From positions 757,716 to 821,715 of the forward strand of contig JAWQFM010000024.1 in assembly GCA_033442325.1 (NCBI GenBank): a stretch of 64,000 nucleotides of DNA. The letters are read 5' to 3'. Source of the DNA: Salpingoeca rosetta. Its lineage: Eukaryota; Protista; Choanoflagellata. A program made the position numbers and the translations under genes. This document shows positions 1-64,000 of the stretch, piece by piece. Each line of letters starts with the position of its first letter. Position 1 is the stretch's first letter. The notes below the pieces were generated by a model, which was not told the origin of the DNA, ran no database searches, and saw only the letters and a program-made list of their open reading frames with translations.

Positions 1-744
1 TGACCATGAGGGCAAAGGCCGTGGTCTCCGGGCCCGTGTCCACGCTGCGGAAGTCGACTGTGAGCACCTTGCCCTTGTTGGGGCCGTCCAGCAGCTTGAT
101 CTTGGTGTCGTCGAGCACGTACACCTGCCCGTGCACGTCGTTGCCGTTGTTGTCGCGGATGACCACGGTGCTGTTCTTGAAGTCAAAGCCAAACTCGCCC
201 GACTTGTAGTTGGTCTGTGCCTGGATGCCACGGTACATGCCCACATATGACGGCGGGGTTGAGTTGGAGCAGCGCGCCTCGCATGCCACCAGCGGCTGGC
301 CGGGCGTCGACTCCTCGCACTGCATCGTCTTGGTGTTGCACGTGTAGTTCTTCTGCGGCTGTGGTGGTGATGGTGGGGATGGTGGTGATGGTGGCGATGG
401 TGGGGACGGCGGGGACGGGGGTGGAATCTGGCAGTTGTCGCACGCCTTGTGGAAGTCGGTGCAGTTCTTGATGTGCGGGTCGTGTGGGTGGCAGGCGGCG
501 CATGTCGGGTTTGATGGGTCGGACCGGTCGCAGCGGAAGAGCTGACCAGGTGGGGCGTTGCAGTTGGCGCACGCCTCGCCCTTGGATGCACAGCCGGGGT
601 CGTTCGGGTGCTTGCACTTGACGCACTGCATATTGCGAAAGCAGGGGGGGGGAGGAGGGTTGGAGAGAGGTGTGAGCGTGAGTGAGTGAGTGTGTGTGTG
701 TGTGTGTGTGTGTGCGTGTGTGTGTGCGTGTGCGTGTGTGTGTG

Positions 745-793
<49 letters not shown>

Positions 794-1618
794 GCGTGCA
801 TGTGTGTGTGTGTGTGCAGGGTCCTGTGTGTGTGTGTGTGTGTGTGTGTTTTGTTTTGGTTTGTCGTTGTGCGAGTTGCATGATATGATGTGTGTCACGT
901 GTGCGAGAAATCGGCGCAATGGGGTAAAGCTGACCTGGTATGTGGTCGTGTTACAGATGTAGGTGTCCGGGGTGACGAAGCAGTGGTCCATGCACGACGA
1001 GTAGTTGCCGTACATGCCACTGCCAGCAGGTGCCTGGGCACACTGGCCAGTCGTGTAGTTGCACTGGGCAAAAAAAGCCAGAAAGTGGCGAGGGGGAAGG
1101 AGGAGGGGGAAAGGAAACGTCAGCGTGAAGTATTGGTCAGTGAGAGCTCAGTAGTGAGTGCAACGAACAACATTCGTTCTCACAAAGTCACACCAGCCTC
1201 TCTGTACGTACATGACTCATCCGAGTCTCAACTCACTCATAGGTCTCTCCACTGGACTCATCTTTTCCTTCTTTTCCTTCTCTCCGCCCAAATACAGACA
1301 TACGGTGCACATGCGCTCGCACACACGCGTTCACGCGGCGGGTAGACGTACGTAGTAGCCAGGGGTACAGCCGGCGGTGTCGAAGATGGAAGGGCAGGAC
1401 CAGGAGTCACGGATGTCCACGCATTTGGTGCCGATGGTTTGGTTCTTGTAGACGACGTCCATGTGGCACCAGCCGCAGTACTTTGTGCCGTCGTTCAGGC
1501 ACTCTGTGCATGTTTGGAAGTCCTTGCAGGCCTTGGCAGAGGAAGGCTGTGCGCCAAACACGGCCACAGCAAATGCAGCAGCGAACACAGCCGCCACCAC
1601 AAAACGGACCGACACCAT
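1..1618 (-). CDS. Secreted or surface Cys-rich protein (signal peptide, PSI-like N-terminal module, Cys-rich repeats, (SPP)6 linker); 3' end runs off the window
   Basis: ATG at 1618 gives MVSVRFVVAAVFAAAFAVAVFG (signal peptide), then CKDFQTCTECLNDGTKYCGWC (PSI-like CxxC..CGWC). Exons ~1350-1618, ~935-1065 (CNYTTGQC..CMDHC) and 1-625 (Cys-rich, PPSPPSPP, then a beta-rich region), separated by GT-AG introns, the second containing (CA/TG)n. Confidence 0.75.
672..848. repeat. (TG/CA)n microsatellite, representative of dozens filling introns and intergenic DNA between 0.7 and 39 kb
   Basis: Direct reading; other long examples at ~20870-20965, 24690-24775, 28505-28600, 33305-33385 and 38226-38565. 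Confidence 0.95.
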
Positions 1619-2663
1619 CTGTTCGCACGTGTGTGTTGTGTCAGTGTGTTTTGGTGTTTAAGTGTGCGTGTGTCAGTGTGTGTGTGGTGTGTAAGTGTGA
1701 CGACGACAAGATCCAGGCAGCCAACAGTGGCCACAAACAGCGTCCTTTTGACACACTCACACACAGACACACACACAGACACAGATATTTGTGCAACGCC
1801 ACGCCACACGGCTACTCGATGCTGATCAGCACGCCACAAAGCCAAAACACCACTGCTTGTTGTGCAGAGGGAGTAGCCCTCGCTGCCAACACGTGCTGTT
1901 TCACAAAGACCCCCATCCCACACACAGACACAGACACCCTCCTTCACACTTGCACACACACACACACAGAGCACACCAAACGTACTCTGACTGATGTGTC
2001 GCGCAGTCTCGACGATGGGAGGAGAGGGTAAGCAGCACAAGCAAGGGGAGAAGGGTGTTGTTGTGTCGTCTTCGGTTTTCCTCAGGGAATGAATGGAGGG
2101 AAACAACAGCAGCGCGTCGCGTCGCTTCTTCTGTGTGGGAAAGTTTGGCGCACAGAAGAACAAAGCCAAGCCAGTGAAGAAGTGCGCAACCAACTTTTTT
2201 TGCGAATGCAATCATGTAAAGAAGATTAGCGGGCTCTTTGATGAATTCGATGGTATTTTAAGAGGGGTTTGGTGGTGCACTTTGTGGTGTTGTTTAAGTA
2301 TTGATGACTTCGCCACTTTTCGCGACCCAATTTTCCGGACGAATCTGCTTGAAGCATTCGTCACGTCAGTCGTGGTCTGCTTGACAAAGGCAGGACTGTT
2401 AGCGCGCAGCAGCGAAAAGGGGGGGAAAGCAGCAGCGATGGAATGCAGCACTGGTCATGTCACCCGAACCAGACCAAGCAAGGCACGCATTGTTCCTTCC
2501 TGCCTGCCTGCCTCACTTCTCCTACCACCACCACGACAACAACAACGACGACAACAACGACCAGAAGCACTCACCACGAAACATCAATCAAGCAAACCAA
2601 CCAACCCACAAAGCAAGCCAGCAACAAGCAATCCAACCGCGCACACAGAGGAACAAGCAGACG

Positions 2664-5600
2664 ATGATGCACCGCGGCGTCATCACGGCGCTGGTGCTGC
2701 TGCTGACAATGGTCAGCACAGCCACGCTCATGGCTTCTCCCTGCACCGCTCAAGGTACATGGATGTGTGTGTGTGTGTGTGTGTGTGTGTGTCATGTCCA
2801 CACAAGCAGGTGTCTGTTCATCCTCCTTACCGTTCTTACTCGAACCTTCGCTGACTCACGCAGCCAACTCAACTCAACAAACACAAAACCAACTCACCGA
2901 AACAAACCAAACGACCAAAAACACAGAAGTGGACGACGCTTGGTTGACAATAGACGCGAGCACGCGAACTCGAACCGTGACGCTCAGCTTGAGGCTTCAA
3001 GATGACGGTACCAGCAACGGCAACAAGGTGGCCACACAGCAGTCTGTCTCAGACAATCTCCTGCCGCAGCTGCAGCTCCAAGAAGGCGTGTTCCCGCCCG
3101 TCCCCATCAGCCTGCTCTCCCTCCAATTCGACCACGACGACAAATCAACCGTGCACCTGCATTTGCAGCCCAGCCAGCACCACACCACGGCAAACGCCGT
3201 CGCGTACACCCTCCTCGTCACCAACACCACGACATCACTGACCACCACCATCCCCGTCGCTGTGACCCGCGAGGGCGGCAGCGTCTCGCCACAATCGCTG
3301 ACCACGGGCAGCAACGCCTGCTTCTCCGACACCCTGTTCCTAAACGCCACAACACACATCGGCACCATCACCACGTGGCAGCAGATGCTCGCCCTCGCCC
3401 GCGCTCGCTGCGTGTCGTGGGCCGGCTCAATCCAACTCGAGCACATCAACCGCGCAAGCGCCGAGTGGGCGGCCGCGTTCGCCTCCCTGGCAGAGGTCGA
3501 GGGTACCCTCACCGTCAACAACTGCACTGGCTTTGGTGCCACGCACCTCACCCACTTGCGCGGTGTTGCAACAGGCGTCAGCAGCCAGCTGCGCCTCACC
3601 ACTGCGGACGACACATCCATTAACACCGAGCAGCAACAGCAGCAGCAGCAAGAAGAGGACCAAAGCAACCTCGACGTCGCCCTCGCCCTGACAAACAACC
3701 ACAACTTCTCCCTGGCCGGGGAGCACCTGTTTGACCTGTTTGCCACCATCAGCGTGGGCAGCATGCGCATCCGCAACAACGACCCGCCCCTCTGCCTCTC
3801 TGCCGAGGACACCGGTGGCTCGTGGTGGATCAACTCGGACCGCGTGGACATTGCATACGACGCGTCAACCTGCAAAGTCCCGTGTCCACTCTTCACCGTC
3901 GCCACCAACAACAGCGCTCCGCTCTGCTCGGCACGTTGCAGCGGCAGCGCGAGCGAGTGCCCGCGCCTGTGTGCTGGCGGCATCCTCTCCCAGCCCTCAC
4001 ACGTGCTCGCCATGCAGGGCTGCACGCGTGTCACGGACAACCTGGGCATCATCAACTTTCCCCTCGTCGCCGACTCCGTGCTCGACCCGCTGCTGAGCAT
4101 CACGCGCGTGGACGGCACGCTCATGGTCATCGACAACGCCTGGCTCGTGTCCCTCGGGCCCTTGCACAACATCCGTTCTGCCGAGCGCATCTTCATCCGC
4201 GGCAACCGCCGCCTCGTGGACGCGCGCCTGCCACACCTCCAGCAGTCCCTCACCGACAGCGTGTACGTCAGCGACAACGACCGCCTGTGCGAGCACGGCT
4301 ATCCGTTTGGCAGCGGGCCCTGTGCAAACGTGTCTGTTGTTGCAACGTTCCTCGTCCCCGAAATGACGTCAACTGCATTCCGCACGGACGACTTTGAAGG
4401 TGTGCTGGCAGATCTGCTGCCCACCTCTGAGGACGCTCGCATCTCCGCGTACCTGACGCTTCACAGCGATGCAACCGGAAGCGTGACTACAAGCATCCTC
4501 TCTGGCGCTTCCTCCCTCACACAGCTCTCATCGTCCTCGTCCTCATCTTCATCCACATCATCAACATCACCATCTATGCCCACCATCACTGCCACTGTCC
4601 AGTGCACGCTTGAGGAGAGCACACGCATTGCTGCCAACCTGACGGCAATTACCGCCTCTGGCATCCTGGAGCAGCGGCTTGCAGCGATTGTGTACGGGTT
4701 CGCCTATGCGCGCATCGCATTGCGTGATGCACCGACGAGGCTGCCTCAAGTGGGGTCCGGCGTCAACTATGGTATCTCGCTCAACTCTGTGTTGCGCACA
4801 GACAAGCTTGAGCTTGCCTGGTCAAAGCCCGTTGATGCAGAGGAGGCCAAGGTGGTCTACTACCGCGTGGAGTATGCGCCACGCGCGCCCCTGGAGCAGG
4901 TGAACGCGTTTGCTGCTCATCTTGCGTCATCGCGTCTCGTGTCTGGAGAAGCGGGCGTGCTTGCACGCATTTCTGAGGACGCGCTTGCACAGCTGTTCCA
5001 GTACAAGTCTCTCTCTGTCCGCGGCAAGCAGGCGGCCGGCATCGACACGTGCCAACAGGTCACGGGCAACGCCATCTCCCTGCGTGCACGCAACTGTCTC
5101 CAGCCCGAGCTCCGATACGAAGTGCGCGTCGTTGGTGAGTTACTACATCGTGCATTCACTGGCACACACGTACAATTGTGACTTTTGTGCTGTGTTTCTG
5201 CCTGTTTGTTGGTGTGTTTGTCTGTTTGTTTGCGTGTTTGTTTGTGTGTTTGTCTGTTTGTTTGCATGTTTGTTTGTGTGTTTGTCTGTTTGTTTGCGTG
5301 AAAACATGCGGCATCATTAAGAGCGCCATGGAGTATGTTGATGCAGAGGAGGCCAAGGTGGTCTACTACCGCGTGGAGTATGCGCCACGCGCGCCCCTGG
5401 AGCAGGTGAACGCGTTTGCTGCTCATCTTGCGTCATCGCGTCTCGTGTCTGGAGAAGCGGGCGTGCTTGCACGCATTTCTGAGGACGCGCTTGCACAGCT
5501 GTTCCAGTACAAGTCTCTCTCTGTCCGCGGCAAGCAGGCGGCCGGCATCGACACGTGCCAACAGGTCACGGGCAACGCCATCTCCCTGCGTGCACGCAAC

Positions 5601-8600
5601 TGTCTCCAGCCCGAGCTCCGATACGAAGTGCGCGTCGTTGGTGAGTTACTACATCGTGCATTCACTGGCACACACGTACAGTTGGTGTGTTTGTCTGTTT
5701 GTTTGCGTGTTTGTTTGTGTGTTTGTTTGTTTGTTTGCGTGTTTGTTTGTGTGTTTGTCTGTTTGTTTGCGTGTTTGTTTGCGTGTTTGTTTGCGTGTTT
5801 GTTTGTTTGTTTGTTTGTTTTGTGAAAATGTCAACAGCAGCATCTTTGCTTCTCCCACTCCCTCTGTAGTATCTGCAGCAGCACTAATATCATGGCTATC
5901 ATGTCTAACTCACCGTGGCAATCATTGTTGTCTTTCCACCCTGTTGCTTTCTTCATCTGTTGACAGGTCAAATTGGAACGCGTCGCGTCGAGAGCAATGG
6001 CATCATGACGCAAGCAGATGACCTCAACCTGTACGTACGCAATGCAACAGGTGCGCACAAGCGGGGGCGTGGCCCGGGCAGCGTCTCCTCTTCATCCGCC
6101 CGCGTCACGTGGCAGCGCCCGCAGCAGTCGTCGCGCTACACCGCAGATGTCCTCGGCTACCAGCTCCAAATCAGGTGCGTGCGTGTGCGTGTGTGCGTGT
6201 GTGCGTGTGTGCGTGTGTGCGTGTGTGTACATGTGTGTGCGTGTGTGTGTGTGTGTGCGTGCGTGTGTGTATGTGTGTATGTGTGGCGCATATGCCCGCA
6301 AGCGCCAACAACACAAAGCTTGTTTTTCCATGATATCACACCGCTGTCGTCGTCACAAACACATGTGCACACACATGTACAATCATCAGGCGATCTGGTG
6401 ACTTCAACGGGATCCTGGCAGATTCGAACCAGCTTGATACGTCGCGCTTCGAGAGCGAGCTGCTCACCCCAGATACGAAGCAGCGCGTGTATGTGCCAAA
6501 CAGCAGCAGCAGCAGCAGCGGGGGCGGCGGCGGCAACACAGACGAGGACGCCTCGTCATCCGCGTATGACCTCGAGGGCTGCTATTATGATTTTACAAGC
6601 AACACCACGCACTGCCTCAAGCCCTGGACAACGTACCAGGTGACGGTGCGCGCGCTCACGGCATTCCTTGGTCCGGGCGTCACCATTCACGTGACTACGC
6701 CCCGCGCCCGCCCAACAACGCCACCGCGCCTGCATACGGCCGACCACGCCGGCTCCCCGTCCTCTGTCACGCTGCAAGTGTCGCGTCCACAGCCGCTCAC
6801 CACCGTCATCACGGGGTTTCGTGTGGACTACACTAGCGAGCGCGGGGAGACGGGCGTGTACATGTACAACATAACTGAGCCCCTCACTAGCCAGCTGACC
6901 GTGCCAGACAGCCAGTTCAATATCCGCATCCCGGATCTCCTTCCCTACACCAAGTACGACTTCTCCCTCTCAGCCGTGAGTGCGGAGGGTTCAAGTCCGC
7001 TCTTGCTTGCAAGCACGCAGACCGATGAGGGCGTTCCCGGCAAGATGGCCCCGGTGTCCTTTGGCAACAAGCTGGAGAATGGCGAGTGGGAGGTGTCGTG
7101 GCAGCCGCTCGTGCCGGCACCTGGTGCCATCCTCCGGTACGACATCATCCAGGATGAGGACTTGCAAGGAAACGGCAGCGTGTCGCACTCGTTTGCTGGC
7201 AACGTCACTGCCGCCACAGTCAGCCTCCCTTCGCGCCTCATTCGCATCCGTGCCGTCACAGCGTACGTTCCTTCGTTTTGTGGCGTTTGTTGCATGTTGA
7301 TGAGAGGGAGGGTGTGAGAATTCGTGGGTGAGGAAGGATTGGGCGACGGATAGCGTGGGTGCAAAGCGGCGAAGAGGTGATGAATTTCGGTCAATCGGAG
7401 CAAGCTGGTGGAGTGTGTGTGTGTCTGTGTGCGTGTGTGTGTCTGTGTGCGTCTGTGTTTGTTCGTACACTGTCATCGATTCCCGCCTATATGCTTGCAT
7501 CCAAGGAGTGGTCACAAGTCACAACTAATCCATTGCTTGTCCATGTGCACTCATCTGTTCGTGCAATGTTTGATGTGACCACACAACCCCAATACTTGAC
7601 CAACTGACCCAACGCTCTCATTCCACCTTTCAATCTCAAAACAACCCTACAGGAAAGGCGAGGGTGAGTGGTCCGAGCTTCCTGCGCTTTCCTCTGGGTC
7701 CTCCAACTCCTTCCTCGACGTCCTGTTGTCGCCGGCGGTCGCGTCCGGCGCGGCTGGCGGGCTCTTGATGATCATCATCGTCATTGTGGTTGTTGTCGTC
7801 CGACGCCGCTCGCGCCGCCTGGAGAAGTTGGCCTCTGAAACGTTCAAGGCACCGCCCCCTGATGAGTGGGAGTATGATCCACAGCGGCTGTCGCTCGGCG
7901 CTGAGCTGGGCAAGGGCGCGTTTGGCGTCGTGTTTGAAGGCGTTGTCAACGGCATTCGCGAAATGAACGGCCTCGTCACGGTAAGCCATGACACGATCCA
8001 CAATCGACGCATTGGGGCATGCTGTATGCATTCGTGTGTTTGGTTTGGTTTGGTTTGGTTTGGTTGCTTTGGTTTGCTTTGGTTTGCTTTGGTTGCTTGC
8101 TTTGTTTTGCTTTGCTTGCTTTGCTTGTTTTTGTATGTTTGTTGTGTTGTGTTTATGCATGTGCCTGCGTATGTGTTGAGAGTAATGTAATGCTCGCTTC
8201 TTGTGGATCACACCCTCTTGTTGCTTTGCACGTCCTGCTAGCTCAGCGAACCCTCTTCCCGATTCATTGCATGCTCTCATTCCCCATCACATGCGCCATC
8301 ATATGCGCGCTCTTGTCCACGATTGCACCACAACAGGTCGCCGTGAAGCAGTGTTCGCCCGCAGAGGACGATGCCCTCACCATTGCAAACAAGAATGAGT
8401 TTTTGAAGGAAGCCACGCTCATGAAACAGTTCTCGGACCCGTTCCACCCAAATGTCGTGCGGCTCCTGGGTGTCATTACGCAATCTGAGCCACTCATGAT
8501 CATCACAGAGTTTATGGCCAACGGAGACATGCGCTCGTTCCTGCGCAAGAACCGGCCCCGTGACGGCAAGCCCGGCTCTCTCGCCATGTCCGACCTCGTT

Positions 8601-10963
8601 TTCATGGCAGCTGACGTAGCATCTGGCATGGCTTTCCTCTCCAGTCACAAATTCATCCACAGGTGAGCACACGAGACAGAGTGCGAGAGGATGGGGCTAC
8701 GGGGAAGAAGGCGGAGAAGCCGGAGGAGGGGTGAGAGATCAAGAGAGAAGGTAACAATGTTGTGTGGGGAGTGGGTCCAAATCGGTTGCCTGCACGCACG
8801 CATGAACGCGAACGCGTGCCACACCTATTATCTTGTGAGGCGCAATGTGGATGTTTTGAGTGTTACGCACTGGCCCGTCGTTGTTCGTATGTAACGCGCA
8901 TGTCCCCTCTTCTCGTTCCTTCTCACCATGCCCACTTTCGTCGCTCACGACCACAACTGCCTGCACGCTGTGCATCACACACCAACAACCACCAAACAGG
9001 GATCTTGCGTGCCGGAACTGCCTCGTTGCAGGGGACTTGACCACAAAGGTGGCAGACTTTGGTCTCTCGCGTTCGCTCAACTATGCCGACTACTACCGCA
9101 AAAACGGCCAGGCGCTGCTCCCAATCCGCTGGATGGATCCAAACACTCTCTGTAACGGCAGATACACCGTCGAGTCAGGTGTGTGTGTGTGTGTGTGTTT
9201 TGTGCATGCATGTGTTTGTGTGTGTGTTTGTGTGTGTGCGTGCGTGCGTGCGTGTGTGTGTGTGTTAGTGCATGCATGTGTTATTGTGTGTGTTTATGTG
9301 CATGCATGTGTTTGTGGCTTCAGCACTGATATTTTGCTCAAGGCTTGACTACCCTCCCCGATTTGAAAGCAGTGTCGTCCACGCGCTCTGTGTTGTGTTT
9401 TGTCTCTTCATCTCTTCCTCCACCTCACACACACCACACACCACACACCACACCACACCACACATCACACACACACACATCACACACACACACATCACAC
9501 ACACACACACAAATGGCAGATTTGTGGGCGATGGGCGTGCTGCTGTGGGAGACAATGACATATGGGTGCATGCCGTACCCGGGCAAATCCAATGCGCAGG
9601 TCTTTGAGGACGTTGTTGCCGGTGGTCGTCTTGATCAGCCGCCAGGGTGCCCGGATGGCGTGTTCGACATCATGTGGGAGTGCTGGCAGCTCGAAGACAG
9701 GCCTTCCTTCAGCGAGATGGAAAAAGTGTGTGCGTGTGCGTGGAGACCATGTGATTGGGAACGTGTGATTGAACTGATTACGATCGTGTGATTGAACGTG
9801 AATGCGCAGGTGCTTGTTTGTGTCTGCTTGCTTGGCTTTCCCCGCACACACTTTCACTGGTTGCAAGCCCCCCCCCCGGTTGCCTTCTCTCGCATCTGCT
9901 CATCGCTCACCATCACTCATCACCACCCACGCCCACCTCCTTGTCGTGAATGCTACAGCGTCTGACCAACCTGGGGAATATGCTGGAGGCACAAGAGCAA
10001 ACACCGCTTCTGGAGTGCAGCGTCGGCGGCAAGCTCGGCGTGTTTGCGAACGACCTCAACAACAACAACAACATCAGTGAGGTCACAGGCATGCCAACAA
10101 GCGATGGCGGTGCAGCCGCGGCTGCTGCTGGTGTTGGGCTCCACCTTCAACAACACGGCGATGATGACGATGATGATGACACAGCAGATGGCAATGTCCG
10201 CTATGCTGAGTGGCCCGGACAAATGGGCCGTGTCTCCAGTGCCGCCAAGTCCTCCGTCCAATACAACCATTACCAAGAGGGCGGGAACGCATATGTGCAG
10301 AATGACGCCGTTGGACGCGCACCCCTGAACCACCAAGAAAGGTGCTTTGATGCGCGCGTGTGTATGTGTATGTGTGTGTATGTGTGTATGTGTATGTGTG
10401 TGTATGTGTGTATGTGTCTGTGTGTGCGTGCGTGTGTGTATGTGTGTGTGCGTGTGTGCGTGTGCTATGGCTTGCCTGTGTTGTGGTGTATCAGCGTCTT
10501 GCGTCGCATCACAGCCAACTTCCTCTTCGCACCTTTTCACTAAATCGTCGCTCACTCACCATTCCTCACTCACCTCAATTTGTGGTTTGCTTCTGTTTTC
10601 AACAATTAGCTATTGCGATATGGCTGGCGTCAACCAGCCACCGACCAATGCGCGCCCAAGCATGCTGAACCCGTCTGCCGCCGCAGCACGTGCGAGTGCA
10701 ACCGTTAGTGCCTCGAGCGTGCCTGCAAGCAACGCCTCAAAGAGCCCGGCCACACTCTCCTCGCTGCTGAAGCAGAACAAGCTTGTCCTGCAATCTCCGC
10801 ACGATGACGACGATGATGACGAAGACTATGTGCCGGAAAGGTGAGACTTGGCAGCAACAACTGTGTTGAAGGGAGAGAGCATAGGGTGTCATATGGAAGC
10901 ACAAGTCACGAGCGAATACGACGTTGTCTGTTAATGGCCTTTGCAGTTTTGTGTTGCGGTTCA

Positions 10964-10999
<36 letters not shown>

Positions 11000-11355
11000 T
11001 CAAACGTTGCGCGAATTCTGTGCTCGCGTGTTCAACATCAAGTTCATTGGTCACTCATTGTGGTTGTCCTTTTCTTTTTCCTTGTCATTATCACCTTTGC
11101 TGTTTCTGTTGTCCTCGTGACAGCTACTGCGACATGCACAACGCAAATGTACCACGCCCCTCTGCGCCCAACCCGAACCCATACGCCGTGATGCAACAAG
11201 GAGCAAAGCAGTCGCCACCGCCCCCTCCATCGGCGAAAACGGCGATAGCCGCAGAGGCAGCACGCGCGCGCGCTCGCCCGAGCACCACCGCACACAGCAC
11301 CATCTCATATGCGACCATGGCGCTCCCACGCGGCAGCAGAACAGACGCCGTGTAG
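2664..11355 (+). CDS. Receptor tyrosine kinase: signal peptide, receptor L-domain/Cys-rich ectodomain, FN3 repeats, TM, tyrosine kinase domain, Tyr-rich tail
   Basis: Exons ~2664-2754, 2927-5134, 5968-6174, 6390-7262, 7653-7980, 8337-8662, 9000-9178, 9520-9726, 9959-10341, 10610-10840 and 11124-11355, with GT-AG junctions. Motifs: L-domain-like GCTRVTDNLGI..LLSITRVDGTLMVIDNAWLVSLGPLHNI; FN3 LKPWTTYQVTVRA and LLPYTKYDFSLSA; TM AGGLLMIIIVIVVVVV-RRR; kinase LGKGAFG, VAVK, HRDLACRNCLV, DFGLSR, LPIRWM, DLWAMGVLLWE. Confidence 0.92.
4831..5680 (+). repeat. Direct tandem duplication (~344 bp, offset 506) of the 3' part of RTK exon 2 plus its donor site
   Basis: 4831-5174 and 5337-5680 read identically (GTTGATGCAGAGGAGGCC...GGCACACACGTACA); each is followed by (GTTT)-rich sequence. 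Confidence 0.9.
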
Positions 11356-12072
11356 GCGTGCGGAATGTGTGTGTATGAGCACGTGAGTGAGCACGTGAGT
11401 GAGTGAGTGCGCGCGTGTGTGTGTGTGTGCACGTGAGTGAGTGGAAGTGAGTGAGTGGAAGTGAGTGAGTGAGTGTGATGTGTTTGTGAGAGGTGTGCCG
11501 CGCTGGGAGAGCTTAATACTGCGGTATAGGTTGGGGGGTCAGCCAGGGCTAGCATGTTGTGTTTATGTTTTGAACTCGAATAAGGAAGGGCGTCCCTGCC
11601 CACTTTGTGTCCATTAACGTACGGGTGCTTGCAAGCACAAAATACATGGTCAACAACACCCGAAGCAACCATAGCGACACGTATGGGTGGCAAGACAAGA
11701 CAAGCAATAAACAGCATGGGGCAAGCAAGCAAAGGGGTTGGGAAGAAGGAGAAGAACAAGAAGAGGAAAAGAACTGCAGCGCAAGGAAAACGCAGAAGCA
11801 GACACGTGCACAAGACCGGATGAAAGGACGGCAGGATGGCAGAAGCGAGGCATCACGCGGGTGCATGGGTGTCTCACGCAAAAGCACGCGACGAAAAGTG
11901 TTGTTACATGGCGCAAAGGGTTGCAAGGCATGTGCACGATGTCACAGCACACGGTGTCGCAGCACACTCACTCACGCACTCACTCACAGACACACAGACA
12001 CACAGAAAGAGAGAGAGACACACACACACACTCTCACAGAGACACAGACACTTGTGACACACAGACGAGGCT

Positions 12073-12577
12073 TCATTTGCGCTTGCCCACAATCTCGAGG
12101 ATGCGGATAAAGAGGTTGATCATGTCGAGANNNNNNNNNNNNNNNNNNNNNNNNNNNNNNNNNNNNNNNNNNNNNNNNNNNNNNNNNNNNNNNNNNNNNN
12201 NNNNNNNNNNNNNNNNNNNNNNNNNNNNNNGGAAACCAGCTATGCCCCTCTCGAGCAGTCTGAAGGCTCCCATTGTGGTGGAATTCGTTGCTTGCGCACG
12301 TCCTGCTAGCTCAGCGACACCCTCTTCCCGCTTCAATCGCATGCTCTCATTCCCCTTCACATGCGCCATCATATGCGCGCTCTTTCCACGATTGCACCAC
12401 ACCAGTTCGCCGTGAACCAGTGTTCTCCCCCAGAGGAGGATGCCCTCCCCTTGGCAAACAAGAATGAGTTTTTGAAGGAAGCCACGCTCATGAAACAGTT
12501 TTCGGACCCGTTCCACCCAAATGTCGTGCGGCTCCTGGGTGTCATTACGCAATCTGAGCCACTCATGATCTTCACAG

Positions 12578-12614
<37 letters not shown>

Positions 12615-13135
12615 CGGTAGAGTAAGCGAATGGTTGAATGGCAAGACAGCAGCTGTTTGGTGCAAGCGGTTGTCATGCAACGGAAGGCAAGTACAGACAC
12701 AGAACGGAAGAAAAGGCAAGGCACATAGGCAGAGGTACACACATACACACATACACACACACATACACACATACACACACACACACACACACACATACAC
12801 ACACATGCGCGCCTGCGTGTGTGACTTACGAGGGCAAAGCCGATGCCAATGAGGGAGAAGAGGAGCATGCCGAGAAGGCCATTGAAGATGGTAAAGTCGT
12901 ATTTGGTCTGGAAGGCAAACAGCGTCAGGCCAGCAACCACGGTGGTGGTGATGACCGCCGCTTGCAGCACCGAGTGGATCTGGTAGAACGTCACTGCCAA
13001 AATCAACCAGCAAGCAAGCAAGCAGCAACGCGTGTGCGATACGAGACGGTGTGAGGTCGGTGACGTGCACACACAGACACAGACACACAGACACACAGAC
13101 ACACAGACACACACACACGGACACACACAGACACA

Positions 13136-13169
<34 letters not shown>

Positions 13170-13183
13170 CACACACAGACACA

Positions 13184-13226
<43 letters not shown>

Positions 13227-13827
13227 ACAGACACACAGACACACACACAAGCATTACCGATCGTGCCAACAAGGTATGCCTCTGCCAAGGTCTGTAGACA
13301 GCAAAACCAACCACACAAATCACACAAAGCAGGTACATGCATACACACACAGAGAAGGTGAGCGTGGAAAAGAGAGCTCGGGTGATTGGAGGCAAGTGCA
13401 CACGAGGATTCAAGGGCACTTACAAAGGCGCCGAGGAGGTAGAGGTTGGTTGGGAACTGGTGGCGCTTGACAAAGAGGGCCACAAGTGACACAAACGCAA
13501 ACAGAGCCGACAGCAGCACGCCGGCCTCGCTAAATGGCGTTGAAAATGCATACGATGGAAAGGCGCAACATCACCGTGTGAGCGTGTGAAACGGGGAAAT
13601 GCTGCACCGTGTGGGGGAGGTTAAAGCACGTGGCTGGCAAGAAAGCAAGGCAACCAAGGTGTAGCACGTCACACGACAAAGATGGACACAAGATGAACAT
13701 ACCCAAACACACAGGAAGAAGATGAACAAACAAGTACACAGGCAGATGATGAACAAACAAGCACACAGGCAGAAGATGAACAAACAAGCACACAGGCAGA
13801 TGATGAACAAACCCAAACACACACACA

Positions 13828-13902
<75 letters not shown>

Positions 13903-14317
13903 AGGATACAAACAGACAACACACCTTGACCCCAACACACAGACAGCACACAGCCGCAACTCACAACGTCTGCACGAAAGCGGAGATGGCGGGGAACTGA
14001 AAGATGCCGGTGACAATGGACGTGACCAGGAGCTGCGCTGCTACGATGCCGTAGACCTTGCGCAGGAACTTCATGCGCACGTCCACGGAGCATGAGGCAA
14101 CGTGCACGCCATAGTTGAAGTCGTCCTCCAAGCTCGTCGCCTTCTGGTCATCGGGGAGTTGTCCAAACAATGCAAAAGGTGCCTGCTTCGAGGCCTTGCC
14201 ACCATTCCCAGCAGAGGAGGAGGAGGCGGCTGTTGTGGCAGCGGAGGACATCGGGGGTGCAGAAGGACGCAGGTCACCCCACGTCTTGACTGCTGGCGTT
14301 GTCGTCGTTGTCGACAT
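12073..14317 (-). CDS. TMBIM4: Bax-inhibitor-1/TMBIM family protein, TMBIM4 (GAAP/LFG4)-like; part lost in the N-gap
   Basis: [52 protein letters not shown] and C-terminal [18 protein letters not shown] are characteristic of the family; spread over several exons. Confidence 0.88.
12131..12230. other. Assembly gap (100 N); similar 100-N gaps at 18990-19089 and 38338-38437
   Basis: Runs of N, mostly flanked by (CA)n or (CT)n microsatellites. Confidence 0.99.
12287..12582 (+). pseudogene. Degenerate partial copy of the RTK kinase exon and its preceding intron (source ~8220-8513)
   Basis: Near-identical to 8220-8513 ([29 protein letters not shown]), but VAVK has become FAVN. Mismatches increase toward the adjacent N-gap. 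It lies antisense inside the TMBIM4 gene. Confidence 0.6.
13692..13820. repeat. 27-bp minisatellite (~4-5 copies) in a TMBIM4 intron
   Basis: Unit GATGAACAAACAAG(C/T)ACACAGGCAGA(A/T) repeated in tandem. Confidence 0.8.
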
Positions 14318-15041
14318 CTTTGGCTCGTTGTACAACAACTTTGTGTGTCGCGGTCGTGTGAGAGCGAAATGAAAGAAGACAGCATGAGCAGTAGTCGGAT
14401 ATGAGAGGACAGTTGCGACTGCACAGATGCAGTGTTGATGACCGTGGTGTCTTGCTTGTTGCTGGGCCGCTGCCTGGAAACGGCAGTGGTTGCTGGGATG
14501 GTGTAGGGGCCAGCGTGGGTTTCCCCGGTGAAACGAAGCACTTCAGTTGGGAGTCACGTATCAACGGGCCCCATTCCCCGGCAACGCACCTGCAACTGCA
14601 GCAGCAACCACAGCAACCCCACCAACAGCCCCAACAACACCCACAAACCAGCACACGACTTTGCAGCACAAAGACTGCACACAAGACTTTGCTCCACTGC
14701 CCTAACCGTGCTGCAATAAGTTTTTTGTGACTTCCTGCCTCTGTTGCTCGCTGCCCACCGCAAGGCATGGCGGCGGCGAGGGTGCGCTCACTCAAACCAG
14801 TGAGTGGCGCTGGGCAGGTTGTGCACCACTTTCTTTCGTCGTGCCACTTGATCACATCGCTCGCAGACACAGACACAGACATACACCACCCCATACAGAA
14901 GCTCCGTGTGTGCGTGTGACTGCAAGCACGACTGACCGATACAAGACAACCCACACTCGCTTCCATTCCCCTTTGTGTTTGCTGTGTTGAACAAGCTGCT
15001 TGGCCGGTCTTCATCAATTGGCAGAGCAGCAACCTGCACTC

Positions 15042-18000
15042 ATGAAGGTCATGAAGGCTGCACTCATGGCCGCGTTTGTCGTGGCCTTATTCCTGCTGAA
15101 TGGAGCCCTCTCCATGCCAATCACGCCGCCAGGTATGGCCGACACTCAACGCCCATCCTTCTCTCAATGTTGCTCGTTGCTTCTGCAGCCTCGTTGGGAG
15201 TGGCGTGCAGCGTGCTGCCTCTCTGCCAGTCTGTCCCACTTCCAGCTCGCGGCGACGTCTCGTTTCCACGCTATTCTGTCTCCACTCGCGTCTCCCTCAC
15301 CCCCTAATCCTTTCTTGCTTCCTGCCTGGGTCTTGGTGTACGTGGGCACCGTCACAGGCCACCCCGCCCTGGCTTACTATCCGCTGAACGAGCAAACGGG
15401 CACCACCGCCCATGAAATCATTGCCGGCCGCCACGGTGGGTACGTGAACGGCCCCACGCTCGGTGAGAGCGGTGCCGTGATGGGGTCGTTGGCACCGCGC
15501 TTCACGCCCGCAGACAACTCGTACGCGGTTGTGCCGCACTCGAGCGACTACGAGCGCGGGGACATCACCATCTCGCTGTACTACCTGACGACGGAGACAA
15601 GCACGGGGATGGTGCAGGGCATCCTGAGCAAGACGGACCCATACCGGACACGGCACGGGGACGTGGAGGTGTACCTGGATGGGCCGCGGCTTGTAGTGCG
15701 CGCGTACGGGCGCGATGGGATGCTGCACGAGATCCGGAGCGAGCTTCCTGTTGGGGCGTTTAGGTGGCGGCACCTTGTGCTGTCGTACACGGCTGGACGC
15801 CTTGTTGTGTACCTGGACGGTGAGTCAGCGTGTGTGTGTGTATGTGTGTGTGTGTGTGTGCGCATGTGTGTGTGTGCATGTGTGTGTGTGTGTGTGTGCA
15901 TGTGTGTGTGTGTGTGATTGTACATGTGGTGCATCCTATTTTGTGGTGCGGTGCTTGACATGTGACTTGCTCCTCTTTCCCTCAACTGACCTTTCTCCTC
16001 CATGCATACTTTTGATTTAGGTGCTGAGTTTGGCCGGATTGACGCTGATGTGTCGCTTGAGTGGAACCGGAATCACATGATCCTCGGCAACACACCGAGC
16101 AGGCAGCGCGCCATCATGGGTGGCATCGACAACGGTGAGAATTGCTTCAGTCAAAACTATGACACCTCACACATGCTACCTGCTTCCCCTATGCAATATG
16201 TGACTGCCGAATGACATGGATGCGCGGCTCATGTTGTGCTGATTGTGGCGTGTGGTCGACAGTGGGCGTGTTCTGGGGAGCACTCGACCCAATGCAGGTG
16301 CAGGCCGAGCTGGACGACCTTCAAGGCCAAACAACGACAACGACAACGACAACGACCATAACCACGACAACCACGACGACCACCACCACGACAACTACGA
16401 CTACCACAACTACCACCACCACTACCACCACAACTATAACTACAACGCGAACCACAACAAGGACCACAACACGAACCACAACAAGAACCACAACAAGGAC
16501 CACAACAAGAACCACGACAGCGACCACCACCACAACAACAACAACAACAACAACAGCGACGACGACGACGACGCTCGGCTGTCCGCCCTCTGGCATCTTC
16601 CAGTACTACCGCATGGATGAGCAGCGTGGCACGGTTGTGCGTGGTGCCATAGGGTCAGCTGGCCACGGCGGGTACGTGAACGGCCCCACGCTCGGTGAGA
16701 GCGGTGCCGTGATGGGGTCGTTGGCACCGCGCTTCACGCCCGCAGACAACTCGTACGCGGTTGTGCCGCACTCGAGCGACTACGAGCGCGGGGACATCAC
16801 CATCTCGCTGTACTACCTGACGACGGAGACAAGCACGGGGATGGTGCAGGGCATCCTGAGCAAGACGGACCCGTACCGGACACGGCACGGGGACGTGGAG
16901 GTGTACCTGGATGGGCCGCGGCTTGTAGTGCGCGCGTACGGGCGCGATGGGATGCTGCACGAGATCCGGAGCGAGCTTCCTGTTGGGGCGTTTAGGTGGC
17001 GGCACCTTGTGCTGTCGTACACGGCTGGACGCCTTGTTGTGTACCTGGACGGTGAGTCAGTGTGTGCGCATGTGTGTGTGTGTGTGCATGTGTGTGTGTG
17101 TGTGTGCATGTGTGTGTGTGTGTGTGATTGTACATGTGGTACATCCTATTTTGTGGTGCGGTGCTTGACATGTGACTTGCTCCTCTTTCCCTCAACTGAC
17201 CTTTCTCCTCCATGCATACTTTTGATTTAGGTGCTGAGTTTGGCCGGATTGACGCTGATGTGTCGCTTGAGTGGAACCGGAATCACATGATCCTCGGCAA
17301 CACACCGAGCAGGCAGCGCGCCATCATGGGTGGCATCGACAACGGTAATCGTGCATGCGGATTGTTGAGGTGGTGCTCGACGGCTTGGCGGCGAGGGTGT
17401 TTGAGCAGTCTCTGCCTGTCACTGTCCAGTTGTGAGTGGTGTTAGATGTCACGCTAACGTTGTGCACTACTGCTGTGGCTGGTGCAGTTGGCATTCTGTG
17501 TGGGACGTATGATGCTGCTGGAGCACTGGCTGCATTGGACGGCGCACCTGTGGCCACAACAACGACCACAACCACAACAACGACCACAACCACAACCACA
17601 ACTACGACGACCACCACGACCACGACGACGACCACCACGACGATTCGAACAACCACCCGCCCAACAACGACGATGACGCGAACCCGATCCGTTACGCGCA
17701 CGACAACAACACGACCTCGAACGACCACCGTCGCGACTCGTCCTCCCACCACAACTCGAACGACCACGAGGACCACTACCACCACGACAACTACCACAAC
17801 CACAACCACCACGACGACGACAACAACAACGACGACGACGACGACGACGACTACAACTACTTCGACAACCACGGCGTGCCAGCCTGCTGTCTGCAACTGC
17901 CGCCCCGAGGCCATTCTCGAGTACTACAACTACGACGGCTGCACGCGGTGCCGGTGTTTGCCAAGCGCGCTGCTCACGATCCACGTCGAGGCAGCCAATG

Positions 18001-18891
18001 GCTCTCCACTCAGCGGTTACGGTGTTGAGGTGAGCGGGCGTACACCCCGGTCTGGCATGACAGACAGCAGCGGCAGCGTCACGTTCCGCGTGGTTCTCGG
18101 CGAAGATTACTCCGTTGTCGTTCGTCGGCCCAATGACGACGTGCAGGCAATGGAGGACGTGTATGTGAATGAGGCGATGGAACTGCGAGAATACATTGTT
18201 GCAACCACCACGACTACAACTACCACGACTACAACAACCACAACAACAACCACAACAACAACCACAACAACTACAACAACCACAACAACTACAGTCACGA
18301 CAACCACGACAACGACGACAACGACGACAAGCAGCAGCACGACTGCCTCTGGTGACAATAGCGGTGACACGACCACGACAACAACAAGCACAACTTCAAC
18401 AACATCCACCACAACAACTTCCACAACTGAGCCGTCCACCTTCACAACCACCACGACAACCACGACAACCACGACAACGACAACCACCACCACGACTGCA
18501 ACCACTACCACCACTACAACCACACTGCCGCCACCGCCTTGCTTGGATCACGCGGCACAGGACATTGTGCTTCTGCTCGATTCATCATCCAGGTGCGCGC
18601 CGTGTCCGATTCAACTTTGATTGAAGGAGTGTTTGAAAGCGCTTGCTTGTGCCCACTCGTGTTGCTACCTCTCACATCACACATATGCACGCACACGCGC
18701 ACAACAGCCTTGGATTTAGTGGGTGGCAAGACGTGCAGGCGTTTGGCGCCAACTTTGCGCGCAGCCTTGACATTGACGATAACCGTGGACGGTGCGTGTT
18801 GGTGTTTGAGCTGTGATTGTTTCCGAGGATGTTGACGTGATGCTTCTCGTCTTTTCTTGCTGCTTGTCCGATTGCTCCGACCCCCCGCGAG

Positions 18892-18981
<90 letters not shown>

Positions 18982-20070
18982 CTCTCTCGNNNNNNNNNNN
19001 NNNNNNNNNNNNNNNNNNNNNNNNNNNNNNNNNNNNNNNNNNNNNNNNNNNNNNNNNNNNNNNNNNNNNNNNNNNNNNNNNNNNNNNNNACACACACACA
19101 CACACTCACACTCACACACACACACACACACGCACACATGCAACCACACAACCGCGCCGCCTGCGTTTCGCCCAACAGGCTGGCTGTTGTTGCATTCTCG
19201 ACGGAGACGCGGCAGCTGCTTGACCTTGACGATGTGTACAATGCCGATCTCATTGCAACGCTGATTGAGATTTACCCGTTCCTCAACGGCGCCACCGCCA
19301 CCGCCGCCGCCCTCAATTTCGTCCACGATGATCTGGCCACCAACGTCGCTGCGGGCCGCCGGCCCTGGCTTCCGCTCACGATCGTCACAGTCACGGATGG
19401 CATCCCGACAGAGCCGTCGCCGCAAGTCACGGCAGCTGTTCAGGCGCTGCAGGCTGCGGGTGCGCGGCTCGTGGCTGTTGGCGCCGGCCCGGCTGTGCCG
19501 CTGTCGACGCTGCAGCTGCTGGGACCCGACGGTGTTGTGCAGGTGCCGCTTGTTGAAGACCTTGCATCCCTCAGCACAGCGTACGATGCCATCAGCACGG
19601 CGGTGTGCCCGGTTGTTCCGCCTGCGCAACGCAACGTGAACGTGACGGGCGTGGTGACGCGCACGGACAATGGCATGCCGCTTCAGAACGGAGTGGTGGT
19701 GGTGAACGGCCCGACAGATGTGGTCGCTGTTGTCTGCGATGATGGCACGTTCACGGTTGAGCTGCTGGAGGGCGGCGAGTACACGCTTGCTGTTGGTGTC
19801 AATGGTGTGTTTGTGATGGATGTGGTGGAGTTTGTTGCGTATGAAGGGTTGCATCTGGAGGTGGAGGTTGATCCGTCCTCTTTCCCAACTACCACAACGA
19901 CAACCTCAACGACCACCACAACGTCAACCACAACCACAACCACAACAACCACAACCACAACCACAACAACCACAACAACCACCACCACCACCACAACCAC
20001 AACCACAACCTCAACGTCAACCACCACCTCAACGACGACTGATGCTGTGGCATCATCCACAGCACCATAG
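15042..20070 (+). CDS. Secreted mucin-like protein: signal peptide, 2x LamG/concanavalin-like domains, poly-Thr tracts, small Cys module, 2x carboxypeptidase-regulatory-like beta-sandwiches, vWA domain
   Basis: MKVMKAALMAAFVVALFLLNGALS signal peptide; LamG-like YYPLNEQTGTTA...WRHLVLSYTAGRLVVYLDG..GGIDN; CQPAVCNCRPE..DGCTRCRC; vWA DIVLLLDSSS (MIDAS-like), GATATAAAL, IVTVTDG; four Thr-rich tracts; TAG at 20070. An N-gap at 18990-19089 interrupts the vWA region. Confidence 0.85.
15438..17346 (+). repeat. Near-identical intragenic duplication (LamG exon-intron-exon unit, ~690 bp)
   Basis: 15438-16136 versus 16670-17346: coding sequence essentially identical (one synonymous CCA/CCG difference seen); the intron is shared except for (TG)n length and a few bases. 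Confidence 0.92.
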
Positions 20071-20503
20071 ACGCCCCTCCCTTTGTTTGATACGCGTGCG
20101 TGCGTGTGTGCGTGTGTGTGTGTGTGATGTTGTTGTCTCATCTCATTACAGTTACACGAGTGCATGTCACGACTACAGTGTTCAAGTTTGGTGCGCCATT
20201 GTGCATCATGTCACGCAACAAACAAAACACATGTATCACTGTGAAGAAGCGTCATTGCTAAAAGCAGCACGCAAGTGGCAGAGAGCAGTGTATGAAGCAG
20301 CAGGCATCAGCAGAGAGCAAACAACAACGGCACAAAGAAGAACAGTGATGGAACAACAATCAACGTCAGAAACGCGCGCAACGAAAGAGAGACACAAGCG
20401 AAGGGAAGAGCAAGAGAGAAGAGAGATTGGAACCTGTGTTTGAAATGACAAAACCAGGCGCACATCCGTGCTGTGTGTGAGCGTATGTGGATGTGTCATC
20501 AGC

Positions 20504-26658
<6,155 letters not shown>

Positions 26659-27037
26659 GGCGTCTGTTTCCGTGTGTCTGGTTGTGGCTGTGCGCTGCAC
26701 GGACGTCAAAACGATTACAACACACAATGGCGTGGGTAAATGTGGCGTGAGGAGGTTGAACCGTGGCTGTGTGGGGTGCTCGAGGTGCGGTGGGACGGGC
26801 AAGGGAGACAGAGAGGGGGGGGGAGCAAGGCACACAGGGGCTTCTTCCTTCCTTGCTCACTCACTCTCACTCTTTGTTGGCGTTCGTGCTCTCGTAACCG
26901 TGTGTCCTCTCAGTAGAAAATCAGTGATAATACCCACCATTCTTCCATTCTGCACGTGTTGTGCAAGGTCACTTTATGCTGTTCTGCGTGTGTATGTGTG
27001 AATATGTGTGAATATGTGTGTGTGTGTGTTTGTGTGA

Positions 27038-27084
<47 letters not shown>

Positions 27085-27660
27085 CGCGCTCTCTCTCTGT
27101 CTCTCTCTCTCTCTGTCTCTGCCTCTCTCTGTCTCTTTCTTTCTCTCTGTGTCTGACCGTCTCGTCCGTCCATCTGACCCTCTCATCGCCCTCACAGTCT
27201 CAACTGCAACGCAGAAGCACAGACTGTCGTCATGTGACATAACATGATGTGATGATGACGACGCTGCAAAGCACAGATTCAAACAAGAAGGCCGCCAGGC
27301 CATGTCTCAAGGCAACAACGACAACAACAGCAACTACCAAAGGCGAGCCACCACAACCCCCATTCCGCAAGCAAGCTATCAAACCAACCTCCAACACGGC
27401 CAACCTAGGCAAACAATCTGCACACACAAACACACACGCACACATGTACAATGTACACATGCACCACACACAGACATGTACAATGTACACATGTACCACA
27501 CACACACGTACACACACACACCCACACACTCACACACATGCACACATGTACACACACACACACATGCACACACACACACACACGTGTACACGACCCACAA
27601 CACAGCCCCACATTCCATCCCTTTTCTTGTCTCCATCTTCACCAATGACGGACGCTCAGC

Positions 27661-29641
<1,981 letters not shown>

Positions 29642-30150
29642 CGTGTGTGAGGTAAGAGAGAAGGGTAAGAGAGAAGGAAAGATGAAGAGGGTGAGGAGAG
29701 GGGCCGATAGGGACTCAAAAGTGGTGGACGGTGTGTCAATTCGGTGGTGCGTGGTGTTGGTGTGCGCGTTGTTGTTTGTGGGTGTGGTATGGGCGATTTG
29801 CCATATCTTTCGATGGTAGTACCAAAATTTTGTCAGCCGCTGCTGCCGCACAACGACAACGACCACAGCAGACAACCAACCACGAAGACGACAACCACAC
29901 GACGACACACCACAACATCATCATCACGCACGTCAAGCAGCCAGTCGGCCAGTCCACGAACCCCATCGTTCTCCAAGTCCAAGTTCATCTGTACACATTC
30001 AGCTCTAGTTCATCTGTGTACATTCAGCTCTTCTCACCCCCACACAACATACACACACAAATACACCCAAATACACACATACACCCAAATACACACACAC
30101 ACCCAAATACACACACACATACACACATACACACATACAACACACACAAG

Positions 30151-30939
30151 ATGCCGCTCCCCCCTGTTGTGCAAGCACATTTGAATGGTGGTGATGAAAG
30201 ACATCGCCAGCCGCTGAGGCCGTCAAACAACGGGGCCGGGCCATATGCGGCGCGGCCAGCCACCGGTTCGTCGTCGTCCTCGGCATCCTCGGCATCCTCG
30301 GCCTCCTCCGTGCCACCGGGCCCTTCTGCGTACAAAGCCCGCAAGCCCGCATCGAGGGCCGCGCGGCGGTCCGCAGCCACGACGTCTGTACAGGAGCAAG
30401 AGCATGTGCTGCGCGCGCTGAGCAAGGCGTTGGACGAGGGCCACGCCACCGTGATCACAGCGCTGACCGCCCGCCTCGTCAACGTCAAGGCTGCGCGCGT
30501 TGTCGTCGACCAAGGCCTGGATGCCGTGCTGTCCACGGTGGTGCACGTCAACGACCCTGCGCTGCTCGTGGACGTGAGCGCGTACATTGCAGAGGAGCTG
30601 CGCAAGCCCGAGAGCCGGGAGAAGACGTCGCTGGGCGCGTGCCTGGAGGTGCTTCCCTTGGTGGAGCTGCTGATCAAGAAGCCCTTTGAGGAGTACATTT
30701 CCGCTGGCCTGAGGATCGTCGACGCCATTGTGGACGCGTGGAAGGATGATCTGCGCACGGCGGCGAGGCAGGCCAACGCCATGAACCCAAAGGACGTCGG
30801 TAGCGTCAACTTGCAGAACGTGTTTCTGAAGCTCATCACCATCCAGACTGCCGTGGAGAAGCTGGCAAAGCGCCCGGACGTCAGCACACACACGCTGGCC
30901 AGCGCACTGCACACAAAATTGAGCGCACTCTCGTCGTAA
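30151..30939 (+). CDS. Katanin p80 C-terminal (con80) domain protein lacking WD40 repeats (KATNBL1-like), single exon
   Basis: GHATVITALTARLVNVK, NDPALLVDV and SLGACLEVLPLVELLIKKPFEEYISAGLRIV resemble the katanin p80 con80 region; the N-terminus is low-complexity. Confidence 0.75.
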   Translation: MPLPPVVQAHLNGGDERHRQPLRPSNNGAGPYAARPATGSSSSSASSASSASSVPPGPSAYKARKPASRAARRSAATTSVQEQEHVLRALSKALDEGHATVITALTARLVNVKAARVVVDQGLDAVLSTVVHVNDPALLVDVSAYIAEELRKPESREKTSLGACLEVLPLVELLIKKPFEEYISAGLRIVDAIVDAWKDDLRTAARQANAMNPKDVGSVNLQNVFLKLITIQTAVEKLAKRPDVSTHTLASALHTKLSALSS

Positions 30940-31329
30940 CTCGTGCTTGCCGTGTTGATGTGTGTGTTTGTGTGTGTGTGTGTGTGTTGTGTTGTGTTGT
31001 GTGTGTTGATGTGTGTTGTGTTGTATGTGTATTGTGTTGTGTTTTATGTGGATTGTGTGTGGATTGTGTGTGTATGTGTTGCAGTGGTGTTGTTTTTTTG
31101 TATTCGCCTGTGCGCACTCTCTCTCTCTCTCTGTCTCTCTCTCTCCTCTCGTGCGTGAAGAGTAATATCTTGATTTGTTGCTGATGTGAGTGTTACATGG
31201 CACATGGGAACCAGACAATGCTTGTTGCATGGTTTTGATTGTCTAACAGAGCGTTTCGCTGTTGTCCGTTCATCAATACGTGCCAAGTCCTTTTCTTTCA
31301 CCCTTCTGCCCCTTTGCTTTGAGTTTCAT

Positions 31330-31394
<65 letters not shown>

Positions 31395-31697
31395 GTGTGT
31401 GTGTGTGTGTGTGTGCGTGGTTATGCGAAGAACATTGTCATCCCTATCCCTTTACTTTGCGAGTAAATCAAACAGCTTGCAGCTTTTGTCACAACACACA
31501 CACACACACACACTCACACTCACTCACACATAGCACATATCAAAGAGCGGCAGAAGCAATAACAAGAATCAAAAAGGTGCACAAGTCAAAAAAACAAAAA
31601 CAAACGCGATCGTCCATGTCGTTCCACCCTCACGCCACAACTCTTCTTCCTTCACTTCTTCAGCATCAAGACCAGTGCAAACACCTGGCTCGAACCA

Positions 31698-32657
31698 TCA
31701 CTGCACACTCTTCTTCTTCTTCTTCTCATCACCAGCACCATCGCCACCATCGGGTGTACCACTGTCGGCTGATGTGGTCACTGCCTGGCCGCCATCCTTG
31801 CCCTTGCCCGCGTGCTCCCTCGTCCATCGCATGCGCTCCTGTCTGCGTCTCTCTCGCTTCTCTCGCTTTCTTCGGCGCGCCTCCTCGTTCACACGTCCCT
31901 TTGCTGCCTTTTGCACCTTCTCTCCTTCCTTCCCTTCACCCATGCTCTCATCCTTGGCACCTGCTTGCTTCAACCCACTTCCCTCTTTCCCTTCACCCTC
32001 CTCTTCACCCTCTTGCTGCTCTCCCTCTTTCTTCGTCTGCGCGTGCGTTCCATCAATCACATCGCGCGCATTTGCACGCGCGCACTCCAACGTGGTCGCC
32101 ACCGCCCTCGCCTGCATGCGTGATCATATAGGTGTGCGTGTGTGTGTGCGTGTGTGAATAAAGCCGAAGGTTGGAGCCAGGAGATCAGACCTACACTTCA
32201 ACAGACACATTCATGTACATAAACATACTCACTCCACAACACACACACACGTACACACACGTACACACACGCACACACACGCACGCAACCACTCACATAC
32301 ACACAACACAACACACAACACACAACACCACCACCACCGCCGCCGCCACGATTGTCACCTTGCGAAAGAGGGCGACAAACGCCGGGCGGGGCACATCCTG
32401 TGCGCCCATATCGTACTTGTACTGCATGCCCATGCCAAAGTCCCACGCCATGAAGCCACGACGGCGGAGCAGACAGCCCAGCGCACAGAGCTGCACAGAG
32501 CCTGCACCGCTCTCCCGCGTGAACCCAGTCGCACTGGTGGTGGGTAGTGGTGTGGTGATGGGACATGAGAGGGGTTTGGGGCATTGGGAGAGGGTGGTTG
32601 AGGTGTTTGAGCGTGCTCAAAATTGAACACACGCAGTGATTTGATTGTGCATATCAT

Positions 32658-32728
<71 letters not shown>

Positions 32729-33303
32729 CACACACACACGCAGCACAAGCACACACACATGCACATGCACGCAGCACAAACACACACACACACACACAGT
32801 ACAAGCACCGTACAAGTACACACACACGCACACATACACATCTGCACACTGACCTGGTGTAGATGCTGCCGCATGCCCATCCAATTTCACCCGCCACCAG
32901 ATCATCGCCGTCCCACACCTCGATGGAGTGCATGCGCACGCCGTGGGCCGGGTGGCGGTACATGTCGAGAAACTCCTTTGCCAGAAGGCCGATCCAGTTC
33001 ATGCCGTGCTGCTCCACACACTTGTCCAGCACGGCCTCGAAGCACGTGTCCACGGAGAACTCGAGCTTGCGTGCGCGCTTGCGGCAGGACCGCGACACGC
33101 GCAGTCGTGACAGGTCAGTGACGACGCATCGCTCCTCGTGCAGCTTCGGCAGCACCACGCTGCGCAACTTGCCGCGGACGGGGGTGGCAATGGGCAGGAA
33201 GCCGCCATAGCACAGACGCTGCATGAACCCCGTGTCGCGGCTCACGCACCAGCAAAAGTCCCCAGCACCCTCGCTTCCCGCCAGCACATCCACAAACTGC
33301 ATT

Positions 33304-33378
<75 letters not shown>

Positions 33379-33465
33379 GTGTGTGTGCGCGCGCGCGTGT
33401 GTGCATGTGCATGTGAGCTTGCCTGGGCCGCTACATCTTCGTACTCGCGTCAAGAATCAACACAT

Positions 33466-33512
<47 letters not shown>

Positions 33513-33650
33513 AGAGGGGAGGAATGGGCGATACGCCAGGTACGGCGAGTACCGCAGGACCGCCTTTGCGGTGGCAATCTCCACAGCCCTATCAACAAGG
33601 TCGAGCGTAAGAGAGTGTGCGTCGTGTTGTCGTGGAGCCGTGACGAGTGC
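31698..33650 (-). CDS. Leucyl/phenylalanyl-tRNA--protein transferase (aat) family homologue; 5' end uncertain
   Basis: Exons ~32855-33300, ~32358-32533 and 31698-32111 splice to GGFLPIA..LPKLHEERCV..FSVDTCFEAVLDKC..NWI..HSIEVWDGDDLVAGEIG..GSIYTSATGF..GAGSVQL..WDFGMGMQYK, followed by a charged low-complexity tail. Confidence 0.8.
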
Positions 33651-33970
33651 ATGTCACGCTGGACCACAACAAGACACTGGCTGATGGCACACAGCATCAC
33701 GCAGCTGTGCAGATTTCACCACAAACACACACTTTTGTTTGTCGTCAGCAGTTGACATCGCTGGCTGTCTCGCTTGCTTGGTCTGGGTCTGCTTGCTTGC
33801 TTGGTTGGTCTGCTTGCAGTGATTGCGATCGCTGTCAACGAGATGAAGGGGGTGTGTGCGAGTTTTGGTCCTGCCGATAACACGACAGCATGAATTGATC
33901 GCCCACAATTCAAAGCAAATTGAGAGCGAGGAAGACTTCACGTGGCTCCGCACACACACACACACACGCC

Positions 33971-34046
<76 letters not shown>

Positions 34047-34065
34047 CACACAGAGCACGGCCAGG

Positions 34066-35578
34066 ATGGTGCGAAGGAGGAAAGTGACTGTCGCGAAGCG
34101 GCTCATGATCAAGAAGCTGAACACAGTGACAAAGAAGAAGAAAAAGTCCGAAGACGCAACTCAACCAACGACGTCGTCATCATCATCATCATCAGCAACA
34201 CAACAAGGTCTGTGCGATGGCCCATGGGTGCGTGCGTGCATGCATGCGTGTGTGTGTAGGTGTGTGTGCTGGTGTTTTGTGACACGAAGATAGGGAGCAA
34301 ACGTCTCGGTGCTGTTGTTGGCAATTTCCCTTTCCTGTACTCCCCCCACACACACACACACTCACTCACACACACTCACTCACTCACTCACACTCACTCA
34401 CTCCCTCACACTCACTCACGCTCACACACACACACGTTCACACACACGCGCCACTTACCCACACCTAGGAGACAACAACAGCGGAAACGCTGGCCTGAGC
34501 AAGACCGCAGCAAAGCGCATGCGTACGTCAATATGATACGTTGCGCTTCCTTGTTCCTGCACACACACACACACACGTGCGTCCATGTTCACCCACACCC
34601 ATGTCACACCCACACACACGTCCTCAATCCCTGATGCCTCCATACCCTCTCCACTACCCTCGCTCTCATGTGGTTTCGTTTCCATGGTGCGCAGAGAAGG
34701 AGATGATCAACTCCCTGGACAACATGATGCTCTCCTTTGGCGGTTCCAAGGAAGAGATGTCATCGGACAAGGCAAAGCTGGCAACGGCAAGGTACGACTG
34801 CGTGCCGCCTGCTCGCTCCACGCTCAAGAATTGGCGTGAGCTTTACACGCACACACATCAGGCTTGACACAGCACATGTCATTGTACATGCTGTGTCGTG
34901 ATGCTGAACGTTGCAGCCGTACTTACAACACGACAACACAACCTCTTCTTGCTGTTGTTGTTGTTGTTGTTCTTCTTCTTCTTCTTCTTCTTCTTCTTCT
35001 TCTTCTTCTTCTTCTTCTTCTTCTTCTTCTTCTTCTTCTTCTTCTTCTTCTTCTTCTTCTTCTTCTTCTTCTTCTTCTTCTTCTTCTTCTTCTTCTTCTT
35101 CTTCTTCTTCTTCTTCTTCTTCTTCTTCTTCTTCTTCTTCTTCTTCTTCCTCCTCCTCCACCTCCTGCCCCCCTGCTGTGTGCGCAGGTTGCAGATGGCT
35201 GAGCCGCTGAAGAAGAAGAAGCCGAAGAACAAAGCGCAGGCGAGGAAGAAGGCGCGACAGCTGAAAAAGGCGCTCAAGCGAGAGGCCAGAGATGACTTTC
35301 TCAGCAGCAAGCGCGAGAAGAGGAGGCAGCACTTTGCTCAGCGGGTGCGTTACCTCTACGCGCGCGCGCGTGTGTGTATGTGTGTGTGTGTGTCTCTCTC
35401 TCTGTCTCTGTCTCTCTGTCTGTCTCTCTGTGTCTGTGAGCGCGCGGAACACACCTGCTGCTCCTTCCCTCCCCAACTCTCGCCAGCTGTCTTCGTGTCA
35501 CTTCCACGCTTGCTCACATGAATACAAACACTTTTTTTTCTTGCGTGAGTGCAGAAGGAACTGCGCAAGGATTATTAA
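34066..35578 (+). CDS. Small Lys/Arg-rich hypothetical protein (5 exons)
   Basis: MVRRRKVTVAKRLMIKK..QQ|GDNNSGNAGLSKTAAKRM|QKEMINSLDNMMLSFGG..ATAR|LQMAEPLKKKKPKNKAQ..FAQR|KELRKDY*; GT-AG junctions join in consistent phase. Confidence 0.65.
34970..35149. repeat. Pure (TTC/GAA)~60 trinucleotide repeat, intronic
   Basis: About 180 bp of uninterrupted TTC, preceded by (TTG)n and followed by (TCC)n. Confidence 0.95.
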
Positions 35579-35946
35579 AACATAAAGCGCACACTACTCC
35601 CGACCCCTTCCACAACACAACACGACACGACACAACAATACATCTGCAATAGCACTCGACCACCACATTCTCTTTCCCTCGACGCCCCACCAACCGTCAG
35701 TCACCTGCCATCGTTGCATAAACGCGTGTAATCAATACAGACAACAATTGCATGAGAGCAGGGCAGAGATGGAGTGTGCGCGCATGTGTGTGTTTGTGTC
35801 TGTGCGTGTGTTTGTGTTTGTGTGTGTCTGTGTGTCTGTGTGTCTACGTGTCTACGTGCATGTTGTAAGTGTCGATAAGAAAGGCAAGTGCTCCATGGTG
35901 TGCAAGTGGTAACAGATACGCAAAGCGGAAGGCCTTCGATGAGCGC

Positions 35947-37010
35947 CTACACGAGGGTGGATCGAAGATCGCCAATGTCCTTGTTGAGGGTGGCTGCAGA
36001 CCCCCTGCGCACGGTGCGTGTGTTGCCGACGGGCGAGTGCTGGGACCCCGCAGACCTCCTGTTCCTCCGCAGGATGACACTCTGGTTCTGCGACGCGTCG
36101 CGAGACCTGCTGCCGTGCTGGCTGCCCTCCGTGCGTGACGGTGCACTTGGGCTGTGGCTGTGGTGGCTGGTGCGGCTCGCTGTGCTGGAGGGCGTCCGTC
36201 CTCCGCCCGTGCTCCGCGTCGCCGCTCGCGACTTGTGGCGTGCAGATGCCGATGTTGATGTTGACGGCCTCGAGCCCGGCGAGGTCGATGGCCTGCTGTG
36301 CTGTGGAGATTGGTGACGCTGTGACGCGCGCTGTGATGTGCGCTGCATTGTACCGCTGGATCGCCGAGACACGTTCTTGTCCACGTGTGGCGACTCGTTC
36401 ATGAACGTGGATGAGGTCCCGCTGACGACAACATCCTCGCCAAACCCTCCACCGTCGTTCTCTTCCAACGCCGCAATCAGGGACGCTTGAAACTCTCTTC
36501 TGGCCTTTGCCAGCTGTCGCTCTGTCTGCTGCAACTCCTCAATATGTTCCGGCGCCTGCGCTTTCAAGTTGCGCTGAATTGTGTATGTACACATGCATGT
36601 GCGTGCGTGCGTTTGTTTGATTGGTTGTGTGTGTATTTACATGCATGCATGTGTGTGTGCGTGTGTGTGCGTGTGTTTGCATGCATGTGTGAGCATGTTG
36701 GTTGATCGGTCGTTTGTTTGTGTGGGTTAGTACAGCGTGCATGTTCATGTCGGTGGTGCCACGAGATGTGCAAAACGCCATGACCGTGCCCACATGCGAT
36801 CGATGTTGCACAGATGTTAACAATTACAGTCGCACACGCAACCATGACGTGATGCGAGCAAACAGCAACCACCTACCCAGGAATCACCACCAACCACCAA
36901 CCACCAACCACCAACCACCAACTACCAGCACCACATGCATGCCACCAACCCACCACTCGCGACAGCAGCGCTGCCACTTGTTGGTGCGTCGTCGTTGTTG
37001 TTGTCGCCAT
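35947..37010 (-). CDS. Hypothetical protein (coiled-coil followed by a Ser/Arg-rich disordered region); 5' exons uncertain
   Basis: Long exon ~35947-36574 (RNLKAQAPEHIEELQQTERQLAKARREFQASLIAALEE..) with coding-like composition behind a CAG acceptor; possible first exon MATTTTTTHQQVAALLSR near 37010. Confidence 0.45.
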
Positions 37011-37147
37011 CGCTACACGACACCACAAACAATAGCGACCTCCATTTGTTGTTGTTGTTGTTGCTTCCTCTCTCGCTGCTGCTGTGTTGTGCTGGTGTTG
37101 TGCTGCTGCCACCCACCCACGACGGACGTCAACCAACGACCGCCATC

Positions 37148-38793
<1,646 letters not shown>

Positions 38794-39373
38794 CACGCAG
38801 CCCTGAATCAGCGCCAACACACACGATTGCCACATTTCGTTTCCTTGTCCCACACCTTCGTTCTAACCTCTCCACCCTTCGACCACCACCTACACTGTTG
38901 CGCACTGCTTCGTTTTGTGCCAAGTTCATTGATTTGTTGAACAACGCACGCATGTCACCCACGCAATCAAAGACAGAAAAAGAGAAAGCTGAAATGAAAT
39001 GAAGAGAACGTGAAAGAAATGAATGGTCTTGCTTGGTTGAGAAGCGATAACACGCAAACACACACACACACACATGAGACAACTCGAGGGCGATTGGCGT
39101 CGCTTTGGAAAGCAACCGCCATCACCCCATGTCACAAACAAAAGCAGCATTCACACTCAACATACGCTCTTCATCCTCTCGCACTTGCACTCTACACATG
39201 ACACGCATTCACATAAACATAAAACCCAATGTCATATCTCCACCCTCACACTTAACATTCACAACTCACACACACGTCTACACCCGTCTACACCCGTCTA
39301 CACGCTCCCACTACCACGTCACTTCACACAATCATCTCCCACCACCTCATGTCTCATCCGCTTCCCCCACACT

Positions 39374-42300
39374 TCAACGCCTGCTGTCGCCACGTTGGCT
39401 CCACAGGTTGTGTACGGCCTTGAAGTGCGAGCTCGCCTGGAAGTCATCATCATCGTCGTCGTCGTCATGGTCGCCATTGCCAATGTTGATGTTGACGTCG
39501 CGCGTGCTCGCTGCATCGTCCTCGTCCTCCTCGGGGATGGACTGCTGCCGCGTCTGCCAGGGCGTCGCCACGTCCTCAAACTGCACCTGAGGCATGACGA
39601 GCTCCGACTCAATGTCCATCGACGTCACCTCGCGCCGGCGCCGCGTGTTGGCGCTCTTGCGCATGCTCACGTTGGACATGGCGTCCTCCTCGTCCATGCT
39701 GTGCGCCACCACGTTGCCAAACGACACGCGCGGCTTGCTGCCAGAGTTGCCGCCAACCTTCAGGATGCCGCGCGAGGGCGCGGGCTGCTCGTCCTCAAAC
39801 ATGTCGTCCAGATCAACGTCGTCGTCGTCAATCCCGCTGATCATGTCATCCTCCACATCATCGTCCTCAGACTCGCTCGTGTCCATGTCCAGGTACCCCT
39901 CGTTGATGTTCTCGCCGTCGGGGCCCTCCATGCCGTCCAGCTCGTCAAAGTCGCTCAGGTCATCGCCGCTCATGTCCGCAGCAGCAAACATGGGCGGGTT
40001 GCGGTGGTGGCCCTTGCTCGTCTCGTGCGCGCCAAACATCTCCTGCTCAAACATCTCAAAGTCGCTCAGGTCGCCCAGCAGGCTGTCGTCGTCGCCGCTG
40101 CCGCTGCCGCTCGACCCAGACGAGCCATCAAACTCGTCCACGCTCGCTAGCGTCGTGCCGTCAGAGAGCGAGTCATCACTGTCGTCGTCGTCGTCGTCGG
40201 GGGCGAGGGTGGTGGTGGCACCACCAACGGGGCGACCGCCGCGCATGCGCGTGGGGAAGTTGGTCGTGCCGTACAGCGGGTTGTTGCGCAGGCCGCCAAA
40301 CATGGACGGAAGGCGCGTGTCCCACTCGTCCAGCGACTGCTTCGCGGTGGCCGGTACGCCAATGCGGCTGCCGCCCGTCTGGTCGTCAACCACCGTCGTC
40401 GTCTCCTTGTACCGCGCCACCTCGCCCGTCTCCGGATCAACCTCCCCGCCAGTGAACACCGTGCGCTCGGGCTCCTTGCGCATGGGCTCCGGCGTGCCAA
40501 ACAGCACGTCGCCGTGGTGCGCCAGCACCATCTTGCGCGCGTTATCCAGCTGCTTGCGCTGGCGCTGGTACCGCAGCAGCAGCAGCAGCAGCACAATGAA
40601 CACCAGCAGCGCGGCCGCCGTGAACCCGGCAATCAGGATGGGCTCCGCCTCGCTCTTGGCGGAGTTGGGGCCCGCACCAAGCAGGTCGTAGCAGTACGCC
40701 TCCACAAACAGCGTCTCGTTGTTGAGCGTCACCTGCACGCACGTCTCGTTGGCCGTCGCCACAATCGCCGGCGGGTACTCGCCCAGGTTGCGGCAGTTGG
40801 CCGTGTCGTACACGCGCAGGTTCACCAGCACCGGCCCGGTCTCCGCGTCGTTTTCGCGGTAGCACTCCACGCGCGCGCTGTGGTTGGCAATCACGTCCGA
40901 CAGGCACGTCTTGTGGAACTCGCGCGCCGCGGTGCTGGCCGGCTCGCCAATGTTCGTGTCGCACTGCTCCTCAGCAGAGAAGCGAACAGACGACTCAAAG
41001 CTGCGGTCCTGCGTGTCGACGCTGCGCAGCGTGCACGCCTCAAAGTCCTCCACCGTCGACAGGATTGTGTTCACGCGGTCGGTCGGCAGCACCTCCTGGC
41101 TCGTCGCGTTGACCACGTAGAAGGTGATGTCCGTCTGCGTGTTGGGGCTGTCCGTGTTGGCCAGCACCTCCAGCACCACCAGCCGGCCACCGAGAATGTC
41201 GCCCAGGGCGTCCAGGCACGGGTGGCTGTTGGTGACGTTGTCGTACCCCGCCAAAAAGTCGTTCACGTTGGGCCGCGTCGTGATGGTCACCAGGTAGTCA
41301 TCGTTGATGATGGCCACAAACACGCGCGCCTCAGCGCTGAGCGCGGGCGTGCCGCCGTCCGTCGCCGTCACGACCAGCTCAATCGTGTCCGAGAGCGAGC
41401 GCGTCTGCGTGCCCGTCGTGTAGATGACGCCCTCCTGTGAGATGCCAAACCCGTCCGTCGGTTGCGAGCCGCTCGACACCACCTCCACAGAGTACGTGAG
41501 CGCCTTGTTCTGCCCGCCGGCCAGCGTGTTGCTGTCCGCGTCCGTCGCCGTCACGCGCAGCACGGTCGTGTCGCGTGGCGAGTCCACGGAGATGCGCGCG
41601 CCGTACACAGATGGCGAGAACACGGGCGCGTTGTCGTTCACGTCAATCACAGACACCGAGTACTCCTTGAGCGTCGTGCGCGGCCACGGCGGCGAGTTGT
41701 CGGTCGCGCTCACCGTGAAGTTGAACGTGCGCTGCGACGCCACCTCGTAGTCCACCGTCTGCAGCAGGTGCACGCTGCCCGTGCTTGGGTCCAGGCCAAC
41801 GCGGCCCGCCTCCACCAGGCCCGTGAGCGGGTTGAGCACGCCGCCGGCCAGCGACAGCGTGGTCGCCGCCGTCTGGCCCGGGTCGGCGTCCGTGGCGCTG
41901 ACAGTGAGGATGGACGCCTGCTGCGCCGTGTCCTCCTTGATGCTGAACAGCGGGCCGGGCGCAATGGTGGGCGAGAAGTCGTTGATGGCGTCGGCGGTGC
42001 GCAGACGGTTGGCAAAGCTGCTCAGCGGGTTGAACCCGTTGGTGGCCAGCACGCTTACCGTGGACGTGGACGTCGGGCTGCCCTCGGGGCTCACCTCAAC
42101 AGCAAAGTCGAGCTGCTGCGTGTACGTGTACGTGCCATTCACGGCGCTGCCCGACATGAAGATGTCGCGGCCGGTGGTTGTGTCGCCCTGCGAGTCAAAC
42201 GTCACCAGCAGCACCGACGCACCCACCTCATCCGCCACAAAGTTGACCTCCGCGGACACGGTGTAGCGGTAAGTGGCCACGCACGTCGTCTCGCACTCGT

Positions 42301-45300
42301 GCTTCGTCTCAAAGTTGTTGGCGTTGCCCTGGCACCCGTAAAAGTCAAAAGCGACACAGGTGGCCGTGCTGCGGTCGTAGCGGTACCGCGTGACGGGGGC
42401 GCCCAGGTTGCAGTTGGTGCTGCCAGACGCGCGCGGCAGCAGGCACAGCGTGGGCTGCTGCTCCACCTGGTAGTCCTCAAAGAGCGGCAGGTAGCGGTCC
42501 GCGCGCACCAGCACGCTGGCGCTGGCCGGGTCGGGCGAGTACCCCGTCACGGCCGTGCCGCGCACAAACGTGCTCGCGCTCAGGTTGCTCTGCAGCAACG
42601 GATCGGGGTGGGACAGCAGCACAAACACGGCAGACGTCTCCGAGTCAATGTCGTTGCCGGGCTTGGCCTTGACCGTCACGTTGACGGTGAGCCGGCCCTG
42701 CGAGAACTGGTTCTGCACAGGCACCACCTCCACCTCCACAAAGCGCTGCAGGTTGAAGTTGATCAGCGCCATGTACTTGGCGTCCGCCAGGTTGATCTCG
42801 TCGTTCAGGTCCGCGTCCATGGCCGCCAGCTGCGCCGGAATGAGCTGCTGCTTCAGCTCCACGCCCTGCGGCTGGCGCTCAAAGTTGAACGAGCGCTCGG
42901 CCAGGTACAGCTGCGTGTACGAGACGTCGCGAATGTCAAACTCGCAGTCCCCGTTGGCGTCGCCGTTGAACCGGCTAAGGCAGTCTGCGCACGGCGGCGA
43001 GGCGCACGTCTCCACAGCGCGGCGCGCGCGCTCACGGCGCTCCTCCACGGCACGGGACGGCGCTGGCAGCGAGCGGCGCAGCACAGACAGCTGATCCGCC
43101 GTGTAAGGCACGGGCTCGCCAAACACGTCCCGCAACCGGGCGCCACTGTCATGATCAGCAACAGCAGCATCAGCAACGTCGCTGCTGCTGCTGCTGCGGC
43201 GGCNNNNNNNNNNNNNNNNNNNNNNNNNNNNNNNNNNNNNNNNNNNNNNNNNNNNNNNNNNNNNNNNNNNNNNNNNNNNNNNNNNNNNNNNNNNNNNNNN
43301 NNNNNNNNNNNNNNNNNNNNNNNNNNNNNNNNNNNNNNNNNNNNNNNNNNNNNNNNNNNNNNNNNNNNNNNNNNNNNNNNNNNNNNNNNNNNNNNNNNNN
43401 NNNNNNNNNNNNNNNNNNNNNNNNNNNNNNNNNNNNNNNNNNNNNNNNNNNNNNNNNNNNNNNNNNNNNNNNNNNNNNNNNNNNNNNNNNNNNNNNNNNN
43501 NNNNNNNNNNNNNNNNNNNNNNNNNNNNNNNNNNNNNNNNNNNNNNNNNNNNNNNNNNNNNNNNNNNNNNNNNNNNNNNNNNNNNNNNNNNNNNNNNNNN
43601 NNNNNNNNNNNNNNNNNNNNNNNNNNNNNNNNNNNNNNNNNNNNNNNNNNNNNNNNNNNNNNNNNNNNNNNNNNNNNNNNNNNNNNAACGTCGCTGCTGC
43701 TGCTGCTGCGGCGGCGGCGGCGGGTGGAGGAGACGGTGATGTGCACTTGAATCTGGCCCGCAACGGCGTCGCGTGGCGTGGCATCACCAATGGCAGTCCC
43801 CTGCAGGTCGTTGGTGGCAAAGGTGATGACAGAGCCAACAATCTGCGCCGGGTTGCGGGCGGGCGTTGCGGCGACACCGCGGAAGGTGATGCGAGCAAGC
43901 TCGACCGATGTGCCGGCGACCGTCTCCTCTGGGTCAACGGCGCCACCGACGCGAATCACGCCTGGCGGGTCTACCACGGCCTGGAAGATGCCCTTGGTCC
44001 AGCCAGCGCCCTCAGTGATCTTGGGGCCCGTGGTGGTGGTGGGCACCTCCAAAAAGGCGGTGCTGTAGCGAATCTCAAGGTCAATGGCGCCCAGGTTGAC
44101 GCCGCCCGTGTTGATGATCACGGGCACCTCAAACTCGTCGTCGCGCGCCTGAGCCGGCAGGGCGTAGCCGCCAGTGAAGCCCAGGTCAAAGTCGCCCACG
44201 TCCGGCTGCAGGTTGCAGATGATGGCCGTGGAGCCGGACACGAGGCTGTCGAGCACGCGGGCCACCACCTCCACCTGCGAGGCGCGTGTGCCCTGCAGCG
44301 TGGCCTGCGCCAGCGCGTTGACGGACAGCGGCGCGGTGGAGCCGTCCGAGATGACGGAAAAGGAGAGGGAGCCCGGCAGGAGCAGGGCGCCCGTCGTGGC
44401 GTCCACAAAGTCGTTGCGGATGGTGCCGTCGTCAAAGATGGCGCCCATGGCAATGGTGCTGCGCGCGCGGCTGGCAATGCCCTCAAACACATACGCACCG
44501 TCAACAACCGCCTTGCCCGGCAGCCGCAGGTCAATCAGCTGCTGCACGCGCACGGCGCGGTCCGTGACGGTGAGGAGCTGCGCCGGCGCATCAAACGAGC
44601 CAAAGCGCGCAGACACGTCCACTTGCAGGTCGCGCGAGGCGAGCGTGGCGTCCTGACCGCTGCGCACGGAAATCACCTTGGCACTGCTCACGCTGACAAT
44701 GCCCGTCTCCACCACGCCCGTGCCGGGCTTGAGGATGCGCGCGCTGCAGCCCGTTGTGACGTCCAGCGAGTCGCCGTTGGACAGGGTGAGGGCCACATTC
44801 ATGGCCGCCTGCTGGCGGACCGTGGCCGCGGCGTCGTTGGGGTTGAAGTAGCGGTTGAGCGATGAGACGGTCACGTTGTTGCTGTTGGCGTACGACGGGT
44901 ACGGGCGCAGCGCCACACGCACGCCCGTGGCGGCGACCACCTCCACGTCCACGCTCACGGTGATGTCCACGTGGATGAAGCGGATGGTGAGCACGCCTGC
45001 GCCGCCCGCGCCGCTGGTGGCGTTGGCCTGCGGTGCAATGGGGCGAATCACGGGCGAGAACGAGCCGTCCGCCGGCGGGCTGCACTCCAGCGACGCCTCG
45101 TCCGCGCAGATGGTGAACACGCCGTTGGCGCCGGAGAGGTCGTACACGGTGCGAGGGTCGGTGGCCATGTCAATGAGCTGCTCGTTACCGTTGCCAATGT
45201 CGTAGACCAGCGCCACGCCAATCTCGCTCTCCGTTGGCAGGCCCGCCGCTGCGGCGTCGTCGCTCTCGTACGTGAGCAAGGGGTCCACCCCCGTCACGCG

Positions 45301-48300
45301 CACGTCCGTGGGCGCGGGGATGGTCACGTCCACGAACGCGCTCGACTCAACAAGGTCAACCGAGTCTGTCTCCGGATCGGCGTTTGGTGACTCGCACAGC
45401 ACCGTCCACGTGGCGCTCAGCAAATTGCCAGAGCCGGAGCCCTGTGCCAGCACGTGCCTGTTGTCAAAGACGAGGTCGCCCGTGGACGGCACAGCAATCA
45501 CGCCGCGGTTCGCCTGGTCCACGGAGAGGCGAAGGCCAGTCTCCGGGCCAACGACCATGCGCGAGCCGTCCTGGAAGCGCGCAAACGCGGCCACGCTGCC
45601 CACCTCCTGCTCCTGGTCCAGCGCCTGCGAGATGGAGACGACCGAGGCCGACGCCAGGCCCGTGAAGGGGCTGTACAGCGGCTTGACCGTCATGTCCGTG
45701 AACACGATGAGCTCCAGCTCGTCCACCAGCAGGCTGGCAACGGTGCTGCCGCCGAGGCTCGGCACGGGCACGCTGCCCACGGCCTCCACTGTGGTGTTGC
45801 CAATGGTGCGCTCTGGCACAGCCGGGTTGATGACGGCAACGACTGCGCTTCCGAGGCGGAAGCCCCGCGCCACGTTGCCCTGCATCTGGATGGCGGTGGA
45901 CTGCGCCGCACCCGTGGCGTCGAGCGCCTGCAGCACGCCGCTCACGTCCTTGGTCACGCGCACGCGCACGGCGCCGGCGCCGCTCTCCATGCGGCTGAAC
46001 ATGGCAAAGGCGTGGATGCGGGTGTCCTGGAACTTGTCGCGGCACGTGGACGCGTCCTCGTCAAACCACTGCCACCCGGCCACGCGCGCCAGCATCGGGT
46101 TGTCCGCCTGCAGCTCAATCGGCAGCTGCGGCGCCCACACCTCACCAAGGCAGTCGCCGTTGGCGGTGGTGTTGCTCACGGCGTCGCGCACAGACACGGC
46201 GATGCTGGCGCCGGTCATGCCAGACGTCTCGTCGCCAGCGAGGACCACGCTTGAGCAGTCACTGCTCACGTCCCACACGTGCGGGTGGCGGGAGCTGCAG
46301 GACAGGCCTGGCGTTCCCGTGGTGCCGGTGACAAGCTGCATGTCGCCGGCAGCGTCGCTGGTCACGATGCGCAGCGGGAACGTCTGCTCCCCGCCGTTGA
46401 CGATGCAGGTCGTTTCGACAAATATGCAGCACTGGAGAATTCGCAGACAAATCAGGTATACCTGACTGATACATCGGTAAGTCGACTGGCCGCCTCATCG
46501 GAACCCCCAAGAGTGCTCCTTTTTCTACAAGCTGTTAAGACTCATAATCCTACTGTGTGTATCTGGATGTGATAATGGTCTTCCCGAGGTCAATTGTAAC
46601 TGATCCTCGTTCGGAGTCCCGCCGTGCCAGCAAGTTTTCACCATGTACGTATCGAGCGTACGAAGTGGGTTCGCGAACCGCCGTCCGACATATCGTAGTA
46701 ACGGACGCTTTCTAAAACCAACCTATATCCGGAATTCGCCTGATATGTATGACCTAGGCGACGCTACTGGAAGCAAGTATCACATAGTGTTGCGTTCTGG
46801 TTTCGAATCTCACACTCGTTCCTCATCGTGGGAGAGTACACAGCGGAGACTTATACAGAACTCCTTCGGACACTAACGGACATGGCCTAATTGGCGCGCA
46901 GCACCTTGCCCTTGAAGGCGGGGTGCGTGGGCAGCTCCACGAGGATGTTGCGGTTCAGCGTCCAGGGCTGCTCCTGCACAAGCGACACAGAGGGCAGCAG
47001 CGTGAGCGGGGCGCGCTCGTCCTCAAAGCCCGCCTGCACGGTCAGGGTGCGGCCGACACCGGCCACCGTGAACCATGCCGCGGGCACGGCGACGTTCACC
47101 GTGCACACGCCCAGGCGCGAAAACTGGTTGGTGCTGGAGCCCGCGGTGCAGGCCTGCTCCACGGCAACCGTGCTTGGGTCTGCGACGCCGAGGTCCGAGG
47201 CCAGGCCCGCGTCTGGAGTGATGCGCACCTTGACCGCCGTCAGCAGCGACGGCGGCGAGAAGTGCTCCGTGCGCACCTGCGCAGACACGCGCACGTACGC
47301 GTCGTCATGGTACACCTTGCTGGTGAGCAGCTCCACCCGCACCTGGTCAATGGCGCTCGGCACAGACGTGAACGCGCGCGAGACGGTGCCGGAGGCGAGG
47401 GCGGCCTCAAACGTGCCGCCCAGCCCCGTGTAGGTGGACGTGTAGTCGAGAATGTCAAACGTGTAGATGAGGTGGAACGTCACGTCCGCGTCCGTCGCCA
47501 GGCCGTTCAAGTCCATGGCCGTGACGCGGAACGTGACCGTCTCGCCCTGCTCGCGCACGATGACCGCGCTCACGGCAATCTCGCCCGTCTCCTCGTCAAT
47601 GTAGTACTCGCCGCCGCCGGCGTCTGGCGTCTTGAAGGAGTAGCGGACCACGGAGAAGTTGCCCGTGTCGCGGTCCGTGGCGTTGAGCTGCAGCACGACC
47701 GTGTCCTGCAGCGTGCCAATGCGCACGTTGGCCTCGTAGTGTGCCAGGTTGGACGTGTTGGCGGGGTAAAACGTGGCGTCGCCCTGCAGCGCCGGCCCAA
47801 ACATGGGGTGGTTGTCGTTGACATCCTCCACAATGACGGACACGGTGGCGGTGGTGGTGTGGAAGGGGAACGTCTGGTCCTGCGCCTGCACCGTCAGCAC
47901 AAACTGCGCCCGCGCCTCGCGGTCGAGCGGCAGCGTGTGCGTGATCTCGCCCGACACGGGGTCAATCTCAAACGTGACGGGGTCGTCGGTGCGGTCAACA
48001 ATGCTGTAGCGCACCTCCGCGGAGAGCCCAATGTCATCGTCCGTGGCCTGCACCGTGCCCACGGTCGACAGCGCCGGGGAGCTCTCCAGAAGCGAGAACG
48101 TGTACGTGGACAGGGTGAACACGGGTGAGAACGAGTTGGTGCACTCGCTCGTGGCAACGTCGTTGTCCAGGGTGGTGAGTGGGCTGTAGCCCGGCACGTT
48201 AACCTCCAGCGTCTGGCTGTCCCGCACGGGAAGGTTGAAGTTGATGGTGTCCGGGTACAGGAGCGGGGTCACAGACTCGGGCGGCCCGACGATAAACTCG

Positions 48301-49072
48301 ATGCGCGTGGGGTCTGTGCGCAGGTTGGAGTTGAGGGTGACCACCACCACTGAGACACCAATGGAGCCCACGTTGTCCGTGGTCATGTCTGTCTGGATGG
48401 CGGCCGCATACACACCGGCAGACGGGTTGACGCGCTCCGCGCGGATGAGCCCGCCAAACACGCCGTTCGACTGGCCCGTGTGGTCGATGCCAGCCACCTT
48501 GGTGCCCAGGCACTGCGGGCAGTCGTCCACCGACGAGGCAAACAGGCTGGTCATGGCGGACTGCTTGGAGGCGAGGTCAAAGAAGACGTACGTCTGCTGC
48601 TGGGCGTCGGGCGCGGTGTCACCCACGTCACCCTTCTGCAGCACCGTAGCCTCCAGGTACACGACACACCCGGCATCGCTCGTTACGTTGATGGGCTTGA
48701 CGGTGAGGTCGTTGAGGAAGCGCGACAGCTGCACGGAGGCCTTGGCCAAGTAGAAGGCATCGATGCTGTCAATGAGGCCGTTGCGGTCCGCATCCATGTT
48801 GTTCAGCTGCCGCAACGAGGGCGGCGAGGCAAGGAAGGCCGGGCCATACGTACCCGTGAACCCAACCAGGTCCTCCACAACGTACTGCAGCGTGTACGCC
48901 ACATCAACAATGTCAAACACGCAGTCGCCGTTGGCGTCGCCCGTCTCTGCGTCGCTGCCGCACGTGTCTGCACGGCGGCCACGCGACAGCACGCGCTGGC
49001 TCTTCTGCTGCTTGCCTGCCGACGTGTAGCGGACAAACGAGGGTGGCACGTTCACTGTTGCAACAACGTCTT

Positions 49073-49105
<33 letters not shown>

Positions 49106-52100
49106 GACGGCGGCGCCGGGCCGCGCTCAGCTGCACGTTGACCAGGCCAGCCACAAAGTCGCGGTCGGGCGTGCCAATCGGCGTTTGCCCAGACACAATG
49201 TCCGCCTCCACAAGCTGCTCCACAACGCCGCGAATCTGGGTGAGCCCGGTGCCGATGACGTTGAACTTGATGGTGGCGACGTGGTAGGCAGCGCCCTGTT
49301 GCGTGGCGTCGCTTGGGGAGCCGGACACGACGTACTCGCCTGGCGGGTCGTTGGTCTGCGCCACGAGCGGGCCGCCGCCCCAGTTGGCGCCCTCCGTCAG
49401 GCCGTTGTCCACGGCCTCCAGCTTGGCGTCGTCGTAGAACATGCGCAGCGTGAAGGCACCAAACGGCGTGTTGGCCACGTTCATGGCCACGCGCACGGTG
49501 ATGGTGTCGCCCACACTGGCGGGCTTGACGGGGATGCCGCTGCTGTCGCCCAGGTCAATGTCGGCAAAGGCCGGCTGCAAGTTGCACGCGAAGGACCTCG
49601 TCGCAGTGACGGAGGTGCCAACTGCGCTCGCCGTCAGCACCACGTTCTCGTGGTAGTTTCCGCGCAGGGTGACGGTGCCGCGCGCAGCGTCCACGGTTGC
49701 GGGCTGCGTCGTGCTGAGGGAGAAGGAGATGAGGCCCGGCAGCGTCGGGTCGCCGTTGTTGGCAAACAGCGTCAAGTACTCCGTGCCGTCGCTCAGCACG
49801 CACGCAAGCTTGGCCTGCGACGTCTGCTGGTCAATCACGCCCGTGAGCGTGGAGACGAAGGAGAAGCTCTTCAGCTGCGTCACCTGCACGGGGTTCTGGT
49901 CGTCCACGGTGATCTGCAGCGAGGACGCCTCCACGCCGGCAAACGCACCAATCAGGTCCACCGTGCCTTCGTTCAGGGCCTCCATCAGCTTGATGGTGCC
50001 AGAGTCGCCAATGGCCACCACGTTGTTGTTGGGCGTGGTCGTGCCCGCGCTGTACGTGACGTAGCTCGTCTCCGGGTGGGTGTTCACAGACAGGGTCGTG
50101 CCGTCGGAGATGCTCAGGGTCATGGCAAGCACGGCGCTCTGGCGCACGGACGTTGGGCCGATGCGGCTCAGCGTCGTCTCAGACACGGAGGCTGACCCAG
50201 AGTACGTGGGGTAGGGCGAGGAGAACACGCTCACGCCAGCCAGCTTGACAACCTTGACGTTGACGCCGTTGCCCGGGAGGCTGCGCAGGAGCGTTTCGTT
50301 GAGGTTGGTGAAGGTGACAAAGAGGCGGCCCGTGCCCACGTCCCCGTTGGAGTTGGGCACGATGCGCTGGGCATCGCCGTTGCGCTCCACGGTGAACAGG
50401 CCGTTGCTGTCCTCCAAGCGGTACTCGATGCGGTCGTCGAGGGTCATCTCCTTCTTGCGGTTGCCATCGTACAGCAGGAACACGCGCACGGTGCTGAACG
50501 TCTTGATGGAGCTCTCGCGGGCCAGCGGGTCCGCCGACGACACGATCCGGCTCTCCGAGGACGTGATCTCCACGCCAATCGGGTCAGCCAGCGTGACCTC
50601 GAGGTCCACGTTGCGCGTGGCGATGGTCTGTCCGCACGCCTGCCACGCCGCCGTCACGCGCACGCTGTCAGAGTCCGTGCCGGCCACCACCTGGTCCGGC
50701 ATGATGGACGCCACCGCAGCGTTGGAGGACGTGAGCATGAGCCCGTTGGCCGAGGACACGGCAACACGCGTGCCGTCGTCCATGACGGCGGACGCAATCA
50801 CGTGGCCGATGCGGCCCTCCACGTCAAGCTTGAGCGAGTACTGCGCAAGCGCGGCGGGGGAGCTGGACCGGGCGTACGTGGTCGTGGACTGTGGCTCCTC
50901 AAGCGTGAGCTCAGAGGCCACCACGACGTTCAGGTCAATCACGCCCACGGGGTCCGTGGTCACGTCGACGGCGGTCGTGCCCACGGTGCGGCCATCGCTC
51001 GTCACAACAGACACCTGCGCGCTGCCCACGCTCTGGCCCGTGATGGTGGGCGGGGACGCCGTCTTGCTCAGCGCCACGTTACCGTTGCTCACGGCCAGGC
51101 GCGACTTGACGGTCTCCGTCACATCCACCGTCACCACGGCCGAGCCAGAGCCCAGGGAGAAGTCCGCGTGGGCAGCAATGTCCGCCGACTGGAAGATGGC
51201 GGCGCAGGCGTTGGCCTCGTCGCGGTACTCGGAGAACTGGCCCAGGCTGGCATCGCTCGTGGTGAGGGCAAGCGGCGTGGCCGGGTGCCACACCTTGAAG
51301 GGCACGCGCGTGGAGGCGCTGCCAATGGTGACAACCACGTCCGCGCTGGTGGCCCCGCTCGTCTCCGTGCCGTCCAGGCGCATGGAGCAGCCCGAGGTCT
51401 GCAGCACAGCCGCGTTGGCGCTGCTGCAGCTGGCGCTCGCAGACGAGCACGAGTCGCTGCAGGCCGCGGTGGCCGACGAGCGCGGGCAGGCGTAGCACGC
51501 GAGCGTGGTGATGCCAACCGTCTGCGCGCTGCCCGTGAGCCGCGCCGTGTTGACCACCTGGCTCTGAGCTGCGTAGGCAATCACGCCGCGCACGCCGTTG
51601 GCGGCAATGTACACCTGGCCGGTGCGGCCCGTGCCCGAGCGGGAGATGAAGGTGCCGGCAACAGAGCCCGTCTGGCCGCGCACCTTGACACGCGACACGC
51701 GCGTGCTGCCAAGGCCCTCCACCACCATGCTCATGGAGGCAAAGGCGTCCGTGGTAGCGCCAGACTGCACAATGTAGTCGATGGTAATGAGCTGCTGGCG
51801 ACCCACCTCGCCCTGCTGAATCTTGTCCGGCACGGCGTTGGCGGCAATGACCGTGGTCGAGCCAGACTCGGTGACAATGGAGTTCCACAGCGACGAGTCA
51901 ATGTTGATGCGCTCCAGGGCAATGTTGCTGTCTGTGGTGAAGGAGAGCGTGAACGTCGTCACGTAGTATGTCACGTCCGTGGACACGGTGGCGCGGAAGC
52001 GCTGGCCAGGGTACACGGGCCGGCCAGGCAGCTCCTGCACAACGTCGTCCACGTACAGCGAATCCGACACGCTGATGCGCGGGCGCAGCAGCACCGATGC

Positions 52101-55100
52101 CAGGTCAGTCATGGTGCTGCCGGCGATGCCATAGCGCACGGTGACGCGGTGGTCCTCGCCCGGAACGAAGTACGCCGCGGGCAGGTCCGCGGTCGTCAGC
52201 GAGCACACGCCCGTGTTGACGTTGGTGGTGCACTGCTTGGAGATGCTCGAGCTCTGGATGTCAAGCAGCGCCTGGTCCGGCACCAGCTCCACGCGCACGG
52301 TGGTGGCGGAGAGGCGGGAGGAGAAGTCCTCATCCCGCACTTGCAAGGCCACGCGGACGGATGCGTCGTCGTACCACACCTCGTCGTCATCGTTCAGCAG
52401 CACCGCCCGCACCGTCGTCGCGTCCTTGCGCGCGTCGCGGAAGTTGCCAGAGGCGCTCAGGGCACCAAACTGCGTGGTGACGGTGCCTGTGCTCAGCACG
52501 TTGGCGTCCACCAGGAGGCCAAACTGCTGCTGCACGTCGCCATTGGCGTTGCGCGCCGTGTTGCCGATGAGGAAGCCGCGCCCAGAGATGGAGAAGGTGG
52601 GCAGCAGCTCGTCCACCACCAGCACACGCAGCGTCATGGTGCCCTGCCTGGCCTGCGGCCGGCCTTGGTCGTCCGCCTCAATGGTGAGGGTGAACGCGGT
52701 GGGCAGGTCCGAGGACACGTCGCGGCCCGTGCGCACCTCGCCACTCAGCCGATCGATGGTGAACGTGTTGCCGACGTTGCCGTCCAGGATGCTGTAGGCG
52801 ATGCCGCTCGTCTCACCGCACGCCGCATCGCCGTCCGTGGCCATGACCGTGGCCACCAGCACGCCGGCCTTTGCGCCAGAGGAGATGGACGTGCTCACCT
52901 GCGTCTGGTTGAACGCCGGTGCGGCCGTGTTCTCCTCCACCACGCGCACGTTGACAAAGCCCTGCGTCTGCATCACGGGGATGCCGCCGTCGCGGGCCAT
53001 GACGCTCAGCTGCACCGCGGCGTCCGTGAAGCCGCACAGCGAGCGGGTGAGCGTGAGCACGCCCGTTGCCGGGTCCAGGCTGACGTAGCCCGGGTGGCTG
53101 GTGGACACCAGCGAGAACCGCAGGAGCGCGTTAGGACCAGAGTCTGCGTCCGTGGCGTTGATCTGAAAGATCGGCGTTCCCACGGCCGCGGCGCGCCCAA
53201 GGGTGGCGACAAACGGCGACTGCCCAAACACGGGCGCGTTGTCGTTGGCGTCAAGCACGTTCACGGTGATGGTGCCGCTGCCCGTGCGAGCAGGGACACC
53301 GTGGTCGCGCATGCTCACGCCAAAGGAGTACGTGGTTTGCGACTCGTAGTCGACCTGGGTCTTCAGGTACAGGCCACCGTCCTTCCGCAGCTCAAAGGGG
53401 AAGTTCGCCAGGGCAACGGGGTCGGTCTCCGTGAGGAAGTAGCTGATCACGCTGGCATTACCCGCGTCAGCATCAACCGCCTGCAGCGTGGTGATGAGCG
53501 TGCCGTTGGCTGCGCTCTCACTCAAGGAGGTGGTGGCGGTGCCGCTGGGGAACGCGGGTGTGTTGTCGTTGACGTCGTCGATGCGAATCGTCACCTCCAC
53601 GGAGCCAACGTTGGGTGGCATGCCGTTGTCCGTGGCCTGCACCAGCAGCTGGTACGTGGCAAACGTCTCACGGTCAAGCGCGGACGCAACGGTGATGGCG
53701 CCCGTGCTGGCGTTGATGGCAAAGTCGCCGCGCGAGCCGAGCGCAATACTGTACATCACAGTCGTGGCAACCGTGTCCCGCTCCGTGGCCACCAGCTGCA
53801 GCGCCAGGTCGCCCACGCTCGCGTCCTCAGACACGTGCACCTCGTAGCTCGTCTGGTTGAACACGGGCGCGTTGTCGTTGACGTCGGCAACAAAGATGAT
53901 GGCGGTGATGTAAGTGGTGTGCACGGGCGTGCCGCTGTCGGAGGCAGACACGTTGAGCGAGAACTGGCTCCTCGTCTCAAAGTCCAGCGACTTTCGCAGC
54001 CACAGCGCGCCCGTGTCCGCGTCCAGCTCGAAGGTGTCGTCAACGTTGCCGGACACGATGGCGTACGTCACGCGCGAGGCCGGCGAGTTGTCCGCATCCG
54101 TTGCCGTGATGTTGAGGATGACGGTGTCGTTGAAGGCGTCGCCTTCCGGCAGGCGGCGGCTGTAGAAATCGGGCACGGAGAACACGGGCGAGTGGTCGTT
54201 GACATCCAGCACCTCCACAATCACCGTTGTTTCGTCCTGGAAGTCGATGTTGCCGGCATCGTGCACGCGAACCGTGACGTTGTACGTAATCTGGCCCATC
54301 TCGCGGTCGAGCGTGATCAGGGACACCAGGCGACCGTCGGGCTCCACCGTAAAGGAGCCAGGCACCTCCTCCGACAGGAGCGTGAACACGCTGATGTTGT
54401 TCGGGTAACTGTCCAGGTCTGTGGCGGGGAGCAAAATGGTGGTGTTGCCACCGTCCACTTGCTCGGGCACGCGGAAACGAAGCGGGTGTGACGGGAAGCG
54501 CGGTGGCTCGTCGTTGACGTCCGTCACCCGCACCGTGACGGCCGTGGTGTCGTTGAAGGAGGCCACAACCGGGTCGCGGGCCAGGACCACGACGTGGTAC
54601 GTGGTACGCTGCTCGCGGTCGAGCACGGGCGCGTTGCCAGACGCGTTGGCGTTGAAGGACAGCATGCCCGTCGCCGCGTCGATGGAGAAGAAGTTTTGCT
54701 CGTTGCCGGCGACAATCGAGTACACAATCTGCGCGTTGCTGCCCGTGTCCGCGTCCACCGCCTGCACCTGCACCAGGTCAACGTCGGCCACCTCATCCTC
54801 GGCGACGTGGGCAACAAAGGCCTGCTCAAACACGGGCGGGTTGTCGTTGACGTCGGTGACGGTGATGCGCACGCTGCCCGAGCGTGTGAGCGGCGGGGTG
54901 CCGCCATCGGAGGCCAGAATCTGCAGGTCGCGCGTGGTTGCTGCCTCGTAGTCAAGCATCTTGCTGAGCGTCAGCTCGCCCGTGGCGCGGTCCAGGGAGA
55001 AGGCGGCGTCGTCGTTGCCAGACACAATGCTGTAGCGCACCTGTCCGCCGGCGCCGAGATCCGGATCGCGCGCCAACACGGTGAGCAGCGACGAGCCCGC

Positions 55101-58100
55101 GGCCGTGGACTCAGGGATGGATGCGGTGAACTGCGTCTTGGAGAAGGTGGGCACGTTGTCGTTTATGTCCAGAATGTCAATGAGGATGTTGATCGTGTCC
55201 GTGAGCGGGTTCTCCACAACGTCGTCCGTCACCCTGACGCTGAGCACGTACAGGGCGGCCGTCTCGCGGTCCACCGACCCGTTGATGCTGATCACGCCCG
55301 TGCTGGGGTCAATGGCAAACGCGTCCGCCACGTTGCCGCTGACGATGCTGTAGGTGAGGGCGGCCGTGTCCCCGCAATCCGCGTCAGTGGCAGCGACCGT
55401 GGTCACCACATGGCCGTCTGCCGCGCCTTCGGACACGTTGAGCTGCAGCGTGGCCACGGGGAACTGCGGCGCGTGGTTGTTGACGTTGAGCACGGTCAGG
55501 GTCACGGTCACCGAGGTGGACTGGCCACCGGTGCCAAACGCGCCCTCAGAGGCCACCACCGTCAGCGTGTACACAGACTGGTCGGCGGCACACAGCGCCT
55601 GCGTGCTGGTGATGGCGCCCGTGACGGTGTCGATGGCCCAGCGGCCCAGCGCGTTGCCCGTGGTGATGGTGTAGCGGACGGGGCGCGCTTGCGTGCGATC
55701 GCCGTCCACGGCCTCCACCGTCAGCACGGTCGTGCCCGCGGCAATGGTCTCCTGCACGTCTGCGCTGTACGAGGCCTGGGAGAACACGGGCGGGGAGTCG
55801 TTGGCGTCGGCGATCACTACCACGAGCGGCGCCGTGCTCACGCGGCGCACGGGCGTCTGCTCGTCCGAGGCCTGGATGCGAAGCACAAAGCTGCTGCGCT
55901 CCTCGCGGTCCAGCGAGCGCAGCAGCCGCACCACACCGGTGCTGTTGTCGATGGTGAAGTGCGGGTCCGTGGCGTTGTCGCCGCTGATGATGGAAAAGGC
56001 GATGGCCTCCGTGTCGCCGCAGTCCTCGTCCGTGGCGCTCACCTGCGCCACAAACTCGCCGGGGCCGGCAAGCTCCGAGACGACAATCGGGTAGGAATCC
56101 ACGCTCAGCACGGGGTCGTGCAGATTCTCGTTGGACACGTTGATGGTCACCGTGGCCGTGGCCGTGTCGACAGAGTCTGTCGCCTGCACCGTGAGCACAT
56201 GCTGGGGGTTCCGCTGCGCGCACAGCGGCGCCTGGTTCACCAGCTCGCCGCTCACGGGGTCCAGGCGGAACGTGTCGTCGACGTTGCCGGCGATGATGCT
56301 GTAGCTCACGGTATCGGTGCCCTCGGGGTCGGTCGCCGTCAGGCGCACGATGGGCGAGTCAATGACATTGGCCTCCCCCAGCGTCACCATGTACGAGCTC
56401 GGGTTGAACACGGGCGGCTCGTCGGGAACGTTGCCCACCTTGATCACCAGCGTCAGGCGGCCCACGCGAGAGGGCACGCCGTCGTCGCGCGCGTCAATGG
56501 CCACCGTGTACTGCGTGCGCGTCTCGTAGTCCAGGGCGCGCAGCAGCGTGACAATGCCCGTGCTCGCGTCAATGCCAAACTCCTGGTTGGCAGACAGGTC
56601 AGAGTCGAGCGTGTTGATCGAGTACCGCAGGCCAAGCGCGTCGCCGCAGTCGGCGTCCGTCGCCGTCGCCTGCAGCACAAACGTGCCCATGGCCGTGTTC
56701 TCGGGCACTGTCACGGTGAGCGTGGCGGGCGAGAACGTTGGCGCGTTGTCGTTGACGTTGGAGATGGTCACGTCCAGGACAGCGTAGCCAACCAGGCCAT
56801 CAAAGCGCGAGTCGCGAATCTCCAGCACCAGCGAGTACGCCGGCGCCGTGCGCGCGCACTGCGCCACCAGCAGCGTCACCGCGCCCGTGCTCGCGCCCAG
56901 GTCAAACACGTTGGCGTCGTTGCCAGAGGCAATCGTGTACGTGTACGTGGTCCCGGCGGTCGCCGATGCCACCGTCGTGAGCACGCTGCCTGTGGCGGTT
57001 GTCTCCGGCACGCTCACCGTGTATTTGTTCTGGGAGAACTGGGGCGTGTTTGGCGCGGGCGCCTGCTTGGTGATCTGCACCTCAACGAGCGTGGAGCGGC
57101 CGCCGGCGTCCGTGGCCACGGCGTCCAGCACGTACGGCGTGTCCTGCGTCAGCGGTGCGACCACGGTGATCACGCCCGTCGTTGGGTGGATGGTGAAGGC
57201 AAACTGCGTGTTGCGGTTCAGCGTGTACGTGATGCTGTCGTCGCAGTCGGCGTCCGTGGCCCTGACGCGGCCGGCGTACGCGTTGAGGGAGCTGTCTGCG
57301 GTGAAGCTGTAGCTGGCCTGCTCAAACACCGGCGACGCCGCATTGGACGCGGAGAAGCTCAGCTGGACAACCGTGCCCGCGCTGCGTGCCTCCGGCTGGC
57401 CGTCGTCCGTCGCCGTCACCACCAGTGTGTACGAGCTCTGCGTGCGCGAGCACACGGGAGCGGCCAGCGTCAGGCTGCCCGTCACAGCGTCAATGGCAAA
57501 CACGTTGCCCGTGTTGCCGGAGGTGATGGCATAGGCAATGTTGTCGCCGTCCGCGTCGGTCGCCCCGACCAGCACGAGCTCCGTGCCAGTCGACACAGAG
57601 TCGGCAAACGTGCCGCTGTACGTGGCAGCAAACACGGGCGCGTACTGGTTCACGTTGAGGACGGTGACGAGCACGGTGGCGGTGGAGGTGCGCGGGGACG
57701 AGGCAAAGTCATCCGTGGCGGCTACGGTGAGCGTGTGTTGCGCAGCGCCACCGCTGCTCACGTCTGCGTTGAGCGGCTGCACAACAGCGAGCTCGCCCGT
57801 CTCGCGGTTGATGGCAAACAGGCCGTTGCTGTTGCCGCCGGTGATGCGGTATGTGACCGCGTCCCGGCAGTCGGCGTCGGTTGCCTGCAGCTGCAGCAGC
57901 ACGCTGCCCACGCTGCCCGTCTCCGAGACGTTGACGCTGTACTGGGCCTGGGAGAAGGCGGGCGCGGCCGTGTTGGCCGGCACCACGCTCACGTCCACCA
58001 GCGTGTACGACTGCAGGTCGGGCCGCGTCTTCGACTGCGCCTGCACCTGCAAGCTGTACGCGTCCTCCGACGCAGCGCACACGCGCGACATGAGCGTGAT

Positions 58101-61100
58101 GGCGCCGCTGTTGGCGTCCACGGCAAACTTGCCGGCCGAGTTGCCGCCCGTGATGCTGAAGGAGGCAATGCCGGTGCGGTTGGTGGCGACCGTCGCCACC
58201 GTCGTGCCGATGCTGGCCGACTCGGCCAGGTCCGCCGTGTAGCGCGAGCTGGTGAACAGCGGGAAGTCGGGCGACGTCTCCACCACGTTGATGAGCACAT
58301 ACATGGTGTCGGAGAGATCGCCATCAGAGGCAGACAGCTGCAGCGAGAAGGAGGAGCGCTCGGCAAAGTCCAGCTCGCGCACGAGCGTGATCACGCCGCC
58401 AACCGTGTCGAGGTCAAACGTGGGCGGCGTCGTGTCCCCGCTCACCACGCGGTAGCGGATCTCCGCCTCGTCTGCGCAGTCCTGGTCCGTTGCCTCCACG
58501 CGCGTGACGTAGTCGCCCAGGGAGGCTGTCTCCAGCAGCGTCACCCGCACCAGGTCCTGCGTGAACACGGGAGCAAACGCGTTGCCCGCCGTCACGGTGA
58601 TGGTGAACTGCGTGTCGGTCGACTGCGGCGGCGTCCCCGTGTCCGTGGCGCGCACAATGAGGTTGTACGTGCTCTTGTCGGCTGCGCAGAGCGGCCCAAG
58701 CGCGCGCACAATCACTCCAGTGGTGGGATCGACGCGGAAGGCGGAGCCCGCATCGCCACCGACAATGTTGAAGAGCACCAGGTCGCCGTCGCCGTCCGTC
58801 GCCTTGACCGTGCCAATCGCTGAGCCCGCAGACGCGGTGTCCGTCACGCTGGCAGACATCTGCGTGTGCGTGAACACGGGCTTGTGGTCGTTCACGTTGC
58901 CGACGGCGATGGTGATGGTGGTGGTGGCCGTGTTGGGCACGGGCGTGGCGCTGTCCGAAGCCTGCACGCGAAGCTCGTAGGTGTCCTGCACCTCGTAGTC
59001 GAGCGGCTCAACCAGCGTCACGATGCCCGTAGTAGCGTTCACGGAAAACGCGCTCATGTGCACGCTGGTGTTGCCGTTGACGCTCAGCAGCGCGTACGAC
59101 ACGCTGTCAAAGCAGTCGCCGTCCGTGGCGTACGCCGTGGCCACCGCGGTCGGCGCCTGCACAGACTCGAGCACGCTCACGGTGGCATCCGGCACGCTGA
59201 AGACGGGCGCGTTGGCGTTGCCGGGCAGGATGGTGACGTTGGCCGTGGCCGTGGCCGTGCGGGTGCCGTCGCCCGCCTCAATCTGCAGCAGGTACGTCAC
59301 GCCGGGGCTGTTGCGGTCGGCCAGGCACAGGCGGTGGCGCGGGAAGACGTTGCCCGTCGTCACTTCAATGGCAAACGGGAAGGCGGCCGTGGCCAGGGAG
59401 ATGGGCCCGGTCGCAGACACAATGCGATGCACCACAGGCAGGGCAAGCGCGTCTGCATCCGTGGCCTGCACCCGTAGCACGGGGGCGCCAACCGCCACAC
59501 CGTCGTGTACCACGGCGCTGTACTCCGTGTTGGCAAACACGGGCGCCTCATCGTCGACGTCCGTCACGGTGATGGTGAGCAAGGACACGTCGGTCTTGCC
59601 ACCCGCATCCGCCACCTGCACGCCCATGACAAACTGGCGCGGCTGGCCGTTGGCCTGCTCGTAGTCGAGCGCCCGTGCCAGCGTGAGCACGCCGCTTGCG
59701 CTGTCCAGCACAAAGGTGGCCGGCGTCGTGTCGCCGGAGATGACGCTGTAGGTGAGGGCGTAGTCGTCCCCGCAGTCCGCGTCCGTGGCGGCCAGCGTGG
59801 TGATGACCGTGCCGGTGGCCGTGTTCTCGGGAACAGACACGCTCGCCGTGCTCACCGCAAACGATGGGGACGCGGCATTCGCGTTGGTGACCGTCACATC
59901 AAACACGGCCACGCCAGCAGCGCTTGCGGGAAAGGCCGTGTCTGCCACGCTGAGCACGAGGCGGCGCAACGGCTCTGTGTCGGCGCACAGGAGGCCGGCC
60001 TGGTTCACGCGAAGCTCGCCAGAGCTGGCGCCCAGCGAGAACGCGCCGTCATCGTTGCCGGCAGTGATGGAGAAGGTGTGCGTGGCAGAGACGGTGCCGG
60101 CAGAAACGAGGCCGACGAGGGTGCCCGCAGCCGCGTTCTCCGCCACGTTGGCCGTGTACATGGGCTGCGAGAACGCCGGCGCGTTGGGGTCCGCGGCGAC
60201 GACGCGCACGCGCACGTTGGCCTGATCCGTGTTGGATGCGCCATCCTGCGCCTGCACGGTCAGAATCTCCTCGTCGCCCTGCTGCAGGGAGCTGGAGGCC
60301 ACGACAATGAGACCCGCAGACGTCACCGACACGCGGGAGCTGGGACCGCCCACCTGCGAGTAGGTGAGTGTCGTGTCCTCGCAGTCCGCGTCCGTGGCGC
60401 TGAGCACCAGCACCACAGAGTTGAGGGCGGCGTCAGCAGCCACGTTGGCCTCATACAGTACAGTGGAGAACGCGGGCGCAAACGTGTTGCCCGCGGTGAG
60501 GGTGACGGTGAGCACGGCGTCCGTGTACAGGGACGTGGGTTCACCGTCATCGGTCGCGCGCACAACGAGGGTGTACGTGTCAAGCAGGCTCGCGCACAGG
60601 GGCGCGGCCACGGTGATGGCGCCCGTGCTCGCGTCAATGGCAAAGGCATTGTCTGCGTTGCCAGAGACGAAGCTGAAGGCAACGGCGTCGCCATCCGCGT
60701 CCGTGGCGCTGGCCGTGGTCACGGCCGTGCCTGTGGAGGCGTCTTCGGAGAGGGTGACGGAGGCCTGGCCCAGGGACAGCACGGGTGCGTTGTCGTTGGT
60801 GTTGTTGACGGTGATGGTGAGGGTGAGCTCGTCAAACTCGGGCGGGTGCGTGCTGTCGCCCTCGTCTGTGGCGCGCACGGTGAGCGTGTACGAGCTGGCG
60901 TCAGCGTAGTGGATGGCAGAGGCCACAAATACCTCGCCAGTGTTGGCGCCCACGCCAAACACGGCCACGCTTGGGTCGCCGGTGAGCAGGTGCCCCGTGC
61001 CCTCGAGCGTGTACGTGAGGCGGTCACCGCAGTCCACGTCCACGGCCTGCACGGTGGTCACGCGCGTGCCCACGGTGGCACCCTCCACCACGGAGGCCGT

Positions 61101-64000
61101 GGCGCTGGTGCTGGGGAACGCGGGCGCGTGCGCGTCGCCCAGGAGCACGTCGATGAGGACGGGCACGGAGGCCTTGCGCGCCGGGGAGCCGTTGTCGCTG
61201 GCCTCGACCAGCAGCGTGTACGACGACTGGTCGTTGAGGCACAGGTTGCGCTGGCGGCTAATCTCGCCCGTGGTGGTGTTGATGGCAAACACGCCAGCGT
61301 CGTCGCCGTCCACAATCGAGTACGTGATGTGGCACGTGTCGCACGCGTCGCTGTCTGTGGCCTCCACCTGCAGGAACGGCATGCCCTGCGCCAGGGTCTC
61401 CACCACGCTCACGCTGTACAGCGGGAGGCTGAATGCCGGGTCAAACTCGTTCACGTCGAGGATGGTCACCTTGACCACGACCGAGTCAAAGGCCGGGTCG
61501 GGCGTGGCGTCGTCCTGCACGCGCACGACAACGTCAAACGAGGTGTGCTCTTCGCGGTTGGTGGGGCCCGTGGTGAGCAGCTGGCCGTTGGAGTTGATGC
61601 GGAACCAGCGCGACGTGCCCGTGCCGCCCACGATGCTGTACAGCACAGAGTCGCCGCAGTCCGGGTCGACCGCGGAGATGGTGGTCACCAGCGTGTCGCT
61701 GGGCAGGCCCTCCTGCAGCGCGGCCGAGGGCAGCTCGTTGGCAATGACGGGGGGCCGGTTGTCGACAATGCGCACAATCACGTTGACCTGCGCAGAGGAG
61801 ATGCGGCCGCCGCCGTCCGTGGCGCGCACGGTGAGGTCGTAGGAGGAGCTGGCAGAGCCGCACAGGGCGCCCGTGTTGGAGATGGCGCCCGTGGTGCTGT
61901 TGATGGAGAAGAGGCCGTCAATCGTGTCCGCGAGCGTGTAGGTGACGGTGCCAAACGCGCCGGCATCCGGGTCCGTGGCCTTGGCGGTGTACACGGTGGT
62001 CGGGTACGACACCTCGTCAATGGCCTGCGTCACGGGCGACTGCGCAAAGGAGGGCGAGTTGTCGTTCTCATCATCAATGATGATGACAACCGTGGCCAGG
62101 CCAACAAAGGAGCCGGACGTCACGGTTGCGGTGACCTCAATCTGCGGCGTCGCCTCGCGGTCCACGTTCCCCGTCGACACAAGCACGCCCGTCGCCGTCT
62201 GCATCATAAAGGGCAGGTTGGACCCCTGCAGGCCGTACATGAGCGTCTGCCCCTGCTGCAGGCAGTCCACGTTGTGCGCGACGAGCGCGGGGCTCAGCTC
62301 CACGCCAGAGCCCTGGTTCTCGCGGAAGTGGAACACGTAGCTGTCCTTCTCAAACGCGGGCGGGGAGTCGGTCACGTCCTCCACCAGCACGGTGACCGTG
62401 GTCGTGGTCTCCATGGGCGGCGTGCCCGAGTCGCGCGCCGTGACGTACAGCAGAATCGACTCCACAAACCCGGTGCCGTTGACGTTGGGCTTGCACGTGG
62501 AGTTGCCGCGCAGCTGCTCAAAGTCCACGCGCTGCTTCAGCCACAGGCCGCCCGTGGCGGAGTCGAGCTCAAACACGCCGTTGGGGTCGCCCGAGGCGAT
62601 GCTGTAGTTGACCTGCGCGTTGGCGCCCTGGTCCGGGTCCAGGGCCACAATGGACAGGAACGTGCGCTCCACGGGCTTGCTCTCGGCGATGGTGACCGTG
62701 TAGTTGGTGCGGTCGAACATGGGCGCGTTGTCGTTCTCGTCCAGCACGTTCACGGTGACGGTGGCGTCGGCGTGGTTGGCGGGGTCCGACGCGCGAATCG
62801 TCAGCACGTACTGCGCGCGCAGCTCACGATCAAAGGACGTGTTCTGGTACACGGCGCCCGTGAGCTCGTCCACGTAGAAGAACTGCCGCATCTCCACGGG
62901 CAGGAGGGAGTAGCGGATCTGGGCGTTGAGGCCCGCGTCCGCATCCGAGGCGTTGGCGAGCAGCAGGAACTTGGGCCACGGCCCGTTCTCGCGCACGGCG
63001 ACGCTCGTCTGCGTGAAGCCAAAGGTGGGCAGGTTGTCGTTGATGTCGCGCAGGATGAGGGAGATGGTGACGTTTGGCCCCGTCTGTGGCGGGACACCGC
63101 TGTCATGCACGCCAATCACCAGCGTGCGGCCGTGCCCCATCGCCTCGCGGTCAAAGACGGCCTTTGTCACGATGGAGCCCGAGTCGCCCATCTCAAACAG
63201 GTCCTCCTCGTTGCCCGTGAGGATGGTGAAGGCCGGGCGCGCGTTGGCGCCGAGATCCACGTCTGTCACGGCCAGGCGGTACACCAGCGTGCCCACCGGC
63301 TGCTCCTCGTCAAAGTACACCGTGACGTTGGTCGTGTCTGGGATGGGCGGGTTGTCGTTGATGTCGGTGATGGTGATCTGCACGCGCGCCTCCGAGGAGA
63401 GCGGGGGCGTGCCCAGGTCCGTGGCGCGCACAACAAACTCAATCTCCGGCAGGCCGTTCGGGAGCAGGGCCTCCCGGTCCAGGTCGGCAGCCACCTTGAT
63501 GGCGCCCGTGTACTCCTCCACGGTGAACCGCGTCTCGTTGACAATGGCGTAGCGCATCTCGTACTCGGCAGAGGGCGGGCGGTCCGGGTCCGTGCTGGAC
63601 ACGTTGAGCACGGTGAAGCCGATGCTGCTGTGCTCGGGCATGGACCCTCGGAAGAGCGGCCGCGAAAACACGGGCGGCTCCACGTTGGCGTTGTCCACGA
63701 TGACGGTGACGGTTGCTGGCAGCACGGCGCGGCCGGGCGGGTCGCCGCCGTCCTGGGCGTTGATGTTCAGCGTCAGCACGCGGCGCTCGTCGTACGAGAC
63801 CACCTTGGACGTGCGCAGGAGCTGCCCCGTGGTGCGCCCCACGGTGAAGAAGCCCTCGTCCGTGGCGCCGGAGATGCTGTAGGTGACGTTGCCCAGCGCG
63901 CCAGAGTCCTGGTCTGTGGCAAACACGGACGCCACGAGCGTGCCTGCAGGCACGTTCTCCAGCATGTTGACGGTGATGTCCGTGTCGTTGAACACGGGCA
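39374..64000 (-). CDS. Giant coherin-type cadherin (EC repeats + TMEM132-like + cohesin + dockerin + Kunitz + TM + acidic tail); 5' end beyond the window; interrupted at 46411-46890 and by the N-gap 43204-43686
   Basis: Three ORF pieces (46887-63995, ~43687-46410, 39374-43174). Dozens of PE/LDRE/DxNDNxP/ATDxD cadherin motifs, two cohesin-like domains, two dockerin-like GDANGD..D pairs, a 6-Cys Kunitz (FYGCQGNANNF) and a TM helix ILIAGFTAAALLVFIVLLLLLL. Confidence 0.92.
42281..42445 (-). other. Kunitz/BPTI domain within the cadherin
   Basis: CLLPRASGSTNCNLGAPVTRYRYDRSTATCVAFDFYGCQGNANNFETKHECETTC: six Cys in Kunitz spacing, with the GCxGNxNNF signature. Confidence 0.9.
42770..44195 (-). other. 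Cohesin-like domain, polybasic/poly-Ser linker and dockerin-like domain (copy 2)
   Basis: ARDDEFEVPVIIN..LGAIDLEIRYSTAFLE..ELARITFR; TRRRRRSSSSS..RRERARR; GDANGDCEFDIRD and DADLNDEINLAD. Confidence 0.75.
43204..43686. other. Assembly gap (483 N), probably spurious
   Basis: The 29 nt left of the gap (43175-43203) are identical to the first 29 nt right of it (43687-43715). Confidence 0.85.
46411..46890. other. ~480-bp block of foreign composition interrupting the cadherin CDS
   Basis: Hand count gives ~49% GC, against visibly much GC-richer flanks. It is TA-rich, lacks the host codon periodicity and microsatellites, and introduces an in-frame TAG at 46887-46889. Boundaries are accurate to a few nt. 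Confidence 0.85.
48740..49563 (-). other. Cohesin-like domain, polybasic/poly-Ser linker and dockerin-like domain (copy 1)
   Basis: ASVGDTITVRVAMN..FGAFTLRMFYDDAKLE..VATIKFNV (cohesin-like); ARRRRRSSSSSSSSS..RGRR; GDANGDCVFDIVD and DADRNGLIDSID (paired F-hand motifs). Confidence 0.75.
52600..64000 (-). repeat. Array of roughly 35 extracellular cadherin (EC) repeats
   Basis: About 3800 aa with ~105-110 aa periodicity of DxNDN/NxxAP, ATDxD, Y.I..GN and TG.I motifs; the count is estimated from length. Confidence 0.9.

Follow-up and report, generated by a model that had tools for sequence, protein, structure and literature searches.

A gene on the minus strand of the window, the whole 64,000-nucleotide stretch of Salpingoeca rosetta DNA analysed here, carries the same cassette twice: a cohesin domain, RRRRR with poly-Ser, a variable spacer, an R-x-R-R site, and a dockerin-like pair of calcium loops. 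We consider it quite possible, though with something short of an even chance, that the product is a giant type I cadherin of the coherin kind from which a convertase excises both spacers, leaving three chains held by calcium-loaded cohesin-dockerin clasps. Within this scheme the cutting, the clasping, its dependence on calcium and any release are inferred, with cleavage being read from motifs only.

The one gene would encode one giant type I cadherin with two TMEM132-like supermodules, each ending in a cohesin, a disordered spacer and a dockerin. The protein would fold as a single chain in the secretory pathway, and a furin/kexin-type proprotein convertase would then cut after the basic run that ends the cohesin and again after the R-x-R-R immediately ahead of the dockerin, thereby removing the spacer. 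The product would be three large chains, with the junctions closed non-covalently by a calcium-loaded dockerin seated on the cohesin directly N-terminal to it. The resulting joint would be an openable, calcium-dependent link, much like the furin-cut heterodimers of Notch, FAT1 and the LAR-type phosphatases.

Layout of the gene and its cassettes

The positions of the cassette elements, and of the assembly faults that interrupt the gene, are as follows.

49119-49565, minus strand: cohesin of cassette 1 (Pfam Cohesin; AF2 and Foldseek)
49104-49118, minus strand: basic site 1 of cassette 1, RRRRR, abutting the last cohesin strand
48984-49103, minus strand: spacer 1, 40 residues, predicted disordered (AF2 pLDDT; homologue comparison)
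49077-49103, minus strand: nine Ser opening spacer 1
48972-48983, minus strand: basic site 2 of cassette 1, RGRR, 14 residues N-terminal to the first calcium loop
48708-48971, minus strand: dockerin-like module 1, two calcium loops with a helix after each, and an N-terminal Cys pair
48903-48938, minus strand: calcium loop 1 of module 1, DANGDCVFDIVD
48759-48794, minus strand: calcium loop 2 of module 1, DADRNGLIDSID
46401-46892: misassembled block within the gene (contigs of four runs)
43723-44196, minus strand: cohesin of cassette 2 (cohesin family profile, 8e-44)
43708-43722, minus strand: basic site 1 of cassette 2, RRRRR, then SSSSSDV reaching the gap
43204-43686: N run, a false gap; the contig ends on either side share 29 bases
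43031-43203, minus strand: spacer 2 beyond the gap, its opening 29 bases a repeat of 43687-43715
43019-43030, minus strand: basic site 2 of cassette 2, RARR, then a four-Cys stretch
42734-43018, minus strand: dockerin-like module 2, aligning over its whole length with 28 other modules
42926-42961, minus strand: calcium loop 1 of module 2, DANGDCEFDIRD
42782-42817, minus strand: calcium loop 2 of module 2, DADLNDEINLAD
40574-40639, minus strand: predicted transmembrane helix, a hydrophobic stretch followed by basic residues

The original prediction had placed a cohesin, RRRRR with poly-Ser, RGRR or RARR and a dockerin-like module in this order, and all of these elements are found where it put them, on the minus strand. 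Being upstream of the transmembrane helix, both cassettes are predicted to be extracellular. Pfam identifies more than 34 Cadherin stretches in the window protein, with Ig_TMEM132_4th and 5th ahead of each cohesin, and no GPS/GAIN or SEA family is among its matches (E<=0.01). Cadherin repeats, cohesins, TMEM132-type Ig domains and a transmembrane helix therefore occur together in one protein, as in a coherin or TMEM132-like cadherin, and the coherin context that had been proposed was right. Coherins reportedly go back to Nichols et al. 2012, as cited by Sanchez-Pulido and Ponting 2017. In choanoflagellates and sponges, the cadherins so named combine cohesin domains with Ig domains of TMEM132 type (Sanchez-Pulido and Ponting 2017, PMC6030884).

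The count of three predicted chains, also part of the original prediction, is correct, but only once the gap and the misassembled block are discounted. The 29 bases that lead up to the N run (43175-43203) recur unchanged directly behind it (43687-43715) and in the same codon phase. A Logan contig ending at 43203 continues for 9 letters that equal 43716-43724, and the neighbouring Logan contig, which begins near 43695, overlaps the previous one by 30 letters, as is the case for adjacent 31-mer unitigs. The corresponding cassette of the orthologue P0018 is uninterrupted. The shared 29-mers, the overlapping contigs and the intact P0018 together show that the gap is an assembly artefact and that the reading frame is continuous; a genuine gap with missing sequence at 43204-43686 is ruled out because the ends overlap. 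If both gap ends are merged, the spacer of cassette 2 is 55 residues long. At the second fault, contigs of all four runs replace the 492 letters of the block with 469 different ones, and the difference of 23 brings both flanking ORFs into one frame. The apparent stop at 46887-46889 is created by the misassembled block, and an intron, which this stop and the ORF break had suggested, is ruled out since the substitute 469 letters restore the frame.

Identity of the cohesin and dockerin-like domains

The cohesin of cassette 1 scores 26.8 bits against Pfam Cohesin (PF00963), above the cut-off of 24.1, and that of cassette 2 lies marginally under it at 23.8 bits; the latter matches a profile of 28 homologous cohesins at 8e-44. 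Matches of this kind arise only with the isolated cassette, as Pfam run on long pieces returns neither Cohesin nor Dockerin at E<=0.01. In the AF2 model the cohesin of cassette 1 has a pLDDT >90, and the best 50 matches of the model in a Foldseek search of the PDB are all cohesins, led by 6kgf_C (E 1.7e-9, TM ~0.7 normalised by target). The nine-stranded jelly-roll cohesin fold is thus found by AF2 and Foldseek, for cassette 1 only. Several homologues carry a second, TMEM132-type cohesin-like domain 800-900 residues upstream; this domain could be the true partner of the dockerin, which would count against a clasp in cis.

With Pfam Dockerin_1 (PF00404), module 1 reaches 15.5-18.6 bits, under the curated cut-off of 22.9, and module 2 has no Pfam Dockerin match of its own. 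The family as a whole is more telling: 23 of the 29 homologous modules match Dockerin_1 (best 1.6e-9), and a profile built from all 29 ranks bacterial type I dockerins first (4dh2_B at 1e-7, 4fl4_A at 5e-7, also 2ccl_B and 1ohz_B), with calmodulin EF-hands four orders of magnitude behind at E ~5e-3. All four window loops keep D or N at ligand positions 1, 3, 5, 9 and 12 of the 12-residue calcium loop, and these columns are invariant or almost so in the 29-module alignment. AF2 places helices after both loops of module 1 (residues 225-239 and 273-283 in construct numbering, pLDDT 90-96). As far as sequence can establish it, the dockerin assignment is confirmed through the family profile and the intact calcium ligands. 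Both domain assignments that had been made from the letters consequently hold, the cohesin by HMM and fold and the dockerin by profile and ligands; in the Pfam scans themselves, only the cohesin of cassette 1 clears its threshold, with that of cassette 2 just under and both dockerins below.

The same data bear on an alternative in which the cuts serve to shed the distal cadherin array, cohesin and dockerin do not bind, and the module is an ordinary EF-hand pair that binds calcium and makes the stalk stiffer. The match to calmodulin, the sub-threshold Pfam scores of the window modules and the separate shedding route of FAT1 (PMC3953070) would all fit this account. The lead of bacterial dockerins over calmodulin in the 29-module profile argues against it, however, and a generic EF-hand pair need not always follow a cohesin. 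We regard this explanation as very unlikely.

Basic sites, spacer and the predicted junction

The R-x-[KR]-R motif is concentrated in the linker between the two domains. In ~77,000 residues of close homologues it occurs 48 times, with 38 of these inside cassette linkers, corresponding to a density ~74 times that of the remaining homologue sequence. An automatic count, which takes the linker as the 115 residues N-terminal to calcium loop 1, gives 37 of 48; the 38th is the RRRRR at the gap, which belongs to linker 2 though the automatic count placed it elsewhere. The window ORF of 5702 residues has the motif only twice, both times in linker 1. In a wider set, the strict motif is present in 107 of 158 cassettes, as compared to 1.1% of control windows, and is therefore missing from about a third. 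Where 23 cassettes were compared, site 1 has an at least dibasic motif at a fixed position in every one, and site 2 has the strict motif in 20. Between the two sites the spacer can be as short as 2 or as long as 77 residues, with a pairwise identity of 0.20 in homologues, and the poly-Ser run is particular to the source species, not conserved among homologues. Conservation of the basic linker had been named as a check on the proposal, and both sites do hold their positions in homologues that are 25-45% identical, with the stretch between them varying. In the AF2 model of the cassette 1 construct, pLDDT falls below 60 at residues 161-205, the spacer, and both basic sites lie within or bordering this stretch. 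The linker accordingly presents a conserved, putative convertase motif, R-x-[K/R]-R, in a segment predicted to be disordered and outside the membrane. Judged on its pattern, the combination of two fixed motifs, a freely varying spacer between them and scarcity of the motif elsewhere is the pattern that marks connecting peptides which are cut out.

In P0010 and P0011, the two homologues that diverge most, both sites are mostly missing and cohesin and dockerin are kept, which shows the pair to be independent of cleavage. They lend weight to the idea that the linker stays uncut, with cohesin and dockerin forming a fixed two-domain unit in one chain and the basic clusters binding polyanions or forming a hinge. 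The cassettes without the strict motif point the same way, as do the bacterial relatives, which have an uncut Pro/Thr linker at the equivalent place. A polyanion-binding patch would have no need of exact R-x-[KR]-R spacing, however, and the placing of two motifs at fixed positions around so variable a spacer, in proteins whose long ectodomains are otherwise nearly free of the motif, also speaks for cutting. An uncut linker is, in our view, unlikely.

AlphaFold support for docking of cohesin and dockerin in cis is mixed. The single-chain AF2 model of window cassette 1 has a pTM of 0.77, read as docked because such a value despite 55 disordered residues implies that both domains are placed relative to each other. 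With P0006, whose spacer is 2 residues, the domains are confident and the pTM of 0.57 indicates no confident docking. A shape search of the ESM Atlas with the docked model gave cohesin-only matches alone (TM by query <=0.47), which adds no independent evidence on a docked pair.

A word search for mid-sized relatives returned 2 proteins only, and an exhaustive profile search was required; the latter picks up 366 protein clusters with the cassette at E<=1e-30. The hosts include cadherins, secretin-type 7TM (7tm_2) receptors, a receptor tyrosine phosphatase and an ankyrin-tailed receptor. Full cassettes number 201, as against 4 dockerin-only matches, all 4 at truncated protein ends. This obligate 1:1 adjacency favours a cis pair over a swap between cells. 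The clasp could in principle form in trans after cutting, with dockerins binding the cohesin on another molecule, the one in the other supermodule or the upstream TMEM132-type one, to give swapped or polymeric, cellulosome-like assemblies. The two or three cassettes per protein and the many receptors that bear them would suit such a system, as would the additional upstream cohesins, the undocked short-linker cassette of P0006, and the first calcium loop, where residues 10-11 differ among cassette classes. Cellulosome-type systems, however, typically place the partners on separate proteins in unequal numbers, at odds with strict adjacency in 201 cassettes, and the predicted docking of window cassette 1 also tells against a partner in trans. 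We consider trans pairing quite unlikely.

Relation to known systems and implications

The cassette shares its two folds and families, with both dockerin calcium loops intact, with the bacterial cohesin-dockerin systems, whether cellulosomal type I or non-cellulosomal tandem. The nearest bacterial matches are Spirochaetales scaffoldin-like proteins, where a linker and then a dockerin come straight after the cohesin. The differences are considerable. In the present case the domains sit in membrane receptors of a eukaryote, the linker holds two convertase motifs instead of Pro/Thr, and each cohesin is invariably paired 1:1 with the dockerin next to it. The dockerin carries two or four Cys at its N-terminus, and the insert that separates its loops is longer (47-48 residues loop to loop). 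The Ser-Thr recognition pair known from type I dockerins is missing, a point against the proposed clasp. With respect to coherins and TMEM132, the combination of cohesin and TMEM132-type Ig domains in a cadherin is the same. The TMEM132 cohesin has been described upstream of the Ig domains, with no detectable dockerin homologue in vertebrates (PMC6030884), whereas a second cohesin behind the Ig domains, a dockerin and basic sites in coherins go unmentioned there.

Proinsulin has two basic convertase sites around a poorly conserved spacer, and the insulin chains are held by disulfides. The paired sites and variable spacer are alike here, with a non-covalent domain pair as the proposed link. Notch, at its S1 site, and the LAR-type phosphatases are furin-cut receptors whose halves stay joined non-covalently. 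FAT1 is likewise a furin-cut heterodimer, with proven S1 processing at a furin-type site in a giant cadherin ectodomain (PMC3953070). The likeness to these three lies in the furin-type site in a giant ectodomain, the secretory pathway and a predicted membrane-retained heterodimer. They differ in having one proven cut and another holding domain, whereas here two cuts are predicted, with a spacer excised and a cohesin-dockerin pair as proposed holder. GAIN/GPS and SEA are likewise ectodomain modules of adhesion-type receptors, and two attached fragments are predicted here as well. In the 7tm_2 receptors the cassette occupies the position expected of the GAIN domain, and those homologues give no GPS/GAIN or SEA match (Pfam, E<=0.001). 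Those modules are autoproteolytic, whereas the cassette would need an external protease. In the open-access literature we found no description of a cohesin / basic-site / dockerin cassette, and nothing relevant on TMEM132 with furin.

Choanoflagellates are the nearest living relatives of animals, and to our knowledge the mode of action of their giant cadherins and receptors is unexplained. It is conceivable, though rather doubtful, that pre-metazoan surface receptors in general used the cassette as a portable 'cut and hold' joint, made of bacterial-type domains and comparable in function to GAIN, SEA and the heterodimerisation domain of Notch. Choanoflagellate cadherins, secretin-type 7TM receptors and receptor tyrosine phosphatases would then all rely on it. 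Being calcium-dependent and free of covalent bonds, such a link could serve as a mechanical fuse or as a switch that releases on force or calcium. Few known protein links are mechanically as strong as the cohesin-dockerin pairs of bacteria (PMC6030884), which would make the joint of interest to mechanobiology and protein engineering. If correct, the proposal would supply a concrete, testable maturation step for choanoflagellate giant cadherins and receptors, and a type of binding partner for those eukaryotic cohesin domains, relatives of human TMEM132 proteins, that still lack an explanation. It would also mean that receptors which are processed and then held non-covalently, the design seen in Notch, FAT and adhesion GPCRs, arose before animals by way of a different device.

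Cassette layout and domain identity

Reading the protein from its N-terminus, the original prediction placed a cohesin, an RRRRR site, a Ser run, a spacer, a second basic site (R-G-R-R or R-A-R-R) and two calcium loops in succession, and this order is read in both cassettes:

49119-49565, minus strand: cohesin of cassette 1
48708-48971, minus strand: dockerin-like module of cassette 1
43723-44196, minus strand: cohesin of cassette 2
42734-43018, minus strand: dockerin-like module of cassette 2
42281-42445, minus strand: Kunitz/BPTI protease-inhibitor domain (E 1.3e-14), ~95 residues past dockerin 2
40574-40639, minus strand: transmembrane helix, then an acidic tail

The calcium loops are 12 residues long in both cassettes, and each is followed by a helix. 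The first domain belongs to the cohesin family. Pfam Cohesin scores cassette 1 at 26.8 bits, over the curated cut-off of 24.1, and cassette 2 at 23.8, slightly under it; in an AlphaFold2 model of cassette 1 based on 30 homologous cassettes, the cohesin has pLDDT >90 and all 50 of the 50 best PDB matches are cohesins. The dockerin is the weaker of the two calls in the window itself and is sound at the family level. Neither window module reaches the Dockerin_1 cut-off of 22.9 bits (module 1, 15.5-18.6; module 2, no match). Dockerin_1 is matched by 23 of 29 aligned modules (best E 1.6e-9), all of the calcium-ligand positions are retained in the alignment, and the 29-module profile puts bacterial type I dockerins at the top (4dh2_B, 1e-7; 4fl4_A, 5e-7; 2ccl_B; 1ohz_B), with calmodulin far behind. 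Judged by these profiles, the second domain is a member of the dockerin family. The modules differ from bacterial dockerins in that the inter-loop insert is longer, a Cys of the first loop is paired with one or three Cys slightly upstream, and the Ser-Thr recognition pair is missing.

At the DNA level, the first calcium loops of the two cassettes agree at 31 of 33 bases (42932-42964 versus about 48908-48940), whereas the two modules share only 42% protein identity; possible reasons are strong codon bias and local gene conversion. Residues 10-11 of the first loop determine specificity in bacterial dockerins. In the alignment, the cassette 1 class has hydrophobic residues at these positions (IV, II, VV) and the cassette 2 class predominantly I/V with Arg, a difference that could reflect class-specific pairing.

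The host gene and its assembly

Both cassettes lie in a very long minus-strand gene, whose ORFs (46887-63995, 42853-46365 and 39374-43135) read as a single protein with >34 cadherin repeats, a pair of blocks that contain TMEM132-type Ig domains, the Kunitz domain and two further cadherin repeats. The two breaks separating the ORFs are artefacts of the assembly. On each side of the N run 43204-43686, the flanking 29 bases are the same, and so is the codon phase. Contigs of the public runs stop there within a GCT/GGC repeat; one contig over 42400-43203 carries nine more letters, equal to 43716-43724, and the following contig starts near 43695, a 30-letter overlap that is expected of adjacent 31-mer unitigs. 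The matching region is uninterrupted in the orthologue P0018 (~40% identical). The gap arises because of the trinucleotide repeat that encodes the poly-Ser run. The second break, the block 46401-46892, is a misassembly: in four of four public runs its 492 letters are replaced by 469 others, and as the difference is 23, the flanking ORFs share one frame. With the 469-letter version, the stop at 46887-46889 disappears and the two ORFs run together in frame.

The Kunitz domain, also matched by Pfam in the homologues P0002, P0003 and P0018, makes a curious pairing, as an inhibitor domain, with the predicted protease site that it adjoins.

Two basic sites and a variable spacer

The linker signature is the main new result, and as a feature of the sequences it is strong. 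Eleven giant homologues, one from Salpingoeca urceolata, contain two or three cassettes apiece. In all 23 cassettes compared, basic site 1 is dibasic or more and lies 12-15 residues past the conserved FVAG strand, with the strict R-x-[KR]-R motif in 14; basic site 2 is strict in 20 of the 23 and lies 10-24 residues ahead of the first loop. The spacer between them ranges from 2 to 77 residues, and its pairwise identity is 20%, lower than that of the cohesin (32%) or the dockerin (37%). The basic linker had been put forward for a conservation check, and here both sites hold their position across homologues and the intervening spacer is not conserved. The poly-Ser run, which is the product of the trinucleotide repeat, is not conserved.

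Strict motifs are concentrated in the linkers, which hold 38 of the 48 found in ~77,000 homologue residues; C-terminal tails account for most of the remainder. In the 5702-residue window ORF there are exactly two, each of them in linker 1. More widely, 107 of 158 cassettes contain the motif, compared with 1.1% of control windows. In the AlphaFold2 model of cassette 1, both basic sites are within or bordering a disordered stretch. An arrangement of two fixed convertase motifs with a freely varying spacer between them is typical of excised connecting peptides.

Possible pairing, distribution and proposed processing

The evidence that the dockerin binds its neighbouring cohesin is indirect and mixed. 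In favor of it, cohesin and dockerin are adjacent in a strict 1:1 ratio, and the model of cassette 1 has a pTM of 0.77, which by our estimate, with 55 disordered residues, would require both domains to be placed relative to each other. Against it, the model of a homologous cassette whose spacer is 2 residues long has equally confident domains and a pTM of only 0.57, which is about the cohesin's own share of the chain. The most divergent homologues retain the pair without the basic sites; the pair is thus older than cleavage or independent of it. An alternative partner could be a second, weaker cohesin-like domain, probably of the TMEM132 type, that several homologues carry 800-900 residues N-terminal to the strong cohesin, with no significant match in the window protein:

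P0004, residues 2812-2918: weaker cohesin-like domain
P0005, residues 2845-2972: weaker cohesin-like domain
P0006, residues 2689-2805: weaker cohesin-like domain
P0003, residues 3241-3375: weaker cohesin-like domain

When 1.84 billion representative proteins were searched with a profile, 366 matched at E<=1e-30. Among the best 150 of these, 140 proteins unlike bacterial scaffoldins contain 201 full cassettes, together with 4 dockerin-only matches, every one at a truncated N-terminus, and 22 cohesin-only matches, most of which are truncated ends or weak cohesins lying upstream. The cassette is accompanied by the TMEM132 fourth domain in 23 of 25 single-cassette proteins, by Cadherin in 12, by 7tm_2 in two (Codosiga hollandica is the source of one) and by a tyrosine phosphatase domain in one; others have ankyrin repeats, TNFR or EGF domains. 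Receptors of other types include:

P0100, residues 651-953 and 1196-1424: secretin-family 7TM receptor, cassette in ectodomain
P0141, residues 1153-1440 and 1789-1974: secretin-family 7TM receptor, cassette in ectodomain
P0118 (NCBI MAS41851.1), 2185 residues: receptor tyrosine phosphatase with cassette, EGF repeats and Y_phosphatase

P0100 and P0141 give no GPS/GAIN match and have the cassette at the place that the autoproteolytic domain occupies in adhesion GPCRs. P0118 is labeled as a Rhodobacteraceae MAG protein and is almost certainly from a eukaryotic contig mis-binned into a bacterial genome. Among bacteria, the closest relatives are scaffoldin-like proteins of Spirochaetales that contain cohesin, Pro/Thr linker and dockerin, and a language-model search places small bacterial cohesin-plus-dockerin proteins beside the cassette. 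In one ESM Atlas cluster, 161 proteins combine the TMEM132 fourth domain with a cohesin-like fold; most are recorded from eukaryotes, haptophytes being the commonest phylum, and the range of the module may extend past holozoans.

The window protein fits the coherin/TMEM132 architecture described in PMC6030884, a paper that reports dockerins to be undetectable in vertebrates and mentions neither dockerins nor basic sites for coherins. No paper linking dockerins to choanoflagellate receptors was found in the open-access literature.

The observation itself is real. Furin/kexin-type convertases are present in opisthokonts, and the most likely reading, which we hold tentatively, is that such a convertase would excise the spacer and the cohesin-dockerin pair would hold the resulting chains together. 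The further components of the original prediction, swapping in trans and gating, are speculation. In its proposed mode of action, the cassette would resemble furin-processed FAT1 (PMC3953070), Notch and LAR-type phosphatases as well as GAIN and SEA modules; it belongs to none of these families. The cleave-and-reclasp reading is a hypothesis, plausible and testable.

Follow-up and report, generated by a model that had tools for sequence, protein, structure and literature searches.

A stretch of DNA that breaks a long open reading frame can be compared with several known kinds of sequence. Spliceosomal introns interrupt open reading frames, have a GC content below that of the exons and offer a GT...AG pair that can be used in frame, and the block described here shares these features. 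Transposable elements and horizontal insertions appear as compositionally foreign islands with sharp borders inside a gene, and this likeness holds for the block as well. For the encoded protein, a standard of comparison is provided by four homologues (P0042, P0013, P0126 and P0121; 4,768-7,414 aa). Each of them contains two matching stretches, which suggests that the four share the duplicated layout of the host protein. Like the host, they have TMEM132-type domains after cadherin repeats, and the order and spacing agree with those of the host. Unlike the host copy, however, none of the four lacks a segment of about 157 aa, which in the host is overwritten by filler.

Here, we analyzed this locus within a 64,000-nucleotide stretch of Salpingoeca rosetta DNA, which we refer to as the window. 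A preliminary description of the window had proposed that a non-native block substitutes for part of the coding sequence of a giant cadherin. That proposal agrees with what we found, namely, 492 letters standing in place of 469 and the lack of the block in 20 of 20 sequencing runs.

Results

Organization of the host cadherin gene

The host cadherin is longer than 6,800 aa, and its gene is free of introns over at least 17 kb (window positions 42853-63995, minus strand). The native upstream part (46893-63995, minus strand; about 5,700 codons) runs off the end of the window. It encodes cadherin repeats on either side of a first TMEM132-like module, which includes cohesin- and dockerin-like parts. 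The native continuation of the frame (43687-46400, minus strand) starts inside a TMEM132 fourth Ig domain, which is followed by the fifth. A supermodule of cadherin repeats, TMEM132-type Ig domains and parts that are cohesin- and dockerin-like by eye occurs twice in the protein. The Pfam profiles Cadherin, Ig_TMEM132_4th and Ig_TMEM132_5th matched the host protein. The TMEM132-type families concerned were PF16070 and PF23486; PF23039 was matched only in P0042, with a score under its cut-off. Scores above the curated cut-offs were obtained for the fourth and fifth Ig domains both in the first module and in the downstream flank. In this flank, the Ig_TMEM132_4th match enters its profile at position 19, right at the edge of the block; therefore, the block cuts a domain.

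In the window, the minus-strand open reading frame spans 5,702 codons between 63995 and a TAG at 46887-46889; a different frame takes over at about 46400 and runs to 42853. The preliminary description had reported a TAG right after KGKVLRAN and a restart of coding in a different frame past the block, and we recovered both.

A run of 483 N (43204-43686) also lies in the cadherin gene, just after a ten-residue linker that, in the first module, precedes the dockerin-like segment. Each of the three further N runs in the window (at 12131, 18990 and 38338) has a length of exactly 100, and the length of the 483-N run is near that of the filler block. The 483-N run may represent a gap in the assembly or a stretch that was withheld.

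Sequencing reads across the site

Public reads were searched with sampled 31-mers of window positions 45900-47400. The 20 runs recovered come from seven studies (2014-2024) and all bear the label of one organism; every one of them contains 0.64 of the sampled 31-mers, and the share expected with the flanks present and the block absent is 0.645. Reads were examined over 45700-47600, across both junctions as the preliminary description had recommended, in three runs filed as DNA (X1, 2014; X3, 2018; X14, 2024) and in one run of raw RNA reads (X22). In all four runs, the depth was zero in each of the seven bins inside the block. One contig from each of the three DNA runs bridges 46400 to 46893, skipping the 492 letters and holding 469 other letters between these positions. 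Over the stretch examined, the bridging contigs show 0 differences from the window between 45700 (or 45969) and 46400 and over 46893-47600. In the RNA run, reads show that the flanks are transcribed; all first mates map to the plus strand, an orientation that in most stranded libraries points to transcripts of the minus strand, on which the gene lies.

The X14 contigs break with a 30-nt overlap at 45969-45998 and an 8-nt loose end (ATGGAGAG). This is probably a mere break in the assembly graph, because X1 and X3 are continuous there.

Taken together, the non-native filler block occupies 46401-46892 (492 nt, with no strand assigned), a stretch of zero read depth and uniform, random-like composition. 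The borders of 46411-46890 given earlier located the block correctly but missed its exact edges, which the reads place at 46400/46401 and 46892/46893. Because the reads set these edges, the upstream 'N*' and the downstream 'TCIV' lie inside the block and do not belong to the gene.

The missing coding sequence

As the window stands, the offset between the flanking frames is 4034 nt (mod 3 = 2). Putting 469 letters in the place of the 492 reduces it to 4011 = 3 x 1337, and the flanking frames therefore join. Judging from this length, the frame and the homologues, the native locus would contain 157 codons between '...KGKVLRA' and 'NGGEQTF...', and the native 469 letters would form a stop-free coding sequence. 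In the paralogous first module, the counterpart of the upstream flank ends at residue 4002 and that of the downstream flank starts at about 4156, which predicts about 153 aa between them. The same anchors are separated by 159 residues in P0042, 154 in P0013, 161 in P0126 and 158 in P0121, and these homologous segments are similar to the paralogous one (E from 1e-23 to 1e-2). The paralogue and the four homologues thus bear out the earlier claim that coding sequence is missing exactly here, although its size is corrected from about 145 aa to a probable 157 codons.

In the second module, the 157 codons lost to the overwriting would encode a conserved domain that lies after the last region of cadherin repeats and ahead of the TMEM132-type fourth Ig domain. 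In P0042, the stretch ahead of the fourth Ig domain weakly matched the TMEM132 cohesin-like third domain (E 0.0037, below the cut-off), and our best guess is that the overwritten segment is this domain. A search for homologous proteins with region 5300-5702 of the giant open reading frame returned cadherins only, choanoflagellate ones among them, at no more than 38% identity. When the 500 aa that follow the block were used in an exhaustive search of representatives, the best identity was 35-40%. We also considered whether the block could be a degraded, low-quality version of the native domain and rejected this reading: when the paralogous and homologous segments were compared with the block by tblastn, no match rose above noise, the best one having E=0.12 and lying on the wrong strand.

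Composition of the block

The GC content switches sharply from 0.66-0.70 in the flanks to 0.49-0.52 in the block. The base counts in the block (A123 C124 G110 T123) fit a uniform model, as do its longer words (chi-square p=0.77 for mononucleotides, 0.66 for dinucleotides and 0.21 for trinucleotides). Among 480-nt windows, the trinucleotide chi-square of the block (57-72) is the lowest of the 64 kb, compared with a median of 316 and a best value elsewhere of 109. GC3 is 0.92 and 0.91 in the two coding flanks, whereas GC at all three codon positions within the block is 0.46-0.52, and codon periodicity is absent. The switch in composition that had been noticed by eye is thus confirmed by the GC drop, the GC3 contrast and the trinucleotide minimum; the comparison of k-mers and codon periodicity with the flanks, also suggested at that time, yielded a random-like block between GC3-biased flanks. 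The longest open frame in the block (90 aa) falls inside the range of random sequence, and the block contains neither the microsatellites nor the skew typical of the non-coding DNA of this genome. In its 1- to 3-mer counts, codon periodicity, folding and longest open reading frame, the block behaves as uniform random sequence.

A second random-like stretch, recognized by composition only, was found at about 2640-3010 of the contig that contains the window, with a trinucleotide chi-square of 60.7 against a median of 339 and a GC content of 0.48. It adjoins a long (GT)n tract and may likewise be filler.

Repeats, palindromes and folding

A repeat search found no target-site duplication, terminal inverted repeat, poly-A or repeat array in the block and only short, imperfect repeats at chance level, in keeping with the preliminary description. 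Both perfect palindromes named there occur in the block, one of 14 nt at 46452 and one of 12 nt at 46668; the 6-nt CGTCCG/CGGACG stem named with them is trivial. Under a uniform random model, the pair of a 14-nt and a 12-nt palindrome has p about 0.003 and any two palindromes of at least 12 nt have p about 0.007, both by tests that were picked post hoc. The pair is therefore somewhat above the uniform-random expectation and, to that extent, counts against reading the block as random filler. RNA folding of the block is no better than that of shuffled sequences (z-score 0.09), and no Rfam family matched it at E<=1. The block is a single copy in the 55.4-Mb genome (68 contigs), and blastn of the block against the rest of the 64-kb window returned nothing.

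Discussion

Overall, we are highly confident that the block is not part of the genome of this organism and that it represents artificial or erroneous filler overwriting 469 nt of native coding DNA. According to this explanation, the giant cadherin gene of the organism would be an uninterrupted open frame here, and filler with uniform-random statistics would have replaced the native letters in this copy of the genome. A synthetic sequence placed into the genome copy is the most likely origin; a less likely one is a mistake restricted to the assembly as deposited.

We weighed this explanation against readings in which the block is natural DNA. An oddly composed spliceosomal intron, with GT at 46904 and AG at 46432, was suggested by the existence of this frame-keeping pair, which the preliminary description had pointed out and which is indeed found on reading the sequence, and by the introns elsewhere in the window, whose GC content is below that of the exons. 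However, an intron would stand in the genomic DNA, where the contigs of X1, X3 and X14 carry 469 different letters, and the words of the block occur in none of the runs holding this stretch (n=20). Its absence from these genomic contigs rules out an intron. Spliced transcripts that remove the block, named at the outset as the sign of an ordinary intron, did not appear either: the raw RNA reads of X22 contain no spliced joint at the site, at a coverage beside the block that is low (0.5-1x). Moreover, splicing would take out a domain whose conservation extends to the paralogue and the four homologues, and the microsatellites and skew of this genome's non-coding DNA are lacking. We give the intron reading practically no credence. 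A genuine replacement or horizontal insertion that is private to the assembled culture, takes the place of a TMEM132-like domain and truncates the receptor to a secreted ectodomain also seems highly improbable. In its favor, the block sits in the stored genome sequence, and the source reads of the assembly itself may lie outside the runs that were searched. Against it, all 20 runs, spread over seven studies and ten years, lack the block and have flanks identical to the window; a uniform 1- to 3-mer composition is rare in natural DNA of either kind, coding or non-coding, only stretches overlapping the block approach it in the window, and the second random-like stretch on the contig is also under suspicion as filler; and the block is unmatched in plasmid, phage, E. 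coli and bacterial and archaeal collections. The truncated secreted ectodomain, which the preliminary description had kept as a fallback, is not supported, because the native locus appears to be a continuous open frame. A transposon or simple insertion was rejected as well, given the single genomic copy, the lack of terminal features and the substitution, rather than addition, of sequence.

The same collections bear on a contaminant or vector (a prey bacterium, a cloning vector or a phage) joined to the locus by the assembler, which would fit a GC content near 50% and the several 6-nt restriction-site palindromes in the block, which has EcoRI, NruI and AvrII sites. However, a 490-nt sequence should contain about seven six-base palindromes by chance alone. 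At blastn sensitivity, the block had no match in 72,556 plasmids, 50,697 phage records or 5,426 E. coli genomes, and an exact 26-mer from it was not found in the bacterial and archaeal genome collection. Codon periodicity is absent, and the longest frame of 90 aa corresponds to the random expectation. In addition, a chimeric join would not preserve a near-native length with both flanks intact. We therefore regard a contaminant or vector as very unlikely and retain non-native filler as the explanation of the block.

As filler, the block is without biological meaning and matters for data hygiene. A gene model, a domain count or a claim of a 'truncated secreted cadherin' would be wrong if it were based on the locus as it stands in this copy, since the native gene appears to be continuous here.

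Compared with known systems, the block differs from a spliceosomal intron in that it is absent from the DNA of the organism, is not removed in any spliced read and could be removed only with the loss of a conserved domain. Unlike a transposable element, it has no target-site duplication, terminal repeats, open reading frame or other genomic copies. Unlike an insertion into an intact target, it has 492 letters in place of 469, is accompanied by the loss of about 153-161 aa of the host protein and is absent from the reads. It departs from synthetic random filler in its two perfect palindromes, which are slightly above chance, and from a simple equal-length overwrite in the 23 nt by which its length differs from that of the native sequence. 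Nevertheless, the block shares with synthetic random filler or a wrong patch the lack of a homologue, structure and coding signal, the absence from all reads, the uniform 1- to 3-mers and the replacement of native sequence at nearly equal length.

What the first reader, a model, noticed from the sequence alone, without database searches (positions are those of the whole stretch)
52810..61870. Alternate cadherin junctions swap Ca2+ ligands for a Cys pair: predicted inter-repeat disulfide staples
Seen 12 times: in one EC repeat the LDRE/LDYE motif is replaced by a Cys motif (ALCGS, NLCLN, PLCAS, LLCAD, RLCLA, PLCAA, RVCAA, PVCSR, AQCAR, PLCAQ, ALCAA, SLCGF). The following DxNDN linker is usually degenerate (GNTF, NANA, GNAN, GNAF, ANTA, SNAA, ENTA). 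The next repeat has Cys right after its DxD (DPDCG, DVDCG, DADCE, DADCG, DGDCF, DQDCA, DADCR, DADCD, DADCG, DEDCG, DADCG, DGDAACG). Eleven of these recur with two-repeat periodicity, and many intervening junctions stay canonical (LDYE..DVDDE, LDRE..DANDS). Known: LDRE of EC(n), the linker and DxD of EC(n+1) converge on the same inter-domain Ca2+ site. Inference: the co-varying cysteines form a disulfide that locks EC pairs into rigid, Ca2+-independent and possibly redox-sensitive di-domains. I know of no description of this design.
Basis: partly seen in the sequence, partly recalled or inferred. Interest (0 to 1): 0.8.

Follow-up and report, generated by a model that had tools for sequence, protein, structure and literature searches.

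The report
Cysteine-stapled cadherin repeat junctions
A giant, transcribed cadherin of a choanoflagellate-type organism has replaced two of the three calcium sites at every second repeat junction with a strictly co-occurring cysteine pair, most likely a disulfide between neighbouring repeats, a linker type I found in no paper.

Summary
The minus-strand ORF (46887 to the window end, 5,703 aa) carries 36 tandem cadherin (EC) repeats. All 12 reported Cys junctions are present, and there is a 13th of different form at EC5-6. Those pairs plus one local CDTC account for all 28 cysteines of the array.

Across 3,656 junctions in 127 giant cadherins, Cys at the Asp67 position occurs 26 times. Each time a Cys lies 1-4 residues after the DxD of the next repeat (p = 2e-56). 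All cases are in TMEM132-module (coherin-like) choanoflagellate cadherins.

Direct-coupling analysis of 2,923 Cys-free junctions ranks residue 68 of EC(n) against residue 32 of EC(n+1) 5th of 11,236 pairs, so these loops touch.

The site-3 ligands (N102, DxD, XDX) are kept at the Cys junctions. The site-1/2 ligands are lost. These junctions are therefore probably one Ca2+ plus one disulfide, not Ca2+-independent.

AF2 models are confident and extended, but no coordinates are returned, so the SG-SG distance is untested.

Arthropod Dachsous EC5-6 has an analogous C68-C32 pair. Six searches of the open paper library turned up no inter-repeat cadherin disulfide. Verdict: new variant of a known kind. 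The scan noted this same stretch once more (s1-440382), not on other DNA.

The parts
46887..63998 (-). One open exon of 5,703 codons of a giant cadherin gene. It is open at the window end, so the N-terminus lies outside the window.
   Evidence: ORF list and translation. Pfam Cadherin PF00028 is matched 32 times, with TMEM132 Ig domains after the array. RNA reads are continuous, come from the minus strand and show no splice joints over 55149-61100.
52599..63998 (-). Array of 36 tandem EC repeats (aa 1-3800).
   Evidence: Iterated profile search gives 36 contiguous domains. Alignment.
55149..62054 (-). EC7-EC28: 11 di-repeat units. In each, EC(odd) has Cys at position 67 and EC(even) has Cys right after DxD.
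61656..61862 (-). Cys pair EC7-EC8 (C713 ALCGS, C781 DPDCG).
61029..61241 (-). Cys pair EC9-EC10 (C920 NLCLN, C990 DVDCG).
60381..60596 (-). Cys pair EC11-EC12 (C1135 PLCAS, C1206 DADCE), with linker AGNTF.
   Evidence: AF2 model of EC11-12: pLDDT 95.2, pTM 0.79.
59772..59987 (-). Cys pair EC13-EC14 (C1338, C1409).
59112..59327 (-). Cys pair EC15-EC16 (C1558, C1629).
58476..58688 (-). Cys pair EC17-EC18 (C1771, C1841).
57867..58079 (-). Cys pair EC19-EC20 (C1974, C2044).
57243..57452 (-). Cys pair EC21-EC22 (C2183, C2252).
56646..56858 (-). Cys pair EC23-EC24 (C2381, C2451). The linker is still NVNDN.
56019..56222 (-). Cys pair EC25-EC26 (C2593, C2660).
55374..55592 (-). Cys pair EC27-EC28 (C2803, C2875).
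   Evidence: AF2 model of EC26-28: pLDDT 94.9, pTM 0.82.
52818..53036 (-). Cys pair EC35-EC36 (C3655 SLCGF, C3727 DGDAACG). This is the last junction before the TMEM132-like module.
   Evidence: It groups with the equivalent terminal pairs of P0028, P0087 and P0121 at SH-aLRT 89.
62262..62495 (-). Variant pair EC5-EC6: C502 in a 16-residue insert after VDFE, and C579 in NVDC.
61332..61343 (-). Local CDTC (C886, C889) in the DxD loop of EC9. These are the only cysteines of the array outside the junction pairs.
39374..43135 (-). Downstream exon-like ORF of the same gene. It holds a Kunitz domain, two more EC repeats, a transmembrane helix (ORF aa about 833-853) and an acidic tail.
   Evidence: Pfam and hydropathy scan. 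This makes the EC array extracellular.

Best explanation
At 12 junctions, plus one variant at EC5-6, the giant cadherin has a hybrid linker.

What the sequence shows. Asp67 of the D(R/Y)E motif in the E-F loop at the bottom of EC(n) is a Cys. Glu69 and linker Asp100 and Asp103, the ligands of Ca2+ sites 1 and 2, are lost. A second Cys follows the DxD motif in the B-C loop at the top of EC(n+1). The ligands of the high-affinity site 3 are all kept: linker Asn102, both Asp of DxD, and the XDX Asp of EC(n+1).

What I infer. The two thiols oxidise in the secretory pathway to an intramolecular disulfide between the repeats. That bond does the bridging work of Ca2+ sites 1 and 2, while one Ca2+ stays at site 3. 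The bond closes a loop of about 70 residues: strands F and G of EC(n), the linker, and strands A and B of EC(n+1). Each stapled pair should therefore be a stiff di-domain. Its junction cannot open when the low-affinity Ca2+ sites empty, and less chain can be pulled out under load.

In EC7-EC28 such di-domains alternate with ordinary, partial or Ca2+-free junctions.

Shown: the motifs, the covariation, the contact of the two loops in ordinary cadherins, the extracellular topology and transcription. Inferred: bond formation, Ca2+ at site 3 and the mechanical effect.
For: 1. Pairing arithmetic. All 28 Cys in 3,800 aa are 13 junction pairs, 67-77 residues apart, plus one CDTC. Each repeat holds only one Cys of a pair.

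2. Covariation. The window's table is 12/0/1/22, p = 1.6e-8. In 127 giant cadherins with 3,656 junctions, Cys67 occurs 26 times, always with a Cys 1-4 residues after the next DxD (p = 2e-56). Without the window it is 14 of 14 (p = 1e-32). In the wider set of 255 proteins and 7,775 junctions, every partner-less case among the non-family proteins listed has its Cys at 68, never at 67.

3. Constraint. The di-repeat units are only 20-50% identical, with end branches of about 0.6 substitutions per site. Yet C67 is one of 5 invariant columns in its repeat class.

4. Contact. Mean-field direct-coupling analysis on 2,923 junctions without Cys67 ranks pair (68 of EC n, 32 of EC n+1) 5th of 11,236 inter-repeat pairs. 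It sits among known Ca2+-site pairs. Pairs (67,29), (67,31) and (69,31) rank 15, 17 and 22. Arg68-Glu32 is enriched 2.2-fold, and aromatic 68 pairs with a small residue or a gap. PMC9935876 describes the same two loops touching in protocadherins.

5. Independent case. Arthropod Dachsous EC5-6 has C68 and C32 together. Vertebrate Dachsous has Y68 and S32 there, while the intradomain C21-C61 pair is kept in both.

6. Ligand pattern. D29, D31 and D82 of EC(n+1) are kept 12/12. N102 is kept 10/12, with Asp in the other two. D67 is 0/12, Glu69 0/12 (an Asp once), D100 0/12 and D103 1/12. PCDH15 EC5-6 has the same motif pattern and binds one Ca2+ at site 3 (PMC7547225).

7. AF2 models. EC26-28 gives pLDDT 94.9 and pTM 0.82. 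EC11-12 gives pLDDT 95.2 and pTM 0.79. Both are extended like solved multi-EC fragments.

8. Topology and expression. A TM helix lies downstream. Minus-strand RNA covers the region.
Against: No bond was seen. The structure tool returns no coordinates, so the SG-SG distance in the models is unknown.

The strongest coupling is 68-32, whereas the window's Cys aligns to 67. The loop must therefore shift slightly, or the alignment is off by one residue.

The partner Cys sits at variable offsets (+1 to +4 after DxD). This needs loop plasticity.

Glu or Asp at the XEX position is kept in 11 of 12 Cys-type repeats, although its Ca2+ partners are gone. The disulfide model does not explain this.

The 11 internal pairs descend from repeat duplication. 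They are conserved copies, not 11 independent origins.
Confidence: 0.75

Rival explanations
1. The two cysteines, together with the retained acidic residues (the XEX Glu and the DxD Asp), form a soft-metal site such as Zn2+ in place of Ca2+ sites 1 and 2. They would not form a disulfide.
For: The first Cys sits exactly at a metal-ligand position (Asp67). The second is next to ligand Asp31. An acidic residue at XEX is kept in 11 of 12 Cys-type repeats without its usual Ca2+ partners.
Against: The array is extracellular. Paired cysteines of secreted proteins are normally oxidised (general knowledge). No conserved His or third thiol accompanies the pair. The partner's offset varies from +1 to +4, which suits a flexible bridge better than a fixed coordination shell. 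In Dachsous the pair sits beside an intact three-Ca2+ site.
Confidence: 0.08
2. The cysteines form disulfides between chains, for example Cys67 of one chain to Cys32 of a parallel partner. This would zip cis-dimers or ladders. Alternatively they stay as free thiols.
For: Nothing direct. Long cadherins such as PCDH15 do form parallel dimers (PMC7547225). Strict pairing in number would also suit a reciprocal cross-link.
Against: The two positions belong to loops that touch within one chain (PMC9935876). An intrachain bond would therefore form first during folding. The variant pairs at EC5-6 and the +2 to +4 offsets keep the same junction, not a common outer face.
Confidence: 0.1
3. The pattern is a by-product of amplifying one ancestral two-repeat unit that happened to carry two cysteines. 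There is no structural pairing.
For: The 11 internal pairs are paralogous copies with two-repeat periodicity.
Against: The copies have diverged to 20-50% identity, yet both Cys columns are kept: C67 12/12, and C32 11/12 with the twelfth shifted by two residues. The pair is also present in six other proteins, always together. An analogous pair is gained or lost as a unit in Dachsous.
Confidence: 0.03

Closest known systems
Protocadherin-15 EC5-6 linker (one Ca2+ at site 3; PMC7547225)
   Same: DRE is lost. DXNDN is degenerate but keeps its Asn (PPNNQ there, xxNxx here). The DXD and XDX of the next repeat are kept. The fold search also returns PCDH15 EC5-7 among the top matches.
   Different: PCDH15 EC5-6 has no cysteine pair and is seen in several orientations, so it is flexible. 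Here a Cys pair spans the junction, and the unit recurs 12 times.
Ca2+-free and partial linkers of long cadherins (PCDH15 EC9-10 and EC3-4; Fat, Dachsous, DN-cadherin EC2-3 from general knowledge)
   Same: Ca2+ ligands are lost at selected junctions of a long EC chain. The window also has three such plain junctions: EC12-13, 18-19 and 22-23.
   Different: Those linkers are read as hinges or bends. The Cys junctions are predicted to be the opposite, covalently fixed.
Cys-X5-Cys loop of protocadherin EC1 (PMC9935876)
   Same: The same two loops are involved: the strand 5-6 (E-F) loop of EC(n) against the strand 2-3 (B-C) loop of EC(n+1). That paper calls it a possible 'staple' of the Ca2+ linker.
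   Different: There the disulfide lies within one repeat and the contact between repeats is non-covalent. Here one Cys sits on each repeat.
Intra-repeat disulfides of PCDH15 and CDHR5 EC1 and PCDH24 EC2 (PMC8691648)
   Same: These are disulfides that stabilise cadherin repeats.
   Different: All lie within one repeat (strands A-F, or the F-G hairpin). None joins two repeats.
Coherin / TMEM132-module cadherins of choanoflagellates and sponges (Nichols 2012, as cited in PMC6030884)
   Same: The domain order matches: a long EC array followed by TMEM132-type Ig domains. Relatives carry cohesin and dockerin. The closest relatives include Salpingoeca urceolata and S. rosetta proteins.
   Different: The family was defined by its domain composition. 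No paper found here describes the Cys junction, and S. rosetta FAT3 has none.
Arthropod Dachsous EC5-6 (found here)
   Same: A Cys in the D(R/Y)E motif of EC5 and a Cys right after the DxD of EC6, conserved between Drosophila and Limulus.
   Different: The Cys is at 68, not 67. The junction keeps all Ca2+ motifs (IDCE, DVNDN, DPD). It occurs at a single junction, not in an alternating array.

Membership tests
Cadherin superfamily | Tandem EC repeats matching the Cadherin domain profile | tested here: met
   PF00028 matched 32 times, E = 0. The session's own profile finds 36 contiguous repeats. Models match solved EC fragments at Z 16-18.5.
Canonical three-Ca2+ cadherin linker | D(R/Y)(D/E) motif in EC(n) | tested here: not met
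   At the 12 Cys junctions, Asp67 is Cys in 12/12 and Glu69 is absent in 12/12 (an Asp once).
Canonical three-Ca2+ cadherin linker | DXNDN linker | tested here: not met
   D100 0/12 and D103 1/12. Only N102 is kept, 10/12 plus 2 Asp.
Canonical three-Ca2+ cadherin linker | DXD and XDX motifs of EC(n+1) | tested here: met
   D29, D31 and D82 are each 12/12.
Site-3-only partial linker (PCDH15 EC5-6 type) | Loss of DRE and of the acidic linker residues, with DXD, XDX and the linker Asn retained | tested here: met
   Ligand table compared with the motifs described in PMC7547225.
Site-3-only partial linker (PCDH15 EC5-6 type) | One bound Ca2+ ion at site 3 | not testable with these tools
   Needs a Ca2+ titration or a crystal structure.
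Inter-repeat disulfide staple (proposed class) | One Cys on each of two neighbouring repeats, always gained or lost together | tested here: met
   26 of 26 in 3,656 junctions. Dachsous shows gain or loss as a unit.
Inter-repeat disulfide staple (proposed class) | The two positions are in contact in the fold | tested here: met
   The direct-coupling pair 68-32 ranks 5th of 11,236, and Arg68-Glu32 is enriched 2.2-fold. This is contact of the neighbouring residue, not of 67 itself.
Inter-repeat disulfide staple (proposed class) | SG-SG distance of about 2 Å, or a linked peptide | not testable with these tools
   Structure prediction returns no coordinates, and /data holds no model file.
Inter-repeat disulfide staple (proposed class) | Oxidising (extracellular) location | tested here: met
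   A TM helix and cytoplasmic tail lie downstream of the array. The signal peptide lies outside the window.
Coherin / TMEM132-module cadherins | TMEM132-type Ig domains after the EC array | tested here: met
   PF16070 and PF23486 hits in both downstream parts.
Coherin / TMEM132-module cadherins | Cohesin (and dockerin) domains | tested here: inconclusive
   Pfam gave no cohesin or dockerin hit in the window protein at E <= 0.01. The closest relatives carry PF00963 and PF00404.

The most novel reading that the evidence does not exclude
A previously undescribed class of cadherin linker. A covalent disulfide between the E-F loop of EC(n) and the B-C loop of EC(n+1) replaces Ca2+ sites 1 and 2, while site 3 persists. 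In choanoflagellate coherin-type cadherins it is used in alternation to build chains of rigid di-domains. Arthropod Dachsous EC5-6 carries it at a single conserved junction. If so, premetazoan and metazoan cadherins can tune stiffness and Ca2+ dependence junction by junction with a covalent bond.
Probability: 0.65. Interest if true: 0.7.

Novelty: new variant of a known kind. Interest (0 to 1): 0.62.

Why it matters
Cadherin mechanics are thought to be set by how many Ca2+ ions each linker binds. Full sites give stiff rods, and missing sites give hinges. A junction that trades the two low-affinity Ca2+ sites for a covalent bond would be a third state: stiff regardless of the Ca2+ level at those sites, and able to limit unfolding under load.

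The window offers 12 natural copies next to ordinary and Ca2+-free junctions in one expressed protein. Two-repeat fragments can test the idea directly.

The same idea would give a concrete, mutable feature (C68/C32) in Drosophila Dachsous. It would also add a structural character to the history of cadherins before animals.

Tried and rejected
- SG-SG distance. Two AF2 jobs ran, but the tool returns only confidence values and secondary structure. No model file appears in /data. The distance could not be measured.
- Solved structures. The PDB sequence search and fold searches found only ordinary cadherin fragments. None could be checked column by column for the Cys pair. The homologue survey suggests none has it.
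- First alignment for the second fold (A2). I dropped those sequences, sent them to no other tool, and rebuilt the alignment (A3) from proteins accepted before.
- Tree of di-repeat units. It is mostly unresolved: 17 of 29 inner branches are open. It cannot say whether the alternating arrays of the window and of P0028 are inherited or parallel.
- Intra-repeat pairing. Rejected, because each repeat has only one Cys of a pair.
- Pairing of the Cys32 of an even repeat with the Cys67 of the following odd repeat. Rejected, because these lie at opposite ends of two repeats.
- Nichols 2012 (PMC3420208) is not held in the library.
- The large representative-protein search was not used. The claim does not rest on absence of relatives.
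Full report
THE GENE. The finding lies in one open reading frame on the minus strand, 46887 to the window end. It translates to 5,703 residues without a stop and continues beyond the window.
- Pfam finds the Cadherin domain 32 times in the first 3,800 residues, then TMEM132-type Ig domains and two more cadherin repeats.
- Two further ORFs downstream on the same strand carry a second TMEM132-like module, a Kunitz domain, two cadherin repeats, a transmembrane helix and an acidic tail. The repeat array is therefore extracellular.
- An assembly gap (N run, 43204-43686) interrupts the gene.
- RNA-seq raw reads of the same, coded, organism cover all 30 bins of 55149-61100. Their first mates lie almost only on the plus strand, as expected for a minus-strand RNA in most stranded libraries. 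They show no splice joints. The exon is transcribed as one piece.

THE OBSERVATION. A profile built from the protein's own repeats finds 36 contiguous EC repeats. Its numbering happens to coincide with E-cadherin numbering:
- XEX Glu at 14
- D(R/Y)E at 67-69
- DXNDN at 100-104
- DXD at 29-31
- XDX Asp at 82

In the alignment, Cys replaces Asp67 in EC7, 9, 11..., 27 and EC35. The next repeat has Cys at position 32, right after DxD, in every case. In EC36 it is two residues further on.

The array holds 28 cysteines in total: the 12 pairs, a 13th pair at EC5-6, and a local CDTC in EC9. In the EC5-6 pair, Cys502 sits in a 16-residue insert after VDFE and the partner is NVDC at 579. No Cys is left over, and each repeat holds one Cys of a pair. 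The junction table is 12/0/1/22, Fisher p = 1.6e-8.

Of ten, about four are near-canonical, three are partial, and three have lost nearly all ligands (EC12-13, 18-19, 22-23).

COVARIATION BEYOND THE WINDOW. A word search with EC11-17 returned 120 giant cadherins. A search with the TMEM132-like part returned six more. I cut them all into repeats with the same profile and read every junction.
- Among 3,656 junctions, Cys at position 67 occurs 26 times. All 26 have a Cys one to four residues after the DxD of the next repeat (p = 2e-56). Without the window it is 14 of 14 (p = 1e-32).
- The carriers are the window protein and P0028, P0087, P0090, P0092, P0101 and P0121. All have TMEM132, cohesin or dockerin domains. 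P0087 is from the choanoflagellate Salpingoeca urceolata.
- The S. rosetta relative (FAT3, P0123) has no such junction.
- P0028 is about 30% identical, and it also alternates Cys and ordinary junctions over eight repeats.
- In several relatives the Cys junction is the last one before a TMEM132-like module, as EC35-36 is here. These terminal pairs group together in a tree at SH-aLRT 89.
- The di-repeat units are 20-50% identical, with end branches of about 0.6 substitutions per site. Yet Cys67 is one of only five invariant columns of its repeat class.

The 11 internal pairs are thus conserved paralogues, not 11 independent origins. The conservation itself shows constraint on both cysteines.

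ARE THE TWO POSITIONS CLOSE? The structure tool gave confident models:
- EC26-28: pLDDT 94.9, pTM 0.82.
- EC11-12: pLDDT 95.2, pTM 0.79.

Both are extended like solved cadherin fragments. The best Foldseek match is CELSR1 EC4-7 with TM 0.78. VIA-align gives Z 16-18.5 over both repeats, rmsd 3.7-5.5 Å over the top rows.

As a substitute I ran mean-field direct-coupling analysis on 2,923 junctions without Cys67 (effective number 2,098). The strongest couplings between repeats are the known Ca2+-site pairs: 102-82, 100-35 and 102-29. The 5th of 11,236 is residue 68 of EC(n) with residue 32 of EC(n+1). Pairs 67-29, 67-31 and 69-31 rank 15, 17 and 22. The 68-32 coupling looks like a contact: Arg68 with Glu32 is enriched 2.2-fold, and aromatic 68 goes with a small residue or a gap.

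A structural paper describes the same two loops touching in protocadherins, where a Cys-X5-Cys loop of EC1 may 'staple' the linker non-covalently (PMC9935876). So the second Cys sits on a residue that touches the neighbour of the first.

A METAZOAN PARALLEL. One sporadic hit proved to be Dachsous. In Drosophila (obscura group and D. busckii) and in Limulus, EC5 reads IDCE and EC6 reads DPDCG, with an intact DVNDN linker. Vertebrate Dachsous 1 and 2 have Tyr or His at 68 and Ser or Arg at 32 at the same junction. An intradomain pair of EC6 (positions 21 and 61) is kept in both groups. The 68-32 cysteines therefore come and go together in orthologues. This is an independent case of the same logic at exactly the coupled pair.

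A Pecten Fat4-like protein has LCVNC ... TANHN ... DADCVSPGPC. In the wider survey of 255 proteins and 7,775 junctions, every partner-less case among the non-family proteins listed has its Cys at 68. Examples are the four-Cys insert of insect Fat and LDCE of vertebrate Fat1/3. None is at 67.

CALCIUM. At the 12 Cys junctions the ligands split cleanly:
- Kept: both Asp of DxD and the XDX Asp of EC(n+1), each 12/12, and linker Asn102 in 10/12 with Asp in the other two.
- Lost: Asp67 0/12, Glu69 0/12 (an Asp once), Asp100 0/12, Asp103 1/12.

This matches what is described for PCDH15 EC5-6: DRE lost, linker PPNNQ, DXD and XDX kept. That junction binds a single Ca2+ at site 3 and is flexible. In CDH23 EC1-2, site 3 is the highest-affinity site (5 µM, against 44 and 71 µM) (PMC7547225).

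I therefore read the Cys junctions as one Ca2+ plus one disulfide, not as Ca2+-independent. The acidic residue kept at the XEX position in 11 of 12 repeats is not explained by this reading. It is the main argument for the minor rival of a thiolate-carboxylate metal site.

MECHANISM AND RIVALS. The best reading (0.75) is an intrachain disulfide. It closes a loop of about 70 residues around the linker and takes over the bridging role of Ca2+ sites 1 and 2. The result is stiff di-domains strung between ordinary, partial and Ca2+-free junctions. The rivals are:
- a soft-metal site (0.08);
- interchain bonds or free thiols (0.10);
- a passive relic of duplication (0.03).

Bond formation, Ca2+ occupancy, and any mechanical or redox role are inferences.

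NOVELTY. Six searches of the open paper library, three of them aimed at inter-repeat disulfides and three at related questions, found only intra-repeat cadherin disulfides and Ca2+-free or partial linkers. None describes a disulfide joining two repeats. The library lacks most subscription journals, so this is not proof.

The gene family, TMEM132-module or coherin-type cadherins of choanoflagellates, is known (PMC6030884). The junction is a new variant of a known kind.

HOUSEKEEPING. I removed them and sent them nowhere else. The scan holds a second note on this same stretch (s1-440382) and none on other DNA.

Noticed in passing
window 61332-61343 (-), aa 886-889: A CDTC (CxxC) sits in the DxD loop of EC9 (DSDACDTC). 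These are the only cysteines of the EC array that are not part of a junction pair. It is probably a small local disulfide loop.
   Followed up: partly
window 62262-62495 (-), EC5-EC6: A 13th Cys pair of a different form. Cys502 lies in a 16-residue insert after an intact VDFE. NVDC is in EC6, and the linker is DVTDS.
   Followed up: partly
P0078:501-712, P0140:2213-2424, P0209:466-679: Arthropod Dachsous EC5-6 has IDCE ... DVNDN ... DPDCG, conserved from Drosophila to Limulus. Vertebrate Dachsous has a non-Cys pair at 68/32 there (mostly Tyr/Ser). The intradomain C21-C61 pair of EC6 is shared by both groups.
   Followed up: partly
P0023:3774-3986 (Pecten maximus Fat4-like): A junction with LCVNC in EC(n), the degenerate linker TANHN, and DADCVSPGPC in EC(n+1). 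That is two Cys on each side, possibly a double staple.
   Followed up: no
window EC12-13, EC18-19, EC22-23 (aa about 1240-1300, 1880-1940, 2290-2340): Three junctions between stapled di-domains have lost nearly all Ca2+ ligands and have no Cys pair. They are candidate hinges.
   Followed up: partly
homologue set, profile positions 105 of EC(n) and 88 of EC(n+1): This is the second-strongest inter-repeat coupling in the direct-coupling analysis, and Cys co-occurs there 9 times. It may be another linker-to-FG-loop disulfide in other giant cadherins.
   Followed up: no
window 56365: All RNA reads and one contig read G where the window has A. On the coding strand this changes GTC to GCC, Val2545 to Ala. 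It is probably a strain or allele difference.
   Followed up: partly
window 43204-43686: An assembly gap (run of N) lies inside the same cadherin gene, between the second TMEM132-like module and the Kunitz/EC/TM exon.
   Followed up: no
P0028:1662-2514: A relative only about 30% identical also alternates Cys-stapled and ordinary junctions over eight repeats. The tree could not tell shared ancestry from parallel expansion.
   Followed up: partly
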